DNA of 64,000 bases from Promethearchaeota archaeon (lineage in GTDB: Archaea; Asgardarchaeota; Thorarchaeia; Thorarchaeales; Thorarchaeaceae). This document shows, in pieces, positions 1 through 64,000 of this stretch. A program made the translations under genes and the position numbers. Position 1 is the first letter of the stretch. The number at the start of each line of letters is the position of its first letter. The stretch spans positions 36,191-100,190 of the forward strand of contig WJIL01000006.1 of assembly GCA_014730275.1 (NCBI GenBank). The letters are read 5' to 3'. Under the pieces are notes generated by a model. That model had not been told where the DNA came from. It searched no databases and saw nothing but the letters and a program-made list of their open reading frames with translations.

Positions 1-2
1 CT

Positions 3-1538
3 GTTGCAGAAGCCATTGCCATCAAGCAAAACAGGATAGTAGCAGTAGGCTCAAATGAAGAAATTGGAGGACTCGTTGAGAAAGGCACCAAGACTCGAGA
101 TGTTCAAGGGTATAGTGTTATTCCGGGGTTGATCGATTCACATATGCACCCGGGCATGTATGGTATTGCCAAAACGGGAATCGATTGTGATACGTCATCT
201 ATGTCCGAGTTGCTTGAAAGTGTGAAGAGAAGGGCTCATGAAACACCTTCAGGCAAATGGGTCCTCGGTTCTGGCCTTGATGATATTAAACTCGGTCGAT
301 ATCCATCATTGAAGGAACTTGATGAAGCTTCGCCAGACAATCCAGTCTACATCGAGCGGCGGGATGCTCACATAGGCATAGTCAACAGTTTGGCGCTCCA
401 ACGTGCAGATATCGATGATAACACCCCAGACCCCCCACATGGAAAAATCGACAGAGACGAAAATGGTAAGCCTACGGGCGTTCTGAGAGAATCAGCAAAG
501 GACCTAGTCTACGAGAAGACTCCTGAGCCGACTGTGGAGGATTACAAGAAGGGACTAAAGCTGGTGATGGAAGAGTTCCTGACTCTGGGCATCACCACTA
601 TACATGCTTCTATGACTTGTACCAAGCAATTCAGAGCGTTCCAAGAATTGCGTCAAGAAGGGCGGCTCCCATTACGGGTTTGCATGCATATGTCGGGAGA
701 CGATGAAGGAATCCTTGAATCTCTTATTGCAACTGGAATCCAAACGCCTTTTGGTGATGACTGGCTGAAGATTACAGAAATCGAATGGATTTTCGACACA
801 AGCACGAGTGGACGTACTGCAGCATATTATGAGCCATATATTGATGAACCGGATAACACCGGTATTTTGCTCTACGATCAGGATGACATAACAGAGAGAG
901 TGAAAAAAGCACATGATGCAGGGTTGAGAGTGGGGCTTGACGGAATCGGTGACAGGGGAATAGATAGGGCACTAGATGCAATTGAAGCAGCGTTAGAAGA
1001 GCACCCGCGAGATGACCACCGCCATAGGATAGAGCATTGCTGCTACGCTACACCTGCAATTCAATCTAGACTAAAAGAGCTTGGAGTTATCGATGCTTCA
1101 GCAACTGGTTTTCTTCATGACTTGGGTGATGCCTATCAAGCCAATAGAGGAAAGGATGCAATGCAGTGGATGTGGCCCCATCGATCGCTCATAGATAAGG
1201 GGATTCCTGCCCCAGGTCATAGTGATTGCCCGATATGTTCACCTAATCCGTGGCTAGGAATCTACGGAATGGTCACTCGCAAAACCAGCAGTGGACAAGT
1301 CCTGCACCGTGAAGAGGGCGTTACTCCACTAGAGGGAATTGAGGCATACACAAGACTCGGGGCCTATTCAGCATGGGAAGAAACTGAAAAGGGAACGATT
1401 GAAGAGGGCAGACTTGCAGACGTTGTTGTTATTGACAGGAACCCATTGGAAGTCCCAATAGACGAACTGAGAAATACAAAGACACTTCTTACAATCGTAG
1501 ATGGCAAGATTGCATACGATAGACTCCAAGAACACTAG
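3..1538 (+). CDS. Amidohydrolase-family metal-dependent hydrolase (amidohydrolase 3 / YtcJ-like); 5' end truncated by window edge
   Basis: Frame 3 is open from position 3. N-terminal 'IAVGSNEEI...VIPGLIDSHMHPG' matches the amidohydrolase-3 N-terminus; C-terminal metal-ligand region 'GSDCPICSP...' and 'DRALDAIEAALEEH...HRIEHCC'. Confidence 0.8.
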   Translation, partial: VAEAIAIKQNRIVAVGSNEEIGGLVEKGTKTRDVQGYSVIPGLIDSHMHPGMYGIAKTGIDCDTSSMSELLESVKRRAHETPSGKWVLGSGLDDIKLGRYPSLKELDEASPDNPVYIERRDAHIGIVNSLALQRADIDDNTPDPPHGKIDRDENGKPTGVLRESAKDLVYEKTPEPTVEDYKKGLKLVMEEFLTLGITTIHASMTCTKQFRAFQELRQEGRLPLRVCMHMSGDDEGILESLIATGIQTPFGDDWLKITEIEWIFDTSTSGRTAAYYEPYIDEPDNTGILLYDQDDITERVKKAHDAGLRVGLDGIGDRGIDRALDAIEAALEEHPRDDHRHRIEHCCYATPAIQSRLKELGVIDASATGFLHDLGDAYQANRGKDAMQWMWPHRSLIDKGIPAPGHSDCPICSPNPWLGIYGMVTRKTSSGQVLHREEGVTPLEGIEAYTRLGAYSAWEETEKGTIEEGRLADVVVIDRNPLEVPIDELRNTKTLLTIVDGKIAYDRLQEH

Positions 1539-1741
1539 ATTCCAATCCTACGAGCTCGTGCCTAGCTGGTTCAAATCACAATAAAGAGCAGTTCTACTCC
1601 TTTTTGGTCTATCTCAAGGCAGAGAATATCCATAAAGAGCGATTATGGTTTTTAGGGCGCTTTTTAGAAAATCAAAAACAAATGTGAGGTGCCTTTAGAG
1701 TTATTAAGGTTCATTTCTTACGAGACATAGAGTGAACTTTG

Positions 1742-2014
1742 ATGGCCGCAGAACGTGAAGATTTCACAGAATACGACTACTATTCAGAAGCGAAAGTGTT
1801 AGAAGAAAAAGGTGAAGATGAGAAGGCACTTGAGGCGTATCAGAAGGCTGTCGAGTTGGACCCTGAATACGCTGAAGCATGGTTCTACAAAGCCAAACTG
1901 CATCACAAGCTAGGGCAAAAAAAAGAAGCAATCGAATGTGCAAAGAAAGCACTAGAAATAGAGCCAGATTGGGAAGATCACGTCCAAGAATTTCTGCCTG
2001 ATCTGAGTGCGTAG
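1742..2014 (+). CDS. Small TPR-repeat protein
   Basis: 'ALEAYQKAVELDPEYAEAWFYKAKLHHKLGQKKEAIECAKKALEIEP' is a canonical TPR signature. The ORF-track start is TTG at 1739; ATG at 1742 preferred. Confidence 0.6.
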   Translation: MAAEREDFTEYDYYSEAKVLEEKGEDEKALEAYQKAVELDPEYAEAWFYKAKLHHKLGQKKEAIECAKKALEIEPDWEDHVQEFLPDLSA

Positions 2015-2018
2015 ACAG

Positions 2019-2468
2019 CTACTCCAAGGCTGCTGATGCCTCGGGGTACAGGAGTACGTATACAGCCTGTTCAAGTGTGAGAATCTGCTTATTAACCCAC
2101 TGCATGACCATATCCACGTTTTCCCGAGAGGATATCTTCTCAAGAGCATCTAGAGTTGGTTTTCGACACTCTGGATACTCGAGTAGGGCCTCGATTGTCT
2201 GAACAAGAATCATTTGCCTGACATCGGAACCGGTCTGGGTGAGCCAATAGAGGATATTTCTTTGATTTGCATCCTCAACATTTGTTCTCGCGGCCGCCTC
2301 ATGGAGGGTTTCTGATATCTGTTTTCCAGCCTCGCCTTCCTGCATATCTTCCAGTTCGCTCTTGATTATTGTCACCAAAGCTTCCGTGACTTCCGGATCG
2401 CATAAGAGCATATCAACAAGGTCTGTTCGAGCCTTCATGGGACCACCAGAGCCATTTTCTTGGGTCAA
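2019..2468 (-). CDS. Hypothetical protein (acidic, helical)
   Basis: 149-aa ORF with no overlap with neighbours; no recognisable motifs. Confidence 0.4.
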   Translation of the reverse strand: MTQENGSGGPMKARTDLVDMLLCDPEVTEALVTIIKSELEDMQEGEAGKQISETLHEAAARTNVEDANQRNILYWLTQTGSDVRQMILVQTIEALLEYPECRKPTLDALEKISSRENVDMVMQWVNKQILTLEQAVYVLLYPEASAALE

Positions 2469-2602
2469 GCAATCACTCCCTATACTGTGTTCTTAGCCTA
2501 TATGGATTTGAGCGGGTTACTATTTATTGTTTGTTCGGTTATAGGGCATATGGAATGTCGCTTTTAGGAGGATATAAAGGAAAAATCGGGTGAGCTGATT
2601 TC

Positions 2603-3358
2603 TTACATTATCTCCTTCAGTTCGCTGAATGAGCTGATAACAAAGGTTGGCTCCACACCGTATTTTCTCTGATTCTGTTCCAAAGCATCATCTCTATTGT
2701 TTATCCAAACAACGGCAAGTCCAGCTCGGATCGCGCCAACGACATCTGCATAAAACTCGTCCCCTATGTAGAGCGTATTTTCTTTGTTTACGCTCAACTT
2801 CGCTAGAGCAAATTCGAATGGCTCAGGCATGGGTTTGAAAGCGTTATAGTCGCTGCTATCAGCAATAAGAGAGAAATAGTGGTCGAGGTTCAACTTGGAG
2901 AGAATCTTCTTTGCATTCCCCTGAAACGAATTCGTGATAACACCCAGCTTGATACCTTTGGTCTTCAAAGAATCAAGAATTGCCGTAAGCCCATCTGTTG
3001 GACTGGCATACTCAACATGGAGTTTTCTGAACATAGCAAGACCGTCTTGTAGGATCTCATCTACCGGTTCGATGTTGAATTCCTTGAGAGAGGTAGTTAG
3101 TGCATCTCGTACACAATCGATAGGACGTTTGAATTTCCCACCACCTGCTATGGTGGATATCTCATTATGGTACCTTTCGACTAATACATCTATGAAATCC
3201 TCAAGGATTCCACACCAATTGCGGGTTGATTGACGCAGAATCCACTTGCTTGCATCAATTGCATATGCCCCTGTATCGAGTATGGTTGAATCGAGGTCGA
3301 ACAATATGGCATTGTATCTATCAAGTCTGAATTCCGACAAACGCAGCTCAGTCTCCAA
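2603..3358 (-). CDS. HAD-superfamily hydrolase (haloacid dehalogenase-like phosphatase)
   Basis: Motif I 'ILFDLDSTILDT' (DxD), motif III 'GVITNS', motif IV 'IGDEFYADVVGAIRAGL'. Confidence 0.75.
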   Translation of the reverse strand: METELRLSEFRLDRYNAILFDLDSTILDTGAYAIDASKWILRQSTRNWCGILEDFIDVLVERYHNEISTIAGGGKFKRPIDCVRDALTTSLKEFNIEPVDEILQDGLAMFRKLHVEYASPTDGLTAILDSLKTKGIKLGVITNSFQGNAKKILSKLNLDHYFSLIADSSDYNAFKPMPEPFEFALAKLSVNKENTLYIGDEFYADVVGAIRAGLAVVWINNRDDALEQNQRKYGVEPTFVISSFSELKEIM

Positions 3359-3361
3359 TGA

Positions 3362-4144
3362 TTAGTCTCTCAGCGGTGCACCCTTCCCGAGGTAAATACC
3401 ATTTGGATCAAGGCGGTGCATGATATCAATTTGTTCCTGTGTAGGTTCTTCTGTCACAGGTACGTCACTCGGGACTATCAAATCGAACATGACATTGTCT
3501 AGGACTTCCTCGGCAGTATAGCCCGGGTGTACTGATTTCAGTCTTATTTTCAAAGTAGTCGGGTCAAAATCCATCTGACACATGTCCGTGATTACAACTT
3601 CAGGACCACCACCGACCAACGACCACTTCTCACGTGAACCAGGGCCTTCAAGATGGCCAGGACTTGTCATGTAGTCCAACTCCTTGACGAACTTTCGCTT
3701 ATCATGCGTCATCATAATGACGATTCGTTTGGCTGAGGACGCGATGTCATTGCCACCCCCGCTTCCAGGTAATTTCACCTTAGGCTTATCATAGCTCCCG
3801 ATGTAGCTCGTATTCAAGTTGCCATACTCATCTATCTGGGCAGCTCCCAGGAAACCTACATCCACTCTACCTGCCTGTAGGATGAAACCAAGAGTCTCTA
3901 TGAGGCCAATAGATGCGGAGCTTCCATAGTGATAGCGAGAATCGGCAACTGAGAGTGGAACATTTCGGGGTCTCGCATCTATGAAGCCAGCTTCCGAAAT
4001 AAGCTTCATTTTTGGAGCGTGTGTTTCTTTTGCCAAAAGAGCTGCAAGCAACGGTAACCCTGTACCGCCAAACACAAATTCTCTGTCCCGTACTTGTCGG
4101 GAAGCACATGCTGCAAGGAATTCGATTCTAGTATATTCGACCAT
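3362..4144 (-). CDS. CoA-transferase subunit B (3-oxoacid/glutaconate CoA-transferase family I, beta)
   Basis: 'FVFGGTGLPLLAALLAKETHAPKMKLISEAG' and 'SGGGNDIASSAKRIVIMMTH' are typical of family-I CoA transferase B subunits; paired with an A subunit immediately upstream. Confidence 0.75.
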   Translation of the reverse strand: MVEYTRIEFLAACASRQVRDREFVFGGTGLPLLAALLAKETHAPKMKLISEAGFIDARPRNVPLSVADSRYHYGSSASIGLIETLGFILQAGRVDVGFLGAAQIDEYGNLNTSYIGSYDKPKVKLPGSGGGNDIASSAKRIVIMMTHDKRKFVKELDYMTSPGHLEGPGSREKWSLVGGGPEVVITDMCQMDFDPTTLKIRLKSVHPGYTAEEVLDNVMFDLIVPSDVPVTEEPTQEQIDIMHRLDPNGIYLGKGAPLRD

Positions 4145-4145
4145 C

Positions 4146-5063
4146 TTAGTACCCCCATGGTTTTTTCGCTTTGAGCTCCATGAGACGATCCCATCCCACG
4201 AGATTTAGATACTCCATATGATTTTCCACACCCAGTATGTATTTCTCTAGGTATTCCTGCCATCCTTCTTCTGTCTTGCTCATTTTGTGGAACAACTGCA
4301 GAAATTCCAGATCGTAGTCGTAGTAATTGTGACACTGCATGGGATGGGCAGCGAATGGAAGGATTACCACATGATCTACATACATCGAGGGAATATTTGT
4401 TCGGTCTGGCGAAGCCCTAACCTCTGGCTCGTCAATCAGCTCTTCAGCCAGAACAATCAGCTTCTTGCCGCACCTTGAGCCCTCTATATCCTCGCCTACT
4501 ATCCCATCGATTTGTGCATTGCCAGTTCTGTCTACACGTTGAACATGTACAATACTGAAATCAGGTTGTAGAGATGGCACCAGGCAAATCTTTTCACCCG
4601 TAAATGGACAGTCAATAACTGCGAGTTTCTTGTCACCCCTATATCGGGATAATCGCACCATATCGGTACCCATCAGACTCCGTATCGGCATGAAAGGAAC
4701 GTTTAGAGCCCCACCGTAGAATCGCAATGCCATTGCAAGATTGCTGTAGTCCTCAACTTCTACCGCACCCTCAGCCACACGCCGTCGCATATTGTAGCCC
4801 AGTCCAAGAGCCTCAATCGCCTCGAAAGCAATCTCGAACCGATTTGCCACCCCAGCACCAGCCATGACCTCCAAATCAACTTCAGAACCGCATGTATGAA
4901 TCGTTATGTTGCGTTTCTTCTGCCGCACCAGTTCATAGGCAAATGCAATGGGCGGTCTTTGGTACCCGAAGCCTCCCCAAAACATGTCTGAACCATCGGG
5001 AACCTTCTGAGCAGCCTCTTCCAGTGTCAGTCGTTTGTCTTCAATCTCAGATTCTGTCATCAT
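4146..5063 (-). CDS. CoA-transferase subunit A (family I, alpha)
   Basis: 'MFWGGFGYQRPPIAFAYELVRQKKRNITIHTCGS' resembles GctA/AtoD N-terminus; 2-nt spacing to the B subunit. Confidence 0.75.
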   Translation of the reverse strand: MMTESEIEDKRLTLEEAAQKVPDGSDMFWGGFGYQRPPIAFAYELVRQKKRNITIHTCGSEVDLEVMAGAGVANRFEIAFEAIEALGLGYNMRRRVAEGAVEVEDYSNLAMALRFYGGALNVPFMPIRSLMGTDMVRLSRYRGDKKLAVIDCPFTGEKICLVPSLQPDFSIVHVQRVDRTGNAQIDGIVGEDIEGSRCGKKLIVLAEELIDEPEVRASPDRTNIPSMYVDHVVILPFAAHPMQCHNYYDYDLEFLQLFHKMSKTEEGWQEYLEKYILGVENHMEYLNLVGWDRLMELKAKKPWGY

Positions 5064-5221
5064 CTCACCCAGTTTTCACCAGCGAATACCTTGCAACGTT
5101 ACGGAGCCGACCTTTTATCTCTGACTCCTAGCTGCCAGAATTTTGCCCTTGGAAATGGCTCTTGTTCGCGCACATGACCTACGTAAAAGCTCTATATACG
5201 GGAATGTAGCACCGATACGGT

Positions 5222-5851
5222 ATGTCAATCATCAATCGCGTAAAGGAATCAGACCTTCCAAACAAGATTGGTTTCATAGCACCCATTATTTCTCTCTCAT
5301 GCATTGGATTAGCGATTCTACTGTCTCCAGGTTTTACGTGGATAGGCAACGCGCTGAGCGATTTGGGCCATTATACCAGAACAGATCTGGGACCATACCA
5401 ACTCTATGCAGCAGTGATATTCAATGTGGGACTGACACTAACAGGCTTGCTCATGCTCTATTTCACATTGTATTTGCTACGGCGGATTACAGAGCCAGCA
5501 ATGAAAATAGCCCTCAGCATTTTCGTGATTTCATGCATATTTCTCACTGCAATCGGCATTTTTTCCGAGAATTTCAGTCCAACGCATTACATCGTTTCTG
5601 TGGGCTTCTTCCTCACATTTCCATTCGCTATGTGGGCGTTAGGACTAGGCTGGCTCCGATTCCCCAAAAAGAGACTCTTCGCAGTCATATCATTGCTTCT
5701 GCCATTCGTCTCGCTTTACATGTGGAGTCAGCCATGGGATGGTGTGGCAATACCAGAGATTGTAACAGCTTTGTCTGCCATAATCTGGATTTGGATAATC
5801 GACTGGCTGCATGTTTCTGGTTCATTATCTGAATTTGACAAAAAAAGTTGA
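5222..5851 (+). CDS. Polytopic membrane protein (DUF998-like?)
   Basis: ATG start; ~6 hydrophobic helices ('FIAPIISLSCIGLAILLSPGF', 'LYAAVIFNVGLTLTGLLMLYFTLYLL'...). Chosen over the overlapping frame 5143..5832, which lacks coherent features. Confidence 0.5.
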   Translation: MSIINRVKESDLPNKIGFIAPIISLSCIGLAILLSPGFTWIGNALSDLGHYTRTDLGPYQLYAAVIFNVGLTLTGLLMLYFTLYLLRRITEPAMKIALSIFVISCIFLTAIGIFSENFSPTHYIVSVGFFLTFPFAMWALGLGWLRFPKKRLFAVISLLLPFVSLYMWSQPWDGVAIPEIVTALSAIIWIWIIDWLHVSGSLSEFDKKS

Positions 5852-5934
5852 GTTAAACCACAGGATGATAGCCCTCAATACAGTTATATCAAATCAATCC
5901 TACCGTTATTGACAATTATCTGGAGACGTATGTG

Positions 5935-6264
5935 ATGCCGAAGAAACAAACTACCAAAATAGCCGAGATTTTGATTGCGCTCGGCGGACTCGTTGGGCTA
6001 CTCTATGGAATCCTTGAAGTCCTGAACATGGGGCTTGCTGTTTTTTCTCCTCTTGGAGGCGTTCTTGGTTCCCTCATTACAGGAATCATAGCAATTGTGA
6101 TTTCACTCGTTGTCTTGGCCACAAGTGGAGTAGTAGATATTCCTTCCTTGAAAATGGAGAAGAACGTGGTAGTAATCATTGTACTAGGAGTCCTTCTTTT
6201 TCTTTTTGCAGCCGACTTGGCAGGAGCCCTTGTGATTATTGGCGCAATCCTGATGCTATTGTAA
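5935..6264 (+). CDS. Small glycine-zipper membrane protein (paralog 1)
   Basis: 'MPKKQTTKIAEILIALGGLVGLLYGILEVLNMG...SLKMEKNVVVIIVLGVLLFLFA'; paralogous to 6544..6891. ATG at 5935 preferred over GTG at 5932. Confidence 0.5.
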   Translation: MPKKQTTKIAEILIALGGLVGLLYGILEVLNMGLAVFSPLGGVLGSLITGIIAIVISLVVLATSGVVDIPSLKMEKNVVVIIVLGVLLFLFAADLAGALVIIGAILMLL

Positions 6265-6543
6265 AGATATAGATGCTCACACCTAGCTGCAGGCCAATGC
6301 CGTCAGCTCGTCTTCGTTTGGATTAGCTGTTCCATGCGATTGTAAAAGCCCTATCCACCGAAATCTGGATTAGGGTATCAATTGGCTTCACGTTTATTTC
6401 AGTATGTCAGAATTTGAAAGCAGCAGCCATCGTGAATCTGAAGCTAAAATCCAACGCTTCATGATGGCTATATCGCGAGGGCAACAGAATTTTATTGAGG
6501 GTATAGATAGAATAACAACAGAAGGCATTTGGAGAGAGTTGTA

Positions 6544-6891
6544 ATGTCTCAGAAACCAACTCAAGAATTTGGCAATCTCCTGGTCGTGATGGGTGGAATC
6601 ATTGGGCTCATTTACGGGCTTCTGGATATACTTGGTTGGGGAACTTCTATAGCTGGAGAGTTCTCTATTCTAGGCCCGATTCTAGGCCCTGCAGCCAACA
6701 TAGTATTGGGAATCGTTGGCATTGTGGTTGCTCTTATCATCCTAGCAACCAGTGGAATGGTTGATATTCCTGCACTCAAAATGGAAAAGAACTGGATCAT
6801 TCTTGTGATCCTGGGAATCGTTTTGGCCATTCTTGACGCTTACATACCAGGAATTATCGTCATTATCGGTGCTCTCTTGACGGTAGTATAA
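6544..6891 (+). CDS. Small glycine-zipper membrane protein (paralog 2)
   Basis: 'MSQKPTQEFGNLLVVMGGIIGLIYGLLDILGWG...PALKMEKNWIILVILGIVLAIL'; same architecture and conserved 'LKMEKN' motif as the upstream paralog. ORF track starts at TTG 6529. Confidence 0.5.
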   Translation: MSQKPTQEFGNLLVVMGGIIGLIYGLLDILGWGTSIAGEFSILGPILGPAANIVLGIVGIVVALIILATSGMVDIPALKMEKNWIILVILGIVLAILDAYIPGIIVIIGALLTVV

Positions 6892-6900
6892 AGTAACGCT

Positions 6901-6953
6901 CGCTCATGCCAGTGGTCTATAGCCATAGCATGAGCGACTTCTTTTTTTTTTCT
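6901..6953 (+). terminator. Hairpin + oligo-T terminator-like element downstream of 6544..6891
   Basis: 9-bp inverted repeat cgctcatgc(6901-6909)/gcatgagcg(6928-6936), followed by a run of ~11 T (6939-6953). Confidence 0.45.
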
Positions 6954-6998
6954 GACGAAGCCAATATCACAATTGTAAGAACAATAGTGATAGAGCCA

Positions 6999-8315
6999 CT
7001 AGATTAGCTGATCCATTAGCTCGAGAAGCTCTACAACCTCAAGCTTCGAACCAATGGCCGAGAGATCTTTGCCAGTTTCCTTTTCTTCCTCTTGTAACGC
7101 TTCGATAGCGTCATTAAAATTGGTCACGCAGAATGGACAGCTGGTCATTAAAACTTCTGCGCCCGTTGAGGCAGCTTCCTTAACGCGTTCCTTTGCTGTT
7201 TCAAGTGCCATATCGGGGAACTGGGTTTTTACACCGCCTCCGGCACCACAGCAGAAGCTATCGCCTTTGATCCGATACATCTCTCGGAAATCGATACCAG
7301 GGATTGCACGAATGACCTCTCTTGGTCGCTCATACCAAGCTTCTTTGGCTTTTGCAGCCTTTCTACTGTCTATAAGCCAGTTATCTGACTCGTCTAGCAT
7401 GCGGTGTTCGATATCAAGGCCAATGTGCCTGATGGTGTGACAGGGGTCATGCCAGGTCACCTTTTTCTCATAGGGTGTCTCGATTTCGAGTTCTCCCTCC
7501 TGAATCATATCATGCACAATATCAAGCGTATGTGCAACCTTGAATGGGAGAGGATTTCCACTCTGTTTAGGATAATCAACGCGGAAAGTCCGATAGCACC
7601 CAGCACATGAAAAGGTTAGCAAATCGAAATCCTTGAACATCTCAAGATTCTCGTTCATGACTTTCTTGAAGGTATCTTTCTGACCGGTCCGTAGGATTGG
7701 TGAACCACAGCACACTTCATCTGAAAGAACGGTGAAGTTGACTCCAAGTTTTTCCAAAATGCTGGCTGTGTGTTTTGCAATGTCTTGTTGTCTATATGCA
7801 CCTGTACAGCCGACATAGTAGGCAACATCAGCATTCTTGAGATCCACTTCCCCATCATACCAGGCTATGCGTTCTTCTCTGGCTTCATTGTAGGGATTGC
7901 GCTTGTCTTCTTCGAGGACCCGATCATTGATGACCTTGTGGCGTTTCAGTGGTTCAACACCATCTTCCAGAATCGCAGCTCGAAGTTCCTCAATCACATC
8001 GACAGTTTCAATGTAATTCTCACACTGTTCTGCGCAGAGGCCACAGGTCGTGCAGGCTTCCATAACCTCCAGCATCTCCTGGCTAGGTTTGAGGTCTCCT
8101 TCAAGATACGCTCGGGCCATCCACATTTTCCCGCTGTTGTAGTAGCCCTCCCAGCCATAGAAATTGCCGCCCGGGCATGATAGCATCATGCCGGTATATT
8201 CTTCGGTTTCGCCTTCTCTGTCAGGTTCATCTGCGTAAGCATACTGACAGGCACGACAGTGTATGCATCGTGCATTTATGTCTCGTAGTTCCTCTAAGCT
8301 TGTCATAGCTTCCAC
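6999..8315 (-). CDS. Fe-S oxidoreductase, GlcF/HdrD-like (2x[4Fe-4S] ferredoxin motifs + two CCG domains)
   Basis: 'CIHCRACQYAY' and 'CTTCGLCAEQCEN' ferredoxin-type clusters; CCG motifs 'CCGSPILRTGQ' and 'CCGAGGGVKTQFPD'. Start is GTG 8315 or ATG 8306. Confidence 0.75.
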   Translation of the reverse strand: MEAMTSLEELRDINARCIHCRACQYAYADEPDREGETEEYTGMMLSCPGGNFYGWEGYYNSGKMWMARAYLEGDLKPSQEMLEVMEACTTCGLCAEQCENYIETVDVIEELRAAILEDGVEPLKRHKVINDRVLEEDKRNPYNEAREERIAWYDGEVDLKNADVAYYVGCTGAYRQQDIAKHTASILEKLGVNFTVLSDEVCCGSPILRTGQKDTFKKVMNENLEMFKDFDLLTFSCAGCYRTFRVDYPKQSGNPLPFKVAHTLDIVHDMIQEGELEIETPYEKKVTWHDPCHTIRHIGLDIEHRMLDESDNWLIDSRKAAKAKEAWYERPREVIRAIPGIDFREMYRIKGDSFCCGAGGGVKTQFPDMALETAKERVKEAASTGAEVLMTSCPFCVTNFNDAIEALQEEEKETGKDLSAIGSKLEVVELLELMDQLI

Positions 8316-8381
8316 CGTCCGTTCTGGATATTCGTCTCCCTTTCACCAGTTACTTTTTGAAACTTATGTTCTGTCATGATT

Positions 8382-9899
8382 TCATTCCTCCAAAGGATTC
8401 GGCAGGTCAGTTACAGTTCCCCACGGTATAGCTAGGCGACCCGGATGTAGAATCAGATTCGGATCCAGGACCTTACGGAACTTCACCAGCATCTTGTAGT
8501 AGTCCTTCGCTTTGCTGAAGGTCTCTGGGGCATGGACAAACGGATCAGGTCTATAATTGATCCAGCCCTGTTTCAGAAAGCTCTTCGTCGTCTCAAGATT
8601 GAACTGCCGTATTTTGTCATAGATGCCTTCCTCGGTGCTATCAAAGCAGAGAATTGGCATGACGATTGCTTGTCTGGCATGATCTATGGAGGCCACCCAC
8701 ATTGTTGGTGGGAAACCATATTCTTCCATTTTCGCACAATACTCCTCCATCATTCGGGGAGCTTCCAACCATGGGACATACCACGTGATGAACAAGAAGC
8801 CAGCCTGATAGAGACCATATGGTACTGCTATCAGATTTGGTTTTTTCAACCGAGACGCAATCTGTTTCGGATGCAAGTCCTGCTTTGGGCATTTAGTGTT
8901 CTCTCTGAGCTCGTAATCCTTGTAGATTTCATCAATCCGTTCCAAGGTGAAGTTGAGCTCCTCTTCAGAATGAGCCCAGATTTCGGTATTCATCCAGTAT
9001 TCGTCAATGCCAATCTTGTCATAAAACTTGTAATCCTGTGGAATGTTCCCCTTTGGCCACCTTGTCATCACAAGCGGCCAGTTACCACCTTGTACCATAA
9101 CGGTATTGTCGGAGATACCCATCTCATGTTTAGCTATCTCCCATACTGGCTCTACAATGTGATCCCAGCTATCACCACCATAAGCTACAATTGTCTTATG
9201 ATGAGGATGTGGAACAATCTTTACAGCAGCCTTGGTAACGATTCCCATTGAGCCCTGTGAGCCAAGGAACAGACCATCAGGGTTTGGTCCAATCCCCCAC
9301 CTGTAGTAGGCTTTCGCTCCATCAAGAGCCCAAGAGCCTGTTCTGAAAATTTGACCATCAGGTAGGACGACCTCGAGGCCCATGATCATATCGGCCTGTG
9401 GACCATATCTAGCAGTAACGAGAGAGAAACCTCGTTCAATGGCGTCACCCAAAATGGTTGCACCCGGTGGTGCTCCATCTGGAATGGGTGGTGCCCATTC
9501 GGGCCATTTCTTTTTGAATATCCTCCATGCATCACCACATTTGACACCAGGTTCAACCACCATGACGCGGTTTTCCGGGTCAACTTCCAGGCGATTCATG
9601 CGAGCCATATCCATCAAGATCCCTCCAGGTTCAATTGCTGGAAGGGCGAACCCACCACTCAAACCACCTGCTGCAGGTGTTACTGGACTCAGGTTATCAT
9701 TGGCCACTTGTAGAATACCAGCAACTTCTTCGACGTTACCTGGTCGGACAATTACTTCGGGAAGTTCTGCTTCCAAACCCATGATTCCCTTTGCCATGTA
9801 ACTGTAGCGCAACGGTTCGCTATCTGTGACATATTCCTCACCGCATATGGATTCCAACTTCTTAACTTCGGCATCAGTTATTTTGTTGTATTCAGTCAT
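8382..9899 (-). CDS. FAD-linked oxidase (GlcD / D-lactate dehydrogenase-like, FAD-binding PCMH domain)
   Basis: N-terminal FAD_binding_4-like region 'VIVRPGNVEEVAGILQVANDN...PAAGGLSGG'; size and adjacency to a GlcF-like Fe-S subunit. Confidence 0.75.
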   Translation of the reverse strand: MTEYNKITDAEVKKLESICGEEYVTDSEPLRYSYMAKGIMGLEAELPEVIVRPGNVEEVAGILQVANDNLSPVTPAAGGLSGGFALPAIEPGGILMDMARMNRLEVDPENRVMVVEPGVKCGDAWRIFKKKWPEWAPPIPDGAPPGATILGDAIERGFSLVTARYGPQADMIMGLEVVLPDGQIFRTGSWALDGAKAYYRWGIGPNPDGLFLGSQGSMGIVTKAAVKIVPHPHHKTIVAYGGDSWDHIVEPVWEIAKHEMGISDNTVMVQGGNWPLVMTRWPKGNIPQDYKFYDKIGIDEYWMNTEIWAHSEEELNFTLERIDEIYKDYELRENTKCPKQDLHPKQIASRLKKPNLIAVPYGLYQAGFLFITWYVPWLEAPRMMEEYCAKMEEYGFPPTMWVASIDHARQAIVMPILCFDSTEEGIYDKIRQFNLETTKSFLKQGWINYRPDPFVHAPETFSKAKDYYKMLVKFRKVLDPNLILHPGRLAIPWGTVTDLPNPLEE

Positions 9900-10133
9900 C
9901 TATTCAAAGTCTCCATCGCCACGCATTTTGTCCATAGTGTAATGGAACAAAGAAGGCGCGCAATAAATAGGCATCGCATTTTGGTTACTTGTCGCGCTGA
10001 AATCATACATGGTAATTGAAGAAATAGAACAAATCCGTGTTGGTACGACCATTGTAGACAGCAACAAGCTGTAGAATCCTCAACAATGAAGCTTAATTCC
10101 CGCCCTTACACCTTCTTATGTAGGTGAGTTTGT

Positions 10134-11477
10134 TTGTCTGATGAGTCTGACAAGAATATCCCCGAAATGCTAACTGATTTACCCGGCGAAAAATCAGCCG
10201 AGTTCGTTGAAATGGCTGAGAAATACATCCCAAAGGGATTGTATACGGTCACTCCCGCATTCATTTCTGAGAGTAGAGGAGCAACTATAAAGGATCTAGA
10301 TGGCAACCGCTACATAGATTTCGCAACTGGAATTGCCTCTCTCAATGTTGGTCATAGGCCTCCTAAGGTAATGGAAGCAATCCGAGAACAACTGGATAAG
10401 TATCTGCATGCTTGTTACCATGTAACACCATATGCTCCCTATGTCGAGATGGCGAAGCAATTGGTTGAGCTAGCCCCAGGTGATTTCAGCAAGAAAGCTA
10501 TCTTTCTGAATAGTGGTGCTGAGGCGGTTGAAAATGCGATCAAAATAGCTATCAATTATACTCAACGTCCACGGATTATAGCATTTGGCTACGCATTTCA
10601 TGGAAGGACCCGACTCGCAATGGGACTGACGGCCAGCGTCCAACCATACAAGAAAGGTTTTGGAGTCCTCGATCGAAACATCTACAGAACGCCCTATGCA
10701 TATTGCTACAGATGCCCGTTTGGACGTGAATATCCTGATTGTGGTCTTCAATGTTTGAAATTCCTCGAGGACAATTTGGAACTCCACGTTTCACCAGATC
10801 AAATTGCTGCAATGGTTGTTGAGCCTATTCAGGGAGAGGGCGGTTTCATCGTCCCACCAGAAGGATTCCTAAGCGGTCTTAGACGCATATGCGACGAACA
10901 TAATATCGTCATGATCGCTGACGAAATACAGTCCGGTTTGGGACGTGCAGGGAAAATGTTTGCGATGGATCACTTCGATGTTGTACCCGATGTAATCACG
11001 CTCGCAAAAACCCTTGGTGGTGGACTTCCACTCTCTGCAGTAATCAGCAAGACAGACATTGTGGAGTCGGTTCATGCAGGTGGTTTAGGAACTACCTTCG
11101 GCGGCAACCCAGTCAGCTTGGTAGCTGGAATGGAAACGGTCAAAATTGCGCAAGGGAGCCTTGACCATGCTAACGAGATGGGGGAAGTCATGCAGAAGCG
11201 ATTCGATGAGTGGTATGACGAATACGAGTTCATAGGGGATACCAGAGGACTTGGAATGATGAGAGCCATTGAGCTTGTTAAGGATAGGAACTCAAAAGAG
11301 CCCGCAAAAGACCTGCGAAGTAAGATTCTTGCTGAGTGTCACAAAAATGGACTCATTGTCATCGGGGCCGGACCACACAAGAATGTTATTCGGTTCCTTC
11401 CAGCAATCAACATTGATGAAGGCATCCTCAACAAGGGGCTGGATATCGTCGAAGCCGCCTTGCAAGAAGCTTCTTAG
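10134..11477 (+). CDS. Class-III PLP-dependent aminotransferase (GabT/ArgD-like)
   Basis: 'LNSGAEAVENAIKIA', 'DEIQSGLGRAGKMFA' and the PLP-lysine region 'ITLAKTLGGGLP' are hallmark AT-III motifs. ORF-track start is TTG 10134; ATG at 10167 is possible. Confidence 0.8.
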   Translation: MSDESDKNIPEMLTDLPGEKSAEFVEMAEKYIPKGLYTVTPAFISESRGATIKDLDGNRYIDFATGIASLNVGHRPPKVMEAIREQLDKYLHACYHVTPYAPYVEMAKQLVELAPGDFSKKAIFLNSGAEAVENAIKIAINYTQRPRIIAFGYAFHGRTRLAMGLTASVQPYKKGFGVLDRNIYRTPYAYCYRCPFGREYPDCGLQCLKFLEDNLELHVSPDQIAAMVVEPIQGEGGFIVPPEGFLSGLRRICDEHNIVMIADEIQSGLGRAGKMFAMDHFDVVPDVITLAKTLGGGLPLSAVISKTDIVESVHAGGLGTTFGGNPVSLVAGMETVKIAQGSLDHANEMGEVMQKRFDEWYDEYEFIGDTRGLGMMRAIELVKDRNSKEPAKDLRSKILAECHKNGLIVIGAGPHKNVIRFLPAINIDEGILNKGLDIVEAALQEAS

Positions 11478-11511
11478 TCCGCATACTGGCATTCATGAAG
11501 ACTGAGTAGAC

Positions 11512-11544
11512 GGGGGAATCATTCCCCCACCCCTTCCTATTTTT
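11512..11544 (+). terminator. G-rich palindrome + T-run downstream of the aminotransferase
   Basis: gggggaat-c-attccccc (11512-11528), then 'ttttt' at 11540-11544. Confidence 0.3.
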
Positions 11545-11644
11545 CATAGATGGCCTACAATACTAGATCTATATGCCATCACGAAGTATGGGGCCCGATA
11601 ATTGGAGGTAGTAAGAGCATACGTACTAGAAGGGAACCACCCAC

Positions 11645-12808
11645 TTAGATATCCAGTTGCTGTGAAGCCTTTCGAGTAAATGCATAAAGGGTGAATAGCA
11701 GAAAAACGGAGACCACCATAATAGCTGAATATACACTCCTCATACCGAATGTGAAGAATGGTTCATAGAATATTGGAACAACCGCATTTCCAACGAACAT
11801 TGAGAAAGTCAATAGACCAGCAAGGGCTCCTCTTCGTCCAGGGGATAGTTTCTGGCTTGTGGCCAATACTACTGGCGAAAGAGAGCCAGCAGCCCAACCA
11901 AGAATCAATACTGCTAGGGCAACAAGAACCAAGCTGGCTTGTTGTGTAATGTCACCAATGGAAATCAGAAGCACCAAAGATGTAAACAGTGATAGCATCC
12001 CCAAACCAAGAGCTGTTCTCTCTCCAAATCTAGTCACAATCCTATTAATGGAAAGGCCAGCGGTCAGACCCGTGACACCCAGGAGCATAAGAACGCCTCC
12101 AACTATTGACGGCAGAAACGCTCCTGTAAGGCCACGAGAAGTCCAGACTGTTATTCCCCCGTAAGATGCAGAAATCAGAAACCCGGATAGCATCATCAAC
12201 AGGACAGCGGGACGCTTCAATTCTTCAGAGAATGTTCGAATCAGGTTCACCAATGCATGTTCCGTTTCAACTCTACGGTTTTCCGGTCTCGATAGTCCAA
12301 GGATTGCTGCAACAAAAAAAGCGATGATTACGAAGGTTCCATAGAAAACCCGCCAACCGTATATCACCATTTGGCCCGCAATTGCAGGCCCCAATCCAAC
12401 CATCGTCGTTGCCAGAGCACCAGTAATCCCCATCTTACCCTGTATTTCCGACTGAGATGAGTAGTCAGTGATTAAAGCTATAAGCACAGGATTGACGAAT
12501 CCAAAACCAAATCCTGCCAGAGCGTACCCCCATATGAAGAAAGACAAAGATGGAGAGACGGAAACCAATAGGAGACCTATACCATAAAAGACAAGGCCAA
12601 AAAGAATCACTGGAATCCGCCCTCGAATATCGGATATTGCTCCCGAGAATAGTTGCACTGAAGCAAACGGAATCATAAACGCTGGGACGGATATGAGGAC
12701 TTGAGTAGGATCGACTGAGAAATCTGAAGCAATAGCTCCAAGCAGTACTAATACAGCGTTGCCAACAAGAGGGCCAATTGCAAATAGAACATATGCGGAA
12801 ACCTCCAT
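11645..12808 (-). CDS. MFS transporter
   Basis: 12 predicted TM helices; MFS-like loop 'GAISDIRGR' between TM2 and TM3; ATG start. Confidence 0.7.
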   Translation of the reverse strand: MEVSAYVLFAIGPLVGNAVLVLLGAIASDFSVDPTQVLISVPAFMIPFASVQLFSGAISDIRGRIPVILFGLVFYGIGLLLVSVSPSLSFFIWGYALAGFGFGFVNPVLIALITDYSSQSEIQGKMGITGALATTMVGLGPAIAGQMVIYGWRVFYGTFVIIAFFVAAILGLSRPENRRVETEHALVNLIRTFSEELKRPAVLLMMLSGFLISASYGGITVWTSRGLTGAFLPSIVGGVLMLLGVTGLTAGLSINRIVTRFGERTALGLGMLSLFTSLVLLISIGDITQQASLVLVALAVLILGWAAGSLSPVVLATSQKLSPGRRGALAGLLTFSMFVGNAVVPIFYEPFFTFGMRSVYSAIMVVSVFLLFTLYAFTRKASQQLDI

Positions 12809-12913
12809 GACTTGTTGTTTCCTAGTGATTGTTGTTGCCTCCTTGATGGTATGTTGCGGTTCATAGAATAGCCAAAATTCAGAAAAGATAAGCTTGTCTA
12901 CACGATGAATGTC

Positions 12914-13630
12914 CTAAATGGTATTCCGGAGTAAATCCGATTCGTTCTGTTTTATTTGAGAAATACGATTCCTAACACGCTCGAGTGAGATTTCATAATC
13001 AAGAAATGGAAAATCAGAACCAAACACCACCCGGTCAGGTACATATCGCATAGTCAAGTCGATGTCTTTCGTGTCACAACCGCTGGTTTCAAGAATCACC
13101 GAACGGTAACGGGTAAGCTCTATTCCTTCAGGTCTGCAGCAATGCAGAAGCACGATTTTGCCGTCGTAGCCTTCTAACAATGGTGCCAAATCCCTTGCTC
13201 GGCATGAATGTCTATCGGTATGGATAAAAATAATCAGATTTCGTTCCTCTGCGAATGAGAAGAAAGGCTTCAACAATGCAGTATTTTCAAGTGAATATTC
13301 AAAATCGATACTACCACAATGCAATTTGATTCCCGGGATATCATGGGAATTGATTCTCGCCAGAAATGAACTGGTGGCTTCAGCTTTGGGATGGATTACA
13401 GGAACAGGAAGAAGTTCTGAGTATGGCTTGACTTCTGAGAGTAACCACTCCAACGACTCTGCATAGCCGACATGTGGAGTAGCATATGGAGTTGCAAACA
13501 TCATATCAATGTCAGCGAATTTCTTGAGATTTCTAACCAGAAATTCCGCCCCGGCCTGCTTGGGTATTCCGTATTCCTCGTTGAGCTTATCAGAGCTGAT
13601 ACGTCCAATATGGTAGTGAAAATCAATCAT
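12914..13630 (-). CDS. Amidohydrolase-2-family TIM-barrel metal-dependent hydrolase
   Basis: 'MIDFHYHIG' N-terminal His pair and 'VVFGSDFPF' C-terminal Asp motif typical of PF04909-type hydrolases. Confidence 0.6.
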   Translation of the reverse strand: MIDFHYHIGRISSDKLNEEYGIPKQAGAEFLVRNLKKFADIDMMFATPYATPHVGYAESLEWLLSEVKPYSELLPVPVIHPKAEATSSFLARINSHDIPGIKLHCGSIDFEYSLENTALLKPFFSFAEERNLIIFIHTDRHSCRARDLAPLLEGYDGKIVLLHCCRPEGIELTRYRSVILETSGCDTKDIDLTMRYVPDRVVFGSDFPFLDYEISLERVRNRISQIKQNESDLLRNTI

Positions 13631-13788
13631 TACAACACACTCCCGAATCTTCGGAATTCAGCCCGCTTTTTGATTCTGGTTGATTGAGGGGTAAATAATT
13701 GGCATTTTTTGGAACATAAAACTTCTCTTCTGTTCCGAGATTCAGGCTTAGTACTACCTAGACTCGGTTTGCTGAAATCTTCGAGAAG

Positions 13789-14808
13789 CTAACCCCGATC
13801 GAGTAGGAAAGTGACCATGACTGACGTAATCAAGAGAATCGGGCCAAGAATAAGGCCTGCCCAGAAGAAAAGGGCGATTGCACCAAGAAGTATTAGCTTG
13901 ATTCTTGTTGCCCTATTTTTTGCCCAGTTAGGTTCTTCTATCTGCTTCAGTACAGATATGCCCAACAGCAATGGAATAGCTGCAAAAAACACTGTAATCA
14001 GAGCTTCAGATGTAAGATTCGTCTGAACCAGAACATAGATCATCTGGAAGAATAGGCTCCCCGAACTTCCAATGAATAGCAATGCCGCCAGAGACGCCAT
14101 TAGAAATGGGGCGCTCTGTAAATCGAGAACCGTGTTTCTCCGCCTTAGAAGAATCAGCAACCCACTGAAAACTATAATCAGCATCGGAGCGATGATTATC
14201 GCCAAAGACTGTCCTTCCCACTGGTAAATCAGCATTACTGAGAAGGGAACGAGAATCCATTCCTCGAGGGTAAAGGATTCCTCGTAGCCCAATGCCATAC
14301 CGAACCTTCCTCCTTGCATCGGCTCATGGACAACTACGTAATAGGTGCCAGTAGCATTTACCGTCGAATCCACATCTACCAGAAGCGAGTATGTACTGGG
14401 TGTAAACCCTTCGTATTTCGGCTCGTTTGGATAGATCCCAGCAATAACGGATATTCCCAGATCTTCCACTGTCTCAATGTAATCTGGAGGAGTTCCACGA
14501 TGTGTTATTTCAGGACCCATCAAAACTATTCCCGGTAGGAAACCTTTTGCCACAAATTGATTCGGTATGAATAGGGTGAATCTAAGTCGTGTGCCATTTT
14601 CAAGATCCAATTTGTAGTATCTGCCTTCACCACCCTCATGAATCTCCGAATAGACCACCCAGGATTTTCTGGGATTGGGAATTTCAAACGCGGTCTCCAA
14701 ACTCTCGTTTTCATCACTTTGAATGGGAACATGCCCATGAACAGTAGAAAACAGCAATCCAAATAGGATTAGTTGGGATAGTACTACAAGGGTTCGATTT
14801 CTTAACAT
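13789..14808 (-). CDS. Signal-peptide protein with extracytoplasmic beta-rich domain and C-terminal multi-TM anchor
   Basis: N-terminal hydrophobic signal 'LVVLSQLILFGLLFSTVHG', ~180-aa soluble domain, then 4-5 TM helices. Confidence 0.45.
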   Translation of the reverse strand: MLRNRTLVVLSQLILFGLLFSTVHGHVPIQSDENESLETAFEIPNPRKSWVVYSEIHEGGEGRYYKLDLENGTRLRFTLFIPNQFVAKGFLPGIVLMGPEITHRGTPPDYIETVEDLGISVIAGIYPNEPKYEGFTPSTYSLLVDVDSTVNATGTYYVVVHEPMQGGRFGMALGYEESFTLEEWILVPFSVMLIYQWEGQSLAIIIAPMLIIVFSGLLILLRRRNTVLDLQSAPFLMASLAALLFIGSSGSLFFQMIYVLVQTNLTSEALITVFFAAIPLLLGISVLKQIEEPNWAKNRATRIKLILLGAIALFFWAGLILGPILLITSVMVTFLLDRG

Positions 14809-15057
14809 TTGTTAATTATGTTTTCTGTGGTGATATATGTTGTGATTTCAGCCAAAGGAATTTGATATTATCATCAATACTCATTTGATATTTGTTTAAA
14901 CGGTATATCTTCATATGTGGGCCCAAAAGCTTGTCGTTCTACGGCTGTAAACCAGCTAATTAGTTTGCAAAACTTTACGGGGATACATATGGACGTGCAA
15001 ATTTATCGCCCATAAGAGCAAGCTAGACCAATTAAATCGCAAGGAGACCTATAGGAA

Positions 15058-15411
15058 ATGTCAGATGATGAATTTCCAAATCTAAAGACCAGTGAAGAAA
15101 TAATCAGAGAAGACTCCGCAAAACATGTGATACATGGCGGAAATGTAAAACAGGGAGGCAGGCTAGTACTAACGAACCAGAGATTGCTATTTGGTCGAGA
15201 AAGCTCATTCTTGTTCTTTTTCTTCAAGAGCACGGATACTACCGTAGATGTACCTCTTGACCAAATCAGGAAGGTTGGTACTAAGGGTATGATTAGAAAA
15301 CAGCTGCAAGTTAGTCACGAAGACAAAGGCAATTATGAGAAAGACTTCTTCCAAGTTGGCGATGTCGATGAGTGGGTAGCTAAGTTGAAAGAGGTTTCAG
15401 ACGCTGAGTAG
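15058..15411 (+). CDS. Small PH/GRAM-like domain protein
   Basis: 'VIHGGNVKQGGRLVLTNQRLLFGRES' resembles the GRAM / bacterial-PH core motif (G-x-L-x-LT-x-x-RL-x-F); ATG with an upstream 'aggag'. Confidence 0.45.
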   Translation: MSDDEFPNLKTSEEIIREDSAKHVIHGGNVKQGGRLVLTNQRLLFGRESSFLFFFFKSTDTTVDVPLDQIRKVGTKGMIRKQLQVSHEDKGNYEKDFFQVGDVDEWVAKLKEVSDAE

Positions 15412-15566
15412 AACGATGACCAGTTTTGCTGTCGGTCATTCATAAAATTTGAACTTCGTTTAATCGTTCTGTGGCAGTCCTCTAGCAGGGGCTGCCGGCC
15501 ACCTCTTTATCAACCAATGAAACTGTATCGATCATATCCAAGCAGTATCTAATAGATTATGGTTTC

Positions 15567-15986
15567 TCACTCATTTTCTTCAATAGAAACAAGCCGTTTC
15601 ATTTTCCGATAGAAGTACAAATCTAGGATGAACAGAAATGCACCCTGAATAATGACACCAATTCCATTTCCTGCAATGAATGGATCCTGCCCGAAGAACA
15701 GAAGAAGTATGACCCCGACTGCCTGATAACCCACATCTAATCCAACATTTATGAGAAGTATTTTCGCTAACTTTGATGCAGGGTCGTCTTGTTGTTTGAA
15801 AAGGGTGAACGATGCGATTACTACATCAATGAAACCCCACAACATAGCTTGGAGACCGATTCCTTGTAATAGCGATGTGGAGAACAGATAGAGTAACAAA
15901 CCAACAACCAAGCTGGAAAAAGCCCATGCAAGCAACGTCCTCCCAAGGGTCCGTGCCAGCTTCCTTTTTTCCGTCAACTCATTCAC
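15567..15986 (-). CDS. Small 4-TM membrane protein
   Basis: Hydrophobic helices throughout; no known motif. Confidence 0.4.
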   Translation of the reverse strand: MNELTEKRKLARTLGRTLLAWAFSSLVVGLLLYLFSTSLLQGIGLQAMLWGFIDVVIASFTLFKQQDDPASKLAKILLINVGLDVGYQAVGVILLLFFGQDPFIAGNGIGVIIQGAFLFILDLYFYRKMKRLVSIEENE

Positions 15987-16217
15987 CTCTCACTTACCTA
16001 GTAAGAGGCGTTCATAAAACATTGGTTGAATACCGGAGAAATGAATCCGTGTATTCATTTGCCACTGATTCAACCCAGAACCAATCAGTCATAGATTTCT
16101 GCGGAATATTTATGAATTTGTCATAGACCGTTGCAGAAAACGATTGCATAAAAGCAACCACAGGACTGGAAGTCCGACAAATCATATTACATTCATAAAT
16201 GAATCGAGGGATGGAAA

Positions 16218-17042
16218 ATGTCAACTAAAGATGAATTTACTCTGAAGCAAATTGTCACATTCTATGTTGTAACTTTTGTTTTCTCATGGGCCTTTTGGGT
16301 TCCTCAGGCGTTACATGATATGGGATTGATCCCATCTTCAGCGTTCACAGACTATCTATCTACGCCGTTCAATGTTGCTGCATGGGGTCCTCTAGTTGGG
16401 GCAGTACTGACTACACTACTTTGCGAGGGCAAGGATAGCACAATGAACCTACTCAAGAGAGGTACAATATGGAAATTCGATTGGAAACTGTATCTTGTTG
16501 TTTTTCTTCTCTTTCCAGCGATAACCATTTTATCCCTCACTATAGCGGTAGCCTTTGCGGGCTATGATCCTCTCCTCCAATGGATAGAAATGCCGTTCGC
16601 GTTACTAGTAGCTTTTGTCTACATTCTCCTATTAGGTGGCCCGCTTCAAGAAGAATTCGGATGGCGAGGATATGCGTTGCCTAGGTTACAGTCCCGGCTG
16701 GATGTTGTCAGCTCTAGTTTGATAGTTGGTCTTTTCTGGGGACTCTGGCACCTGCCATTGTTCTTCATTTCCGGTCAAGCCTACTATTACAGCCAACCGA
16801 TTTGGGGATTGATGATATCAACTATTCTCATATCGATACTCTTTGGATGGGTGTTCAACAACACAAAAGGCAGCATATTCGCATGTCTCATATTTCACAC
16901 CACATTCAACTGGTCTCACTATGCGTTCCCCATTCTTGAAAGCAATGTGGGAGCAACGATATTCCTCGGCCTCGCGTTCATATTGGCAGCCGCTGTAGTG
17001 ATTGTATCCGTTTATCAGCAAAGATTTGGAGAAGAAAATTAG
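16218..17042 (+). CDS. CPBP-family intramembrane metalloprotease (CAAX protease / Abi)
   Basis: Motif 1 'EEFGWRGYALPRL', motif 2 'LWGLWHLP', motif 3 'FHTTFN'. Confidence 0.75.
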   Translation: MSTKDEFTLKQIVTFYVVTFVFSWAFWVPQALHDMGLIPSSAFTDYLSTPFNVAAWGPLVGAVLTTLLCEGKDSTMNLLKRGTIWKFDWKLYLVVFLLFPAITILSLTIAVAFAGYDPLLQWIEMPFALLVAFVYILLLGGPLQEEFGWRGYALPRLQSRLDVVSSSLIVGLFWGLWHLPLFFISGQAYYYSQPIWGLMISTILISILFGWVFNNTKGSIFACLIFHTTFNWSHYAFPILESNVGATIFLGLAFILAAAVVIVSVYQQRFGEEN

Positions 17043-17131
17043 GCTCCCTATACTCTTGGCAATACTGTTTCATAAGTGGGTGAAATGATTTAAGATGTTT
17101 CGCGATACAGACTAGCTTGAGGTAGGTAAGA

Positions 17132-17851
17132 TTGCGGCGTCATCATTATGTTCCTATATGCCTCATACTTTGTCTGGCCCTGTTTTCAGTTCCGAAGGCT
17201 AGGGCTCAATACGATACCAGACTCAGTCCAAACGAGACCTTAAGTTCTCAACATATCTGGTCCAACCGTAATAGCTACTACTACGCCAATCTTACTGCAG
17301 GCAGCTGGAGTGTAGTTGTCAAGAGTGACGGTTTTTGGAGCATGAGGCTTGCCGTGAGGGTACGAGATGGGGATACTTCAGAAGTGATTGCAGCAACTCA
17401 AGGTTCAGGTGGGTCAAGTGTTACGGTAGAGTTCACACTTGAGGAAAATACAATCGTAAACATCTTAGTCGAAGAAACCGGCAGTGGATCAGGATTCTAT
17501 AGTATCGGCGTCTACAACGGTCTTAATGCTGTAGCCGCCACTTACGGTATCTGGCTATTTATTGTACCTGCGATTGTAATTGCAGTCATAGGTGTTGTTG
17601 CATATCGTGTTAAATCTGGAGGGAAGACTCCTGACGACCAAGAGCTACAAGTGGAAGCCCCCGAATTTGCGATACCCGAAAAACACCGTCAAAGAGAAGA
17701 GACTACAGATATTCGAACTTTGCGGCTCCCAGCCAAGTGCCCATCATGCGGTGCATCGCTATCGCAGGAAGATATTGATTGGGTTGGTGCACTCGAGGCA
17801 GAATGCAATTATTGCGGAGCTGTCGTCAAAGCACGTCTGGAAATGCTTTGA
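17132..17851 (+). CDS. Secreted beta-sandwich domain + TM helix + C-terminal cytoplasmic zinc-ribbon protein
   Basis: Signal peptide 'ICLILCLALFSVPKARA'; TM 'IWLFIVPAIVIAVIGVVAY'; C-terminal 'CPSCGASLSQEDIDWVGALEAECNYCGAVV' 4-Cys ribbon. TTG start. Confidence 0.55.
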   Translation: MRRHHYVPICLILCLALFSVPKARAQYDTRLSPNETLSSQHIWSNRNSYYYANLTAGSWSVVVKSDGFWSMRLAVRVRDGDTSEVIAATQGSGGSSVTVEFTLEENTIVNILVEETGSGSGFYSIGVYNGLNAVAATYGIWLFIVPAIVIAVIGVVAYRVKSGGKTPDDQELQVEAPEFAIPEKHRQREETTDIRTLRLPAKCPSCGASLSQEDIDWVGALEAECNYCGAVVKARLEML

Positions 17852-17913
17852 ACTGCGAAAGAGGACTTAGAATTCCTGAGCAGACAACCGTGAAATTCCT
17901 GGACTGCAAGCGC

Positions 17914-19629
17914 TCAGTATATCTTAGGCGAGTCCCATTCCCCAAATACCTCTCTCCATACATCGCAGATTTCGCCTACTGATGCGTATGCACGGACAGC
18001 CTTGACAACCCAAGGCATGACATTTTCATCACCTTCGGATGCTTTCCTCAGCCCTTCCAAAGCCTCCTGAACCGCCTCTTCGTCTCGCTCTTCCCGGACT
18101 CGATTCAGTCGTTCAATCTGCCGTTTTTCAACTTCAGGATCAATCTTCAGCACAGGAATCTCGGGTTCTTTCTCAACCTTGAATTTGTTGACGCCAATAA
18201 TGGTTCGCTCGTTGTTTTCGATTTCCTTCTGATATCGATATGAGGATTTGGCGATTTCTTTCTGGAAGAAACCCTTCTTTATAGCGGGAACTACACCCCC
18301 CATAGCATCTATCTTATCGAAGTACTCATAGGCCTCCTCTTCCAACTCATCCGTTAGTGATTCAATGTAGTACGAACCAGCAAGAGGATCAATGGTGTTT
18401 GCAGCGCCACTCTCGTGTGCTAGTACCTGTTGGGTACGCAGAGCAACACGAACAGCGTCTTCTGAAGGAAGCGCCAAAGCTTCATCCATGCTATTGGTGT
18501 GCAGCGACTGAGTGCCACCAAGAACTGCAGCAAGTGCCTGATATGCAGTTCTAACGATGTTGACCATCGGTTGTTGTGCTGTGAGCGAACAGCCAGCTGT
18601 CTGAGTATGGAACCGCATCCAAAGAGAACGATTCTTCTCCGCACCAAAACGCTCTTTCATCTCGCGTGCCCAAATCCTCCTTGCAGCACGGTACTTGGCA
18701 ACCTCCTCGAATATATCATTGTGAGCATTGAAGAAGAATGACAAGCGCGGTGCAAAATCATCAACGTCCAGCCCTCTCTCGACACACCAATCCACGTACT
18801 CCAATCCATTTCTGAGCGTGAATGCAAGTTCCTGTGCTGCCGTTGACCCTGCTTCGCGAATGTGATACCCACTGATTGAGACCGTGTTCCATCGTGGAAT
18901 GTGTTCGGTGCAGTACTCAATGATATCGACGATAATTCGTAATGATGGCTCAGGTGCATAAATCTCTGAACGCTGAGCTTGAAATTCCTTAAGCAGGTCA
19001 TTCTGAATAGTTCCACCGATTTGGTCAGGAGGGACCCCTTGCTTCTCAGCGACGACCATATACATCGCAAGTAAAATGGAGGCGGGCGCATTGATGGTCA
19101 TGCTTGTGGTGACCTCATCAAGAGGAATTCCGTCGAATAATATTTCCATGTCCTTCAATGTGTCAACTGCTACACCGAGTTTGCCAACTTCACCGTGTGA
19201 CATAGGATGGTCGGAGTCCCGACCATAGATTGTTGGCAAATGGAAAGCAACACTCAGACCGGTTTGTCCATGCTTGAGCAAATACTTGAACCGCTGATTC
19301 GTTTCTTCAGCAGTACCCATGCCTGCAAACTGACGCATAGTCCAGAGTCTGCCCCGGTACATCGTAGGCTGAACTCCCCGTGTGAATGGATACTCGCTTG
19401 GAAATCCCAGGTCCTCGAGGTAGTCAAGATCTTGCGTATCCAGAGGCGTGTAGAGTCTCTTAACCGGCTTGCTAGAAGTGGTTACGAACTCGTCTTTGAT
19501 TTCAGGGTACTTATTCAAATGTGGTTCGAGGGTTTCTTTCTCCCACGTCTTTTTTGCCTTGGCTATGCGATTCGACTCTGGTTTGCTGCCTGCATATTCC
19601 TTCCTCGATTCTGCTTTTTCGGCACCCAT
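17914..19629 (-). CDS. mcmA: Methylmalonyl-CoA mutase large (catalytic, N-terminal TIM-barrel) subunit
   Basis: '[52 protein letters not shown]' and '[12 protein letters not shown]' are diagnostic MCM alpha motifs; no B12-binding domain is fused (archaeal split type). Confidence 0.85.
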
Positions 19630-19707
19630 GTCTAGTTCTCCTGAGTACGATATGGAAGCTGTCCAAAGAGAGGATATTAACTTATTCGATTTTGCCCAAT
19701 GCAGAAC

Positions 19708-20271
19708 TTAGAATTCGAACCCCTTTCTTGCCTTAACGCCTTCTTCCTCGAAGTAATGCTTTACCTCTTTCATCTCAGTAACTAAATCAGCTGCCTCAAT
19801 CACTTCTTCACGGGCATACCTTCCCGTCATGATCAGTTCCATATCATCGGGTTTAGTGCGTATAAGTTCCAGCTGATCCTCCAGACTGAATAAGTCCCAT
19901 TCCACGGCCACATTAATCTCATCAAGAATCAACACATCACAGGTATGGTCAGCAATCGCCTCTTGAGCCATTCGTAGCCCTTTCTGTGCAAGTTCGATAT
20001 CAACAGGGTCAGGATTCTCTTTGTCAACAAATGTTTCTCTGCCAACCGGGACGATAGCGAAATGGGGAATTTTCTGAACCGAAGCAAACTCTCCATAATT
20101 GATATCAACCTTGTCACCCCGCATGGCGACCTTTGCCTTCATGAAGGAAATCATCATCACACCAAGACCATGGCCTGCTGCACGCATACCAGCACCAAGA
20201 GCAGCTGTGGTTTTCCCTTTACCAGTTCCAGTATAAACTTGCACGAGACCTGGCCGAGGTTCATCACTCAT
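19708..20271 (-). CDS. cobA: ATP:cob(I)alamin adenosyltransferase (CobA/CobO/BtuR family)
   Basis: P-loop 'YTGTGKGKTTAALG' and the overall CobA signature; adjacent to the MCM gene. Confidence 0.8.
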   Translation of the reverse strand: MSDEPRPGLVQVYTGTGKGKTTAALGAGMRAAGHGLGVMMISFMKAKVAMRGDKVDINYGEFASVQKIPHFAIVPVGRETFVDKENPDPVDIELAQKGLRMAQEAIADHTCDVLILDEINVAVEWDLFSLEDQLELIRTKPDDMELIMTGRYAREEVIEAADLVTEMKEVKHYFEEEGVKARKGFEF

Positions 20272-20282
20272 TGGAGCCTCAC

Positions 20283-20915
20283 CTATTCATGCATTGTGTT
20301 GACAAGCTCAGCTACACGCTGGCCCAGTTTGATACTGCCCTGAATTGCAAGTTCATCATCCTTTGCGGAGCGCCATTTGCCATCGTCTGTTTGGAGACTC
20401 CCAGCGCCAAAGAAGCCATCTTTCACAGGATTGTCAACTGCTCCCACAACGATCATACCGTGACCGAGAGCAAACCGATTTAGATAGTCAACGATATGTT
20501 CCTGTCCGCCATATCGCAAGCCTGCGTATGATATTGCGCCAAAGATTTTGTCCTTCAGTTCGTTCCCATTCATCTTCATGGGTCTTGATCTGTCGATCAA
20601 ATCCTTCAAGACACCAGGAACAGCAGTGAAGTAAGAAGGAGCGGAAACAATGATTCCATCAGCCTTTCTTAGCCATTCTTCAATCTCTGGCATGTCGTCC
20701 TTTTCACTCTCGGGACAAGGTTTGCGACGAACACATGCATCACAGCCAGTGCAATGACGAATTTCATAGTCGCTCATCTTCAAGAGTACTGTGTTTCCTT
20801 CTTTGTTAGAACTACTAGATAATTCAGAAGAGGCGGCATCAAGTGCCTTCCTCAGGAGAAACTCAGTGTGCGACTTCTCAGTCTTAGGAGATCCACAAAT
20901 ACCAACTACTAGCAT
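20283..20915 (-). CDS. Iron-sulfur flavoprotein / NADPH-dependent FMN reductase-like
   Basis: Flavodoxin-like N-terminus 'MLVVGICGSPK', compact Cys cluster 'CTGCDACVRRKPC', 'GIIVSAPSYF' FMN-reductase motif. Confidence 0.65.
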   Translation of the reverse strand: MLVVGICGSPKTEKSHTEFLLRKALDAASSELSSSSNKEGNTVLLKMSDYEIRHCTGCDACVRRKPCPESEKDDMPEIEEWLRKADGIIVSAPSYFTAVPGVLKDLIDRSRPMKMNGNELKDKIFGAISYAGLRYGGQEHIVDYLNRFALGHGMIVVGAVDNPVKDGFFGAGSLQTDDGKWRSAKDDELAIQGSIKLGQRVAELVNTMHE

Positions 20916-20969
20916 AATCGACTCACGGTAGAATCGAAAAGGGGCATGGCATTTAGCCCTTTCCTCTTT

Positions 20970-21713
20970 TCAGGATGCACTAACGTCTTTCAAAGCTTGT
21001 GTGATTTCATCAACTGCATGAACAGCCTGCATTTTGCTCCCCCCTTTGTAGGGGGCAGCAACTACACTGAATGAGCCAACCTTAAAGAACTGTACATTGT
21101 ATTTATTTACGTTCAAAGATGTCGGCACCATGTCAGGATTTGGCTTGAATCCCGTGTTGATTATTTTATCTTGGATTCGAAGAGCATGAGATTTCGGAAC
21201 GTTGCCGTAAACCATTTTGCCCTTAGCATCAAAAACCCCAATATAGGCAACTTCATAGTTTTCTAAGGCTTCGTCTACAAAATCCCGAGTACAGCCAATC
21301 AATCTCTCGCTGGAAGTTTTTGAATTAACGAGAAGATATCTGTCAATAACACGATCTATCTCGTCCATCTGGGGGATTTCGCCGGAGAATTTGTCCAGAA
21401 CATCTTGATACGACTTTCGGATTGTTTTGCCAAGAGATACCAATCTCTGTTTTAATTGTGCTTTGTCATCTGGATTATGTGTTAGAGCCACAACAGCAAA
21501 TTCACTGAAAATGGCATAAGCCCAGAGTTTGTCATTTTCTTCCAGAAAGTAGGTACGCTGCTTTTCTACAGAATGAGATGAGGTAAGGAGCGTAACACCA
21601 GCAGTAACGCGACTAGGAAGTGATAAATCAAAACTGTTGCCTTCTTCTTTCAAGACCCGTGCATAGGCAAGTTCTCCATTGCTTCTGATAACATACGCGC
21701 TTGCGACTTTCAC
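20970..21713 (-). CDS. Tandem roadblock/LC7 (MglB/longin-like) domain protein
   Basis: Two ~110-aa halves, each with a roadblock-like pattern: 'ASAYVIRSNGELAYARV...KLWAYAIFSEFAVVALTHNPD' and 'EVAYIGVFDAKGKMVYGNVPK...VGSFSVVAAPYKGG'. GTG start preceded by 'aggggag' SD. Confidence 0.45.
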   Translation of the reverse strand: MKVASAYVIRSNGELAYARVLKEEGNSFDLSLPSRVTAGVTLLTSSHSVEKQRTYFLEENDKLWAYAIFSEFAVVALTHNPDDKAQLKQRLVSLGKTIRKSYQDVLDKFSGEIPQMDEIDRVIDRYLLVNSKTSSERLIGCTRDFVDEALENYEVAYIGVFDAKGKMVYGNVPKSHALRIQDKIINTGFKPNPDMVPTSLNVNKYNVQFFKVGSFSVVAAPYKGGSKMQAVHAVDEITQALKDVSAS

Positions 21714-21759
21714 CTTTGCTCCCCTGTCTCAAAAAGGTTCGAATTGCCTTTCTTAAGGA

Positions 21760-22119
21760 TTGTTTGTAGACATACCCTTTTTATGGCTACGAGAATACCC
21801 AAAACTGGGTGTTGATGTGCCACGACGGAAAGACCGCCCTCGTAGAACGCGGTATGACATATATGCGGAACTCATTCGTGTCATCTATATCTACGGCCAC
21901 TGCCCCCTTACTCGAGCGGCACGTTCATGCAATATGCCAGTTGATCGTGCAAAGGATAGCATCAACATGCTCTGTGATAGAGGTCTGCTAGAAGAAGAGG
22001 ACGATGACGGGCAGATTCTATACACAGTAACAGTGCGTGGCCACCAGTATTTGGAGCTTTACAAGCGTATGGCAAAGCTAGTGGGTATGCCAATGCCCGA
22101 TCCAATTATGGGAATGTAG
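21760..22119 (+). CDS. Small winged-helix DNA-binding protein
   Basis: 'DIYAELIRVIYIYGHCPLTRAARSCNMPVDRAKDSINMLCDRGLLEEEDDDGQILYTVTVRG' fits an H1-H2-H3-wing pattern; start (TTG 21760 or internal GTG) uncertain. Confidence 0.4.
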   Translation: MFVDIPFLWLREYPKLGVDVPRRKDRPRRTRYDIYAELIRVIYIYGHCPLTRAARSCNMPVDRAKDSINMLCDRGLLEEEDDDGQILYTVTVRGHQYLELYKRMAKLVGMPMPDPIMGM

Positions 22120-22247
22120 CCACATTAGATGTGGTCTATACCCATGAAATACAGATACTCCGGAAAACCCGAGGTTTTTATGGCTCTAAAAGGCCAAAAC
22201 TTTAAGCAAGATAGAAACCACGGGTAATCAGGAGGTCACCATCTCAA

Positions 22248-23006
22248 ATGGGAGTACCACAATCTCAAATTGTGGACTACAATACGAAACTCCAAGTTAC
22301 AGCAACAGTAACTACAGGAGGTCCACAGTCTCAAATCAGCCTATTCGGTGTGCTCTTCATTGCCATGATTTTGGCGTTAGTAATTATCTATGCTCTCAAA
22401 AGATATCTGGGCAACTGGAGAGAACGCACGATTGAGGAACCATTTGAGTCTACGGATGAACAATCAGTCTGGTCGTTTCTCCGGTCGAAGTTACCTAGAA
22501 CGAGAGTTCTCGCTTTAATCATCATTATTGTCATCGGAATTCCAAGTGTATTCTTTATTGGTCGAATGCCGGTCCATCGAACCAACATCACTCACACAGA
22601 TCCTGAAGGAGATGTATCGGATCCTAACATCGACATTGTCCAATTGCGCTCATACCGAACTGGTAACGACATCGCACTCGAAATAACAGTTGCAGGGGAA
22701 ATCAGAAACGTAACGGATTCTTCACCGTATCCTGATCCATACGATTACAGAATAACGATAATCACAAGGAGACCGAATGAAGAAGGTACCCCGGCTTACA
22801 GAGTCAGCTACACGAATGGAACCCTCGGGTTGCAGTACGATACCAGAGCCAACGTAGATAACAATACGCTAACCATTTTCCTTCCTTTGTATGAAATAGA
22901 TTCACGATACTACATAATTGATATCAAAGGCAAAGCGAGGACTTACACCGAGACAGATACCACAGAGGCAGATTCGGACCGTCCTGTTGAAAGGCTACTT
23001 TTCTAG
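22248..23006 (+). CDS. Single-pass membrane-anchored protein with extracytoplasmic domain
   Basis: Strong SD 'aggaggt' 11 nt upstream of ATG; TM 'LFGVLFIAMILALVIIYAL'; internal repeat GVPQSQI/GGPQSQI at the N-terminus. Confidence 0.45.
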   Translation: MGVPQSQIVDYNTKLQVTATVTTGGPQSQISLFGVLFIAMILALVIIYALKRYLGNWRERTIEEPFESTDEQSVWSFLRSKLPRTRVLALIIIIVIGIPSVFFIGRMPVHRTNITHTDPEGDVSDPNIDIVQLRSYRTGNDIALEITVAGEIRNVTDSSPYPDPYDYRITIITRRPNEEGTPAYRVSYTNGTLGLQYDTRANVDNNTLTIFLPLYEIDSRYYIIDIKGKARTYTETDTTEADSDRPVERLLF

Positions 23007-23106
23007 GGATGGTCACAATTTGTGACTACTGATTGTGACTTCGCTTTATATGTAGAGGATAGTGGATTATACATAGAAAATATGCATCAAAGGAGCAACG
23101 AAGAAC

Positions 23107-24339
23107 ATGAAATTCAAAGGTGAACAGGAACTCGTACTGGGTCTGGTTCGAGAAGACCTCGAGCTAAAAGACTGTAGATACGTAGTTCCTGAAGACGGGT
23201 CCCAAATCACTGTAGAGGGAGACATCAGAATCAAAGGCGAGACGTTCTTCAGAGGGAGTGTAAAAGCACAGAATCTGGAAGTAACTTCAAGCGACAAAGT
23301 GACAATCGAAGGTGATTTGGAAGTTGAAGGATCAGCCACCGCAAAGAAAGGCAGTATAGAAGTCAGGGGTTCCGCGAAAGGACAGATTTTCGAAGCCGGT
23401 GGTTCACTCACAATAGGCGAGAATCTCATTTGTGGAGGTGCCAAAGGTGGCGGCTCAATCAAAGTGGGCGGTAACGCAAAGGCACAGAGAATGAGTGCAG
23501 GTGGATCTCTGAGTATAAGCGGAGATGCTGTTGTTGACAGATTACGTGGAGGAGGCTCAATCAAAGTGGGCGGCCGAATCGAAACAGAAGAGCTTCATGT
23601 CGGTGGCAGCGGTAAATGCAATCATGGAAAAATCGGAAGAGTGAACATAGGCGGCAGTTTCAAGGCCGAAGGTTCTGTTGAAATCGACGAGATTGATGTT
23701 GGCGGCTCTGCCAAAGTCGGACCCAACTCCAAAGTAGCATCCGTTGATGTCGGAGGCTCATTCAAGGCAGCTGACAATTTCGAGTTCGGGGACATTGATG
23801 TTGGTGGTAGCGTAAAGATCAGTGGCAATGGCAAGGGCGGAGAAATTGATGTTGGCGGAACTGTGAAAGTATCTGGATCGCTTGAGCTGGAAAATGTAGA
23901 AGTGGGCGGGAAGCTCTCTGTAGATGACAACCTCAAAGCAAGTCGAAAGATCAAAGTCGGGGGAACGGTCTCTGTTGGCGGTAGAATCGACACATACCGT
24001 ATTCTCGCAGGCGGAAGAATTGAAGCCAAGTACATCTTCGCTGAAGACGGACTCAGAATCGGGCGCAAGGGTGAAGTCCGAGGTTTTGTAGAATCCAAGG
24101 AAATTTGGATTCGCGAACGTGCCAGGACAGATTCGCTCTACGGAGAAGATATTCGCGTCGAGGAAAGAGCAAGAGTAGCGAACATCTATGGAAAGGATGT
24201 TTACATTGAACGAGACGCAATAGTCGAGGGAAAGGTCCTCTACACAGACAGCCTCGAAAAAGAGAGCGATGTAACAATCAGAAAAGACACCAGAAAGGTG
24301 GATGAGCTTCCCCCACCAGAAGAATTGGCAAATAGTTAG
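23107..24339 (+). CDS. Bactofilin-like beta-helical repeat protein (extended)
   Basis: >15 repeats with 17-18-aa period of the form '(D/E)VGGSxKxxxxxxxxx(I/V)' (e.g. 'IDVGGSAKVGPNSKVASV','DVGGSFKAADNFEFGDI','DVGGSVKISGNGKGGEI'), matching the bactofilin (DUF583) triangular beta-helix winding length. 'aggag' SD before ATG. Confidence 0.5.
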   Translation: MKFKGEQELVLGLVREDLELKDCRYVVPEDGSQITVEGDIRIKGETFFRGSVKAQNLEVTSSDKVTIEGDLEVEGSATAKKGSIEVRGSAKGQIFEAGGSLTIGENLICGGAKGGGSIKVGGNAKAQRMSAGGSLSISGDAVVDRLRGGGSIKVGGRIETEELHVGGSGKCNHGKIGRVNIGGSFKAEGSVEIDEIDVGGSAKVGPNSKVASVDVGGSFKAADNFEFGDIDVGGSVKISGNGKGGEIDVGGTVKVSGSLELENVEVGGKLSVDDNLKASRKIKVGGTVSVGGRIDTYRILAGGRIEAKYIFAEDGLRIGRKGEVRGFVESKEIWIRERARTDSLYGEDIRVEERARVANIYGKDVYIERDAIVEGKVLYTDSLEKESDVTIRKDTRKVDELPPPEELANS

Positions 24340-24380
24340 ATTCACCAATGCGGTCGCTATTTGTAAGCAATAAAATAAGC

Positions 24381-24437
24381 AGGGGTGCCGGGTTGATAGC
24401 GAAAAAACTTGGCACCCCTAGTCAAGTGTTTTTCTTG
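24381..24437 (+). terminator. Hairpin + T-run terminator-like element after 23107..24339
   Basis: Perfect 9-bp stem aggggtgcc(24381-24389)/ggcacccct(24411-24419), then 'tgtttttcttg' (24427-24437). Confidence 0.4.
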
Positions 24438-24891
24438 TGATTAAATCCAAGATTCTACTAAGCCAATCACAGAGATTCTTTTTCTTGCTGTATGTTTCGG
24501 GTCAGAATTGCCCTAACAGGTTCTGTACTCATTCTTGCTACGATTTCCATATTTCGTTCAAGCTCAAACCACTCTGCAATTGGAAGATTGGGAATTACTT
24601 TTTTCGTTTCTGACACGAAATCACGCTCCAATGTGGTAAATTGTCTGATTCAATTTATCTGAAACTAGTCCTATGAAACAGGGACAAATACCCGTGTTCG
24701 GTTTTTGATGGGTCAACAAGAAATGACCCAAATTTGTCCGTAATTATCGAGTTTAGATTTATGAAATTTTCGAGGGTAAGAAATGCTATGCAGTGAATCC
24801 ACGAATCGCACTGAAACGCCTTGCGATTGACTATGAGTCCACATCTTTTGAAAATTCCACCTTGTTTTAGGACATATTGACATCCGTTGTG

Positions 24892-25656
24892 CTATTCATT
24901 TTCCTTCTGCAGAACGAGTATTCTCCGTGTAGACTCTGGTTCATACGGTTCTTTCCCGAAGCCACCAAATTCTTCAACAACATCAAACCCCGCCATTTTG
25001 ACCAACAAATCAGCCTCGCGGTTGTAGATTATTGCCACCGAGGATTCAACTTCCACAATTTCATCAACATTATCTTCGCCGCCAGAGATCCGATACTCTA
25101 TGTTTACATCCTGTCTCTGTTCAACTCTGTCCACTTTGGCCTTTCCCCTGCGTGATACCGTTCGACCATCAGGTAGCTCAACTGGTTCGTTTTCCCACTC
25201 GCTTTCTTGATCATGGAGAACTCCGGGATACAAGTCCAGTAGAAACAAGCCGTCATCGCGCAGATGCTCGCGTATGCTAACAAGTGTTGAAAGCTGTTCT
25301 TCTGTTGTCACTGCATATCCAAAGGATGCAGGAATGATAATCAGAGAGAAAGTGATGTCAAAACCGAAATTTGTCATGTCTCCTTCAACTAGTGTTATTC
25401 GGTTTTCGGCGGGTTCTGTAAGCCTGTCTAGCTTATTCCGTGCAATCGAAAGCATTGAAGGTGATTTTTCAAGAGCAAAAACACGGAAGCCCTCCTTTGC
25501 AAGGGGAACAGTAACGCGCAAAGTGCCGGCTGCAAGATCTAGTATCGGTGAGCCTGTTTCATGAGCGTAACTGACATAGAATGGGATGTCGCTATTATCA
25601 GCAAAAAAATCGTAAAATTCAGCTGCCCCTTCGTAACCAACATTATTTGACACCAT
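24892..25656 (-). CDS. Class-I SAM-dependent methyltransferase
   Basis: Motif I 'ILDLAAGTLRVTVPLAKEGFRVFALEKSPSM', motif post-I 'VEGDMTNF'; ATG 25656 preceded by GGAGGA (ORF track begins at TTG 25668). Confidence 0.75.
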   Translation of the reverse strand: MVSNNVGYEGAAEFYDFFADNSDIPFYVSYAHETGSPILDLAAGTLRVTVPLAKEGFRVFALEKSPSMLSIARNKLDRLTEPAENRITLVEGDMTNFGFDITFSLIIIPASFGYAVTTEEQLSTLVSIREHLRDDGLFLLDLYPGVLHDQESEWENEPVELPDGRTVSRRGKAKVDRVEQRQDVNIEYRISGGEDNVDEIVEVESSVAIIYNREADLLVKMAGFDVVEEFGGFGKEPYEPESTRRILVLQKENE

Positions 25657-26188
25657 GATGTCCTCCAAGATACATAAAGCATTTCAAGCATTTGAAGGAT
25701 TCCCATCGGATTTTCACTTCTCACGGCTGACTTATTCGGAGAATCAAGAATTTCCCAACGAGAGATGGGGAAGGGGGAGAGGATATCCCCCTTTTCTTAC
25801 ACGTTGAGCAGTTTAAAACGGCTGATCAGGCATTTCTGGATCCAATATACTTCACCTCATTTCTTCAAACAGGAAAGGCATACATCGTCTACTCGTTTCT
25901 CACTATGATGAAAGAATCACATGCCTACCAGAGAAAATAGCCGTTACAGTTTCATACGACACATTTGCATAGTTGTGCTTATATTATACTCAGCAATACG
26001 AGTATGGAAAGGATTATCATCGTCTCGGCAAATACCGGCACATTCTTCGTAGTAAACACCTATTGCCAAATCTGATGTATCCGAAGATTCTCCTAATCAT
26101 GAAAAGTTCAGCAAACCAAGTCAGTTCGAAGCTTTTATCAGATTGAATTGTCGGACTCGCTCAGGAACCTGTCAATACAGGCGGTTAG

Positions 26189-27160
26189 ATGATGGACGTC
26201 ACAAAGGAAACCTTGGAAGATCTTTATACGCAGACTCTCAAAGTCAGGCTTTTCGAAGAAAAAGTATGGGAAGTATTCGGGCGCAATCTGATACCGGGCA
26301 CGCTTCATCTCTATCTTGGAGAAGAGGCAGTTGCTGCAGGTGTAAGTACAGCTCTGAGAGAGTCGGATTGGATTCAGAGTACCCATAGAGGGCATGGGCA
26401 CGTTGTCGCGAAAGGAGCGGATATGAAACGAGCTTTTGCCGAGTTGCTTGGAAAGAAGACGGGCTCATGCAAGGGGAAAGGTGGATCCATGCATATTACG
26501 GAGTTTGAGGCAGGTATTCTCGGCGCTACAGGCGTCGTGGCCTCAGGCCTACCAATAGCTGTTGGAGCAGCTCTTTCGGCACAGTTGCGAGGAACCGATG
26601 AAGTGGTAGCTTGTTTCTTTGGTGACGGAGCCTCAAACAACGGAACTTTCTGTGAGTCCCTCAATATGTCTGCGATATGGAAATTGCCTGTAATCTGGGT
26701 AGTTGAGAATAACTTTTACGCTATGGGGACACCAATCAAGCAGATGTGCCCAAGTCAGAGCATAGCAAGAAGAGGCGAAGCGTATTGTATCCCAAGTCAA
26801 GTTGTTGATGGCAATAATGCATTGAAGGTCTACAAAGCCGCAGCAGAAGCAGTAGAAAGAGCACGAAACGGCGAAGGTCCATCACTGATTGAGTGCCAGA
26901 CATACAGAAAGAAAGGCCATTCTCGCTTTGATCCCGCTGATTATCGACCAGAGGAAGAGGAAGAAGAATGGTTGAGCAGAGATCCTGTTGAAATAATCAC
27001 GAATCTTGCCATTGAGCAAAAAGCGTTGTCCAAGAAGAAAGCTGAGAACATCCGAAAACAGCTGCAAGAGCAAGTGGATGAAGCGGCTGAATTTGCAATC
27101 AATTCTGAACATCCTGAACCAGAAGAAGCTCTGGAAGATGTGTTTGCGGAGGTGGCCTAA
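26189..27160 (+). CDS. 2-oxoacid (pyruvate/acetoin) dehydrogenase E1 component alpha subunit, TPP-dependent
   Basis: 'LYLGEEAVAAGV', TPP-binding 'GDGASNNGTFCESLNMSAIWKLPVIWVVENNFYAMGT', phosphorylation-loop-like 'YRKKGHS'. Confidence 0.85.
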   Translation: MMDVTKETLEDLYTQTLKVRLFEEKVWEVFGRNLIPGTLHLYLGEEAVAAGVSTALRESDWIQSTHRGHGHVVAKGADMKRAFAELLGKKTGSCKGKGGSMHITEFEAGILGATGVVASGLPIAVGAALSAQLRGTDEVVACFFGDGASNNGTFCESLNMSAIWKLPVIWVVENNFYAMGTPIKQMCPSQSIARRGEAYCIPSQVVDGNNALKVYKAAAEAVERARNGEGPSLIECQTYRKKGHSRFDPADYRPEEEEEEWLSRDPVEIITNLAIEQKALSKKKAENIRKQLQEQVDEAAEFAINSEHPEPEEALEDVFAEVA

Positions 27161-28135
27161 TTGACGGAAATGACGTATCGAGAAGCCCTAAGAGAAGGTC
27201 TTAGAGAAGAATTACAGCGTGATGAACGCGTTTTCATGATGGGCGAAGATATTGGCAAAAACTGGGGTGGTGCATTCAAAGTAACCAAAGGTTTTGTCGA
27301 GGAATTTGGCGAAGAACGTATCAGAGACACACCAATTTCAGAGAACACAATTGCAGGAGCGGGTGTGGGTGCAGCAATAACGGGAATGCGCCCAGTTGCT
27401 GAGATAATGTTTGGTGATCTCATTACGCTGGCCATGGATCAAATCTGTAACCAGGCAGCAAAGATGCGATATATGTTCGGCGGACAAACATCTGTACCCC
27501 TTGTCTTGCGGACCGTATTTGGAGGGGGCAAAAATATTGCTTCCCACCACTCGCAGAGCCTACAAGCATGGTTCATGCATACACCAGGGCTCAAAGTAGC
27601 AGTACCTGCTTTCGCTTCGGATGTCAAAGGATTGATCAAGACAGCCATCCGTGATCCAGATCCAGTTATGTTTTTCGAGCATAAATTGGTCTATGACAAG
27701 AAGGAAGATGTACCAGATGACGAATACCTCATCCCCTTTGGGGAAGCGAAAATCCGTCGCGCAGGTGAGGATGTTACTGTCTGGGCCACGTTCAGAATGC
27801 TACATCAAGCCATAGAGGTAGCAGATGAGCTCGCCAAGGAAGGAATCAGTGTCGAAGTTATCGATCCAAGAACTCTAGTGCCGCTCGATAAGAAGACCCT
27901 CATTGATTCGGTTGTCAAAACGGGGAGGCTTGTTCTTGTTACTGAGGAAACCAAGACAGGAGCGACCACAGCAGAGATATCAGCATTGGTACAAGAGGAA
28001 GCTTTTGACTGGTTGGACGCCCCAATCAAACGGGTGAATGCACCCGATACACCAATACCTTTCAGTCCCACTTTAGAGGACTATTTCATACCTGACAAAA
28101 AGCAGATTTCCAACACAATCAAGAGTATCGTATAG
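27161..28135 (+). CDS. 2-oxoacid dehydrogenase E1 component beta subunit
   Basis: 'MTYREALREGLREEL...VFMMGEDIG' transketolase-pyrimidine-binding N-terminus and C-terminal transketolase domain; starts immediately after the E1alpha stop. Confidence 0.85.
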   Translation: MTEMTYREALREGLREELQRDERVFMMGEDIGKNWGGAFKVTKGFVEEFGEERIRDTPISENTIAGAGVGAAITGMRPVAEIMFGDLITLAMDQICNQAAKMRYMFGGQTSVPLVLRTVFGGGKNIASHHSQSLQAWFMHTPGLKVAVPAFASDVKGLIKTAIRDPDPVMFFEHKLVYDKKEDVPDDEYLIPFGEAKIRRAGEDVTVWATFRMLHQAIEVADELAKEGISVEVIDPRTLVPLDKKTLIDSVVKTGRLVLVTEETKTGATTAEISALVQEEAFDWLDAPIKRVNAPDTPIPFSPTLEDYFIPDKKQISNTIKSIV

Positions 28136-28151
28136 AATCTGAGGGAGCCCA

Positions 28152-29369
28152 ATGGTCGAGATTATGATAATGCAACGAATGAGCGTCGCAATGGAATATG
28201 GCGTGATTCTGGAGTGGCTAAAAGAAGAGGGTGAACACGTCGAAAAGGGCGAACCCGTTGTTGAAATCTTTGGTGAGAAAAATGAGTTCGAATTAGAATC
28301 GCCATACGAGGGTATACTTCTCAAACAGCTCTGTGAAGTGGATGATGAGATTCCAATCAGTGAACCTATAGCAATCATAGGCGAAGAGGACGAGGAAGTA
28401 CCTGATATCACACCCAAAAAGCTTGGAGAGATGGAAGAAGACCAGACTCCTGCTGCCGAAGACAAACGAACAGCTGTTGAGGTAGTCAAAGAAGCTGAAT
28501 CTACTGGGCAAACCGAAATCTCTAGGCTAAGAGGAGGGAGAGTCAAAGCATCTCCACGAGCAAGAAAGAAAGCCGAGGAGCTTGGTGTCAATATCAAAAT
28601 GGTTCGTGGTACAGGGCCGAGCGGTCGGATCGTAGAGGATGACGTGATAGAAGCATCAAAGGTACAGGTGGATTCTAGAGAAATAAAAGAAATAAAACCA
28701 ATGAGTCCATTGAGGCGGACAATAGCGCGAAGGATGACAGAAAGCTCAGAACGACCTCACATCACAATGATCACCGAGATTAACATGACAGAAGTTGTCA
28801 AACTCAGAAAAGAAATCAATACAAAAACTGAGAAAACTCATGCTTTGAGGATTTCGTTCAATGACATAATTGTAAAGGCTGTAGCAGACACCCTGGAGAA
28901 ATTCCCCCATTTCAATGCAACTCTTGAGGGTAACAACATCAAGATGTATGATGACATAAACATAGGAATAGCTATGGCAACAGATGAAGGTCTGATAGTT
29001 CCAACGGTGTTCTCAGCCAATAAAAAATCGATTACAGAAATAGCACAAGAAAGCCAAGGACTGAAAGAAAGAGCACAAGAAGGTGAATTGACTTCTGAAG
29101 AGCTTTCAGGCAGCACATTTACCGTCTCAAATCTAGGACCATTCCAAGTGGATCTTTTCATTCCACTCATTAACCCACCAGAAGCTGCGATTCTTGCTCT
29201 CGGGCAAATCAAAGAGAAGCCGGTGGCTGTTGACGGTATGATTGGTATTCGCCACATGATGATGGCTTCATGCGCAGTGGATCACAGAATCCTTGATGGT
29301 GCTCCTGCAGGAAAGTTCCTCCAAGTACTGAAGGAGTCTCTTGAGAATCCCTATTTCATGAAAATATAG
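28152..29369 (+). CDS. Dihydrolipoamide acyltransferase E2 (single lipoyl domain + E1/E3-binding + catalytic domain)
   Basis: Lipoyl domain 'VVEIFGEKNEFELESPYEGIL'; PSBD 'ASPRARKKAEELGVNIKMVRGTGPSGRIVEDDV'; catalytic 'DHRILDGAPAGKFL' (DHRxxDG). Confidence 0.8.
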   Translation: MVEIMIMQRMSVAMEYGVILEWLKEEGEHVEKGEPVVEIFGEKNEFELESPYEGILLKQLCEVDDEIPISEPIAIIGEEDEEVPDITPKKLGEMEEDQTPAAEDKRTAVEVVKEAESTGQTEISRLRGGRVKASPRARKKAEELGVNIKMVRGTGPSGRIVEDDVIEASKVQVDSREIKEIKPMSPLRRTIARRMTESSERPHITMITEINMTEVVKLRKEINTKTEKTHALRISFNDIIVKAVADTLEKFPHFNATLEGNNIKMYDDINIGIAMATDEGLIVPTVFSANKKSITEIAQESQGLKERAQEGELTSEELSGSTFTVSNLGPFQVDLFIPLINPPEAAILALGQIKEKPVAVDGMIGIRHMMMASCAVDHRILDGAPAGKFLQVLKESLENPYFMKI

Positions 29370-29379
29370 ATGAAACCAT

Positions 29380-29655
29380 TTAGCCATGTCTGAAGACTAC
29401 CCCGAATCCACCACGGGGATAGCTCCAGTCAACTGCATCATATGGACAGATGATTTTGCATGTTCCGCACTCGATACAATCTTCGTACTGGAAAGTCAGT
29501 TCTCCATCTTCCAGCTTGAAACATCCTGCTGGGCAACTAGGTATACAGGGTTTTGATTCACAGGATGAACACTCCTCCTTGTCTACTACTATGTGAGCTT
29601 CTTCATCAAAGCGGTATTTCAGTAAGCCTAATTTGTTCTCCAAATCATCTCTCAT
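29380..29655 (-). CDS. FixX-like ferredoxin
   Basis: 'CPAGCF...CIECGTCKIICPYDAVDWSYPRGGFGVVFRHG' reproduces the FixX C-terminal signature. Confidence 0.75.
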   Translation of the reverse strand: MRDDLENKLGLLKYRFDEEAHIVVDKEECSSCESKPCIPSCPAGCFKLEDGELTFQYEDCIECGTCKIICPYDAVDWSYPRGGFGVVFRHG

Positions 29656-30935
29656 AGCGCCCGCAATGCCTCCAGCAAATCTTTCATTATGTAAGGCAGA
29701 GGAACTCTAGAAAACATTTCATGAGTTGCCAACTGCAGCATCTTCTTTCGTTGTCCTTCTCCCTTGAAGGTATTCCGAGCGATAGCGTTGATGGTCTCAG
29801 CGTATTCTGTATGAAGCCGTGGATTTGACAAGAAGTCTGGTGCATGCTTGAATCGCCTAAGGTTACCTATGATGCCCCACTTCTCCAGATGATGCCAATA
29901 GGAGCTAAGCTGGGATTTTGAGAAATCTCCAGCGCTGACCGCATTTCGGACTGCTTGAGCAGCTGCTATGCCAGACGAAATTGCATAATTCATACCTTCG
30001 AATGCATATCCTAGATTCAAAACAAGTCCTGCAGCATCACCGACAACAATGATGCCATCATCGTAGAGCTTAGGCATACCACTGTATCCAGATTCAGATA
30101 CCAAATGAGCAGAATACTCGATAAGCTCTCCACCAGCAATCATCCTTCTGACAAGAGGGTGTGATTTCAGAGGGGCTACCAATTCAGGTGCTTCTAATCG
30201 TCCAGACTCAAAGCCGGATAAATGTGCCACCGATCCGAGAGAGATCGTGTTCAGATTCGTATAGAGAAAGCCACCCCCAGCTTCTCCCAGAGTGCATCCC
30301 AAAAATGAATGTGCAACTCCTTGCGAGCCCTCCAATCCAAACCGTTCTTCAATAATCTCTCGCGGTAAAGAATAGACCTCTTTTACACCTAGGCCCATTT
30401 CTGAAGGTTCTAGGGTTCCCTTCAATCCAGCATCGGTCGAGACCATCGAATTTACACCATCAGCGGCTATAACCACATCAGCGTGGACCTCTTCCCCATC
30501 AGAACGAATTCCGATTACTCTCTGGTCATCTTCGATAACGCCTTCAACAAGCACTCCCTCTACAAGAAGAGCACCTGCATTCTCGGCCATCTGAGAAAAC
30601 CATCTATCGAATTTGCTCCTGTTGATGGTATATGTTGAGTTGTCAGAAGCAAAGCTATCTCCTGAGCTGTATTCTAAAGTCGTTGCCGAATCGCCAGATA
30701 GAAAGGACACCCGGTGTTTGTTCACATGCCGCTCCACTGGAGATATTTCCCAAACATTGGGAATGAGTTTCTCCAAAACAGAGCCATTCAGAAGGCATCC
30801 GGATACATTCTTCTCGCCCGGTTTCTGTGCTCGGTCAACAAGCATCACTTCATGTCCAGTCTTGGCTAGAACGTAGGCAGCTGCACTTCCTGCAGGACCA
30901 GCACCGACAACAATGGTCTGTACTTTCTCTGGCAT
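29652..30935 (-). CDS. FixC-like FAD-dependent oxidoreductase (ETF-QO / geranylgeranyl-reductase superfamily)
   Basis: 'TIVVGAGPAGSAAAYVLAKTGHEVMLVDRAQKPGEK' Rossmann FAD motif; 4-nt overlap with the FixX-like gene. ATG at 30935 preferred over GTG 30944. Confidence 0.7.
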   Translation of the reverse strand: MPEKVQTIVVGAGPAGSAAAYVLAKTGHEVMLVDRAQKPGEKNVSGCLLNGSVLEKLIPNVWEISPVERHVNKHRVSFLSGDSATTLEYSSGDSFASDNSTYTINRSKFDRWFSQMAENAGALLVEGVLVEGVIEDDQRVIGIRSDGEEVHADVVIAADGVNSMVSTDAGLKGTLEPSEMGLGVKEVYSLPREIIEERFGLEGSQGVAHSFLGCTLGEAGGGFLYTNLNTISLGSVAHLSGFESGRLEAPELVAPLKSHPLVRRMIAGGELIEYSAHLVSESGYSGMPKLYDDGIIVVGDAAGLVLNLGYAFEGMNYAISSGIAAAQAVRNAVSAGDFSKSQLSSYWHHLEKWGIIGNLRRFKHAPDFLSNPRLHTEYAETINAIARNTFKGEGQRKKMLQLATHEMFSRVPLPYIMKDLLEALRAL

Positions 30936-30972
30936 CAATCCCACCCTTTAGGAGAATCTATGCAGTCATCCT

Positions 30973-32484
30973 CTAGATTTTGGACTCAGCTAGGTCTTGC
31001 TGTATCAAATCGGTTGTAATATCTGCAGACATGATAACGCTGGGAACTCCTGCACCAGGATGTGTTCCTGCACCGACTAGATAGAGCCCCTTAATGTCTC
31101 GTGATCGATTATGTGGTCTGAAGTAACCAGATTGCATAAGTAGCGGTTGTAGTGAGAAAGCTGTTCCTTTGTACGAATTGAATTCGTCCTTGAAGTCCTG
31201 CGGCGTAAATACACGTTCGACAGCGAGATTATCAAGCAGACCCGGTAATACACGTTCATCTAGATGTTCAAGAATGTGATTTTTGAAATCCGCTTTTTTG
31301 GTCTCCCAGTCCGTATTAGAATCCAAGTTAGTTACCGGTGTACAAGCGTACATCGTCTCGCATCCCGGAGGTGCAAGCTCTGGATCCGTACGCGTGGGGA
31401 TATGCAAGTACGTGGAGAAATCATCTGGAATCACATTGTTCTTGAAGATATCATCTATCAGTCCGCGATATCGGGGTCCAAAGACAATGCTATGATGTGT
31501 CATATCAGGATACGTCTTCTCGACGCCAAAATAGACCATGAAAAGGCTCATGCTCCAATCTGCTTTTCTATACCGTTTGTCGCTGTTCTTGCTTCGTTGT
31601 CGTTCATCTATCAAGCTAATGTAGGTCTCTGCCACGTCAGAATTGCAAACAACAATATCGGCATCGTAGTATTTGCCATCACTGGTTTCTACGCCTTCTA
31701 CAGCCCCACTTCTGTCAACAGGAATGGCAATGACTTCAGAATTCAATTTGATAGTCCCGCCCAGCTCCTCAAACACTTGACCCATTGCATCCACAAGTTT
31801 GTGAGTGCCTCCTTTGACCCACCACACGCCGTGCTTCTCTTCAATGTACGTGATGAGAGTATAGATAGCCGTTGCATCGAAAGGGTTACCACCAATAAAC
31901 AGTGGATTGAAGGATAATGCCATGCGAAGACGTTCATCGTCGACATAGTCTGATACAAACCCATAGACGCTCTTGTAGGCTTTGTATCTAAGGCCTGCAG
32001 GCGCCATCTTCGCCATACTCCAGATTGTTTCGAAGGGCATCGATCCAAACTTCTCAAAACCAAGTTCGTAGATTGGTTTAACTTTGTCTAAAAACTTGCG
32101 GTAACCATCTACGTCCTCCGGACTCATTTTCTGGATTTCAGCGATATTATCCTCATATCCACCATAATCCATGGTTGTGCCATCGGGGAAGTAAAGTCGA
32201 TATTTTGGCAACACACGCTCAAGTTCAACATAATCCTCCAATTTCTTGCCTGCAGCCTCGAAAACATCATGAACCACAGTAGGAGGTGTAACGATGGTGG
32301 GGCCTGTATCGAACGTATAGCCCTTCTCGGTGAAGACTCCCGCTCTACCTCCTAATTGATGTCTCTTTTCCAATAACGTGACTTCATGGCCATTCGCTTG
32401 GATTCGTATTGCAGCTGCTAGTCCACCTAGACCTCCACCTACAACACAGACATTTCGCCTATCAGTCTTTGTTTCATTTGACAT
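30973..32484 (-). CDS. crtI: Phytoene desaturase (CrtI family)
   Basis: 'NVCVVGGGLGGLAAAIRIQANGHEVTLLEKRHQLGGRAG' FAD motif; C-terminal 'GLYLVGAGTHPGAGVPSVIMSA' CrtI signature. ATG 32484 has a 'gagggt' SD; alternative ATG at 32502. Confidence 0.8.
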   Translation of the reverse strand: MSNETKTDRRNVCVVGGGLGGLAAAIRIQANGHEVTLLEKRHQLGGRAGVFTEKGYTFDTGPTIVTPPTVVHDVFEAAGKKLEDYVELERVLPKYRLYFPDGTTMDYGGYEDNIAEIQKMSPEDVDGYRKFLDKVKPIYELGFEKFGSMPFETIWSMAKMAPAGLRYKAYKSVYGFVSDYVDDERLRMALSFNPLFIGGNPFDATAIYTLITYIEEKHGVWWVKGGTHKLVDAMGQVFEELGGTIKLNSEVIAIPVDRSGAVEGVETSDGKYYDADIVVCNSDVAETYISLIDERQRSKNSDKRYRKADWSMSLFMVYFGVEKTYPDMTHHSIVFGPRYRGLIDDIFKNNVIPDDFSTYLHIPTRTDPELAPPGCETMYACTPVTNLDSNTDWETKKADFKNHILEHLDERVLPGLLDNLAVERVFTPQDFKDEFNSYKGTAFSLQPLLMQSGYFRPHNRSRDIKGLYLVGAGTHPGAGVPSVIMSADITTDLIQQDLAESKI

Positions 32485-32520
32485 AGTAATTTCTACCCTC
32501 ATTGTAATTGGTTGCTTGGA

Positions 32521-33486
32521 CTACCTCTGCCCTTTGCGGACTAAATCGTATGTTTTCTTCTCTTGATTGTATTTCCTGCGCAGTTTGAAAGCAATCCAGA
32601 GCTTCCTCCATTTTGGCACCACGGCCCGCTTCTCAAAGACCTGATAATCCATCTTTTCAATTTCATGCATGATTTCACCATAAACTTCCGCCGCAACTCT
32701 CACAGTAAAAGAAGCAGCCGGTGGCAAATCCTGTAAACCAATTTCGGCCTTTGCATAAATTGAATGAGCTCGAGCGATTTCGTGTTTGAGAAGCAATTCG
32801 AAATTAGGAGAAACTGTACGATTTTCAAAATCAGATATCGGTACCCTGAATTCGTCTCTTAGCTTCTTGGGCAAATAGATTCTGCCGTTGTCATAGTCTT
32901 CAGCAACGTCTCTCAATATGTTGGTAAGTTGAAGTGCTACTCCCAAATCAGCAGCGCGATCCAAAGTTTCTGGGTCAGTACTTCCCCAAATGTGGCACAT
33001 CATCAAACCAACCGTCGAAGCCACATGATAGCAGTATCTGTCCAACTCTTCCACAGTTTCAATTTCTTTCAGACGCAGGTCCATTCTGACGCCTTCAATC
33101 AGTTCATGCAGATATCGAACCGGTATCCTGTACTTCACCATAGTATGACCGAATGCTCTGAAAAGTGGATGGGAGAAAACCTCGCCCTTCGCCAAGCGTT
33201 CAGCAATATCTTTCAAGAGATCCAGTTCATGCTCGATCTCCTTGACGGTCAGCTCCATCTCATCGGCGAAATCATCAACCAATCTGCAGAACCCATACAG
33301 AGCAGCAATTGATTTCCGTTCTTCTTCATTCAAATATCGAGACGCAAAATGAAACGATCGAGCATGCAATTTGAAAACATCCATGCAGTACTCGTAACTC
33401 AAGTCCAAATCTGGTGCATCTAAATCGTCACTGCTATGTACTTCTGATGGTAATGTCGCCAAATGCGCGTGGTATTCACTCAGCAT
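32521..33486 (-). CDS. crtB: Phytoene synthase (CrtB; squalene/phytoene synthase family)
   Basis: 'YCMDVFKLHARSFHFASRYL', first Asp-rich motif 'FCRLVDDFADE', 'YLPKKLRDEF'. The ORF track extends to 33681; ATG at 33486 gives a typical ~320-aa CrtB. Confidence 0.8.
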   Translation of the reverse strand: MLSEYHAHLATLPSEVHSSDDLDAPDLDLSYEYCMDVFKLHARSFHFASRYLNEEERKSIAALYGFCRLVDDFADEMELTVKEIEHELDLLKDIAERLAKGEVFSHPLFRAFGHTMVKYRIPVRYLHELIEGVRMDLRLKEIETVEELDRYCYHVASTVGLMMCHIWGSTDPETLDRAADLGVALQLTNILRDVAEDYDNGRIYLPKKLRDEFRVPISDFENRTVSPNFELLLKHEIARAHSIYAKAEIGLQDLPPAASFTVRVAAEVYGEIMHEIEKMDYQVFEKRAVVPKWRKLWIAFKLRRKYNQEKKTYDLVRKGQR

Positions 33487-33742
33487 ATTCCTACTCCTCT
33501 CTACAGACACCCGGCACCTGTGACTGTGGGATTCTTGTTCCCACCTGAGCAATCCTGTTCTCTCCTCACGAAAGCCCATCTGTCTAAGATTTTTAGCACT
33601 ATCACAAAATATTGCTTTTAAACTAATAGATATTCCCTTGCCATTCTGTCGAATCGAGATTAGTGAAACAACGGTCATCACAGAGGGAGTAGGGTAACCA
33701 TATTAGGGATGGTTTCAGTAGATAATAGAGGAGTGAACTCAC

Positions 33743-35215
33743 TTGAGGATTGGAGTGATTGGAACAGGCATCGGTGGCCTATCTGCAGCAGCTTTGCTAG
33801 GCAAGCAAGGCCATGAGGTTGTCCTTATCGAGAAAACCGATAGACCTGGAGGAAGAGCACGTGTTTGGAAGAAAGACGGTTTCGTTTTCGATATGGGGCC
33901 GTCTTGGTATCTCATGCCAGAAATTTTTGATCACTACTTCGAGCATTTCGGAAGAAAAGCAGAAGATTTCTACGATCTCATACGACTGAATCCATCGTAC
34001 CGTATTTTCTTCCCGGAACGCGAAATCATTGACATCTCAGCGAATCTTGAAGAAAACATGGAACTGTTTGATCAACTGGAGGAGAATGGCGCTGAGAAAC
34101 TTCGGGAATACCTTGACCAAGCTGAAGAAAAATATGAATACCTGCTGGATGGTCTTATGTATGAGAACCTCTCGGGTATTCTATCGATGCTGAATCCAAA
34201 GCTGTGGCGGGCAGGTTGGAAACTCAGTATCCTTTCCAACATTGATGGCTTGGTTAGCAAGTACTTCGATGATGAACGAAGCAAGAAAATACTCGAGTAT
34301 TCCATAGTGTTCCTTGGAGGCAATCCCGAGAACACACCCGCGTTGTACTCGATGATTTCTCACATTGATTTCAATCTAGGCGTTTGGTATCCATATGGCG
34401 GAATTGGCAAAATCGTGGAGGCCCTCGTTTCATTGTGTGAGGAATACAACGTTGAATTCAGGTACAATACTGAAGTGGAACATATACAAGTAGAGAACAA
34501 GAAAGCAAGCAAGCTGATAACCAACAAAGGTTCTATCGATGGGGATATCTTCGTTGTCAATGCAGATTACCCACATTCCGAAACAGACCTTCTAGAAAAG
34601 CAATATCAGCAGTATCCAGAAAGATACTGGGAGGGCAAAACCATTGCTCCGTCAGCATTCGTTCTCTATCTCGGTCTTGACAAGAAAATCGATTCCTTGA
34701 CTCACCACAATGTTATCCTTGATCACGATTGGGTAGCGCACTTTAACCAAATTTTCGATGAACCGGGATGGCCGGATAAACCCGCATACTATCTTTGCTG
34801 CCCTTCGAGGAAGGATGATACGGTTGCACCTGAAGGAATGGAGAACATATTCGTGACCGTGCCGATATCACCAGGGCTGGAAGATACCCCTGATCACCGA
34901 GAGATGTATTTCAAAAAGATAGTCTCCCACATGGAGAAAGTGATTGGGGAACCTATTGAAGATTCAATTGTGGTTAGACGTATCTTCACACTGGATGATT
35001 TTGCCAATGAGTACAACGCGTACAAAGGAACTGCTGTTGGACTTACTCACACCTTCAGTCAGTCAGCATTCTTTAGACCAAGGCACGACAGCAAGAAAGT
35101 GGATAATCTCTATTACACTGGGCAATATACACACCCGGGAATCGGCGTACCAATGGCATTAATCTCTTCAGAGATTGTTGCCGACATGATAACCGAAGAT
35201 TATGACATTGCATGA
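33743..35215 (+). CDS. CrtI-family carotenoid desaturase (CrtD-like, carotenoid 3,4-desaturase candidate)
   Basis: 'IGVIGTGIGGLSAAALLGKQGHEVVLIEKTDRPGGRAR' FAD motif; C-terminal 'LYYTGQYTHPGIGVPMALISSEI'. TTG start with an upstream 'aggag'. Confidence 0.75.
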   Translation: MRIGVIGTGIGGLSAAALLGKQGHEVVLIEKTDRPGGRARVWKKDGFVFDMGPSWYLMPEIFDHYFEHFGRKAEDFYDLIRLNPSYRIFFPEREIIDISANLEENMELFDQLEENGAEKLREYLDQAEEKYEYLLDGLMYENLSGILSMLNPKLWRAGWKLSILSNIDGLVSKYFDDERSKKILEYSIVFLGGNPENTPALYSMISHIDFNLGVWYPYGGIGKIVEALVSLCEEYNVEFRYNTEVEHIQVENKKASKLITNKGSIDGDIFVVNADYPHSETDLLEKQYQQYPERYWEGKTIAPSAFVLYLGLDKKIDSLTHHNVILDHDWVAHFNQIFDEPGWPDKPAYYLCCPSRKDDTVAPEGMENIFVTVPISPGLEDTPDHREMYFKKIVSHMEKVIGEPIEDSIVVRRIFTLDDFANEYNAYKGTAVGLTHTFSQSAFFRPRHDSKKVDNLYYTGQYTHPGIGVPMALISSEIVADMITEDYDIA

Positions 35216-35231
35216 TGGAGAATAAGTGTGA

Positions 35232-36092
35232 ATGACGAATATCCTGAAGCTTGCTTATAGCATTTCAAGAGTCAGGTTCTGGCTGTACTTGGGTGGAACC
35301 TACCTCGTAGGCTATATTATCGGCATTTCTACAGTGGGCCAACTCATTGACCCTTTTTTCATCGCGCACCTCTTCTACTTCATGATCCCAGCCAATGTAC
35401 TTCTCTATGGTGTAAATGATCTCTCAGATCGTGATACGGATATGTTCAACCCAAAGAAAGGCGACAAAGAGTACAAGACCAAACAACAAGACCTAAAGAA
35501 GCTCTATGCTCTCGTAGGACTTTCTTTTCTATATGGCTTCATTCTCATGTTTTTCCAAAGTGATCTTACCGCAATTTTGCTTTTCGCGTCCTGGATGGTT
35601 CTTTCCGTTCTTTATAGCGTAGAACCAATCAGATTGAAAGCGGTACCTGTTTTAGATTTCACATCGAATTTCCTTTACGTTATTCCAGCGCTCTTGGCAA
35701 TATATCAAACTAAAGGAACTATTCCGCCTCTAATTCCGGTATTTGCTGCGTTCTGTTGGACAGCCGCAATGCAGCTCTTCTCTGCTGTTCCAGATATCGA
35801 GGCGGATAGAAAAGCAGACGTAAGAACCACAGCAGTAGCCATTGGGAAAAGAGCCTCGCTTCTCCTGTGTTTGGTATTCTGGGTCCTCTTCGCAGTGATT
35901 CTTGTTTTTGTTCATCCGTGGAATTACCCATGGAATCTCCTCACCTTTGTGTATCCCATGATTCCGGTTTACCTTATTCTAAAGCGGGAAGCTGATGTTA
36001 GCAGGGTCTACTGGTTCTTTCCCTACTGGAATGGCATCTTCGGTATGATAATCTTCTTCACTATTGGGCTTCCGAAACTGGGGATGATTTGA
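35232..36092 (+). CDS. UbiA-family prenyltransferase (lycopene elongase LyeJ-like candidate)
   Basis: Asp-rich 'NDLSDRDTDMFNPKK' motif and second 'DIEADRKAD' motif in a ~9-TM protein; sits between the CrtD-like and CruF-like genes. Confidence 0.65.
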   Translation: MTNILKLAYSISRVRFWLYLGGTYLVGYIIGISTVGQLIDPFFIAHLFYFMIPANVLLYGVNDLSDRDTDMFNPKKGDKEYKTKQQDLKKLYALVGLSFLYGFILMFFQSDLTAILLFASWMVLSVLYSVEPIRLKAVPVLDFTSNFLYVIPALLAIYQTKGTIPPLIPVFAAFCWTAAMQLFSAVPDIEADRKADVRTTAVAIGKRASLLLCLVFWVLFAVILVFVHPWNYPWNLLTFVYPMIPVYLILKREADVSRVYWFFPYWNGIFGMIIFFTIGLPKLGMI

Positions 36093-36868
36093 TGCAACTG
36101 AAGAAATCAAATGATGTGTTGTTGGCTGTATTCTGTGGAGCCTTCTTCCTGTCAAGTTACCTAGTGGCAAATGTTCCGATTGGCGAGTCGGTTACATGGG
36201 TTTCTGCCTTTTTCATTGTGGCCTTAGCTCTACCTTCTTACTACTATTTTATCAAGTGGGCAGGCCCAAAAAAGGGGATGTTGATACTGATTCTTTTCGC
36301 GATATTTCCAGTTATCATCGAATCGATCGGAATCTCAACAGGAATACCATACGGAAGCTTCCACTATGCTGAGACCATGGGATTCAAGATTCTTGGTTTG
36401 GTTCCATGGAGTGTTACTTTTGCATTTGGTCCATTGCTTCTTGGTTCCATGACGGTCACAACACGACTTTCTCAGAACGCGTCCTTAGCCATCCCGGCTA
36501 GCGCAATTGTGCTCGTCCTAGTTGACCTCGTGCTTGATCCTGCAGCAGTAGTACTCAATATTTGGGTCTGGTCACAACCAGGTGCCTATTATGGGGTTCC
36601 CCTCGTAAATTTCGTCGGATGGTTCATTACTGGAACTGTAGCATCAATTATCTTTCATCTACTTACGAGAGCGAATTCAGATAAGATGGTTCAAATGCCT
36701 CGGACTATAGCAAGTAGTCTGTTCATCATACTATCGTTTTGGAGTGGGTTCTCACTCTGGAAGGGGCTATTCGTTCCGCTTCTTGTTGGCATACTGTTGA
36801 TTGGTTTCCTTTCTTGGAGACTATACTATCCTCAGCTAACTATCCGCAATCGCCAGAAAAAGAACTAG
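36089..36868 (+). CDS. Polytopic membrane protein, CruF-like carotenoid hydratase candidate
   Basis: ATGA overlap with the upstream UbiA gene; ~7 TM helices; the position after CrtD-like/LyeJ-like mirrors the bacterioruberin triad. Family assignment by context, not motif. Confidence 0.4.
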   Translation: MMQLKKSNDVLLAVFCGAFFLSSYLVANVPIGESVTWVSAFFIVALALPSYYYFIKWAGPKKGMLILILFAIFPVIIESIGISTGIPYGSFHYAETMGFKILGLVPWSVTFAFGPLLLGSMTVTTRLSQNASLAIPASAIVLVLVDLVLDPAAVVLNIWVWSQPGAYYGVPLVNFVGWFITGTVASIIFHLLTRANSDKMVQMPRTIASSLFIILSFWSGFSLWKGLFVPLLVGILLIGFLSWRLYYPQLTIRNRQKKN

Positions 36869-36934
36869 AGAATCCACATAGCAGAACTTAAGAAGATACA
36901 TCTATGATGCAGAGCAATACAGGAGAGGACACAC

Positions 36935-37963
36935 GTGGATAATGACTTGCAACACCTCATCAGTACTGACAAGTCTCAGGCTGATCAAATGCTGCCTAAT
37001 TTTCTAGAGTTAGCAGAGATACAATCAAGGCTGCAAAGGATTGATGGTTACATTAACGAATTCATGGCCTCTAATCAGGGGAAACCCGAGATTCTCTACG
37101 AAGCAGCATACCATCTGATAAAGGCAGGAGGAAAGAGACTCAGGTCACTTATTGCCGTACTCGCGTGTGAGGCAGTTGGGGGAGAAATCGAAGATGTCTT
37201 ACCGGTTGCCTTAGCAGCTGAACTACTCCAAACTGCAAGTCTAATTCATGATGATCTGATTGACGATGACGAGACAAGACGAGGCGTGCCAACGGTCCAT
37301 AGCATCTTCGGTAGAAAAACTGCACTTCTCGCAGGTGACTTGTTGATATCACAGGCCATTCGCCTTCTAGGTGATTATGGAGAACCAGATCTTCTGAGTC
37401 ACATAGGTGTCGGGGGAACAAAAATGTGCGAAGGAGAAGCTGCAGATTTATACCTCAGCCCAGAAAGGCCGGAAGATTATACGCTTGAGGAGTACTTAGA
37501 AATAACGCAGCGAAAGACTGTATCATTCATTGAAGCCGCCGTTGCAATAGGCGTTAGAATCGGGGGTGGGGATGAAGTGAAAACAAAAGCACTCAAGGAT
37601 TATGCAAAAGGCATGGGTGTAGCGTTTCAGATTCGTGATGACATCCTCGATGTCCAGTCTCATGAACACACTGTTGGAAAGACAACAAAGTCAGACCTGC
37701 GTTTGGGCAGACCAAACTATGTCATTCTTAGCGCATTGAGATACAGCGACGAAGAAACAGGACAGAAGTTATTCAAAGCGCTAGTTGACGAAGATATTCA
37801 TAAAGTACTTCAAATCGTCGATGAAACTGCTGTTGTTGCTCTCGCGAAGGAAGATGCAAAGCAACACATAACCAAAGCGAAGAGGGCACTTCGAGAAGTC
37901 AAGATACTCAAAAAGCATCTTCTTAATAGGATGGCAGATTACGTAATTCATCGAAATGTCTGA
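36935..37963 (+). CDS. idsA: Polyprenyl (geranylgeranyl) diphosphate synthase
   Basis: FARM 'LIHDDLIDDDETRRG' and SARM 'IRDDILDV'; GTG start with 'aggagagg' SD. Confidence 0.85.
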   Translation: MDNDLQHLISTDKSQADQMLPNFLELAEIQSRLQRIDGYINEFMASNQGKPEILYEAAYHLIKAGGKRLRSLIAVLACEAVGGEIEDVLPVALAAELLQTASLIHDDLIDDDETRRGVPTVHSIFGRKTALLAGDLLISQAIRLLGDYGEPDLLSHIGVGGTKMCEGEAADLYLSPERPEDYTLEEYLEITQRKTVSFIEAAVAIGVRIGGGDEVKTKALKDYAKGMGVAFQIRDDILDVQSHEHTVGKTTKSDLRLGRPNYVILSALRYSDEETGQKLFKALVDEDIHKVLQIVDETAVVALAKEDAKQHITKAKRALREVKILKKHLLNRMADYVIHRNV

Positions 37964-37975
37964 TAGAAACAGAGT

Positions 37976-39043
37976 GTGGTTTTAATGGGGTTATCCCATG
38001 AGAAGGGAGACACGAGAGAATCAAAAAGAAACAGATTCAACTCCATTGTATCATGGATAATATTGATACGACCACCGTTCCTACTAGCAACCGCCGGTTC
38101 CATAGCTGTTGGTGGAGCAGTAGCATTTTCCGAAACTGGTTCTTTCAATTGGTTCCTGTTTGCTCTAACCATTATGTCAGGAGTTCTCATTCATATGGGC
38201 ACCAATGCCGCAAATGATTACTTCGACCATATGAGCGGTAATGACGATATTAACGTAAACTATGTCAAGCCATTTACAGGCGGTAGTCGCATGATACAAC
38301 AAGGAAGGCTTAATCCCAAAGACATTCTGAGTGTCTCTGTATCTTTGCTAACTATTGCTGCTCTGATTGGTTTCTACCTCTTTCTAAGCGTAGGGTGGAT
38401 TGTCCTCATACTGGGTTTATTCGGCGCATTCTCGGGTTTTTTCTACGCTGCCCCACCTATCCGCTTGGCAAGCAAAGGCATTGGAGAAATCCTAGTAGGG
38501 CTAAACTTCGGTATATTGCTCATCATCGGCACGTACTATGTTCAAACGGAATCTTTCGGCCTTCAACCGCTATTAGTATCGATTCCTATCGCTCTTTCAA
38601 TATCAGCCGTATTGTGGATCAACGAATTCCCAGATTATCAAGCGGATAAGCAAGTTGGGAAGGATACTATGGTAGTAAGAATAGGATTGCGAAGGGCATC
38701 TCATGTCTTTGTGGCTTTGATCCTGTCCGTCTATATTCTCTATGCGGTGTTTATCATTTCCGATTCTATCAACCACTACTCATCTTTTGTGTTCTGTACA
38801 GTTCCCCTAGGTGTGGTTTCCGTGATTGAAGCACGAAACCGGTATCCGTTTCCAGAGACCCTCGCACCAGCCAACGCATCAGCGGTTTTGAATCATCTAG
38901 TCCTTCTCGGATTATTAATCTCAGCTTATCTAGCTGCTTCAATCAAAGCACCAACTACCATGCTTATTCTAACAGGAACTGTAGTACTATTGATTTGTTT
39001 TGCTTTAGCAGCCGGTTGCAGAAGACTAGAAGCAAGCAAATGA
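37976..39043 (+). CDS. UbiA-family prenyltransferase (MenA/DHNA-polyprenyltransferase-like)
   Basis: 'NAANDYFDHMSGNDD' Asp-rich motif; 8-9 TM helices. Confidence 0.65.
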   Translation: MVLMGLSHEKGDTRESKRNRFNSIVSWIILIRPPFLLATAGSIAVGGAVAFSETGSFNWFLFALTIMSGVLIHMGTNAANDYFDHMSGNDDINVNYVKPFTGGSRMIQQGRLNPKDILSVSVSLLTIAALIGFYLFLSVGWIVLILGLFGAFSGFFYAAPPIRLASKGIGEILVGLNFGILLIIGTYYVQTESFGLQPLLVSIPIALSISAVLWINEFPDYQADKQVGKDTMVVRIGLRRASHVFVALILSVYILYAVFIISDSINHYSSFVFCTVPLGVVSVIEARNRYPFPETLAPANASAVLNHLVLLGLLISAYLAASIKAPTTMLILTGTVVLLICFALAAGCRRLEASK

Positions 39044-39141
39044 CAGTCCATCCAAAATACGACCTTAAATGCCAATGCCAAGAATCACACATGAGCCGCA
39101 CCATTGTGGTCGGTTCCAACCTCGAAACGACATCTGCTCTA

Positions 39142-39180
39142 GCCGGTGGCGAGTATCCTCCCGTCACCGGCACCTTTTTG
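39142..39180 (+). terminator. Hairpin + T5 terminator-like element after 37976..39043
   Basis: gccggtg(39142-39148)...caccggc(39165-39171) 7-bp stem, then 'ttttt' at 39175-39179. Confidence 0.45.
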
Positions 39181-39289
39181 TTCCAAAATAGTACCCCTTT
39201 AGTCTGTTATAACAACACCTATTAACATCAAATAGTAATTTTGTTTGAGGCTTGGAGAAGCGAGTGTACCTTACGGCAGATGTAGTACC

Positions 39290-40099
39290 ATGTCCTGGCG
39301 ATTGATAGATAATGAAGAATCCGATATATACAGGAATTTGGCGCTAGAAGAGAGTCTGGCCAGAACAAATGCTGGTGCAGTCGATAAAACAAATACAGTG
39401 CGGTTCTGGAAATCGGAACCCTCCGTGGTACTTGGTAGGTTTCAATGTGTTCATGAGGAAGTGAACATAGAGTTTTGCAGGAACAACGATATCAGTATAG
39501 CTAGAAGATTTACTGGTGGAGGAACTGTTTTTCACGACGAAGGTAATCTGAATATTTCATTCTGTCTCGATCAGTCGGAAAGCTGTGTTTCAAGAACCCT
39601 TCGAGAACTCTATTGGAATTTCATAGGCACTCTAGCCAAAGGTCTACGAAGCATCGGCATAGGCGCCAGTTATGACCCCAACAGAAGCTGTATTCGCATA
39701 AACGGGAGAAAGATTACAGGCACAGCAGGATGGCTCAAACAAGGAGTCTCATTCATCCACGGTACGCTCCTACTATCTGCAAATCTCGAAACGCTTAGGA
39801 GAGCACTTAGTCCGCCTCCAAATCAACCAGTCTATCTTAGAGATGGCAGGTCCATACGATGCAAGGAGAGCAAAAAGGACGTTGTTACCACAATTGCCAA
39901 AGAGTTCGACTCGCCACCTAATGAAGACGAAATCAAGCAAGCAATCATAGATAGTATTGCAACGTTCACAGGAGCGGAAATCGTCAAAGATAACTTTACT
40001 CAAAAAGAAGAGGCCATGGCAAATTCACTATATCATACGAGATACAAGAGAACTAAGTGGAATCTAGGCACACTGTCTGAAAGCAAATCTAGGAAATAG
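39290..40099 (+). CDS. lplA: Lipoate-protein ligase A (LplA/BPL-LPL catalytic domain)
   Basis: 'RRFTGGGTVFHDEGNLNISF' (RRxSGGGAVYHDxGN-type motif) and catalytic-lysine region 'GRKITGTAGW'. ATG 39290 gives a typical 'MSWRLIDNEESD' N-terminus (ORF track begins at TTG 39245). Confidence 0.8.
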   Translation: MSWRLIDNEESDIYRNLALEESLARTNAGAVDKTNTVRFWKSEPSVVLGRFQCVHEEVNIEFCRNNDISIARRFTGGGTVFHDEGNLNISFCLDQSESCVSRTLRELYWNFIGTLAKGLRSIGIGASYDPNRSCIRINGRKITGTAGWLKQGVSFIHGTLLLSANLETLRRALSPPPNQPVYLRDGRSIRCKESKKDVVTTIAKEFDSPPNEDEIKQAIIDSIATFTGAEIVKDNFTQKEEAMANSLYHTRYKRTKWNLGTLSESKSRK

Positions 40100-40206
40100 T
40101 AGATTCTAGTTAAGGCCAAAAAACGGGTTTTTCAGAAACACTTTAACATAGCGTAATCCAACTTGGAGCCTGAGCAGATATTGCTAATCAAACGGAGAAA
40201 AGAGAG

Positions 40207-40545
40207 ATGACCAAAGACGTTGGAGACAGGCTGCGTTACTTCCAAAAGCATTTTGGCGCACTGAACAGAGACATTCCGGAGACAAGAAACGCATTTACGG
40301 ATCTTCTCAAGATAGTAGATCGGGATGGTGCCCTGCCACGCAAATTCAAAGAAATCATATGCATTGTAGCTAGCATTCTCGAGCCCTGTGAGAGCTGCAT
40401 GGTGTATCATACGAAACAGGCGTTATCAGCTGGAGCTTCTAGAGAAGAAATCATGGAAGGGTGTGCAGTTGCAATAGTTATGGGTGGTGGACCCGCAGCA
40501 GCCCACATTGCAACAGTGCAAGATGCATTAGACAAGTGGGCATAG
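40207..40545 (+). CDS. Carboxymuconolactone decarboxylase-family (AhpD-like) protein
   Basis: 'CESCMVYH' CxxC-H motif typical of the CMD/AhpD fold. Confidence 0.7.
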   Translation: MTKDVGDRLRYFQKHFGALNRDIPETRNAFTDLLKIVDRDGALPRKFKEIICIVASILEPCESCMVYHTKQALSAGASREEIMEGCAVAIVMGGGPAAAHIATVQDALDKWA

Positions 40546-40899
40546 TTAGTAATTCTTTACGCAGATAAATTTGGCAGGGTTATCCCCCTTGTTGAAGAAT
40601 TGATGTTCTTCATTTCCTGCAATATGTAAAACATCACCTGCAGTAAGAAGAATGGATTTACCCTCAATAACAGCAGTAGGCGTCCCTTCAAGGACATAGA
40701 CACCATGATCATGTTCATGGTTATCGAGCGAAGTATGACCGTTCGGCTCAATTTGGTATGTTCGCATCGCAAAATGAGTTGAGCCGTTCTCAGAATTGAG
40801 CAGTGAATTCTTCCACACGCCTTCGACGCCGTTAGCAGTAACTTGCTCGTAGTCTGATAAGTCAGAGTCTCTTGTCAAATACAAGGCGGATACATCCAT
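40546..40899 (-). CDS. Cupin-domain protein
   Basis: 'HEHDHGVYVLEG' and 'GDVLHIAGNEEHQF' two-motif cupin signature. Confidence 0.6.
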   Translation of the reverse strand: MDVSALYLTRDSDLSDYEQVTANGVEGVWKNSLLNSENGSTHFAMRTYQIEPNGHTSLDNHEHDHGVYVLEGTPTAVIEGKSILLTAGDVLHIAGNEEHQFFNKGDNPAKFICVKNY

Positions 40900-41002
40900 A
40901 TAGATTTTTGAAAGGTCCCCTCAAAAGAGCACTGGTTGCTTTTTTGGTCCAATCAACCCTTTTTTCGTATTGGGAGTGTTAAGTGTGTTCTTTAGGGCTG
41001 AA

Positions 41003-41446
41003 TCAACCATATTTTCTACGTGTTTTCTCATCGGTCATAACATGCTTCAAACGTTCTTCCCACTCGGGAGCTTCCCACGTCCCGAGAGCTCGATGAGTTT
41101 TCATGTAACTTGAAGGGATGGGGTGGGTTCCTAGAACAATGTCTAGGCCAAATTTTTCTTCGATGAAATTTTCGAAGTAGTCAATCATAGTGCACGGAGG
41201 ATACCCGACTAGAAATCCTGTAGCAAGATGAATTACCTCTGCGCCATTTGCTTTCATTTCTTCTCCAGCGTACTCTATGTTGCCGCCTGGACATCCACCA
41301 CAAGTTGCATAGCCAACAATCCGTAATTCCTCATCGTAGATGCTGAATGCGCCTTCTCGTGCATGGAGTGACCTGAAGCATTTACCCCCTGCGCAATCCC
41401 CATAGCGTTCACAGACTATGATTCCCAGTTTCTTCATTTCTCTCAT
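41003..41446 (-). CDS. CGGC-domain protein
   Basis: 'CERYGDCAGGKCF' and 'YATCGGCPGGNIEY' match the CGGC domain (PF08821) Cys pattern. Confidence 0.55.
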   Translation of the reverse strand: MREMKKLGIIVCERYGDCAGGKCFRSLHAREGAFSIYDEELRIVGYATCGGCPGGNIEYAGEEMKANGAEVIHLATGFLVGYPPCTMIDYFENFIEEKFGLDIVLGTHPIPSSYMKTHRALGTWEAPEWEERLKHVMTDEKTRRKYG

Positions 41447-41461
41447 CTCAGTAGTAGATTT

Positions 41462-42502
41462 CTATGAGAAATTGGTAAAGAGAACTTTGATTGCTTTCTG
41501 ATCCTCCATTAGCTCAAATCCCTGTTCCCATTCATCAAGGGATAGTCGGTGAGTTATCAGCGGGGCAACAGCGATTTTGCGTGAAGCCATCAACTTCAGT
41601 GTTGTTACCCAAGATGAAGGTATGGTGCCCCATGTGCCGGTCATTGTCAGTTCTTTCACAATCATCTGATCGAGGTCTACTTCAGCAGGGCGACCACGCA
41701 CTCCTAGAAGAGCTACGTGTCCCGCCACTTTCACGAATTCTAGGGCCTGACTGCAAGCAGCACATGAGCCAGATGCTTCAACCACAACATCAGCACCTAT
41801 TCCTAGGGATTCATCGTTGACAATATCGATTGGATCTTCCTTCTCAATATCGATTGTACGGTCGGCTCCGGTACGTTCTGCAATGTCAAGCCGCCATCTA
41901 TCAGAAGACATACCGGTGACAATGACTTTTCCTGCCCCCATAGCTTTGGCAACTTGCAATGATAGCAGTCCCATCGTGCCTGGACCTTGAACGACAACAA
42001 CATCTCCAGGACAAATAGGAGATTTCTCAATAAGCGCGTGGACCACACATGCGGTGGGTTCAGCCAAGGCCGCTTCTTCCAAGGGTACGCTGTCTGGAAC
42101 CTTGTGTATGATATACTCTGGCACGGTAAGATACTGGGCAAATGCACCATTCGCTCTCGAGACCCCGAGAATACGCTTGTTGGGAGCGGTGCATCTGTTT
42201 ACGTGTCCAGTTTTGCATTGGTGACACTGTCCACAATATGCGGTGGCTGGAGAAACCACTTCATCTCCAACTTGGATAGTGGAAACCTCAGAGCCGATAT
42301 CAACAACCGTTCCGGAGTATTCGTGGCCAAGGACTACTGGTGGGGTATGAAATGCTTGATCGTGCTTTATATGAACATCAGTCCCACAAATACCAGCAGC
42401 TTCGACTTTCACCAAAACTTCATCATTTTGGGGTTTGGGCTCGGAAATGGTTCGTATCTCTAGATTACCCGCACCGCGGGCGGTTTTCATTAGGCTTTTC
42501 AA
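41462..42502 (-). CDS. Zn-dependent alcohol dehydrogenase (MDR family; threonine/sorbitol dehydrogenase-like)
   Basis: 'GICGTDVHIKHD', 'GHEYSGTVVDIG', structural-zinc 'CGQCHQCKTGHVNRC', NAD motif 'VVVQGPGTMGL'. Confidence 0.8.
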   Translation of the reverse strand: MKSLMKTARGAGNLEIRTISEPKPQNDEVLVKVEAAGICGTDVHIKHDQAFHTPPVVLGHEYSGTVVDIGSEVSTIQVGDEVVSPATAYCGQCHQCKTGHVNRCTAPNKRILGVSRANGAFAQYLTVPEYIIHKVPDSVPLEEAALAEPTACVVHALIEKSPICPGDVVVVQGPGTMGLLSLQVAKAMGAGKVIVTGMSSDRWRLDIAERTGADRTIDIEKEDPIDIVNDESLGIGADVVVEASGSCAACSQALEFVKVAGHVALLGVRGRPAEVDLDQMIVKELTMTGTWGTIPSSWVTTLKLMASRKIAVAPLITHRLSLDEWEQGFELMEDQKAIKVLFTNFS

Positions 42503-42533
42503 ATGTTTAGGCTCCCATAGAAGTTATCAGAGC

Positions 42534-42995
42534 TCAAACTTCTTCGAATGTAGCTCGAACAGTAGCACCACAATAGCTACATTTGGCTTCAAGCGGACCT
42601 ACCCAGTCAATGGATTCATGTGATAATGAAGCTCCACAACTCGGGCAGCGCTCTGGAAGTCGTACTGTCTGCATAGTGGAACCATCCCTACGAGTTCCCT
42701 GTTCACGATGTCTCTCAGGTATTACAAAAGAGGGGGGCTGTACGGTGAAACCAGAGGCGGTTTGGCCTATACCCTTACAGACCTTGAAAGACACTATTAA
42801 GAAAATAACGAAGAATATTATTGGGAACAGCAAGAAAAACGCTGAGAAGCCAAAAAAGAAATCAAAGAATTCAAAGGGGCTGAATGGAAATTGCAACGGT
42901 AGTTCTCCTCTTGTAATGAGTTCTCTAGGTTGATGTCGGGAAAGTCCCTTATTACATTTGTCAGAAAAGAGGTGCTGCAGGATACGGGAGGGCAC
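42534..42995 (-). CDS. TM helix + C-terminal zinc-ribbon protein (N-terminally short paralog of 17132..17851)
   Basis: 'VIPERHREQGTRRDGSTMQTVRLPERCPSCGASLSHESIDWVGPLEAKCSYCGATV' aligns closely with the C-terminus of 17132..17851, including the preceding TM helix. Confidence 0.45.
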   Translation of the reverse strand: MPSRILQHLFSDKCNKGLSRHQPRELITRGELPLQFPFSPFEFFDFFFGFSAFFLLFPIIFFVIFLIVSFKVCKGIGQTASGFTVQPPSFVIPERHREQGTRRDGSTMQTVRLPERCPSCGASLSHESIDWVGPLEAKCSYCGATVRATFEEV

Positions 42996-43023
42996 AATCT
43001 ATAAAAGATGGCTAAGGTTGTAA

Positions 43024-43416
43024 TTGAGTTGTCTAATCGATGGAGGAACCAATACATTGCAAATTCCAGCCTTTCTGCTTCGGAAACTGTATATCAAAGG
43101 CAGTCTAGAAAACGTTGAAGACGGATTCCATTTCAAAATCAAGAACTCGTTGTCCCCCGGCACAGCAACCGCGATGGATCCCATCAAGGTTGATGACGAA
43201 GAGTACCCTCTAGAGAATACAGTCATTAAATCTGAAGACACCGAAATCACAGGTTCAGAGGTCTCGGAGGATAACCCGATTCCAATCAAAGTCGGCGTTG
43301 AAATTCTAATTAAAGTTGAGGGCGATCAGCTCGGTGAGGGAGAACACAAAATCGATATTGGTCTTCAAACAAAAGAAGCCGGGAAATTGGCATTCGACGT
43401 CAAAGACGCTTTGTAA
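43024..43416 (+). CDS. Hypothetical protein
   Basis: ORF only; TTG start, first ATG gives ~80 aa; no motif recognised. Confidence 0.3.
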   Translation: MSCLIDGGTNTLQIPAFLLRKLYIKGSLENVEDGFHFKIKNSLSPGTATAMDPIKVDDEEYPLENTVIKSEDTEITGSEVSEDNPIPIKVGVEILIKVEGDQLGEGEHKIDIGLQTKEAGKLAFDVKDAL

Positions 43417-43532
43417 AAGAAGCATATTAGGTAACAAGAGTCGATACGAACCCAATCATCATAGAATCCATCTATGCCTCTCTTGGCGGTAGGGAGGGTT
43501 TAAACTTCGAAAAATGCATTCCACATGATGAA

Positions 43533-43979
43533 TTACCAACACCAAGGAGCATCAAGCTGGAGAAAGTGATAGGAGACTGATGAGAGGGAAATCCCAAAAC
43601 TGGCCTGTACTGTATACCCAATCACGGGAATTATCATAACATCGGCTCCAAAGATGAAGAAGGATGAAAGGAACATACCTCCAATAATTGATAGAAATGA
43701 TAGAATGATTACCAGTAGTGTTACGTATGCAAATCGATGAATAATCCATCCTGCTTTATCATCTCTATTTACCAATTGTAGAATCATCAGAATCTGAATC
43801 AGTTCGAAGGTGGTACCGAGAACAATCGTTGCTGATGCGAGCTGCTGAATCAGAAAATATCCAAGCGCACCAAACATGGATAGGAGGACACTGAGACTCA
43901 ATATCAATGATGTCAGAAATGAGTATATTCTGAACATGATGGGTCTCTTGAACTGTTCTATCACACGCACACCTTTCAC
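43533..43979 (-). CDS. 4-TM membrane protein
   Basis: Hydrophobic helices; 4-nt overlap with the downstream alpha/beta hydrolase gene. Confidence 0.4.
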   Translation of the reverse strand: MKGVRVIEQFKRPIMFRIYSFLTSLILSLSVLLSMFGALGYFLIQQLASATIVLGTTFELIQILMILQLVNRDDKAGWIIHRFAYVTLLVIILSFLSIIGGMFLSSFFIFGADVMIIPVIGYTVQASFGISLSSVSYHFLQLDAPWCW

Positions 43980-44887
43980 CCCCCATTCAATTCTAAGCTC
44001 ATGAATCGCTCAACATAGTATGTTGACATCTGTGCCCCGTATGCATAGAAGTTATAGTCAAAACCATGCCCCGCCAAGGGTATGGTAATGAGAAGACACC
44101 TATGTCCAAGGTTATTTGCCAGTCGATAGAAACTCACTCCTTGACTCTCATAATCAGCTAACCCATCCATACCCCCATGAATAATCATGATAGGCGGAAC
44201 TATCGTACTGTTCGAAATAAGCGAGGCTGCAAAGAGCTTCTTGTATTGTTCTTCAATTGGTAAGTCGCCCTCCACGAGGGGATCAAAAAAACCACGTTCA
44301 TCCCTTGTGATATTTGTCACTGGATAAAACCAAATGCCAGCCCTGACAGTCATATTGGACGAGAAGTATCCTGCGAACAGAGCGTTCTTGTGACCAATAG
44401 TCACGAGTGAGGCAAGATTCCCTCCTGCTGACCTTCCTACAACAAAGATATTCTCCATGTCCGCTCTGTATTTCGAGCTGTTCATTTCAAGCATCTTTGT
44501 GAAATAGCCCACATTCTCAATCTGATTGTCGATGTTGTAGCTTCCGTTGTAAGAGGGTCCAAATGATGCTAGTGAAGAGAATGTGCCAAAGTGTTCCACA
44601 TATTCCTCGGGCAGGCTTGTGACATCAAAAAGACCATACTGAATATCGAATACCACAAATCCTTGTGATGCGAAGTATTGATTGAACAGAGGGATGTTAT
44701 AACTACCTTTGTCGCCGAGAACCCATGCTCCACCGTGAAGTGTAATAATAACCGGAAATGGACCCGCTCCCATGGGACAATACCAATCGAAGAAGAAAGT
44801 GTCCTGACCATTATCGAGATAGGGGATGTCGTATTCCGCACTGAAGCTCGTTTCGTCAATAGGAACCCCGAATAGATTGTCAAACAT
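43976..44887 (-). CDS. Alpha/beta-hydrolase fold esterase (Abhydrolase_3-like)
   Basis: Oxyanion 'HGGAWVLGDKGS', nucleophile elbow 'GRSAGGNLAS' (GxSxG), C-terminal 'HGGMDGLADYE' and 'PLAGHGF'. Confidence 0.7.
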   Translation of the reverse strand: MFDNLFGVPIDETSFSAEYDIPYLDNGQDTFFFDWYCPMGAGPFPVIITLHGGAWVLGDKGSYNIPLFNQYFASQGFVVFDIQYGLFDVTSLPEEYVEHFGTFSSLASFGPSYNGSYNIDNQIENVGYFTKMLEMNSSKYRADMENIFVVGRSAGGNLASLVTIGHKNALFAGYFSSNMTVRAGIWFYPVTNITRDERGFFDPLVEGDLPIEEQYKKLFAASLISNSTIVPPIMIIHGGMDGLADYESQGVSFYRLANNLGHRCLLITIPLAGHGFDYNFYAYGAQMSTYYVERFMSLELNGG

Positions 44888-44929
44888 CGAGTAAGGAGCA
44901 GGCCGTAGTCCTGAAGTATCAAGTTCCGC

Positions 44930-45340
44930 CTATTGTGCCCCATAAACTGACACCATCTGATTCTCGGCCTCGGCAATGCTAAAGGGCATGACGGGATAAG
45001 GAATGATTGCACCAACGAAAATGAATGCACAAACCCCCGCTATAACTAGCCTTTCTCTCCGTTTTTCTATGAAGGAAAACCGAATGATGATCACCCCACT
45101 TGTCAGCACTAGAATGTAAAGCAGTGGAGCAACACCAGGATAGAACATCGCTATGAGCCAGCCAAGGGTGGAAGAGCCAAAGAAGAGGTAGAGGATTGTG
45201 ACCAGCCCGAAGAGGCCTATACAGAGGTAGCAAAGGAAAAGCAGGATATATCGAAGAATCTGCTTGAGTCTCATCTCTTTCCTCTCAGCCGTAAATATGC
45301 AGTACAGTACTTCGGTATTAATGCTTATCGAGATAATCAA
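44930..45340 (-). CDS. Small membrane protein
   Basis: Three hydrophobic helices; start probably at internal 'MRLKQIL'. Confidence 0.35.
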   Translation of the reverse strand: MIISISINTEVLYCIFTAERKEMRLKQILRYILLFLCYLCIGLFGLVTILYLFFGSSTLGWLIAMFYPGVAPLLYILVLTSGVIIIRFSFIEKRRERLVIAGVCAFIFVGAIIPYPVMPFSIAEAENQMVSVYGAQ

Positions 45341-45511
45341 GAAGAAATGTATTCAGGTGCAAAAACGTTGTAACATGTGAAACAATCTTCATAATGATCA
45401 ATTCTGCAAAGGGAGTCCCCACGGCTGAATATACAAGATGCGTGTAGACAAGCAAGAAAGATAACCCACTGATGAATAGATGGGAGGGGCTGAAAACAGC
45501 CCCGTTTAGCT

Positions 45512-47077
45512 TCAACTTGTTTTCCATCTGTACACTACAATGACCAATATAATCACTGCGGCAATCCCAATCACACCAACTATGACGAGGGGATCAATAC
45601 CACCATCAGGCGGAAGTGTGGTTGTTCCTGTGTCTATGCCTTGCACAGTTGTGAATTCATAGTACTTGTGAGTCCATTCACCATTCGAACCTTTGGCGTA
45701 GACGTCTAGCGTATGAAGACCATTGGTATCAGGCAACGTTCCTAACGTGGTACTGTTGTCACCTCCGTCCCAAGAGAAGTACTTCTCTTCTGGAACTTCG
45801 CTGAAGTAAAACTCTGGTGCTTCATCTGGTAACGCAGACGAAGTATTGGCAATTTCGCGATAAGCAATCTCAATGGGACCCTCATAAGGAAGAGTATAGG
45901 TTTCAGTTACATCTCCGTCCTTATTGACAGTCTCCATTTCGATTCTTCGGGGAGAAGTATTGAGTCGCACATAGTGGTTATAGTCGCCGCCCCACGGAGT
46001 CCGATACAGCTTTGGTCCGACACCACTTGAGGTGACATGTACAACGCCATTTACTGTTATCCGCTGGAATACGTGGTCATGTCCACTGAGAAACATGGTC
46101 ACATTCTCCTCCTCAAACAGGTTCTGAAGACGGGCTCGCTCGGTCTTATTGGCATCTATCGCACTGTCTATGTGGGCAACAGGATAGAACGGTTGATGAG
46201 CAACAACATATTTGATTTCCTTGTCGGTGCTTTGAAGATCGTTTACCAGCCAGTCATACTGTTCTCCAGTTATTCTACGCGGGGTCTCAGGTACTTCAGT
46301 ATCGAGAAATGTGAAGTGCACACCCGCATAGTCGAACGAAAACCAAGTTGAGTTTCCACCATACTGGTGGAACGAGTCCAAGAACCAATCTGCGTAGGTT
46401 TCTCCTGGTCTTGTATCATGGTTTCCTATGCAACCATAGATTGGTGTATAATGACCCAGCTTATCAGACACATTGAGATAGTTACCCCAAGCAATCTCAT
46501 TGTAGGTTTCATCAGTTGCGGATACTTCATGCACAAAATCACCCGCAATTATTACGAGATGGGGCTCTTCATTGCGTGCCATGTCCACGAAATCCCGGAA
46601 TATCTGAGACTGTCCCGGTGCCATTGATTGTAGGGGCTGTGGATCGCCCATTACGATGAGCTTGAATGGTGTCCCATCCTCAGGTTCCGTTTTGAAGTAA
46701 TAAACCTCGCTACTGGTTCCATCAGAAACAGCTTCATAGTACACCGTTGTTCCAGCTTCTAATCCATCAATCCAGATGCTGTGTTCTTTGCTCGAAGTGG
46801 GATTACTAACACTCGAATCGAGGTTGTCAGAAGCATTTCCATAGTTTACTGTGGCATTCGTTGGAGTTTTTGTTTCCCAGTAAATCATGGCTGAAGTCTT
46901 GTTTACCATGTGAACCGTCGGTCCTCGCGGAAAAATCTCATCATCAGCCCGAACCGCATCAGGCTGGATCTCGCTGTCGAGCGGAGCAATTTCCAATCCT
47001 GCAAGGGGAGCTCCAGCAAAAGATAGAATCAGCAGTGAAAAAATAATTAGGAATGAAGGTTTTCTGGACATCTGCAA
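45512..47077 (-). CDS. Secreted, C-terminally membrane-anchored purple-acid-phosphatase-like metallophosphoesterase (paralog A)
   Basis: Signal peptide; FN3-like PAP N-domain ('VHMVNKTSAMIYWET'); calcineurin-like motifs 'GDPQP', 'IAGDFVHE', 'GNHD', 'GHDHVFQR'; C-terminal TM 'IVGVIGIAAVIILVIVVY'. Confidence 0.75.
   Translation of the reverse strand: MQMSRKPSFLIIFSLLILSFAGAPLAGLEIAPLDSEIQPDAVRADDEIFPRGPTVHMVNKTSAMIYWETKTPTNATVNYGNASDNLDSSVSNPTSSKEHSIWIDGLEAGTTVYYEAVSDGTSSEVYYFKTEPEDGTPFKLIVMGDPQPLQSMAPGQSQIFRDFVDMARNEEPHLVIIAGDFVHEVSATDETYNEIAWGNYLNVSDKLGHYTPIYGCIGNHDTRPGETYADWFLDSFHQYGGNSTWFSFDYAGVHFTFLDTEVPETPRRITGEQYDWLVNDLQSTDKEIKYVVAHQPFYPVAHIDSAIDANKTERARLQNLFEEENVTMFLSGHDHVFQRITVNGVVHVTSSGVGPKLYRTPWGGDYNHYVRLNTSPRRIEMETVNKDGDVTETYTLPYEGPIEIAYREIANTSSALPDEAPEFYFSEVPEEKYFSWDGGDNSTTLGTLPDTNGLHTLDVYAKGSNGEWTHKYYEFTTVQGIDTGTTTLPPDGGIDPLVIVGVIGIAAVIILVIVVYRWKTS
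45741..45803. repeat. 63-nt tract identical to 47446..47508 (inside paralog A)
   Basis: Exact match of 'cctaacgtggtactgttgtcacctccgtcccaagagaagtacttctcttctggaacttcgct' found by direct comparison. Confidence 0.8.
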
Positions 47078-47213
47078 TCGCCCAAGATTAGAAATGCATT
47101 ATCCCAAATAAGAACTCGGCTTTCCGAATAGTTCAGTTATTCATTTCTATGGGAATGAATATTGCTAGCTAATTGACTACCAAGTGATGAGAGGGGCGAT
47201 TTCATGGCCCCGC

Positions 47214-48773
47214 TCAAGCGCCCCCCGTTTTCCATTTGTAGACTACAATAACCATTATCACTGCCACAACGCCGAGCACACCAAGAATCACAACAGGATT
47301 CATGCCCGAAGGGGGAGGAGTGGTGGTTGTTTGTGGTTCTTCACCACCAACAGTATCAAACGCATAGTGTTTGTGATTCCATACTCCATCTAATCCTTTG
47401 GCATAGACATCAAGCGTATGAAGCCCGTTGATATCAGGAAATGTCCCTAACGTGGTACTGTTGTCACCTCCGTCCCAAGAGAAGTACTTCTCTTCTGGAA
47501 CTTCGCTAAAGAGAATCAATGGTGCTTGTTCTGGACGTCCAGCTGATGTATTGAAGAATCGTCGTAGAGCAATTTCGATAGAGCCCTCATACGGGAGTGC
47601 ATAGTCTGCTGCAACTTCTCCGTCCGTATTGATGGTTTCCATCTGAATCTCCGCGTCTGAGATATTCCATCTTGTATAGTGATGGAAATCTCCGCCCCAA
47701 GGAGTGGAATAGAGTTTGGGTCCAGCTCCTGCTGTAGTGACATGCAGAACTCCATTGACAGTCAGTCTCTGGAAAACATGGTCGTGCCCTGCAAGATATG
47801 CGGTGACATTGTGCTCTTCAAACAAACTCTGGAGGCGATTCCTTTCTGTCCGGTTTCTATCCAGCGAGCTTCCTATAGCACTAACAGGGTACATTGGTTG
47901 ATGGCCCATCACGAATTTGATTTCTTTGTCTGTGTTTTCTAGATCGTTTACCAACCAATCATATTGCTCTCCACTTATCCTACCTTGATATTCTGGCATT
48001 TCACTATCAAGAAGAGTGAAGTGAACACCTGCGTAATCAAACGAGAAATAGGTGGAATCTCCACCGTATTGCTGGAAGGCTTCAAGAAATCCATCTGCAT
48101 AATGTTCTCCTGAAATGGTATCATGATTTCCAATAACTCCATACATTGGAGCGTAGTGCCCCGCTTTGTCACTTACATTGAGATACTTATTCCAACATAG
48201 GTCGTTATAGCTCTCGTCGGTATCAGAGAGCTGGTCCACATAATCTCCTAGTATCAAAATGAGGTGCGGTTCTTCATTGCGAACCATATCTATAATATCC
48301 TTGAATACTTGCGACTGATCCGGGGCCATTGCTGATGTTGGTTGTGGGTCACTTAGCACAACAAGATTGAATGGTTCACCATCTTCAGGCTCAGTTTTGA
48401 AGTGATAGATATCGCTACTCGTCCCATCAGAAATTGCTTGGTAGTATACCGTCGTTCCAGCATCTAAGCCATCAATCCATACTCTATGCTCTTTTGATAG
48501 CGTCGTGTTTTCCACAGCTGAATCTAAGTTTTCGGAGGTAGATCCGTAGTTCACTGTAGCATTTGTTTGTGTATTCGTTTCCCAGTAAATCATAGCCGCG
48601 GTCTTGTTGACCATATGTACAGTTGGGCCTCTTGGAAAAGCTTCGCTGTCAGCAAAGGCATAAGAGTTCAGTTCTGTATGAGCTACATTGTTATTCCATG
48701 TAGCGAGAGGGATTCCTGCTACTGAGGAGGCAAACAATGAGAGAACAAGTATGAACGATATCTTCTGGGACAT
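47214..48773 (-). CDS. Secreted, C-terminally membrane-anchored purple-acid-phosphatase-like metallophosphoesterase (paralog B)
   Basis: Same motif set ('VHMVNKTAAMIYWET', 'ILGDYVDQ', 'GNHD', 'GHDHVFQR') and C-terminal TM; collinear with paralog A over its whole length. Confidence 0.75.
   Translation of the reverse strand: MSQKISFILVLSLFASSVAGIPLATWNNNVAHTELNSYAFADSEAFPRGPTVHMVNKTAAMIYWETNTQTNATVNYGSTSENLDSAVENTTLSKEHRVWIDGLDAGTTVYYQAISDGTSSDIYHFKTEPEDGEPFNLVVLSDPQPTSAMAPDQSQVFKDIIDMVRNEEPHLILILGDYVDQLSDTDESYNDLCWNKYLNVSDKAGHYAPMYGVIGNHDTISGEHYADGFLEAFQQYGGDSTYFSFDYAGVHFTLLDSEMPEYQGRISGEQYDWLVNDLENTDKEIKFVMGHQPMYPVSAIGSSLDRNRTERNRLQSLFEEHNVTAYLAGHDHVFQRLTVNGVLHVTTAGAGPKLYSTPWGGDFHHYTRWNISDAEIQMETINTDGEVAADYALPYEGSIEIALRRFFNTSAGRPEQAPLILFSEVPEEKYFSWDGGDNSTTLGTFPDINGLHTLDVYAKGLDGVWNHKHYAFDTVGGEEPQTTTTPPPSGMNPVVILGVLGVVAVIMVIVVYKWKTGGA
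47446..47508. repeat. 63-nt tract identical to 45741..45803 (inside paralog B)
   Basis: As above. Confidence 0.8.
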
Positions 48774-48888
48774 TTTGGTACACGTGTATCCAATGTCACC
48801 ATTCTACTTAAAGGCTGACGTGATGGAAATCCAGCGGCACAACAGTTTTGTGGGTTGATGATAGCCAAAAGATGAAGGTGTTGAAATC

Positions 48889-49797
48889 TTGTACATCAAG
48901 CTGAGGAAGGATGGCGCAGTAGGGCTCGGCAGAGCAACAAAAGGTAAAGCTGAGATAACAATTGGATACGGCGAGGCCCATATGGTTGCAGCGGCTCTCG
49001 AAAAGGTGGCACAGACACCCAAAGAATTCCACCAGACATACAAAAAGACGACGAATGTCGGTGGCGGTAACGAAATCGAATTCGACCGCGAAAAGAATGG
49101 TGCCATATCAATATCAGGAGACGGATACAGATACAGCTGTTCTGAAGAAGAGATTCTCCAGCTTGTTAAATCTCTCAGAGATCTGCCCCCGCTTGATACT
49201 CATGAAGAGTCCAGGTTTGTTAGCAAGAACGCCGATGCGTTGCATTGTGTTACAGTTGAAAACAAGGGCAACTCGGTGAAACTCACCTTACCTGAAGCGG
49301 CCGTCTTGAGAACTTCATTGCTAAGCAGTATGGAGGGGCAATACTACACAGAAGTAATCGAGATAGGAAAACAGAAGGTCAAATTGGAGCGAACCAGTGG
49401 TCTGAAATGGCAACTCATTGGAAAGGACTCGGTGAAATTCACGGCCTATGAAATTGAAGAGCTTGTCGAAGGAATAGAATCAGCGATCATGGATGTGCTT
49501 ATGAAGACAGCTAATTCAATGGGAATCGATGAAGTCAGCGACATCCGAGTTAAGAGTAGAGTGCAGCGTATCGAAGAAGACACCAAGGCAGTAGTTGAGA
49601 ACTACGCACACGGAAGAAGAGTCCGAAAGAGAATCAAAAAGATGGCAGAAAAGGTTCTAGGAGCGGGAGAGGACGCAGCATCTCGTACAAACCACTTCAT
49701 GGAAGTTGCTAACTACATCTATCGTGAGCTAGAACCAGAGTACTTCGAGCCCCTCTTCGGGGTGCTTGCTTCAACATTTCTGCCAACAATCAAGTAG
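48889..49797 (+). CDS. Hypothetical protein
   Basis: 302-aa ORF, charged/helical C-terminus; no motif recognised. Confidence 0.4.
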   Translation: MYIKLRKDGAVGLGRATKGKAEITIGYGEAHMVAAALEKVAQTPKEFHQTYKKTTNVGGGNEIEFDREKNGAISISGDGYRYSCSEEEILQLVKSLRDLPPLDTHEESRFVSKNADALHCVTVENKGNSVKLTLPEAAVLRTSLLSSMEGQYYTEVIEIGKQKVKLERTSGLKWQLIGKDSVKFTAYEIEELVEGIESAIMDVLMKTANSMGIDEVSDIRVKSRVQRIEEDTKAVVENYAHGRRVRKRIKKMAEKVLGAGEDAASRTNHFMEVANYIYRELEPEYFEPLFGVLASTFLPTIK

Positions 49798-49856
49798 AAG
49801 CAAACATTCGTGCCAAGCTAGGTAGTTACACAGAACTCTCATTGCATCTCAGTCTC

Positions 49857-51275
49857 TCAATCAGACTTGCCACAGCAGGTAGACCACGGATACCTATCAA
49901 GGACTCGGTTGATTAAACCGCGGACTTTCCGTTCCTCGCTAGTGCCTTCATATACGAGTATGAGTACCTTTCCTCCGCGTGTCCGCTTGAATTTCTGATA
50001 CATTGTTTTGCTGGTATTGATTATGTCAGCAACAATCATCACATCGGCTTCGGGTAGGTCCAAGTCACGCTCTCCAACCGGGGACATAACAAGTGCGTCA
50101 ATCGGCTCATCCTTGAATGACTTCAGCACAGACCCTTTATCTCGAGTTTTTCCCGTGATTCTGGTGACTTTCATTCCCGCCTTTGACAGGAGATTTTGGA
50201 CCTGGGAAACCATTCGCAGATAGGAGGATATTATCACAGATTTATCGTATTGCTTCGCAATCTCCACAATCTTTGCTGCTTTTGGAGAGATTGTTGGAAG
50301 GACTTTCCGTAGCTCGCTAACATTGAAGTAATGCTTGAGATACTCATTATGAAACATTCTCATGAACTGTTTGGGCGGCATAGCATAGACATACTTTCGA
50401 AGGAGCAACAGACCTGAGTACCTACCTTTCAAATCATCCGAAACGGGGAGTCGTTCCAGCATGAGATGGATTCTTCGAGAATCGCCTTGAACCAATTCCA
50501 GATTCCCGGATTCTTCCAGCTGGCCAAGTATCTCCCTACGTGTATCTCGAACAAGCTCATCAATAACAATAGAAATCGATCGGATTTTCTTGTTGTGCAC
50601 CGGAACTGTTGAAATCACTGTTTTTTCAATGTATTCGTCAATATCTGTGTCATAGAGGTCTTCCATTGTCACTAGACTTGCGTTGGGTATGTGTTTCAAT
50701 AGTGTCTTTAGCTCTTTTCGAATCTCCAACTGCTCATCTGTAAATACAGCGTGCTCATCTCTCAACGTACCACTCATGCCAATTATCCGCTTTTCCCGTA
50801 GAAGAGTAAGAAGAGTAGGCCACGGAAATACCAGAGCGGTTCTTCCCCTGGTCCTTCGAACTAGTGTGTCAACTTCGTTGATAATAACTACATCAATGCC
50901 TTCTAGAAGAGTGATATCTTTCTTCAAGACGTTGGCGAGTACCTGCGGCGTAGAGATGATGACTCGTTTCTCACGGAGAATGTACTCGCGCATTCCAGAC
51001 CGAACGCGGGAGGAAAGGTCCCCAAGATCCTCTGAAAGCCCTCCATACTCAGATTTCATATAGTCAACAGTCTCGGCCAGTGAAGACGTGGAATGGACCA
51101 CAATAATGAAACGTTTGTCAGGAAAGGATTCGACAACCAGTTGATGCGTCAAGAAACGCTTTCCCAAGCCACAATCCAGCTCCACAAGCACATTATCATC
51201 TTTAAGTTCGTAGATTTGGTCGAGGATGAACTCTTGGTAACCTCGGGGTGTGTACTTGGTCTTCGTTTCTGACAT
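49857..51275 (-). CDS. SF2 helicase-like protein, Hef/FANCM/XPF-helicase-type, with degenerate ATPase motifs
   Basis: 'PRGYQEFI' (Q-motif region as in Hef 'PRIYQE'), motif I 'DCGLGKR' (GKT>GKR), motif II 'IINEVD' (DEAH>NEVD), HelicC-like C-terminus 'ITGKTRDKGSVLKSFKD...DLPEADVMIVAD', motif VI-like 'QKFKRTRGG'. ATG at 51275 sits ~30 nt downstream of a TATAAAA box. The ORF track's 573-aa version has a 101-aa N-terminal extension. Confidence 0.6.
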   Translation of the reverse strand: MSETKTKYTPRGYQEFILDQIYELKDDNVLVELDCGLGKRFLTHQLVVESFPDKRFIIVVHSTSSLAETVDYMKSEYGGLSEDLGDLSSRVRSGMREYILREKRVIISTPQVLANVLKKDITLLEGIDVVIINEVDTLVRRTRGRTALVFPWPTLLTLLREKRIIGMSGTLRDEHAVFTDEQLEIRKELKTLLKHIPNASLVTMEDLYDTDIDEYIEKTVISTVPVHNKKIRSISIVIDELVRDTRREILGQLEESGNLELVQGDSRRIHLMLERLPVSDDLKGRYSGLLLLRKYVYAMPPKQFMRMFHNEYLKHYFNVSELRKVLPTISPKAAKIVEIAKQYDKSVIISSYLRMVSQVQNLLSKAGMKVTRITGKTRDKGSVLKSFKDEPIDALVMSPVGERDLDLPEADVMIVADIINTSKTMYQKFKRTRGGKVLILVYEGTSEERKVRGLINRVLDRYPWSTCCGKSD

Positions 51276-51304
51276 GGTTCTCAATTGTTTTGAGTGGAGT
51301 ATCG

Positions 51305-51311
51305 TATAAAA
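51305..51311 (-). promoter_or_regulatory. TATA-like box (TTTTATA on - strand) ~30 nt upstream of the helicase ATG
   Basis: Reverse complement reads 'gagcTTTTATAcgatac...'; spacing consistent with a leaderless archaeal transcript. Confidence 0.3.
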
Positions 51312-51348
51312 GCTCCCGTAAGCATACTGGGAAAAAACCGGACACTGT

Positions 51349-52188
51349 TTAGATATGTTCTCCCGGTTCCGGTAGCTCCCTCTCATCTCCTTCGGCTCGT
51401 AGCGAAGGAATGCGTTCAACCTCATCTCTCGGGATGGCTTTTCCACGAACCCAGATTGTGTTATCAGGTACCACAGTATCCTTTGGAACAACCGAGGCGG
51501 CACCGATGACCACATTGTCTCCAATCTCTGCCCCCGCCAGAATAACGGCGTTTGCACCGACAGTAACGTTGTCGCCAAGCTTCACCGTTTTCAAATACAA
51601 AGAATTACCCTCGTACACATGTCCGCTTAGTATCGCATCATAGCCGAAAAAGCAATTCTGTCCGATTATCGTTCTTTCAGGATTGAAGAGCCTACCATTT
51701 CCGACAACCGTTCCCTTGCCGATTTCTGCACCGAACCAGACATGGCGGAACCTAGTATCTGTGAATATGCTAAAGAAACCGGCAAAATATGGTAGCAAGA
51801 TATAGTAGACCTCGTAGAATTCGTAAAGCAACCATTTTTCGGTTTCAGCATTGTAATATCCATCTTCTAAGAAAGGAATCCCTCGTCTGGAAAGCAAGAA
51901 TAAGCCCAGCAAGATAGCAAGGAATATACTATAAGATGTAAGGCCAATTGGAACAAAGAGCACAATGAACCAGAAGTGTTCATAGAAAAACGAAGGGAAC
52001 CAGCCAGCGAAGGTTCCAGTAAACCAAGGATGGATACTTGAAATGGGCCAAAACAGATTATTCATGAACCCCTCAATATTGTTGTACGCCCAGGCGAAAA
52101 CCATAATGCCGGGGATAGCAGCCAATGTAAGGCTAATCAGAATGGATAAAGCAAGATATATACCGTAGAGAATGGTCCTTATTTTCAC
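51349..52188 (-). CDS. Membrane-anchored hexapeptide-repeat (LbH) acyl/acetyltransferase
   Basis: N-terminal ~5 TM helices, then hexapeptide repeats 'GKGTVVGNGRLFNPERTIIGQNCFFGYDAILSGHVY...LGDNVTVGANAVILAGAEIGDNVVIGAASVV'. GTG start. Confidence 0.6.
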   Translation of the reverse strand: MKIRTILYGIYLALSILISLTLAAIPGIMVFAWAYNNIEGFMNNLFWPISSIHPWFTGTFAGWFPSFFYEHFWFIVLFVPIGLTSYSIFLAILLGLFLLSRRGIPFLEDGYYNAETEKWLLYEFYEVYYILLPYFAGFFSIFTDTRFRHVWFGAEIGKGTVVGNGRLFNPERTIIGQNCFFGYDAILSGHVYEGNSLYLKTVKLGDNVTVGANAVILAGAEIGDNVVIGAASVVPKDTVVPDNTIWVRGKAIPRDEVERIPSLRAEGDERELPEPGEHI

Positions 52189-52191
52189 TCT

Positions 52192-53559
52192 TTGAGCTCT
52201 CCGAATCTAGGGCTGATACATGAGAAACAGTACCCAGATTTGAAGGTATTCATACTCGAGGGAAACAGATATTATCCATCTGTTCACGTGTCGCTCAAAT
52301 CAGACACGCGATATGCGGAGACATTTGATGTGACATATGATGTGATAATAGCTGGAACTGGTCCCGCGGGATTGATGACTGCCGATAGGCTCTCTGAGAA
52401 AGGCATTGACACACTAGTATTGGAAAAGAGAAAACACGTTACGGATTCTCTCATGGGTGAACTGGTTACGGACAAAGCCCTCCGTCTTCTTAGAGTAAGG
52501 CCAGATTCCGAATATATAGGTAACAAGTATAAGAGAATAATCGGCGAAAGTCTGGATACAGGTTCCAATGTAGTAGTGGGAGAAAATCTCCTAGGTAATT
52601 CATATCTTCTGGACGAAGACAAATGTCAGCAACTCATGAAAGAACGTGCAGAATCAAATGGCGTCGAATTCAGGTTTTCCAGCAGGGTGGATTCGGTCAT
52701 AAAGAACAATGGACAGGTTACAGGCATACGATACAATGACAACAAGAAAGAGCGTGCAAATCTTGTCATCGGAGCAGATGGATCGTTCAGCAAGGTTTCA
52801 CAAACAGCCGGCTTCAAGACAGCACGTTGGCTACTCTCCTATGGCTATCGGTGGAAACTAGAGGATTGCAAAGATATTGATCCAACAACAGCGTACTTCT
52901 ATGTTGGCCGTGATGTAGGTCTGGGCTATATGTGGTTTTATCCACGGAGTGAAACTGAGGTGAATCTCGGAATCGGACGTGTGCCCTCGTCCAAGGAACA
53001 ATGGGAACAACTACCTCCAATGGTCGACGTATTGAAGAAATACAAAAACAAGTTCCCGGAAACCAAGGATTCCAAAATCGCATCTGTGAACGGTGGAGTA
53101 GTGCCCTGTGCAGGCATCATCCCGAAATTCACTGATGCGGGTGTTGCTCTCTGTGGCAATGCTGCGGGTCAAGTGTCCTCAATTGTCGGTGGTGGTGTCA
53201 CAACATGCTTTCATGCAGGAACGTTATTGGCAAGACATGCTGCTAGAGCTGTTTCTGAGGATGACTTCTCAAGGAAAAGCATAGAGAAATATGAGAAGGA
53301 ATACCGCAAGTCAAAGCTTGCGTGGAATATTCAGAATACTGGTGATGGTATGTGGGCTGTATCAAGGTATGCCATGTTGAATGACCCACTGGAGGCGGCT
53401 GAAATAGTCCTCAATTCTCTTGATGCTAGAACCTTGAACTCTATCATCCAAGGTGACATTTCCGTTTCTGAGGTTCTGACACTCCTTACCGAGTTCATGC
53501 CCATGATTCTACGGATTGGCAAAGGCTATCTCAAGAGCGTTGCTCTTGTTGGTCCTTGA
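52192..53559 (+). CDS. Geranylgeranyl-reductase-family FAD-dependent oxidoreductase
   Basis: 'YDVIIAGTGPAGLMTADRLSEKGIDTLVLEKRK' Rossmann FAD motif and 'LVIGADGSFSKV'. Start uncertain (TTG 52192 vs GTG 52330). Confidence 0.7.
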   Translation: MSSPNLGLIHEKQYPDLKVFILEGNRYYPSVHVSLKSDTRYAETFDVTYDVIIAGTGPAGLMTADRLSEKGIDTLVLEKRKHVTDSLMGELVTDKALRLLRVRPDSEYIGNKYKRIIGESLDTGSNVVVGENLLGNSYLLDEDKCQQLMKERAESNGVEFRFSSRVDSVIKNNGQVTGIRYNDNKKERANLVIGADGSFSKVSQTAGFKTARWLLSYGYRWKLEDCKDIDPTTAYFYVGRDVGLGYMWFYPRSETEVNLGIGRVPSSKEQWEQLPPMVDVLKKYKNKFPETKDSKIASVNGGVVPCAGIIPKFTDAGVALCGNAAGQVSSIVGGGVTTCFHAGTLLARHAARAVSEDDFSRKSIEKYEKEYRKSKLAWNIQNTGDGMWAVSRYAMLNDPLEAAEIVLNSLDARTLNSIIQGDISVSEVLTLLTEFMPMILRIGKGYLKSVALVGP

Positions 53560-53816
53560 TTTTTGGAAAAAAAACAGATACAGGAAGGAAGGGATATGCC
53601 TGCGCTGCATGAAGAAGGTCTCCCCCTCCTTCCTGCCTGCCTCGTCTGGCGAAGAACGCCTTAGCCCTAGAATTCGTATTCGATGGACGAATTCAATTCT
53701 GGGATATTCAACCAGTATATTTAATATTGCTCTTGTCAACATTAATTGAGTAAGTGTCTGTCCATAACCATACAGCACTTTATGTAATCAAATGTTGAAC
53801 GAAAGTTGGGGGAAAA

Positions 53817-54848
53817 ATGCCGATTAGCGAAGATGCCGCAGAAACGTTGGAGCTGTTAGGATTCAAGACGGGGATAGATCATGATTCACGGGCGCTGAGT
53901 CTTCTGCGAGCCATGCTCAAGAAATGTGATGAGACAGGAAAACCAATATCATTCACCACTGCTTATGAAGCCCTACTAAGAGAAGAACCAAGTGCAAGCC
54001 CCTCAAAAGCATGGATTCACAAGGTGCTCAAATCTCTTGTTGATGATGGCCTCGTAACTATGTTCGGAGAGAGCGCACATCGCAAAAGCTATCTCGCAGA
54101 TGCCAAATCTGTGATGAACGGAATCGAAGTCCTTAGAGAGAAAGCTATTGAAAGAGTCTCAGAGACAATAGATAGAAAAAAGGAAGAGCTAGAAATCATA
54201 AGAAATCTGGATTCTGCAGCCCTTGCACAAGAAATCACAGAATGGATAACTGGAAGAAGACAGGCACTAAAGGCCAGATTCATCAAGGGAATTGACGAAT
54301 TTTACAGAGTCATTGACACAACGCTATACAAGAACCTGAAATCCGGAGACGTTCTAAGAATCTGCATATTGACAATCAATCCATTCATGCATAGATTTGA
54401 GAAAAGAATCAGCAAGATGGTTGATATAGCCAGAAAGGGCGTTGAGATAAAATATGCAGTTCCAGCAGGATTGCTAGAGAGAGAGTCTTTCAAAAACAAT
54501 CAAAACCTGAGAAATCTCATAAGAGAAGGTTTGGAAAATCTGATTACACTACAAGGGCAGGGTCACAAAATAGATGCTCGGTTTTTCAACGTCAGTAAGA
54601 AGCATTATCAATTTGTGGCAGCTAATCACGAAAGCATGGCACTCATCATCACAGAAAAACCAATCACCGGAGCATGGATGAGCCGCCGTTTCAACGCAGA
54701 TCTGGTAGACTCAGCTGTTGAATCCTTTGACAAGATTTGGAACAAGTCCAAGTCTGTACTTGACATCCGGTCTTCTGATATCGAATCTTCTGGAATGGAC
54801 ATAGACTCTGAGGTCGCAATGAGCTTCATAGAGGGAGGAAAGGAATAG
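53817..54848 (+). CDS. TrmB-like protein (N-terminal wHTH, coiled coil, C-terminal domain), paralog 1 of 3
   Basis: wHTH-like 'ALSLLRAMLKKCDETGKPISFTTAYEALLR...KAWIHKVLKSLVDDGLVTM'; coiled-coil 'IEVLREKAIERVSETIDRKKEELEIIRNL'; ~210-aa C-terminal domain. Confidence 0.5.
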   Translation: MPISEDAAETLELLGFKTGIDHDSRALSLLRAMLKKCDETGKPISFTTAYEALLREEPSASPSKAWIHKVLKSLVDDGLVTMFGESAHRKSYLADAKSVMNGIEVLREKAIERVSETIDRKKEELEIIRNLDSAALAQEITEWITGRRQALKARFIKGIDEFYRVIDTTLYKNLKSGDVLRICILTINPFMHRFEKRISKMVDIARKGVEIKYAVPAGLLERESFKNNQNLRNLIREGLENLITLQGQGHKIDARFFNVSKKHYQFVAANHESMALIITEKPITGAWMSRRFNADLVDSAVESFDKIWNKSKSVLDIRSSDIESSGMDIDSEVAMSFIEGGKE

Positions 54849-55762
54849 TGACTGTCTCGGGTACAAATCAGACTTCCCTGCTTCAGCTTTATGATGTGAA
54901 TCCACAGGAGAAGAGGATGCACGTCCTGAGAGCCCTGCTTGAAGCATGTGAAAATGAAATCAGAGTCGGTTTTTCGGACATTCTGAAACACCTCAGCGGC
55001 GAGGATACTGAGAAGCCCAATGAATCATTGATTTATCGTCTGCTAAGCTCCTTGGAAGACGAGGACTTCATTGAGGTTGATAGGAGCGGCTACAGACACA
55101 GATACTATACAGATTTGAATCGAATAGAGACAGCTCTAGAGAAAAAGAAGGGAAGTGCTCTTCAAACACTTTCTGAAGACAGAATTAAACTGAAACGAAA
55201 ACTTGAGCGGCTCAACAATATCAGAATAGGTCTACTGGTCGACAGAGTCATCAAGGTGATGACTGATTCTAAATGGGATGATAGATCGCGTTTTGGCATG
55301 GGTCTCAGAACCCTACAGCTCATGGCTGATCGAGAGGTATACGCACAGGTAACTCGAGGAGATATCGTACGGATTACAGTTGATGACGTGGATCTTCAAT
55401 CTCCACAGTGGAGCGAGCGCGTCGAAGTTTTTGGGAATCTAGCTTCAAGGGGCGTAAAAGTGAGAGTCCTTTTCACTTGGCCATGTAGACAGGTAAAGAA
55501 TGCGTGGAGAAATACGACGGAAGAGTATCTAAATCTCAAAAATCAAGGCCTAGATGTCGATTTTCGTATCCGGAGCGGAGACCTGACCTATCAGATGGTA
55601 ACAAGGAATGCCGAGGTCCTAGTATTGACTGTAGCAGAGGAACCATTGGCTTCCATATGCGTTCCTAGAAACGAGAATCCAACGTTATTAGATGATGTCG
55701 TAGACAGTTTTGATGCAGAATTCACGTCATCTTACAGTTTAGGTGAAGGTGATATCCGATGA
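54848..55762 (+). CDS. TrmB-like protein, paralog 2 of 3
   Basis: GTG start overlapping the upstream stop (taGTGa); 'MHVLRALLEACENEIRVGFSDILKHLSG...SLIYRLLSSLEDEDFIEVD' wHTH-like, coiled coil, C-terminal domain. Confidence 0.5.
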   Translation: MTVSGTNQTSLLQLYDVNPQEKRMHVLRALLEACENEIRVGFSDILKHLSGEDTEKPNESLIYRLLSSLEDEDFIEVDRSGYRHRYYTDLNRIETALEKKKGSALQTLSEDRIKLKRKLERLNNIRIGLLVDRVIKVMTDSKWDDRSRFGMGLRTLQLMADREVYAQVTRGDIVRITVDDVDLQSPQWSERVEVFGNLASRGVKVRVLFTWPCRQVKNAWRNTTEEYLNLKNQGLDVDFRIRSGDLTYQMVTRNAEVLVLTVAEEPLASICVPRNENPTLLDDVVDSFDAEFTSSYSLGEGDIR

Positions 55763-56730
55763 ACAACCGAATTCATGTTTCGGAACTGTCACTTTTTGAA
55801 CTCGATATGGCATCGCGCAAAATGGATGTTCTTGAAGCTGTTCTGAAGTCGGTGGAAGGAGACTCTGCTACAGCTGATTTTGAGGAGATATTCGAAATAG
55901 TAAACGCTGAAAAAAGTAACAACCTCTCCAAGAGTTGGATCTATAAATGCCTCGGGGAACTAGAACAAGAGGGGTTCGTAGTAGTTGATCGAATAAGTAC
56001 GCCGAACAAATACATGGCTACAAAAGAGACCATAGCAAAGGCATTAGAAAGCGCCAAAAAGGAACAAATGGTCAAGCTCCACGAGAAGATAAACCAAAAC
56101 AGGAAAAATGAACAAGTTATTCAGAATACAAGCATACACAAACTTGCAAGAGAACTTGCAGGAAAATCCGACAAAGAATCAAGGGATTACTCACACCTAA
56201 TCGAGGGTAGTGAAAACGTCAGAGGTTCATTGATTTCTGAGATACTGAATGCCGCAAATCAAGGTAGTGTTATTAGAATAGCTAACTCTTCGGTTTCTTT
56301 AACGAGCAATCTCGGTGAACGGGGGCCAGTAGAAGTACGAATGCTTGAACAAGCACTAAATGGAGTTGAAATGAGAGTTCTTTTTTCTAGAGAGAACACA
56401 AGAGCAAATGAACCAAAATCGATTTCCTCGTTCATGAATGATGCACTCCCGCTATTGGGAAAAGCGGTATCCTCAGGTCATTTGAAATTGAGAGCTATTG
56501 AGGAAGAGAGAGGCACATATCGCAGCGTAATCAAAGATGAGGAAAAAATGATTCTGTACTTATCTGATACATACAAAGCAGATGCAGCCTTTTTCATATC
56601 AGATGAAGATAATGAAACACTGATTCAGCATGCCATCAAGATATTCGATGAACGCTGGGGAAACGCCGTGGATATGACAGATATGTTGAGAACAACTCTT
56701 TCAAATATCAATTATGAACCTGCAGGCTAG
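55759..56730 (+). CDS. TrmB-like protein, paralog 3 of 3
   Basis: ATGA overlap with paralog 2; 'MDVLEAVLKSVEGDSATADFEEIFEIVNAEKSNNLSKSWIYKCLGELEQEGFVVVD' wHTH-like, coiled coil, C-terminal domain. Confidence 0.5.
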   Translation: MNNRIHVSELSLFELDMASRKMDVLEAVLKSVEGDSATADFEEIFEIVNAEKSNNLSKSWIYKCLGELEQEGFVVVDRISTPNKYMATKETIAKALESAKKEQMVKLHEKINQNRKNEQVIQNTSIHKLARELAGKSDKESRDYSHLIEGSENVRGSLISEILNAANQGSVIRIANSSVSLTSNLGERGPVEVRMLEQALNGVEMRVLFSRENTRANEPKSISSFMNDALPLLGKAVSSGHLKLRAIEEERGTYRSVIKDEEKMILYLSDTYKADAAFFISDEDNETLIQHAIKIFDERWGNAVDMTDMLRTTLSNINYEPAG

Positions 56731-57809
56731 ACTACCCATTCAGGATTGTTTTCCAGCTTGGTCATTATATCAACACAGACGCTGTCAAAATCATCATACA
56801 TCCCATATTCACCGCCGGCGGCGAAGGGATGACCGCCACCGTCAAAGAGACTAGCAGCTACATCACATAGCACTTTCTCACTTCCTCTTCTGAATCCGAG
56901 CATGCCACCTTTACTCACAGTAATCAAGAGATCCGCGACGTTCAATTTTTGGCCTCCGATGTCCAGATTCTCTTCATCTGCAGCGAAGGTACCCATATCA
57001 GTGGTCGTTACCCCATTCGGAATCCTTAGAATGCGCACCAGGCGATCATGGACAACATCATCGCATTGGTGAGCTAGTGCCTTCTTCATCTTCTTTAGCT
57101 TCTCTTTTCGATAATGCTTCACTTTTCTGTTGAGAAGACGTTTTTTGAAACGTTTCTTTTTCTCATTCCATAAGGCAGATATCCCTCCATCAGCCAACTC
57201 AGAAAGCAAAGGCATCAGAGCCTTGGTGATATCCTCCTTTCGAGAGAGAGCTTCAAACCTAAGCACAGAGAGGGCATCAGTCAAAGCATTTGCTGCATCA
57301 ATCTCTCTCAGATTGAAATCCGTATCATGTGCGATCTGCGCAAGCTCGGCTGATACCTCGTCTTTGGGCATAAGAACTCTATAGGTTATCTCTGCAGCAC
57401 AATAATCTGAATTCACCTTTAAGACCGGCGAGTTGTCTAGGGACAAGACCGCTGCCGCCGACTTCTTTGTCCATTGATGATGATCGAGCCATACAACTCT
57501 GCACCCCTGAGATACAGCTCGTTTGAGCGCAGACATGATTGAATCGAGTTGATTTTCGTCCATAGCTAAATCTGTAATGACTATTAGTGTGTTCCGACGT
57601 ACAGCAACTGCTGAGAAAGTGTCAGAAAAACCGCCATAATCAGTGAGAATAACATCAAAATCCAGATTTCTTGACTTTGCATAGCGCCACACTATAGCTG
57701 CTGAATTCAATCCATCAACATCTTTATCGTGGCTTATACTGAGCAAAGAGTCCAGCCTGCGTTTCTTCCGAGTTTCTTCCGAATCTTCTGGCATAAACAA
57801 AATCACCAT
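56727..57809 (-). CDS. DHH-family phosphoesterase (NrnA/RecJ-like DHH + DHHA1)
   Basis: 'VVWLDHHQW' DHH motif, 'VTDLAMD' and C-terminal 'DGGGHPFAAGG' DHHA1 GGGH motif; stop codon overlaps that of the convergent TrmB-like gene (CTAG). Confidence 0.75.
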   Translation of the reverse strand: MVILFMPEDSEETRKKRRLDSLLSISHDKDVDGLNSAAIVWRYAKSRNLDFDVILTDYGGFSDTFSAVAVRRNTLIVITDLAMDENQLDSIMSALKRAVSQGCRVVWLDHHQWTKKSAAAVLSLDNSPVLKVNSDYCAAEITYRVLMPKDEVSAELAQIAHDTDFNLREIDAANALTDALSVLRFEALSRKEDITKALMPLLSELADGGISALWNEKKKRFKKRLLNRKVKHYRKEKLKKMKKALAHQCDDVVHDRLVRILRIPNGVTTTDMGTFAADEENLDIGGQKLNVADLLITVSKGGMLGFRRGSEKVLCDVAASLFDGGGHPFAAGGEYGMYDDFDSVCVDIMTKLENNPEWVV

Positions 57810-57932
57810 AAAAGGGACTTCGGTTTTTGACTCGATGATTTCAGTGTATCATCCTGATATTATTTGTGCTTTTCACTCATTTCGAAATGGTTTTCTGGTC
57901 AGTCAATGCATAATAAGATTGGATGACCACCA

Positions 57933-59795
57933 ATGGTAGACGGCGACCAAGTTTTGATGAGCGGAAATGAAGCAATCGCCAGGGGAGCAATTGAAGCGGG
58001 TATTAGATTCTGTGCATCATATCCAGGAACACCATCAACTGAAATCACCGAGTATGTTATGAACGAAAGCGATAGAAGAGGTATTCATGCAGAATGGTCC
58101 ACAAATGAAAAGGTGGCTCTTGAAGCCAGTACTGCAGCAAGCTGGGCAGGACTACCAGCTCTTTGTCCGATGAAGTCATTGGGATTGAATGTCGCTGCTG
58201 ATTTTCTGCTGAATGTCAACTTATCAGGAACAGGAGATGGCGGGTTAGTAATCGTGGTCTGTGATGATCCTAGAGGGCACAGTTCGAGCAATGAACAGGA
58301 TTCGCGATTCTATGCAAAAGCAGCAAGCCTTCCGCTACTTGAGCCAGAATCATGTCAACAGGCAAAGGATATGATGCCCTATGCATTTGAGATTTCCAAG
58401 AAGCATGAAATCCCTGTGATACTCAGAAGCACAACCAGATTGAGCCACACTAGGGCAGTAGTGAATCTGGGAGAAATCCCGGACATCGAGGGTGCATCAG
58501 CTCATACTGTCTCTTCAAACCTCTATAATGTACCGAGACCAGACCTAAAACACAAGCAGTTGCTCGAAAAGCTTGCTGACATAAGAGAAGAGTTCGAAAA
58601 GTCGCAGTTCAATGATTTGGATAGCTCTGAAAAGAGTCTGAGGGTCCTCACATCTGGAGTAACCAACGCTTATTCAGATGAAGCGATGAGGAAATTGAAT
58701 CTGGAAGATGCCGAGATACTGTCTCTAGCAACAACATTCCCACTTCCAGAGAAGTCAGTGATGAAGGCCATAGATTCTGCCCAGGATGTACTCTTTACTG
58801 AAGAGGGCCAACCATTTATTGAAGAGAATGTTGCGATTCTATTTGCTAGGAGAAGGAACCAGAGCCCACCCACGCTTTACGGAAAGAGTAACGGGCTGAT
58901 TGAACGCTATGGTGAGTTGAATGTAGACAAAGTGGCTCGCGCACTATCCAGAATTACTGGTCGCGAATATCAACCTGTTGCCCGTAGTTTTGATGAAGAC
59001 GCTCAACAGTCTCGAGAGCTACTGCTGGACAGACCACCAACGTTTTGCCCGGGATGCGGTCATCGGATTGTGTATTGGGCAATTAGAAAAGCAAAACAAA
59101 GATTCGGTAAGCCAGTTGTGGTTACCGGCGACATAGGCTGCTATTCAATGGGAGTTTTCTATGATTCCTCACTAGATACAATGCAATCTATGGGGTCAGG
59201 CATTGGTACCGCATCTGGATTGGGGCAGCTTGAGAGATTCGGATTTGAACAAAAAGTAATTGCGGTAGCGGGAGATTCCACATTCTTCCATGCATGCTTA
59301 CCGGGCCTTGTCAATGCTAGAAACAAAAATGCAGACTTGACATTCATTATTATCGACAATAATACGACAGCCATGACTGGATTTCAACCAAGCCCCAGCT
59401 CACATACTAAGAGAGGCGAAACATTCCCCGTGGACATAGAAAGCATGGCGAGGGCTACTCTTCCGGATTACATCGATATTGGTATTGCTTCAGACATGCA
59501 AGATACAACCAATCTTATTCATGAAAGCTTGACCAGAGATGGGCTCAAAATCATAATTCTGAAGGGAGTTTGTAGACTCGCTGAAAGAGAAGAGAGCGAA
59601 ACGGAAAGGCCGCAAATCTACGTTGATGCAGATAGTTGTATTGGAGAGAACTGCAGGCTTTGTATGACTCAATTCGGTTGCTTGGCTATTGGATGGAATG
59701 AAGAGGAGAATCATGCAGAAATCCAGAACCATCTATGCGTTCGATGCGGTGACTGTATTGACGTTTGTCCTCATGATGCAATACGGAGGAAATGA
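57933..59795 (+). CDS. iorA: Indolepyruvate:ferredoxin oxidoreductase alpha subunit
   Basis: TPP/PFOR domains ('GDIGCYSMG', 'IIIDNNTTAMTGFQPSP') and C-terminal 2x[4Fe-4S] 'CIGENCRLCMTQFGC...CVRCGDCIDVCPHDAI'; 620-aa size typical of IorA. Confidence 0.85.
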   Translation: MVDGDQVLMSGNEAIARGAIEAGIRFCASYPGTPSTEITEYVMNESDRRGIHAEWSTNEKVALEASTAASWAGLPALCPMKSLGLNVAADFLLNVNLSGTGDGGLVIVVCDDPRGHSSSNEQDSRFYAKAASLPLLEPESCQQAKDMMPYAFEISKKHEIPVILRSTTRLSHTRAVVNLGEIPDIEGASAHTVSSNLYNVPRPDLKHKQLLEKLADIREEFEKSQFNDLDSSEKSLRVLTSGVTNAYSDEAMRKLNLEDAEILSLATTFPLPEKSVMKAIDSAQDVLFTEEGQPFIEENVAILFARRRNQSPPTLYGKSNGLIERYGELNVDKVARALSRITGREYQPVARSFDEDAQQSRELLLDRPPTFCPGCGHRIVYWAIRKAKQRFGKPVVVTGDIGCYSMGVFYDSSLDTMQSMGSGIGTASGLGQLERFGFEQKVIAVAGDSTFFHACLPGLVNARNKNADLTFIIIDNNTTAMTGFQPSPSSHTKRGETFPVDIESMARATLPDYIDIGIASDMQDTTNLIHESLTRDGLKIIILKGVCRLAEREESETERPQIYVDADSCIGENCRLCMTQFGCLAIGWNEEENHAEIQNHLCVRCGDCIDVCPHDAIRRK

Positions 59796-59801
59796 TCCAA
59801 G

Positions 59802-60407
59802 TTGAAATATCATCAAAACATTCTGATAGCGGGTGTAGGCGGACAAGGCAACCTTGTTTGTGGCAAAGCGCTTGCTGAAGCATCAATAAAGGATGGTTAC
59901 AGACCTGTTGTAGGTCAGATATTCGGAGCTTCAAGAAGAGGAGGGACTGTTCAGACCCATGTAAGAATAGGCAATAGCAATTTGGGTCCACTCATACCTC
60001 GTGGTGATGTAGATGTTATTCTTGGTCTTGAACCTATGGAATCCCTAAGAGCGGCAATAGAGTACGCTGGCCCCGAAACTATTGCACTTGTAAGTGAAAC
60101 TCCTGTGCAAACAGTAGATTCATTGGCAGGAAGAAAATCATACCCCGAGATTGACGAGTTGCGGGCGTCACTATCAGCACTTGCAAGAAAAGTCTATTCG
60201 GTAAATCCCAAAGAGACACTCGAGAGTCTTGGAACGTACCGTGTCCAGAATTCGTATATGTTGGGAGCGCTATGCGGTATTCAAGCTGCTATCCTCAGCG
60301 AAGAATCTATCAAGAATGGACTCCTTGCGATAGTAGGCAGAAGCCAAACCAATACAAAGGCATTCGAAGAGGGGTTGAAAGCTGGAAAACGTGCATCTGG
60401 CAAATAA
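59802..60407 (+). CDS. iorB: Indolepyruvate:ferredoxin oxidoreductase beta subunit
   Basis: 'NILIAGVGGQGNLVCGKALAEA' PFOR-gamma-like N-terminus; TTG start 6 nt after the iorA stop. Confidence 0.8.
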   Translation: MKYHQNILIAGVGGQGNLVCGKALAEASIKDGYRPVVGQIFGASRRGGTVQTHVRIGNSNLGPLIPRGDVDVILGLEPMESLRAAIEYAGPETIALVSETPVQTVDSLAGRKSYPEIDELRASLSALARKVYSVNPKETLESLGTYRVQNSYMLGALCGIQAAILSEESIKNGLLAIVGRSQTNTKAFEEGLKAGKRASGK

Positions 60408-60512
60408 ACGGCGAGATTGTCTGAAATCTCCAAAAATTGAATTTCAAAAAAAAATAGAATAAACTGTATTTTACTAATAGCCCTTAAAGCAGGATTGTGG
60501 GTGAAGCCTAAC

Positions 60513-60677
60513 TTAGTATTTCTCAATCATGGGCTTGCGTTTTTCAATCTCTTCTTGCGGCATAGGATCAAGACCATGTGCATCAGCACCATGCTTCTTG
60601 ATTTTCTCCACTACCGCATCTTTTGTTTCGCCGGTAACAGATGCATCACACATCCTGCAATCAAATCTATATGGCAT
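60513..60677 (-). CDS. Unlisted 54-aa ORF, possible small metal-binding protein (DUF1059-like?)
   Basis: Manual translation of the - strand: 'MPYRFDCRMCDASVTGETKDAVVEKIKKHGADAHGLDPMPQEEIEKRKPMIEKY'; lies in an otherwise empty convergent gap. Confidence 0.35.
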   Translation of the reverse strand: MPYRFDCRMCDASVTGETKDAVVEKIKKHGADAHGLDPMPQEEIEKRKPMIEKY

Positions 60678-60760
60678 TTTATTCACTATAGTTAATTTTG
60701 TAAAATGTCCTTAAGTAATATGGGATACCTCATCGCACTAAAGTTCGGGATAACTGGCAG

Positions 60761-63058
60761 CTAGAATTGATTGTCTTCTTTCTTCTGTTTAGCCATTTCT
60801 TGTGCATCCTCGTACATGAGATTCGCCAGAATGGTAAACATATCTGCGACTCCTTCTCCAGTCTTAGCACTGGTTTCCATGTAGAGGAATCCTTGGTCTT
60901 CAGCCCATTTCTTCGCTTCGTATGGATCGACCGCTCGATCAGGAAGATCTATCTTGTTTCCCACAACAAGAGCTGGGACTTTCCTTCCGATAGACTCGTA
61001 TGCCTCCTCCACCCAGTTTGGAAGCTCTGCGAAGGACCTTCGTCGAGTCACGTCATAAACCAGAATGACACCAGCCGCTCCACTATAGTACATCTTTCGT
61101 ACTGCTTGGAACCGGGCCTGTCCTGCTACATCCCACACTTGTAGTTTGAGACCAACTGCATGATCTTTCTCTTCGGGGTAGATATGGGTGAGTTTGACAG
61201 CGAATTGGCTACCAATCGTGGTCTTGTAATCTTTCTCGAAGCTTCCCGTTGTATACCGATTAACAAGTGCGGTCTTACCAACAGCACCGGGTCCCACAAT
61301 CATGCTCTTCATCAGATACTCATAAGCATCTTCGGATTTGCCAGGTGGAAGAGGTTTGGGTTCCCTATTTCGTATATCTGTTACTAATTCGCTCTCTACT
61401 TGCTCAGGTTCCTCAGGAGCTGGCGGTTCTTCTGGCTCAGTTACTGTCTCCGTCATTGCCTTCAAATCGTCGCCACTGGGTCCTACAGGCTCAGTCTCCC
61501 CGAAAATATCATCCAACATTTTGGAAGCTGCTTCAAGTTGCTGTTTCTCACTTTCAGTATACGCCGATTCTGTTTCAGCTTCAGGCTCCGTTGTCACACT
61601 ACCAAAACCTGTACCCTCCGACCTCACAGAAGAAGACGATTCAACAGGTGCTTCTTGAGGTTGAGAGGGGGTATCAAGGGTCACTTCAGGAGCAGATGCT
61701 GGAGAAGCCTTTGCTTCGCCTTCTTTTACTGAAATAGCTGTCTCAGGGGTCGTGACCTGTTTGACGTTTCCGGATTGATCAGTCCACATCAACACAATTG
61801 GGCGAATAACAACCGTTCCCTCTTCAAGTGGTCTTAAATGAACTTGAATGGATTTACATTCTTGGGAACCAAGATCGAAAGCCAACTCTTTGGGTTCTAC
61901 TTCCATGTTGTCTTTGGGAAACCAATAGATTTTGCCTTTGATTCCCGAGATTGATTTTTCGGTAGCATTGGTGACTGTTACTTCTCCTTTCAGCTCTTCA
62001 CCAGCAGCAGCTTCACGACTAACCTCAAAACGTGGAATTATCTCATAGAGACCTTCGAGGACCTTGAGAGGGCCGTTTGAAACTCCAACTAGGACCTCTT
62101 TGCGTTCATCTCCACCTGCGTCTCCTACACTTATGGAAAGAATCTTTCTTCCAATATCAGTCACAGCTAGCTGCTTCAATTCAGCCATGTACAGGCTATA
62201 GAAAACAATCTCTTGTGTGGCGTTGGCTACAATTATCTCGTCCATATGATCAGCATTTATCTCAGCCATCCGAATCGACAATGCGTCGACATGCTCGAGT
62301 TTGGAGAACATATCAAGCTGACTTTCTTCATTGCGATATATCCTGATAGAGCCATCATGAGTCACAACTCCGAGCTCCATCTTTCGGTCTCCAAGAATAT
62401 CACCTGCTGCTAATGAGATAACAGGGCTTGGGAGATCAAGCACCGCAATTTCATCGGCTGAATTTCCTCTAATCTTGAAAACACGCAATGTTTTGTCACG
62501 ATTACCAATGACTATCTCATCTATCTCATCGCCAATTACATCGCAGGTACCAATACAGAGAGGCATATCTTCGAGGGTGTAGCAAACGAGTTCTTCCAGG
62601 TGATTATCAGCACCCATCTTGAAAACTCTAAGAGTGGAATCACTTCCACCTGCTATGATTTCGTTCTTATCATCACCAGTAACATCAGTGACTTCCACAG
62701 TAGTTACGAAACGGCCAATAGGCTGTTCCGCGATAAGCTCAATTTGACCACTAGGAGCGTATCGATAAACTTGGAGTGTACCCGTTTCTCCGCCTGCACC
62801 ACTTACACTTCGACCAACAACGATTTCCATTTGTCCGTCATTGTTCGCATCTTCAACGCTTATTGAGAGGATGCTCCCTTGAACAGATACCTGAGCAAGG
62901 AAGTCTAGGTGATCTGTATCGGCTTTGTATAACCGGAGAATCCCGTCTCGTCCACCAGTGCAAATCTCCGGCCTCGTTGAGCCTGTCAGATCACCTGTAG
63001 CCGAGGCACTAGTGCTAGTATCGTCTTCCACTTCAAAGAGTATCTTAGGCGAATCCAA
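60761..63058 (-). CDS. Multidomain small GTPase: N-terminal FG-GAP-type beta-propeller + Ig-like domain + acidic S/T/P/E-rich linker + C-terminal Rab/Ras-like GTPase
   Basis: Six or more blades with 'D-x-(N/T/G)-G-D-x-x-x-E-(I/L)-(V/I)-x-G' FG-GAP-like motifs ('DANNDGQMEIVVG','DVTGDDKNEIIAG','DVIGDEIDEIVIG','DAGGDERKEVLVG'). GTPase G1 'GPGAVGKTALV', G2 'YKTTIG', G3 'WDVAGQARF', G4 'GNKIDL', G5 'ETSAKTG'. No C-terminal Cys for prenylation. TTG start. Confidence 0.8.
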   Translation of the reverse strand: MDSPKILFEVEDDTSTSASATGDLTGSTRPEICTGGRDGILRLYKADTDHLDFLAQVSVQGSILSISVEDANNDGQMEIVVGRSVSGAGGETGTLQVYRYAPSGQIELIAEQPIGRFVTTVEVTDVTGDDKNEIIAGGSDSTLRVFKMGADNHLEELVCYTLEDMPLCIGTCDVIGDEIDEIVIGNRDKTLRVFKIRGNSADEIAVLDLPSPVISLAAGDILGDRKMELGVVTHDGSIRIYRNEESQLDMFSKLEHVDALSIRMAEINADHMDEIIVANATQEIVFYSLYMAELKQLAVTDIGRKILSISVGDAGGDERKEVLVGVSNGPLKVLEGLYEIIPRFEVSREAAAGEELKGEVTVTNATEKSISGIKGKIYWFPKDNMEVEPKELAFDLGSQECKSIQVHLRPLEEGTVVIRPIVLMWTDQSGNVKQVTTPETAISVKEGEAKASPASAPEVTLDTPSQPQEAPVESSSSVRSEGTGFGSVTTEPEAETESAYTESEKQQLEAASKMLDDIFGETEPVGPSGDDLKAMTETVTEPEEPPAPEEPEQVESELVTDIRNREPKPLPPGKSEDAYEYLMKSMIVGPGAVGKTALVNRYTTGSFEKDYKTTIGSQFAVKLTHIYPEEKDHAVGLKLQVWDVAGQARFQAVRKMYYSGAAGVILVYDVTRRRSFAELPNWVEEAYESIGRKVPALVVGNKIDLPDRAVDPYEAKKWAEDQGFLYMETSAKTGEGVADMFTILANLMYEDAQEMAKQKKEDNQF

Positions 63059-63080
63059 GCTGTGTCATCCTCGTGTATTG

Positions 63081-63087
63081 TAAATAT
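63081..63087 (-). promoter_or_regulatory. TATA-like box (ATATTTA on - strand) ~23-26 nt upstream of the GTPase-fusion start
   Basis: Reverse complement 'gcATATTTAcaatacacgaggatgacacagcTTG'. Confidence 0.3.
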
Positions 63088-63212
63088 GCAAATGCCCGTA
63101 GTAATTCCAATGTTCGGTGCAGGGTGATATTAACAGTGCTATTCAGGTTTTTGAAGGTGAAGATACCTTTTAGACCTTTTGCGGTAATACTGTTTGAATA
63201 GAGCTGAGAAGG

Positions 63213-63225
63213 TATATTATTTAAA
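63213..63225 (+). promoter_or_regulatory. TATA-like box (tatattatttaaa) ~25 nt upstream of the ABC ATPase GTG
   Basis: AT-rich box at the expected archaeal spacing for a leaderless mRNA. Confidence 0.3.
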
Positions 63226-63245
63226 CAGCTTCGAAGGGGAGAATA

Positions 63246-64000
63246 GTGCAGGTGGCACCGGTGTCGAAACTTGCCGTTCAGAATATCAAGAAATCATATT
63301 CGAATGACGGCTTAGAAAAAACGAAGGTCCTGGATGGCATCAGCTTTGCCATGGAGGAAGGCGAGTTTACCGCCATAGTTGGTCCATCTGGTTGTGGCAA
63401 AACGACACTCCTCAAAATCATCGCTGGTTTGCTAGAATCGGACGAGGGGCAAGTCAGAATCGATGACCATTCAGTAGGTCTCGGACATAGCAGAGTAGGT
63501 TACATTTTCCAACAAGAATCTTTGTTTCCGTGGCTGAATGTGGAACAGAATATCAGATTCGGACTAGATATTATGGGGTATTCCTCTCAAGAGATTGCTA
63601 CGAGAACCGACGAAATGTTGGATCTTGTTGGGCTGGAAGGTTTAGAAAAAAACTACCCACATGAAATCTCAGGAGGTCAAGCTAGACGGGTAGAGATGGC
63701 CCGAAGCCTCATCACCAGACCAGACATTCTCGTTTCTGACGAGGCTTTTTCCAATCTGGACGCTCAAACACGTAACTATCTACAGGATGAATTCCTACGA
63801 ATCTGGGAAAACACGGGTTCAAGCATACTTTTCGTTACCCACAATGTTGATGAAGCAGTCTACACCTCTGATCGTATACTCGTGCTTAGCAATATTCCAT
63901 CCAAAATAATCGCTGAATTCGAGATAGATATTCCCAGACCGCGGGATAGAACCTCAAAGGAATGTATCGAATACCGTGCGGAGGTTCTTGAGATTCTAAA
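63246..64000 (+). CDS. ABC transporter ATP-binding protein (NitT/TauT-type), 3' truncated by window edge
   Basis: Walker A 'GPSGCGKTT', Q-loop, signature 'ISGGQARR', Walker B 'ILVSDEAFSNLD'. Confidence 0.8.
   Translation, partial: MQVAPVSKLAVQNIKKSYSNDGLEKTKVLDGISFAMEEGEFTAIVGPSGCGKTTLLKIIAGLLESDEGQVRIDDHSVGLGHSRVGYIFQQESLFPWLNVEQNIRFGLDIMGYSSQEIATRTDEMLDLVGLEGLEKNYPHEISGGQARRVEMARSLITRPDILVSDEAFSNLDAQTRNYLQDEFLRIWENTGSSILFVTHNVDEAVYTSDRILVLSNIPSKIIAEFEIDIPRPRDRTSKECIEYRAEVLEIL

Follow-up and report, generated by a model that had tools for sequence, protein, structure and literature searches.

TrmBL2 of Thermococcales is an archaeal chromatin protein and a global repressor, while TrmB and TrmBL1 are sugar-sensing regulators of Thermococcales and haloarchaea. 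To our knowledge, TrmB-type proteins are single-gene homo-oligomers. [quoted passage not shown] TrmBL2 is also the most conserved member of the TrmB family, with 82-92% identity among Thermococcales, in a family whose proteins are normally homodimers or homotetramers (PMC4158304), and it is an abundant chromatin protein (PMC4158304; PMC4877046). In this study we describe three consecutive genes, A, B and C, from a 64-kb stretch of archaeal DNA (the window) that share this architecture and that, at a probability we would put at roughly one half, encode a hetero-oligomeric, autoregulated TrmBL2-like DNA-binding complex.

All three genes lie on the plus strand: A at 53817-54848 (343 aa, ATG start), B at 54848-55762 (304 aa, GTG start) and C at 55759-56730 (323 aa, ATG start). 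A sequence-only reading had proposed three consecutive coupled ORFs with stop/start overlaps, and we find them at exactly the positions that it gave. Read base by base, the A/B junction is TAGTG, in which the TAG stop of A and the GTG start of B share a single G (1-nt overlap), and the B/C junction is ATGA, a 4-nt overlap. SD-like sequences precede both internal starts, GGAGGGAGG upstream of B at the A/B junction and GGTGAAGGTGA upstream of C at the B/C junction. The tight spacing within the trio is kept in about 40 loci; A and B are often separated by a gap of 10-25 nt and do not overlap. A, B and C are thus a conserved, tightly coupled operon, and no further copy of the family occurs elsewhere in the 64-kb window.

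The three proteins had been called paralogous at the N-terminus. Their similarity is indeed far above chance (BLASTP E=9e-26 for A/B, 4e-15 for A/C and 2e-17 for B/C) and extends over the full length, the pairs being colinear over about 300 residues at 22-27% identity. Of the three paralogs, C has diverged most. The family comprises 177 cluster representatives that fall into exactly three orthologous, monophyletic groups, with the same gene order in 33 species. Among the full-length representatives 44 belong to A, 49 to B (whose orthologs include P0016-P0025) and 55 to C, none is ambiguous and there is no fourth group. Loss, duplication or relocation of a single member was seen in 0 of the 33 species. 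In one lineage A and B are joined in a natural fusion (P0174/P0027), which is present in several independent assemblies. The sequence-only reading had proposed to look for the arrangement in other Asgard MAGs; the trio occurs in Thorarchaeota-type MAGs only: all taxon-specific source names that we saw were Thorarchaeota, except for the Lokiarchaeota label that the window MAG itself carries and one Hermodarchaeota label. Literature searches found no published description of such a trio. A, B and C are best explained as three ancient paralogs in a strongly diverged branch of the TrmB/TrmBL2 superfamily that is confined to this lineage.

What kind of proteins are these? AlphaFold models of A (pLDDT 80.8) and C (pLDDT 76.5) are alike and show a winged helix, a long helix and an alpha/beta domain in this order. 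In A the winged helix covers about residues 25-93 (nt 53889-54095, plus strand), the long helix residues 96-129 and then 133-145 (nt 54102-54251, plus strand) and the alpha/beta domain, which resembles a PLD pseudo-enzyme, residues 154-310 (nt 54276-54746, plus strand). After the PLD-like domain the models contain only one or two short helices (residues 310-343 of A, 302-323 of C). The layout that had been suggested from the letters, a winged helix, a helical segment and a C-terminal domain, is thus seen in the models of A and C, with the correction that the last domain has about 160 aa and not ~200. It is the layout of the TrmB/TrmBL2 structural superfamily, with a winged HTH, a long dimerisation helix and a PLD-like alpha/beta domain in the same order. 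Among PDB structures TrmBL2 is the closest for A and C alike; the six best Foldseek matches of C are all TrmBL2 (E 8e-13 to 3e-11), and for both models TrmBL2 outscores TrmB by 2 to 6 orders of magnitude.

At the level of sequence this relationship is hardly visible. The TrmB winged-helix model PF01978 reaches 16.9 bits at best (E 0.0057, C only) against a gathering score of 25.6; 11 of 25 family members give a match, none of which reaches this score; PF11495 (Regulator_TrmB) gave no match at E<=1 in the 25 members. PLDc_2 matched weakly in 6 of the 25 (best E 0.0041). Pfam, NCBIfam and PADLOC returned nothing above threshold for the trio, and HMMER profiles searched against PDB sequences gave just a weak match to the Hop2 winged helix (2mh2, E 0.0055). 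Hence the TrmB-like identity proposed from sequence holds for the fold and the domain order and not for the two Pfam models. As the trio cannot be detected from TrmB by sequence, any transfer of function is made through the fold alone. The idea of a paralog array sensing different ligands lost its structural basis, since the proteins have the shorter TrmBL2-type layout and no sugar-binding subdomain. A defence system, which we also considered, was rejected.

The PLD-like domain does not contain the HKD motif HxK(x)4D(x)6G(G/S)xN. On the equivalent strand A has HYQFVAAN, B has TYQMVTRN and C has TYRSVIKD, with an invariant Tyr in the expected position of the His and no Lys. The best explanation, judged from these residues, is that the domain is catalytically dead in all three proteins. 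Weaker structural matches were obtained with MITD1, a PLD-like membrane binder, and with the winged helices of Hop2, cullin and Vps36. These matches, together with the fact that winged helices also mediate protein-protein contacts, could be taken to favor a role without DNA, be it in an ESCRT-II-like or another winged-helix scaffold. We regard this reading, even when it is widened to include the three ORFs being fragments of one frameshifted gene, as extremely improbable. Neither tandem winged helices nor matches to the EAP30/Vps25 models were found, which led us to reject ESCRT-II, and the TBPIP and Mnd1 Pfam models have no match in the trio family. The fragment version, against which the sequence-only reading had already argued, is ruled out by the 33 species in which the three genes remain separate and of full length.

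If A, B and C bind DNA, A might do most of the reading. Across 33 species its recognition helix (K.W.H.VLK.L) and its wing (RK.Y) show a conservation of at least 90% and are the best-conserved parts of a protein that as a whole diverges fast. The head of A is also the most basic and best conserved of the trio (median pI of the winged helix 9.7). The winged helix of B is near neutral and its head uncharged, and conservation is lower in B and C than in A, so that DNA contact does not seem to be required of all three heads. The recognition helices themselves differ (WIHKVLK, LIYRLLS and WIYKCLG). Together with the homodimers or homotetramers that are normal for TrmB-family proteins and with the frequent gap of 10-25 nt between A and B, this difference might suggest three independent homodimeric transcription factors, each with its own DNA targets or signals, that are co-transcribed only for co-regulation. 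We consider this somewhat unlikely. Independent factors sit poorly with a set of exactly three groups at about 1:1:1, with the constancy of copy number and place of every member in all 33 species, with the existence of the A-B fusion, with a near-neutral head in B and with the absence of the TrmB ligand-sensing domain. The fixed 1:1:1 trio and the natural fusion make a heteromeric assembly, as it had been suggested before, plausible.

The structural proximity to TrmBL2, itself an abundant chromatin protein, and the lack of a sensor domain raise another question: could the trio be a heteromeric nucleoid-associated protein of the TrmBL2 type that coats DNA non-specifically, with the conserved box upstream of the operon (see below) being a strong or regulated promoter element? 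This is unlikely in our view. The three proteins diverge at 2-4.5 times the rate of the neighbours (Kimura distance 0.9-1.2 vs 0.26-0.52), whereas TrmBL2 is 82-92% identical among Thermococcales, and the whole proteins are acidic to neutral (pI 5.7-6.6). With three paralogs at these distances, the trio has neither the conservation nor the single copy of a TrmBL2-type chromatin protein. A mirror-tree analysis of co-evolution (partial Mantel; A, B, C and DHH) was significant, but so were the negative controls GGR vs IOR and GGR vs A, and the test is therefore non-discriminating.

Upstream of A lies a 25-nt box that is specific for the operon, TTGTCAACATTAATTGAGTAAGTGT (53733..53757, plus strand), whose common form in Thorarchaeota is TTGTATACAGTCATAAAGTTAGTAA. 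Despite the fast divergence of the proteins the box hardly varies; it is single in each locus and always 63-104 nt upstream of gene A, and in an alignment from box to start codon 14 of the 17 invariant columns are inside the box. In metagenomes the degenerate box pattern has 20 exact matches, each of them directly upstream of an A-type gene; when the full box was used to look for a regulon, no further target emerged, either among these 20 matches or elsewhere in the 64-kb window. Beyond TGT-NN-ACA the box has no clear two-fold symmetry. A TATA-like element, TTTAATAT (53720..53727, plus strand), lies 5 nt upstream of it and might serve as promoter; in Thorarchaeota loci AT-rich counterparts (ATATATATAT, TTAAATAT or TTATAA) are found 5-12 nt upstream of the box. 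At this distance downstream of the TATA element the box spans the expected transcription start, which makes it a candidate operator. Alternatively, it could act as a promoter or initiator element, function in the leader RNA or be bound by another factor.

Between the box and gene A, other loci have a conserved inverted repeat (TACTCA-N4-TGAGTA), at the place of which the window has a weak 4-bp hairpin, TCAA-ATG-TTGA (53788..53798, plus strand). Within it, AATGTTGA (53791-53798) is complementary to TCAACATT in the box (53736-53743). The helix of the inverted repeat is 92% paired, compared with 30-38% when the partner is slid, and so is register-specific; covariation was non-significant, and an RNA hairpin is a candidate only. 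Rfam contained no known RNA family for 53400-58000. The leader also has a conserved oligo-T. The start of A is preceded by a Shine-Dalgarno-like GGGGG (53806..53810, plus strand), replaced in other loci by AAGAGG or GGAGG.

Taken with the paralogs and their fold, the box suggests how a hetero-oligomeric, autoregulated complex might work. One translationally coupled transcript would yield A, B and C in fixed proportion, and the three would most probably join in one hetero-oligomer, as the dimer-of-dimers of TrmBL2 suggests. Each subunit would contribute a DNA-binding head of the winged-helix type, a long helix of the dimerisation type and a single, catalytically dead PLD-like domain, with A supplying the main, basic, sequence-reading head. 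We infer that such a complex most probably binds the operon-specific 25-bp box and, when seated on it, would repress its own synthesis.

On the 3' side the trio meets a DHH/DHHA1 phosphoesterase of 360 aa (56727-57809, minus strand) that converges on C. The C/DHH junction is CTAG, where the two convergent stops give a 4-nt overlap of the genes. The Pfam DHH model scores 40.6 bits (cutoff 28.1, E=3.7e-10) and the DHHA1 model stays sub-threshold at 12.8 bits, but DHH domain motifs I-IV and the GGGH of DHHA1 are present: the translation contains DxD (HDKDVDG), ITDL, DHH (WLDHHQW), HDTDF and GGGHPFAAGG. The protein is NrnA-sized with intact catalytic motifs, and both its proposed identity and its convergence on C were borne out. 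DHH adjoins C in all loci with enough sequence, and in about half of the loci the 3' ends of C and DHH overlap by 4 nt; the other neighbours, however, are kept as well, and the adjacency is no better conserved than the whole 12-kb neighbourhood. As this neighbourhood is equally syntenic, the adjacency is no specific sign of a functional link.

PLD folds bind phosphodiesters. The PLD-like domain has six polar residues that are invariant in all three paralogs (R181, R197, R255, Y264, N293 and D305). With the constant adjacency of DHH and its frequent 3' overlap, this might hint at a signalling module, in which the pseudo-PLD domain would bind pAp, a cyclic or linear dinucleotide or a nanoRNA at a level set by DHH, and DNA binding would be modulated. 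The general synteny of the 12-kb neighbourhood speaks against such a module, as does the convergence of the genes, which means that trio and DHH are not co-transcribed; we find it very improbable. Quite improbable, too, is a Thorarchaeota-specific circuit in which an obligate asymmetric hetero-oligomer places three different DNA-reading heads on an asymmetric 25-bp box and its pseudo-PLD domains sense a phosphorylated nucleotide controlled by DHH. If it were true, it would be the first heteromeric TrmB-type complex.

The trio family is invisible to searches of Pfam, NCBIfam and PDB sequences and is therefore annotated as 'hypothetical' in every Thorarchaeota genome. With a fold, a definition of the family by three groups and a candidate DNA target in the 25-bp box, the hetero-oligomeric complex can be tested in vitro without a cultured host. 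Should it turn out to have a major part in DNA organisation or global regulation, Asgard chromatin and transcription would gain a lineage-specific component. At present the trio does not resemble a eukaryotic signature protein.

In conclusion, how does the trio compare with known systems? Like ESCRT-II (Vps22, Vps25, Vps36) it consists of several winged-helix proteins encoded together, and Hop2/Mnd1 have no counterpart of its C-terminal PLD-like domain. In contrast to Nuc, NucT and Zucchini and to the pseudo-PLD proteins FAM83 DUF1669 and MITD1, its PLD-like domain is joined to a DNA-binding head, and it is without the HxK(x)4D catalytic motif of single-domain PLD enzymes. TrmB and TrmBL1 (PF01978 + PF11495; PDB 3qph, 2f5t) have a second, beta-barrel sugar-binding subdomain that is absent from the trio. 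Closest in structure to A and C, TrmBL2 (PF0496/TK0471, Thermococcales; PDB 5bpd, 5bpi, 5box) shares with them the winged HTH, the long dimerisation helix and a single PLD-like C-terminal domain, and it likewise has no sugar-binding subdomain. Yet identity in structural alignments is only 13-18% and there is no HMMER match; the trio proteins have 300-345 aa against 264 aa in TrmBL2, are extended at the N-terminus and have a longer helical linker. TrmBL2 is highly conserved, slow-evolving and a non-specific DNA binder, whereas the trio is fast-evolving and restricted to Thorarchaeota. Above all, TrmBL2 is the product of a single gene and forms a homotetramer, whereas the trio consists of three obligate paralogs in an operon. 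A coupled trio that is strictly kept across a class, and of which two members have been naturally fused, suggests a TrmBL2 architecture in heteromeric form.

Three paralogous winged-helix genes, here called A, B and C and jointly the trio, lie in tandem on the + strand at 53817-54848 (343 aa), 54848-55762 (304 aa, GTG start) and 55759-56730 (323 aa), and a DHH/DHHA1 phosphoesterase gene (DHH; 56727-57809, - strand, 360 aa) converges on C. At base level, A and B overlap by 1 nt in TAGTG (preceded by GGAGGGAGG), B and C by 4 nt in ATGA (preceded by GGTGAAGGTGA), and C and DHH meet in CTAG, where the two convergent stop codons give a 4-nt gene overlap. By BLASTP (9e-26, 4e-15 and 2e-17 for the three pairs; 22-27% identity) and alignment, the proteins are full-length colinear paralogs. 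ORF list, base-level reads and BLASTP hence bear out the ORFs, overlapping junctions, paralogy and convergent DHH gene described in the sequence-only reading. No further family member was found elsewhere in the 64-kb window, which has uniform G+C content throughout.

None of the curated sequence models in Pfam, NCBIfam and PADLOC recognises A, B or C. The same reading had favoured the TrmB family, a proposal that Pfam did not support: PF01978 peaked at 16.9 bits, short of its 25.6-bit cutoff, and PF11495 gave no match. All other winged-helix hints in Pfam, including weak MCM4_WHD and PadR matches, were sub-threshold as well, and the NCBIfam and PADLOC scans returned nothing. When 25 family members were scanned singly, TrmB appeared below threshold in 11 and PLDc_2 in 6; the sole match of HMMER profiles to PDB sequences was a weak one to the Hop2 winged helix (E 0.0055). 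An ESCRT-II identity, also considered, was rejected. Where sequence models fail, we regard the predicted structures as decisive. In the AlphaFold2 model of A (pLDDT 80.8), residues 25-93 fold as a winged helix, 96-129 and then 133-145 as a long helix, and 154-310 as an alpha/beta domain. Its top Foldseek matches in the PDB are TrmBL2 (5bpi, 5box, 5bpd; E 1.6e-9 to 1.9e-8), followed by full-length TrmB (3qph, 8e-8), the TrmB effector domain and PLD-superfamily folds. Even for C, the most divergent paralog (pLDDT 76.5), the best six matches are all TrmBL2 (8e-13 to 3e-11), with TrmB at 1.6e-6. TrmBL2 is a tetrameric chromatin protein of 264 aa (PMC4877046; PMC4158304). Since the chain ends shortly after a single PLD-like domain, the window proteins have a TrmBL2-type layout.

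The family is narrowly distributed. A profile search run exhaustively over 1.84 billion representatives yielded no more than 177 proteins (E<=1e-30 for 121) and no tail into other families. Wherever the source names of sampled members are taxon-specific they read Thorarchaeota, apart from the Lokiarchaeota label of the window MAG and one Hermodarchaeota-labelled locus; a close relative is named only 'Promethearchaeia' (P0005, P0014, P0024) and a few sources only 'Promethearchaeota'. The Thorarchaeota names extend to the most divergent members. Among the latter, P0090, P0153 and P0170 are encoded next to one another (QXS20_02705, 02700, 02695). A itself matches a hypothetical protein (GF309_00830) of the Lokiarchaeota-labelled MAG at 100% identity. 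Scanning GTDB species genomes with orthologs of A gave 40 loci, 32 of them labelled Thorarchaeota, and the closest species-level relative, L038, carries that label too, with 62-87% protein identity and identical gene order. The label 'Candidatus Lokiarchaeota archaeon' is probably imprecise. Every locus with enough sequence shows A, B, C and then the convergent DHH. The three gene positions form three monophyletic groups (33 species), and full-length representatives sort into 44 A, 49 B and 55 C without ambiguous cases; the triplication is therefore older than the diversification of these genomes, and each member has since been retained in place and in single copy.

A natural in-frame fusion, found in NCBI, ENA, Logan and JGI data, joins a complete A (residues 3-321) to a complete B (349-649) through a linker of ~28 aa (P0174, 655 aa, RDE11875.1, Thorarchaeota C4K47_09255; P0027, 624 aa). 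The A-type recognition helix of the fusion departs from KAWIHKVLKSL and reads KATAKRTLRTL. The fusion, the translational coupling within one operon, the strict 1:1:1 trio and the fact that family members are obligate dimers or tetramers via the long helix are the reasons why we consider a hetero-oligomeric, TrmBL2-like DNA-binding complex of A, B and C the best-supported reading, on circumstantial evidence; three independent regulators would be one alternative.

The region upstream of A is non-coding and conserved better than the proteins themselves. Across loci this leader (53720-53816; 7900-8022 in the related locus L001; equivalents in L003-L062) runs from a TATA-like element through a 25-nt box, a short variable stretch, an inverted repeat and an SD-like motif to the start codon. 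The box, TTGTATACAGTCATAAAGTTAGTAA (TTGTCAACATTAATTGAGTAAGTGT at 53733-53757 in the window), begins 5-12 nt downstream of the TATA-like element and is present in a single copy at each locus, as it is in the whole 64-kb window. In 241 million metagenome records a degenerate 24-mer matched at 20 loci, and in all 20 the box immediately precedes an A-type gene. Because the TATA boxes of archaea have their centre near -26, the box is expected to span the transcription start, a placement that would correspond to a classical archaeal repressor site. At the end of the variable stretch is a conserved run of T (oligo-T), which may be a terminator or attenuator signal of the archaeal kind. The inverted repeat, TACTCA-N4-TGAGTA, lies just before the SD-like motif; its pairing reaches 92%, compared with 30-38% when slid as a control, and it was independently predicted by RNAalifold and contains many G-U cells, which would break a DNA palindrome. 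Covariation was not significant against shuffles, so it stays a candidate 5'-UTR hairpin. The window copy is reduced to a stem of 4 bp, the 3' arm of which is complementary to a segment of the box. Rfam gave no match in 53400-58000. Just past the stop codon of the geranylgeranyl reductase gene (GGR), at 53581-53635, a 13-nt inverted repeat (CAGGAAGGAAGGG / CCCCTCCTTCCTG, 29-nt loop) could represent either a terminator or an inserted element; the GGR-to-A intergenic region containing it measures 257 nt, compared with a ~70-nt spacer in most Thorarchaeota loci.

The best-conserved parts of A are its recognition helix (K.W.H.VLK.L) and wing (RK.Y..DAK), and the end of its PLD-like domain is likewise well conserved. 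Winged-helix pI is basic in A (9.7), less so in C (9.1) and neutral in B (6.9). The basic, highly conserved head of A probably recognises the operon-specific, equally conserved box, which would make the operon autoregulated. Beyond this, the complex could have extra targets via more degenerate sites or a part in global DNA organisation; non-DNA roles of the trio are a competing explanation. Identity to the window proteins is 26-38% for the trio and 50-75% for its neighbours, with mean Kimura distances of 0.91 (A), 1.22 (B) and 1.21 (C) against 0.26 for GGR, 0.40 for DHH and 0.52 for the flanking IOR-alpha. In the same genomes the trio (53817-56730) evolves 2-4.5 times faster than every neighbour (49857-53559, 56727-60407) and is never lost. 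Relaxed constraint, co-evolving interfaces and positive selection are candidate causes. A non-specific chromatin protein would share the fold of TrmBL2, but such fast evolution argues against this reading and against a TrmBL2-like universal chromatin role.

DHH is a genuine phosphoesterase of NrnA-like size in which every catalytic motif is present; it adjoins C in all loci, with the 4-nt 3'-end overlap in about half, and trio and DHH might therefore be taken for a nucleotide-sensing module. However, helicase, hexapeptide transferase, GGR, A, B, C, DHH, IOR-alpha and IOR-beta form one equally syntenic block in all loci, so the adjacency is background synteny and unusable as evidence of a functional link. 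Within the block, the helicase ORF (49857-51578, -; DEAD/Helicase_C, XPB/RAD25-like C-terminal match) overlaps the hexapeptide-transferase ORF (51349-52188, -) by ~230 nt; its mechanical TTG start is therefore probably too far upstream, the true one likely lying near MSETKTKY. A 765-aa protein at 60761-63058 (-), kept downstream of IOR in L001 and a second related locus, L002, ends in an Arf/Ras/Roc small-GTPase domain and also bears beta-propeller signatures of FG-GAP/BBS2/BBS7-like type, matched faintly or weakly by Pfam in the L001 ortholog (14612-16921); it resembles a eukaryote-like GTPase fusion of Asgard archaea.

In conclusion, the trio is a lineage-specific, triplicated TrmBL2-like system, probably heteromeric, that has a promoter element of its own. 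Literature searches found no paper describing it. We see it as a solid, testable addition to Asgard DNA-binding proteins rather than a conceptual surprise, with no evident link to eukaryotic signature functions. Compared with known systems, A, B and C fall outside the TrmB family by sequence (PF01978, PF11495). They also lack the hallmark of the PLD superfamily, as the catalytic HxK (HKD) motif is absent from the alignments and an invariant Tyr, in YQ or YR contexts, occupies the expected His position. They depart from TrmBL2 in its single copy and high conservation. The TrmBL2 tetramer engages ~25 bp (PMC4877046) and the box here has 25 nt, which we take as a parallel only. In fold and domain order the three proteins match TrmBL2, and by that measure they would work like it.

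Follow-up and report, generated by a model that had tools for sequence, protein, structure and literature searches.

Asgard archaea carry many eukaryote-like small GTPases, and one gene in the 64,000-nucleotide stretch of archaeal DNA analysed here (the window) raises the question of what such GTPases control and how they reach their sites of action when lipid anchors are missing. It encodes a Rab-like switch permanently tethered to a well-folded protein-interaction platform, which makes it a concrete, tractable case.

60761..63058, minus strand: complete gene of 765 aa, TTG start, stop at 60761-60763 (open reading frame and GenBank match)

The reading frame is identical to GenBank MBD3157313.1 (100% identity, 765/765 residues, same start), annotated solely as "GTP-binding protein", and its start and length are common to the homologues in the alignment. 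The initial annotation had assigned the protein to no named family, in agreement with the sources, where only "GTP-binding protein" or "hypothetical" is given. The gene is real far beyond chance, its whole architecture being common to a narrow family of about 160 clusters at 90% identity. The members are nearly all labelled Thorarchaeota, apart from one divergent lineage at 41% identity (P0122), which supports the Asgard origin proposed earlier; the class-level distribution rests on these source labels. A genome-contig search with P0122 returned the same lineage only, split over two contigs. The fusion is obligate, all four parts being found in every full-length member, including P0122, and the G domain in none of the 151 nearest non-family propellers.

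60764..61318, minus strand: Rab-like small GTPase domain, aa 581-765 (Pfam Ras, TIGR00231 and PDB matches)
61271..61294, minus strand: G1 / P-loop GPGAVGKT, aa 589-596 (sequence motif)
61079..61135, minus strand: G3 / switch II with RabF2-F4, WDVAGQARFQAVRKMYYSG, aa 642-660, including the catalytic Gln647 (motifs, alignment)
60947..60958, minus strand: G4 NKID, aa 701-704 (sequence motif)
60863..60871, minus strand: G5 SAK, aa 730-732 (sequence motif)

The C-terminal domain had been described as a Rab/Ras-like G domain with a complete G1-G5 set, and the motifs, Pfam and the PDB ranking all support this description. G1 to G5 are all present, with switch I as YKTTIG (aa 611-616), its Thr included, and G3 as WDVAGQ (aa 642-647). 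Pfam Ras (PF00071) matches at 157.5 bits against a cut-off of 21.6 (2.8e-46 over aa 584-748) and TIGR00231 at 89.5 bits against 42.5, compared with 47.6 bits for Arf. The RabF-like motifs IGSQF, KLQVW, RFQAVR, YYSGA and LVYDVT and a YxYLFK lead-in are present and conserved, the Rab hydrophobic triad F619/W642/Y657 is invariant in the family alignment, and the switch II stretch (aa 642-660) marks the peak conservation of the protein (0.99). The near-invariance of switch II and the triad argues for a conserved binding partner. The PDB ranking is headed by 7ezb, "Thorarchaeota Rab" (2e-47), followed by Rab14, 30, 2, 43, 4, 11, 8 and 1; among the best 60 PDB matches, the named entries are all Rab/Ypt/Sec4 and three rows are generically named. 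Human reference sequences, used as supporting evidence only, gave BLAST scores of about 120 bits for Rab1/5/11, 93 for Ran, 71 for Ras, 60 for Rac and 44 for Arf. The Era- or MglA-type grouping raised in the initial annotation was not found, with Era and Obg at just 15 bits, and Era/Obg and MglA identities were rejected on scores. On these matches, the G domain is assigned as Rab-like with a predicted intact GTP switch. An unlinked effector could just as well use the conserved switch and triad surfaces.

The Thorarchaeota Rab (PDB 7ezb/7ezd/7eze; Tran et al. 2024, PMC10933270) shares about 45% BLAST identity with the G domain over the aligned stretch and human Rabs share 34-40%, the likeness to Thorarchaeota and eukaryotic Rabs extending to G1-G5, the RabF-like motifs, the triad, the catalytic Gln and the YxYLFK lead-in. 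However, 7ezb is a stand-alone 182-aa G domain, whereas here the G domain makes up the C-terminal quarter of 765 aa and is preceded by a propeller, an Ig-like domain and a leash of 133 aa, none of which 7ezb has. The prenylated hypervariable tail of eukaryotic Rabs is also missing: as noted earlier for the window protein, no prenylation Cys is present, and none occurs in the last six residues of this protein or of 117 full-length homologues. It is likewise absent from other Asgard Rab-like proteins.

WD40 and Roc domains co-occur in ROCO proteins, and Pfam Roc matches the G domain at 6e-30. The protein could then be a dimerisation-activated GTPase of the ROCO/GAD-like kind, in which the propeller/Ig part homo-oligomerises and the paired G domains trigger hydrolysis, and the Ig-like GAE domains of the BBSome are dimerisation modules (PMC7018513). 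Such a mechanism seems unlikely in view of the higher Ras score (53 bits above Roc), the presence of the catalytic Gln as in conventional GAP-dependent Rabs, and the stretch separating the Ig-like and G domains, in which Pfam recognises neither COR nor anything else. Pfam detected no COR match, and the chain ends only about 15 residues beyond the C-terminal G domain; a ROCO identity was rejected on the missing COR domain and the Ras score. ROCO proteins (Roc-COR with WD40, e.g., LRRK2) and G-alpha/G-beta resemble the window protein in coupling a Ras-superfamily G domain to a seven-bladed propeller, by analogy only. In contrast to ROCO proteins, it has neither COR nor kinase and its propeller is N-terminal and of FG-GAP, not WD40, type, while G-alpha and G-beta are separate chains and the window protein is a single one.

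62051..63046, minus strand: seven-bladed FG-GAP / calcium-blade-type beta-propeller, aa 5-336 (Pfam, repeats, AF2)
62825..62851, minus strand: sole canonical Dx[DN]xDGxxE calcium-blade motif, DANNDGQME, aa 70-78, blade 2 (sequence reading)
61718..62050, minus strand: Ig-like beta-sandwich packed on the propeller, aa 337-447 (AF2 strands aa 340-445)

The N-terminal half had been read as at least six FG-GAP, integrin-alpha-like repeats forming a propeller, followed by an Ig-like domain. Seven repeats are in register when aligned to each other, PF13517 (FG-GAP) matches at 65-70 bits against a cut-off of 26.9, and the AF2 model of aa 1-447 (propeller and Ig-like domain; pLDDT 93.5, pTM 0.90) places 28 strands in seven four-stranded blades followed by the beta-sandwich. 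Repeats, propeller and Ig-like domain are thus retained and the count becomes seven, but the integrin likeness holds at the superfamily level only, with integrin alpha absent from the best 50 Foldseek matches. The Ig-like domain has sub-threshold Pfam matches only (BatD/DUF11 0.0057, ASH 0.028), an Ig-only profile found nothing under E = 0.2 among PDB sequences, and homologue searches found no relative of it outside the family.

In the family alignment (A1), D70, A71, D74, G75 and E78 of the canonical motif never vary, and conservation of N72 and N73 is 90% or higher; D70, D74, G75 and E78 are still invariant in a more divergent alignment (A3), and D70 is so even after adding distant propeller-only proteins. 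The remaining six blades carry a degenerate D-x-x-G-D-x-x-x-E. DANNDGQME is a predicted Ca2+-binding loop, matching the Dx[DN]xDG definition of the calcium-blade motif (PMC3123361).

A Foldseek search of 350,542 chains placed BBS2, BBS9 and BBS7 at ranks 1-8, followed by ITFG2 and BBS1, and the family profile matched ITFG2 (1.5e-8) and BBS7 (1e-3) above integrin alpha-V (0.4) in the PDB. Full-length chains outscored propeller-only crystals for both BBS9 (1.8e-16 over 512 columns vs 1.2e-10 over 364) and BBS1 (2.6e-12 vs 2.6e-10), which suggests that the post-propeller beta-sandwich aligns too; equivalence of the modelled Ig-like domain to GAE is only hinted at by these longer alignments, without sequence support. 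BBSome subunits BBS1/2/7/9 with ARL6 (PDB 6vbu, 6vbv, 6voa, 4v0m) share with the window protein a cytoplasmic seven-bladed FG-GAP/calcium-blade propeller with an Ig-like beta-sandwich after it, Dx[DN]xDG Ca loops in the case of BBS2, and a small GTPase that works with the propeller, ARL6-GTP binding blades 1 and 7 of BBS1 (PMC7018513). The latter is a precedent for a small GTPase docked on an FG-GAP-type propeller (4v0m/6vbv; PMC7018513). Together with the propeller-helix-GAE layout of BBS1 and the Ca-binding blades of BBS2 (PMC7018513), these rankings would fit an evolutionary relic, in which the archaeal propeller and Ig-like domain would be specifically homologous, or ancestral, to the BBS1/2/7/9 or ITFG2/KPTN propeller subunits; this nevertheless appears quite unlikely. 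As a control, unrelated prokaryotic FG-GAP proteins matched the BBS2_Mid, BBS1, BBS7 and Itfg2 Pfam models equally or more strongly (Itfg2, cut-off 27: 26.6 bits for the full protein and 30.1 for its N-terminal part vs 34-50 for generic FG-GAP proteins), and a specific BBSome link from the BBS Pfam matches was therefore rejected; this Pfam likeness is common to ordinary prokaryotic FG-GAP proteins and does not establish specific homology. Outside the family, the closest relatives by sequence are giant prokaryotic FG-GAP/VCBS proteins, whose scores of up to 125 bits clearly exceed those of any BBS protein. Sequence searches turned up no relative of the Ig domain, and the family was not found in other Asgard classes in the homologue searches run.

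The layouts differ as well. All four BBSome subunits have a helix and GAE, and BBS2/7/9 also a platform and coiled coil, whereas in the AF2 model the propeller runs straight into the beta-sandwich without a helix in between. Platform and coiled-coil domains are absent from the window protein, in which the 133 aa after the sandwich are disordered. The GTPase is Rab-like and covalently fused, in contrast to the Arf-like ARL6. Pfam scans of 10 neighbouring window ORFs and two Thor loci revealed no BBS-family domains, and none of the BBSome partners BBS4/5/8/18 was seen at the loci examined. ITFG2, a KICSTOR subunit (PDB 9v6e, 9o5a), lacks a fused GTPase, and the match to it is confined to the propeller. 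That the window protein is a single-chain archaeal counterpart of the GTPase-on-propeller/GAE module of ARL6-BBS1 and ITFG2/KPTN, with common ancestry, is improbable on the present evidence; if true, this coat/adaptor/scaffold class would have originated in Asgard archaea, before cilia or lysosomes. The closest solved structures are BBSome and KICSTOR propellers that themselves work with small GTPases, so the family is a natural outgroup for the origin of those scaffolds.

The initial annotation had also proposed a surface-facing scaffold. Many FG-GAP and Ig proteins sit on the cell surface, a signal/TM-like hydrophobic segment occurs in 75 of the 151 nearest non-family FG-GAP proteins, and the Dx[DN]xDG motif occurs preferentially in extracellular proteins (PMC3123361), all of which would suit an extracytoplasmic, adhesin-like protein. 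However, cytoplasmic calcium-blade propellers are known in BBS2 and kaptin (PMC3123361), the window protein has an acidic N-terminus and a maximum KD19 of 1.59, and a signal peptide or TM segment was detected in 0/124 family members. A surface location is further disfavoured because the GTPase domain requires cytoplasmic GTP, and an extracytoplasmic scaffold can be considered extremely improbable. Because none of the 124 members has a signal peptide or TM segment, the protein is predicted to be cytoplasmic.

61319..61717, minus strand: acidic, low-complexity, weakly conserved linker, aa 448-580 (composition and conservation)
61499..61543, minus strand: conserved amphipathic helix island, aa 506-520, LEAASKMLDDIFG (alignment, conservation, low-confidence model)

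Between the rigid platform of propeller and Ig-like domain and the switch lies the least conserved part of the protein (conservation 0.43-0.62, with indels), composed of 25% D+E, 67% P/S/T/E/G/A and 16% hydrophobic residues. An acidic, disordered linker of about 150 aa had been described; its composition and conservation agree with that character, and its length is 133 aa. Three conserved islands stand in the otherwise drifting sequence, one of which, with A511, L515 and F519 invariant, coincides with a helix at 507-519 in a low-confidence single-sequence AF2 model of the full protein (pLDDT 38).

The best explanation, to which we assign a probability of about 0.4, is a self-contained leashed GTP switch with the propeller/Ig platform in place of a lipid anchor. 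The platform would do the job of the prenylated hypervariable tail of eukaryotic Rabs and hold the switch at one defined place in the cell or on one partner complex. Depending on its nucleotide state, the leashed Rab domain may then bind or release a nearby surface, most likely either the conserved helix of the linker or a face of the propeller/Ig part, whether of the same chain or of a second molecule, and binding or release could gate partner assembly on the platform. The logic would be that of ARL6-GTP docked to the BBS1 propeller, or of switch II of G-alpha docked to the G-beta propeller, realised in a single chain. Three genomes show the gene as a monocistronic unit, flanked by a divergent ABC ATPase on one side and convergent IorBA on the other; synteny is conserved with metabolic genes only and no functional partner was found in the neighbourhood. 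A roadblock/longin gene suggested earlier at 20970..21713 proved to be without Pfam support. As no operon partner is present, any partner domains lie in the same chain, and with the likely partners so placed, nucleotide-dependent docking is testable with one recombinant protein.

Seven-bladed propellers are proven GEFs for small GTPases, the RCC1 propeller acting on Ran and that of Sec12 on Sar1. The propeller may accordingly be a built-in exchange factor, a cis-acting GEF that leads to self-activation when engaged, e.g., by Ca2+ or a ligand, and the obligate fusion, the near-invariant switch II and a conserved calcium-blade motif that could be regulatory would fit this unlikely alternative. 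The leashed switch is preferred here, with the reservation that Asgard genomes show extensive lineage-specific domain shuffling confined to narrow subsets (10.1101/2020.10.19.343400), so that fusion need not imply a direct interdomain switch.

Multidomain small GTPases reported from Asgard archaea are longin-, roadblock- or DENN-associated (PMC10933270, 10.1101/2020.10.19.343400), and the window protein resembles them as a lineage-restricted fusion of a eukaryote-like GTPase with accessory domains. While the reported fusions join Rag/Arf-like GTPases to longin or roadblock domains, here a Rab-like GTPase is joined to a propeller and an Ig-like domain. No description of the propeller, Ig, leash and Rab architecture was found in the literature searched, and it is a previously undescribed variant, within that literature, of the known multidomain Asgard GTPases. 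Rab-like, multidomain and cytoplasmic, this GTPase is confined to Asgard archaea of the Thorarchaeota type, and strong purifying selection has kept the family conserved across this whole Asgard class.

The MBD3157313.1 record itself carries a Lokiarchaeota label, and the majority of its relatives are labelled Thorarchaeota. A scan for bacterial-type promoters and terminators gave chance-level matches only. Direct reading of the sequence located one further element upstream of the gene.

63081..63087, minus strand: TATA-like ATATTTA, about 23-29 nt upstream of the TTG start (direct sequence reading)

The element suggests a possible archaeal promoter that would give a leaderless or short-leader monocistronic mRNA.

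The propeller-Rab gene was found exactly where the initial annotation had placed it, and is preceded by a putative upstream box:

60761..63058, minus strand: propeller-Rab gene, 765 aa, TTG start
About 23–29 nt upstream of the TTG start: putative ATATTTA box, from direct sequence reading

The product comprises a propeller (aa 5–336), an Ig-like domain (aa 337–447), a linker (aa 448–580), and a Rab-like G domain (aa 581–765). It is 100% identical to GenBank MBD3157313.1 across all 765/765 residues, and the NCBI pipeline therefore picked the identical start; the deposited record gives it nothing beyond a generic name. No second ORF similar to any of the three folded parts was detected in the window. 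The gene is monocistronic, with an ABC-transporter ATPase divergent upstream and an IorA/IorB-type oxidoreductase convergent downstream, and this order is kept in two Thorarchaeota genomes (loci L001 and L002). Shared descent, rather than function, seems to explain this synteny.

The G domain matches the Pfam Ras model at aa 584–748 (2.8e-46, 157.5 bits) and NCBIfam small_GTP at 89.5 bits, and contains the full G1–G5 set, as initially claimed:

aa 589–596: G1, GPGAVGKT
aa 611–616: switch I, YKTTIG
aa 642–647: G3, WDVAGQ, including the catalytic Gln
aa 701–704: G4, NKID
aa 730–732: G5, SAK

The Rab signatures IGSQF, KLQVW, RFQAVR, YYSGA, and LVYDVT can be recognised and are conserved among family members (homologues sharing the four-part layout), as are the Rab hydrophobic triad (F619/W642/Y657) and a YxYLFK lead-in preceding strand 1. 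Against all PDB sequences, the top match is a stand-alone "Thorarchaeota Rab" (7ezb, 2e-47), followed by eukaryotic Rab14, Rab30, Rab2, Rab43, Rab4, Rab11, Rab8, and Rab1. A supporting BLAST with human reference sequences, which provides a lead only, ranked Thor Rab (166 bits) ahead of Rab1/5/11 (about 120), Rab7 (108), Ran (93), HRas (71), Rac1 (60), and Arf1 (44). A grouping with MglA/Era-type families, the outcome named earlier as speaking against the Rab/Ras assignment, was not found; the Era, Obg, and YlqF models reach only about 14–15 bits versus cut-offs >200 (NCBIfam). A rival explanation is a dimerisation-activated ROCO-like GTPase; the Roc model scores 104 bits and Arf 48 bits, both behind Ras. 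Every named entry among the best 60 PDB matches is a Rab/Ypt/Sec4 (three rows are generically named). The G domain is apparently a catalytically competent Rab-like switch. A prenylation Cys is absent from the last 6 residues of the protein, as initially noted, and from those of 117 full-length homologues.

The N-terminal FG-GAP-type repeats and the Ig-like beta domain proposed after them are both borne out by an AF2 model of residues 1–447, built from a 124-row alignment (A2; mean pLDDT 93.5, pTM 0.90), which predicts 28 beta-strands forming seven four-stranded blades at residues 6–334, directly followed by a beta-sandwich at 340–445. The high pTM points to rigid packing of the propeller against the sandwich. 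All seven blades share the repeat unit h-x-h-x-D-h-x-G-D-x-x-x-E-h-h-h-G-x-x-D-x-x-h-R-h-[FY], on which they align in register. Blade 2 alone has the canonical calcium-blade motif Dx[DN]xDGxxE (PMC3123361; D70-A-N-N-D-G-Q-M-E78), which is invariant or near-invariant across the family. The Ig-like domain has sub-threshold Pfam matches only (BatD/DUF11-like 0.0057, ASH 0.028, fn3_6 0.05), with ASH, also sub-threshold, matched in 6/14 family members at a best E of about 1e-3, and no sequence relative of this domain was found in the PDB or outside the family.

Several searches pointed to a resemblance between this propeller and those of the BBSome and KICSTOR. In Pfam, FG-GAP_3 (65–70 bits), Beta-prop_BBS7 (53–58), and BBS2_Mid (45–50) are above the cut-off, and PTHB1/BBS9, BBS1, and Itfg2 are near threshold. 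The top three matches of a single-sequence PDB search are BBS1, BBS2, and BBS7, all weak, and the family profile matches ITFG2 of KICSTOR best (1.5e-8), followed by BBS7 (1e-3), BBS2 (6e-3), and integrin alpha-V (0.4). Among 350,542 PDB chains, Foldseek places 1–8 are held by BBS2, BBS9, and BBS7 (1.2e-16 to 8e-13), then ITFG2 and BBS1. Full-length chains outscore propeller-only crystal structures and align over more columns, for both BBS9 (1.8e-16, 512 columns vs 1.2e-10, 364 columns) and BBS1 (2.6e-12 vs 2.6e-10), and this hints that the modelled beta-sandwich aligns with the Ig-like GAE domain of the BBS proteins. BBS1 has a propeller-helix-GAE layout, BBS2/7/9 have a platform and coiled coil besides, and Ca2+ is bound in the Dx[DN]xDG loops of BBS2 (PMC7018513).

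In a control, however, unrelated prokaryotic FG-GAP proteins (P0126, P0127, P0132, P0134, P0150, P0277, and P0278) reached equal or higher scores on BBS2_Mid, BBS1, BBS7, and Itfg2, so the sequence link to the BBSome and ITFG2 is no longer specific. Among 1.84 billion representatives, giant FG-GAP/VCBS proteins (≤125 bits) come closest outside the family; they score far above any BBS protein, which also weighs against a specific link. The propeller is therefore assigned to the FG-GAP/calcium-blade superfamily. The integrin-alpha likeness initially suggested along with FG-GAP membership extends no further than the superfamily, integrin alpha being outside the Foldseek top 50 of the 350,542 chains; among solved structures, the cytoplasmic eukaryotic branch (BBS, ITFG2) is closer. 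An evolutionary rival reading takes the propeller-Rab protein as a BBS/ITFG2 precursor; that it shares a specific ancestor with subunits of the BBSome or KICSTOR is a possibility only.

The N-terminal query retrieved 162 clusters (90% identity), the best 120 of which share 61–99% identity; their full-length entries span 751–783 aa (three shorter ones are partial records), and source names, where given, are mostly "Candidatus Thorarchaeota", with a few Lokiarchaeota, Sifarchaeia, or Promethearchaeota labels. At 50% clustering, just three clusters cover the propeller and Ig region before the score falls from 339 to 125 bits. The outlier P0122 (781 aa, 41% identity), a singleton lineage from an archaeal MAG, has the identical four-part architecture, and a G domain was found in 0/151 of the nearest non-family propeller proteins. 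Mean column identity over 69 full-length members is 72%, and switch II is the best-conserved stretch (0.99). MBD3157313.1 is labelled "Candidatus Lokiarchaeota archaeon", while P0004, a 92%-identical relative, carries a Thorarchaeota label, as does most of the family, and the surrounding gene order agrees with Thor genomes; the label of this MAG may be wrong or outdated.

The acidity claimed for the linker is evident at aa 448–580 (25% D+E vs 7% K+R; 67% P/S/T/E/G/A, 16% hydrophobic). This long, flexible leash is the least conserved region of the alignment, with indels, and contains three islands:

aa 482–486: island 1, GTGFG, conserved
aa 506–520: island 2, amphipathic helix LEAASKMLDDIFG, with A511, L515, and F519 invariant
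aa 556–575: island 3, conserved, immediately ahead of the G domain

The protein has no signal peptide or TM helix (maximum KD19 1.59), and signal/TM-like hydrophobic segments occur in 0/124 family members vs 75/151 nearest non-family propeller proteins, contradicting the surface-facing role first suggested. Without these features, and with an acidic N-terminus and a nucleotide-dependent domain, it is a cytoplasmic protein.

The fusion is obligate, an operon partner is absent, and the switch combines near-invariant effector-binding surfaces with no lipid anchor. We infer as the most economical explanation that the propeller/Ig platform would substitute for a prenylated Rab tail in targeting, and that the leashed G domain, depending on nucleotide state, would bind or release either the linker helix or a surface of the platform, within one chain or between molecules, thereby gating partner assembly. 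Such docking would be analogous to that of G-alpha on G-beta and of ARL6-GTP on BBS1, where propeller blades 1 and 7 form the docking site (PMC7018513). Alternatively, the propeller may activate its own G domain as a cis-acting, RCC1/Sec12-like GEF. Asgard GTPase fusions to longin or roadblock domains (PMC10933270) and lineage-restricted domain shuffling as a general pattern (10.1101/2020.10.19.343400) are on record; in the literature searched, with subscription journals outside its scope, we found no description of a propeller + Ig + Rab architecture and no paper tying the BBSome or ITFG2 to Asgard archaea.

Regarding the neighbouring genes, the IorA-like (620 aa; TPP_enzyme_C, POR_N, Fer4) and IorB-like (201 aa; POR) pair at 57933..60407 (+) constitutes a 2-oxoacid:ferredoxin oxidoreductase, likewise convergent to the propeller-Rab gene in L001 and L002. 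The intervening 353-bp gap (60408..60760) is AT-richer (GC 0.38), with short spurious ORFs only and no terminator-like site listed in a bacterial-type scan. The ABC-transporter ATPase (~63255..64000, +), cut by the window end, carries Walker A GPSGCGKTT, signature ISGGQ, and Walker B ILVSDEA; its L001/L002 counterparts belong to an NMT1/BPD_transp_1/ABC_tran transporter cluster. In relatives, further small GTPase genes lie close to a DHH gene that is conserved in the vicinity of the propeller-Rab gene, one for a 319-aa Arf-like protein in the P0122 lineage (L003 13794–14753) and one for a 177-aa stand-alone Ras/Arf-like protein in CP070761 (L001 16110–16643), without a counterpart at the matching position in the window.

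The ORF at 20970..21713 (−), proposed as roadblock/longin, encodes 247 aa without a Pfam match at E≤0.001, and only noise appears up to E=1 (DUF5370, CHASE4, FlaF). Three tightly packed consecutive genes at 53817..56730 (+; 343, 304, and 323 aa) fall into no Pfam family, with weak winged-helix-like matches only (MCM4_WHD, PadR, TrmB). Two Thorarchaeota genomes have the trio as well, next to the DHH gene (L001 17931–20909, L002 16010–18946); the three may form an uncharacterised conserved operon. A B12-related cluster at 17914..20915 (−) encodes a methylmalonyl-CoA mutase (571 aa, 3.5e-231), an ATP:corrinoid adenosyltransferase (187 aa), and an FMN reductase-like protein (210 aa).
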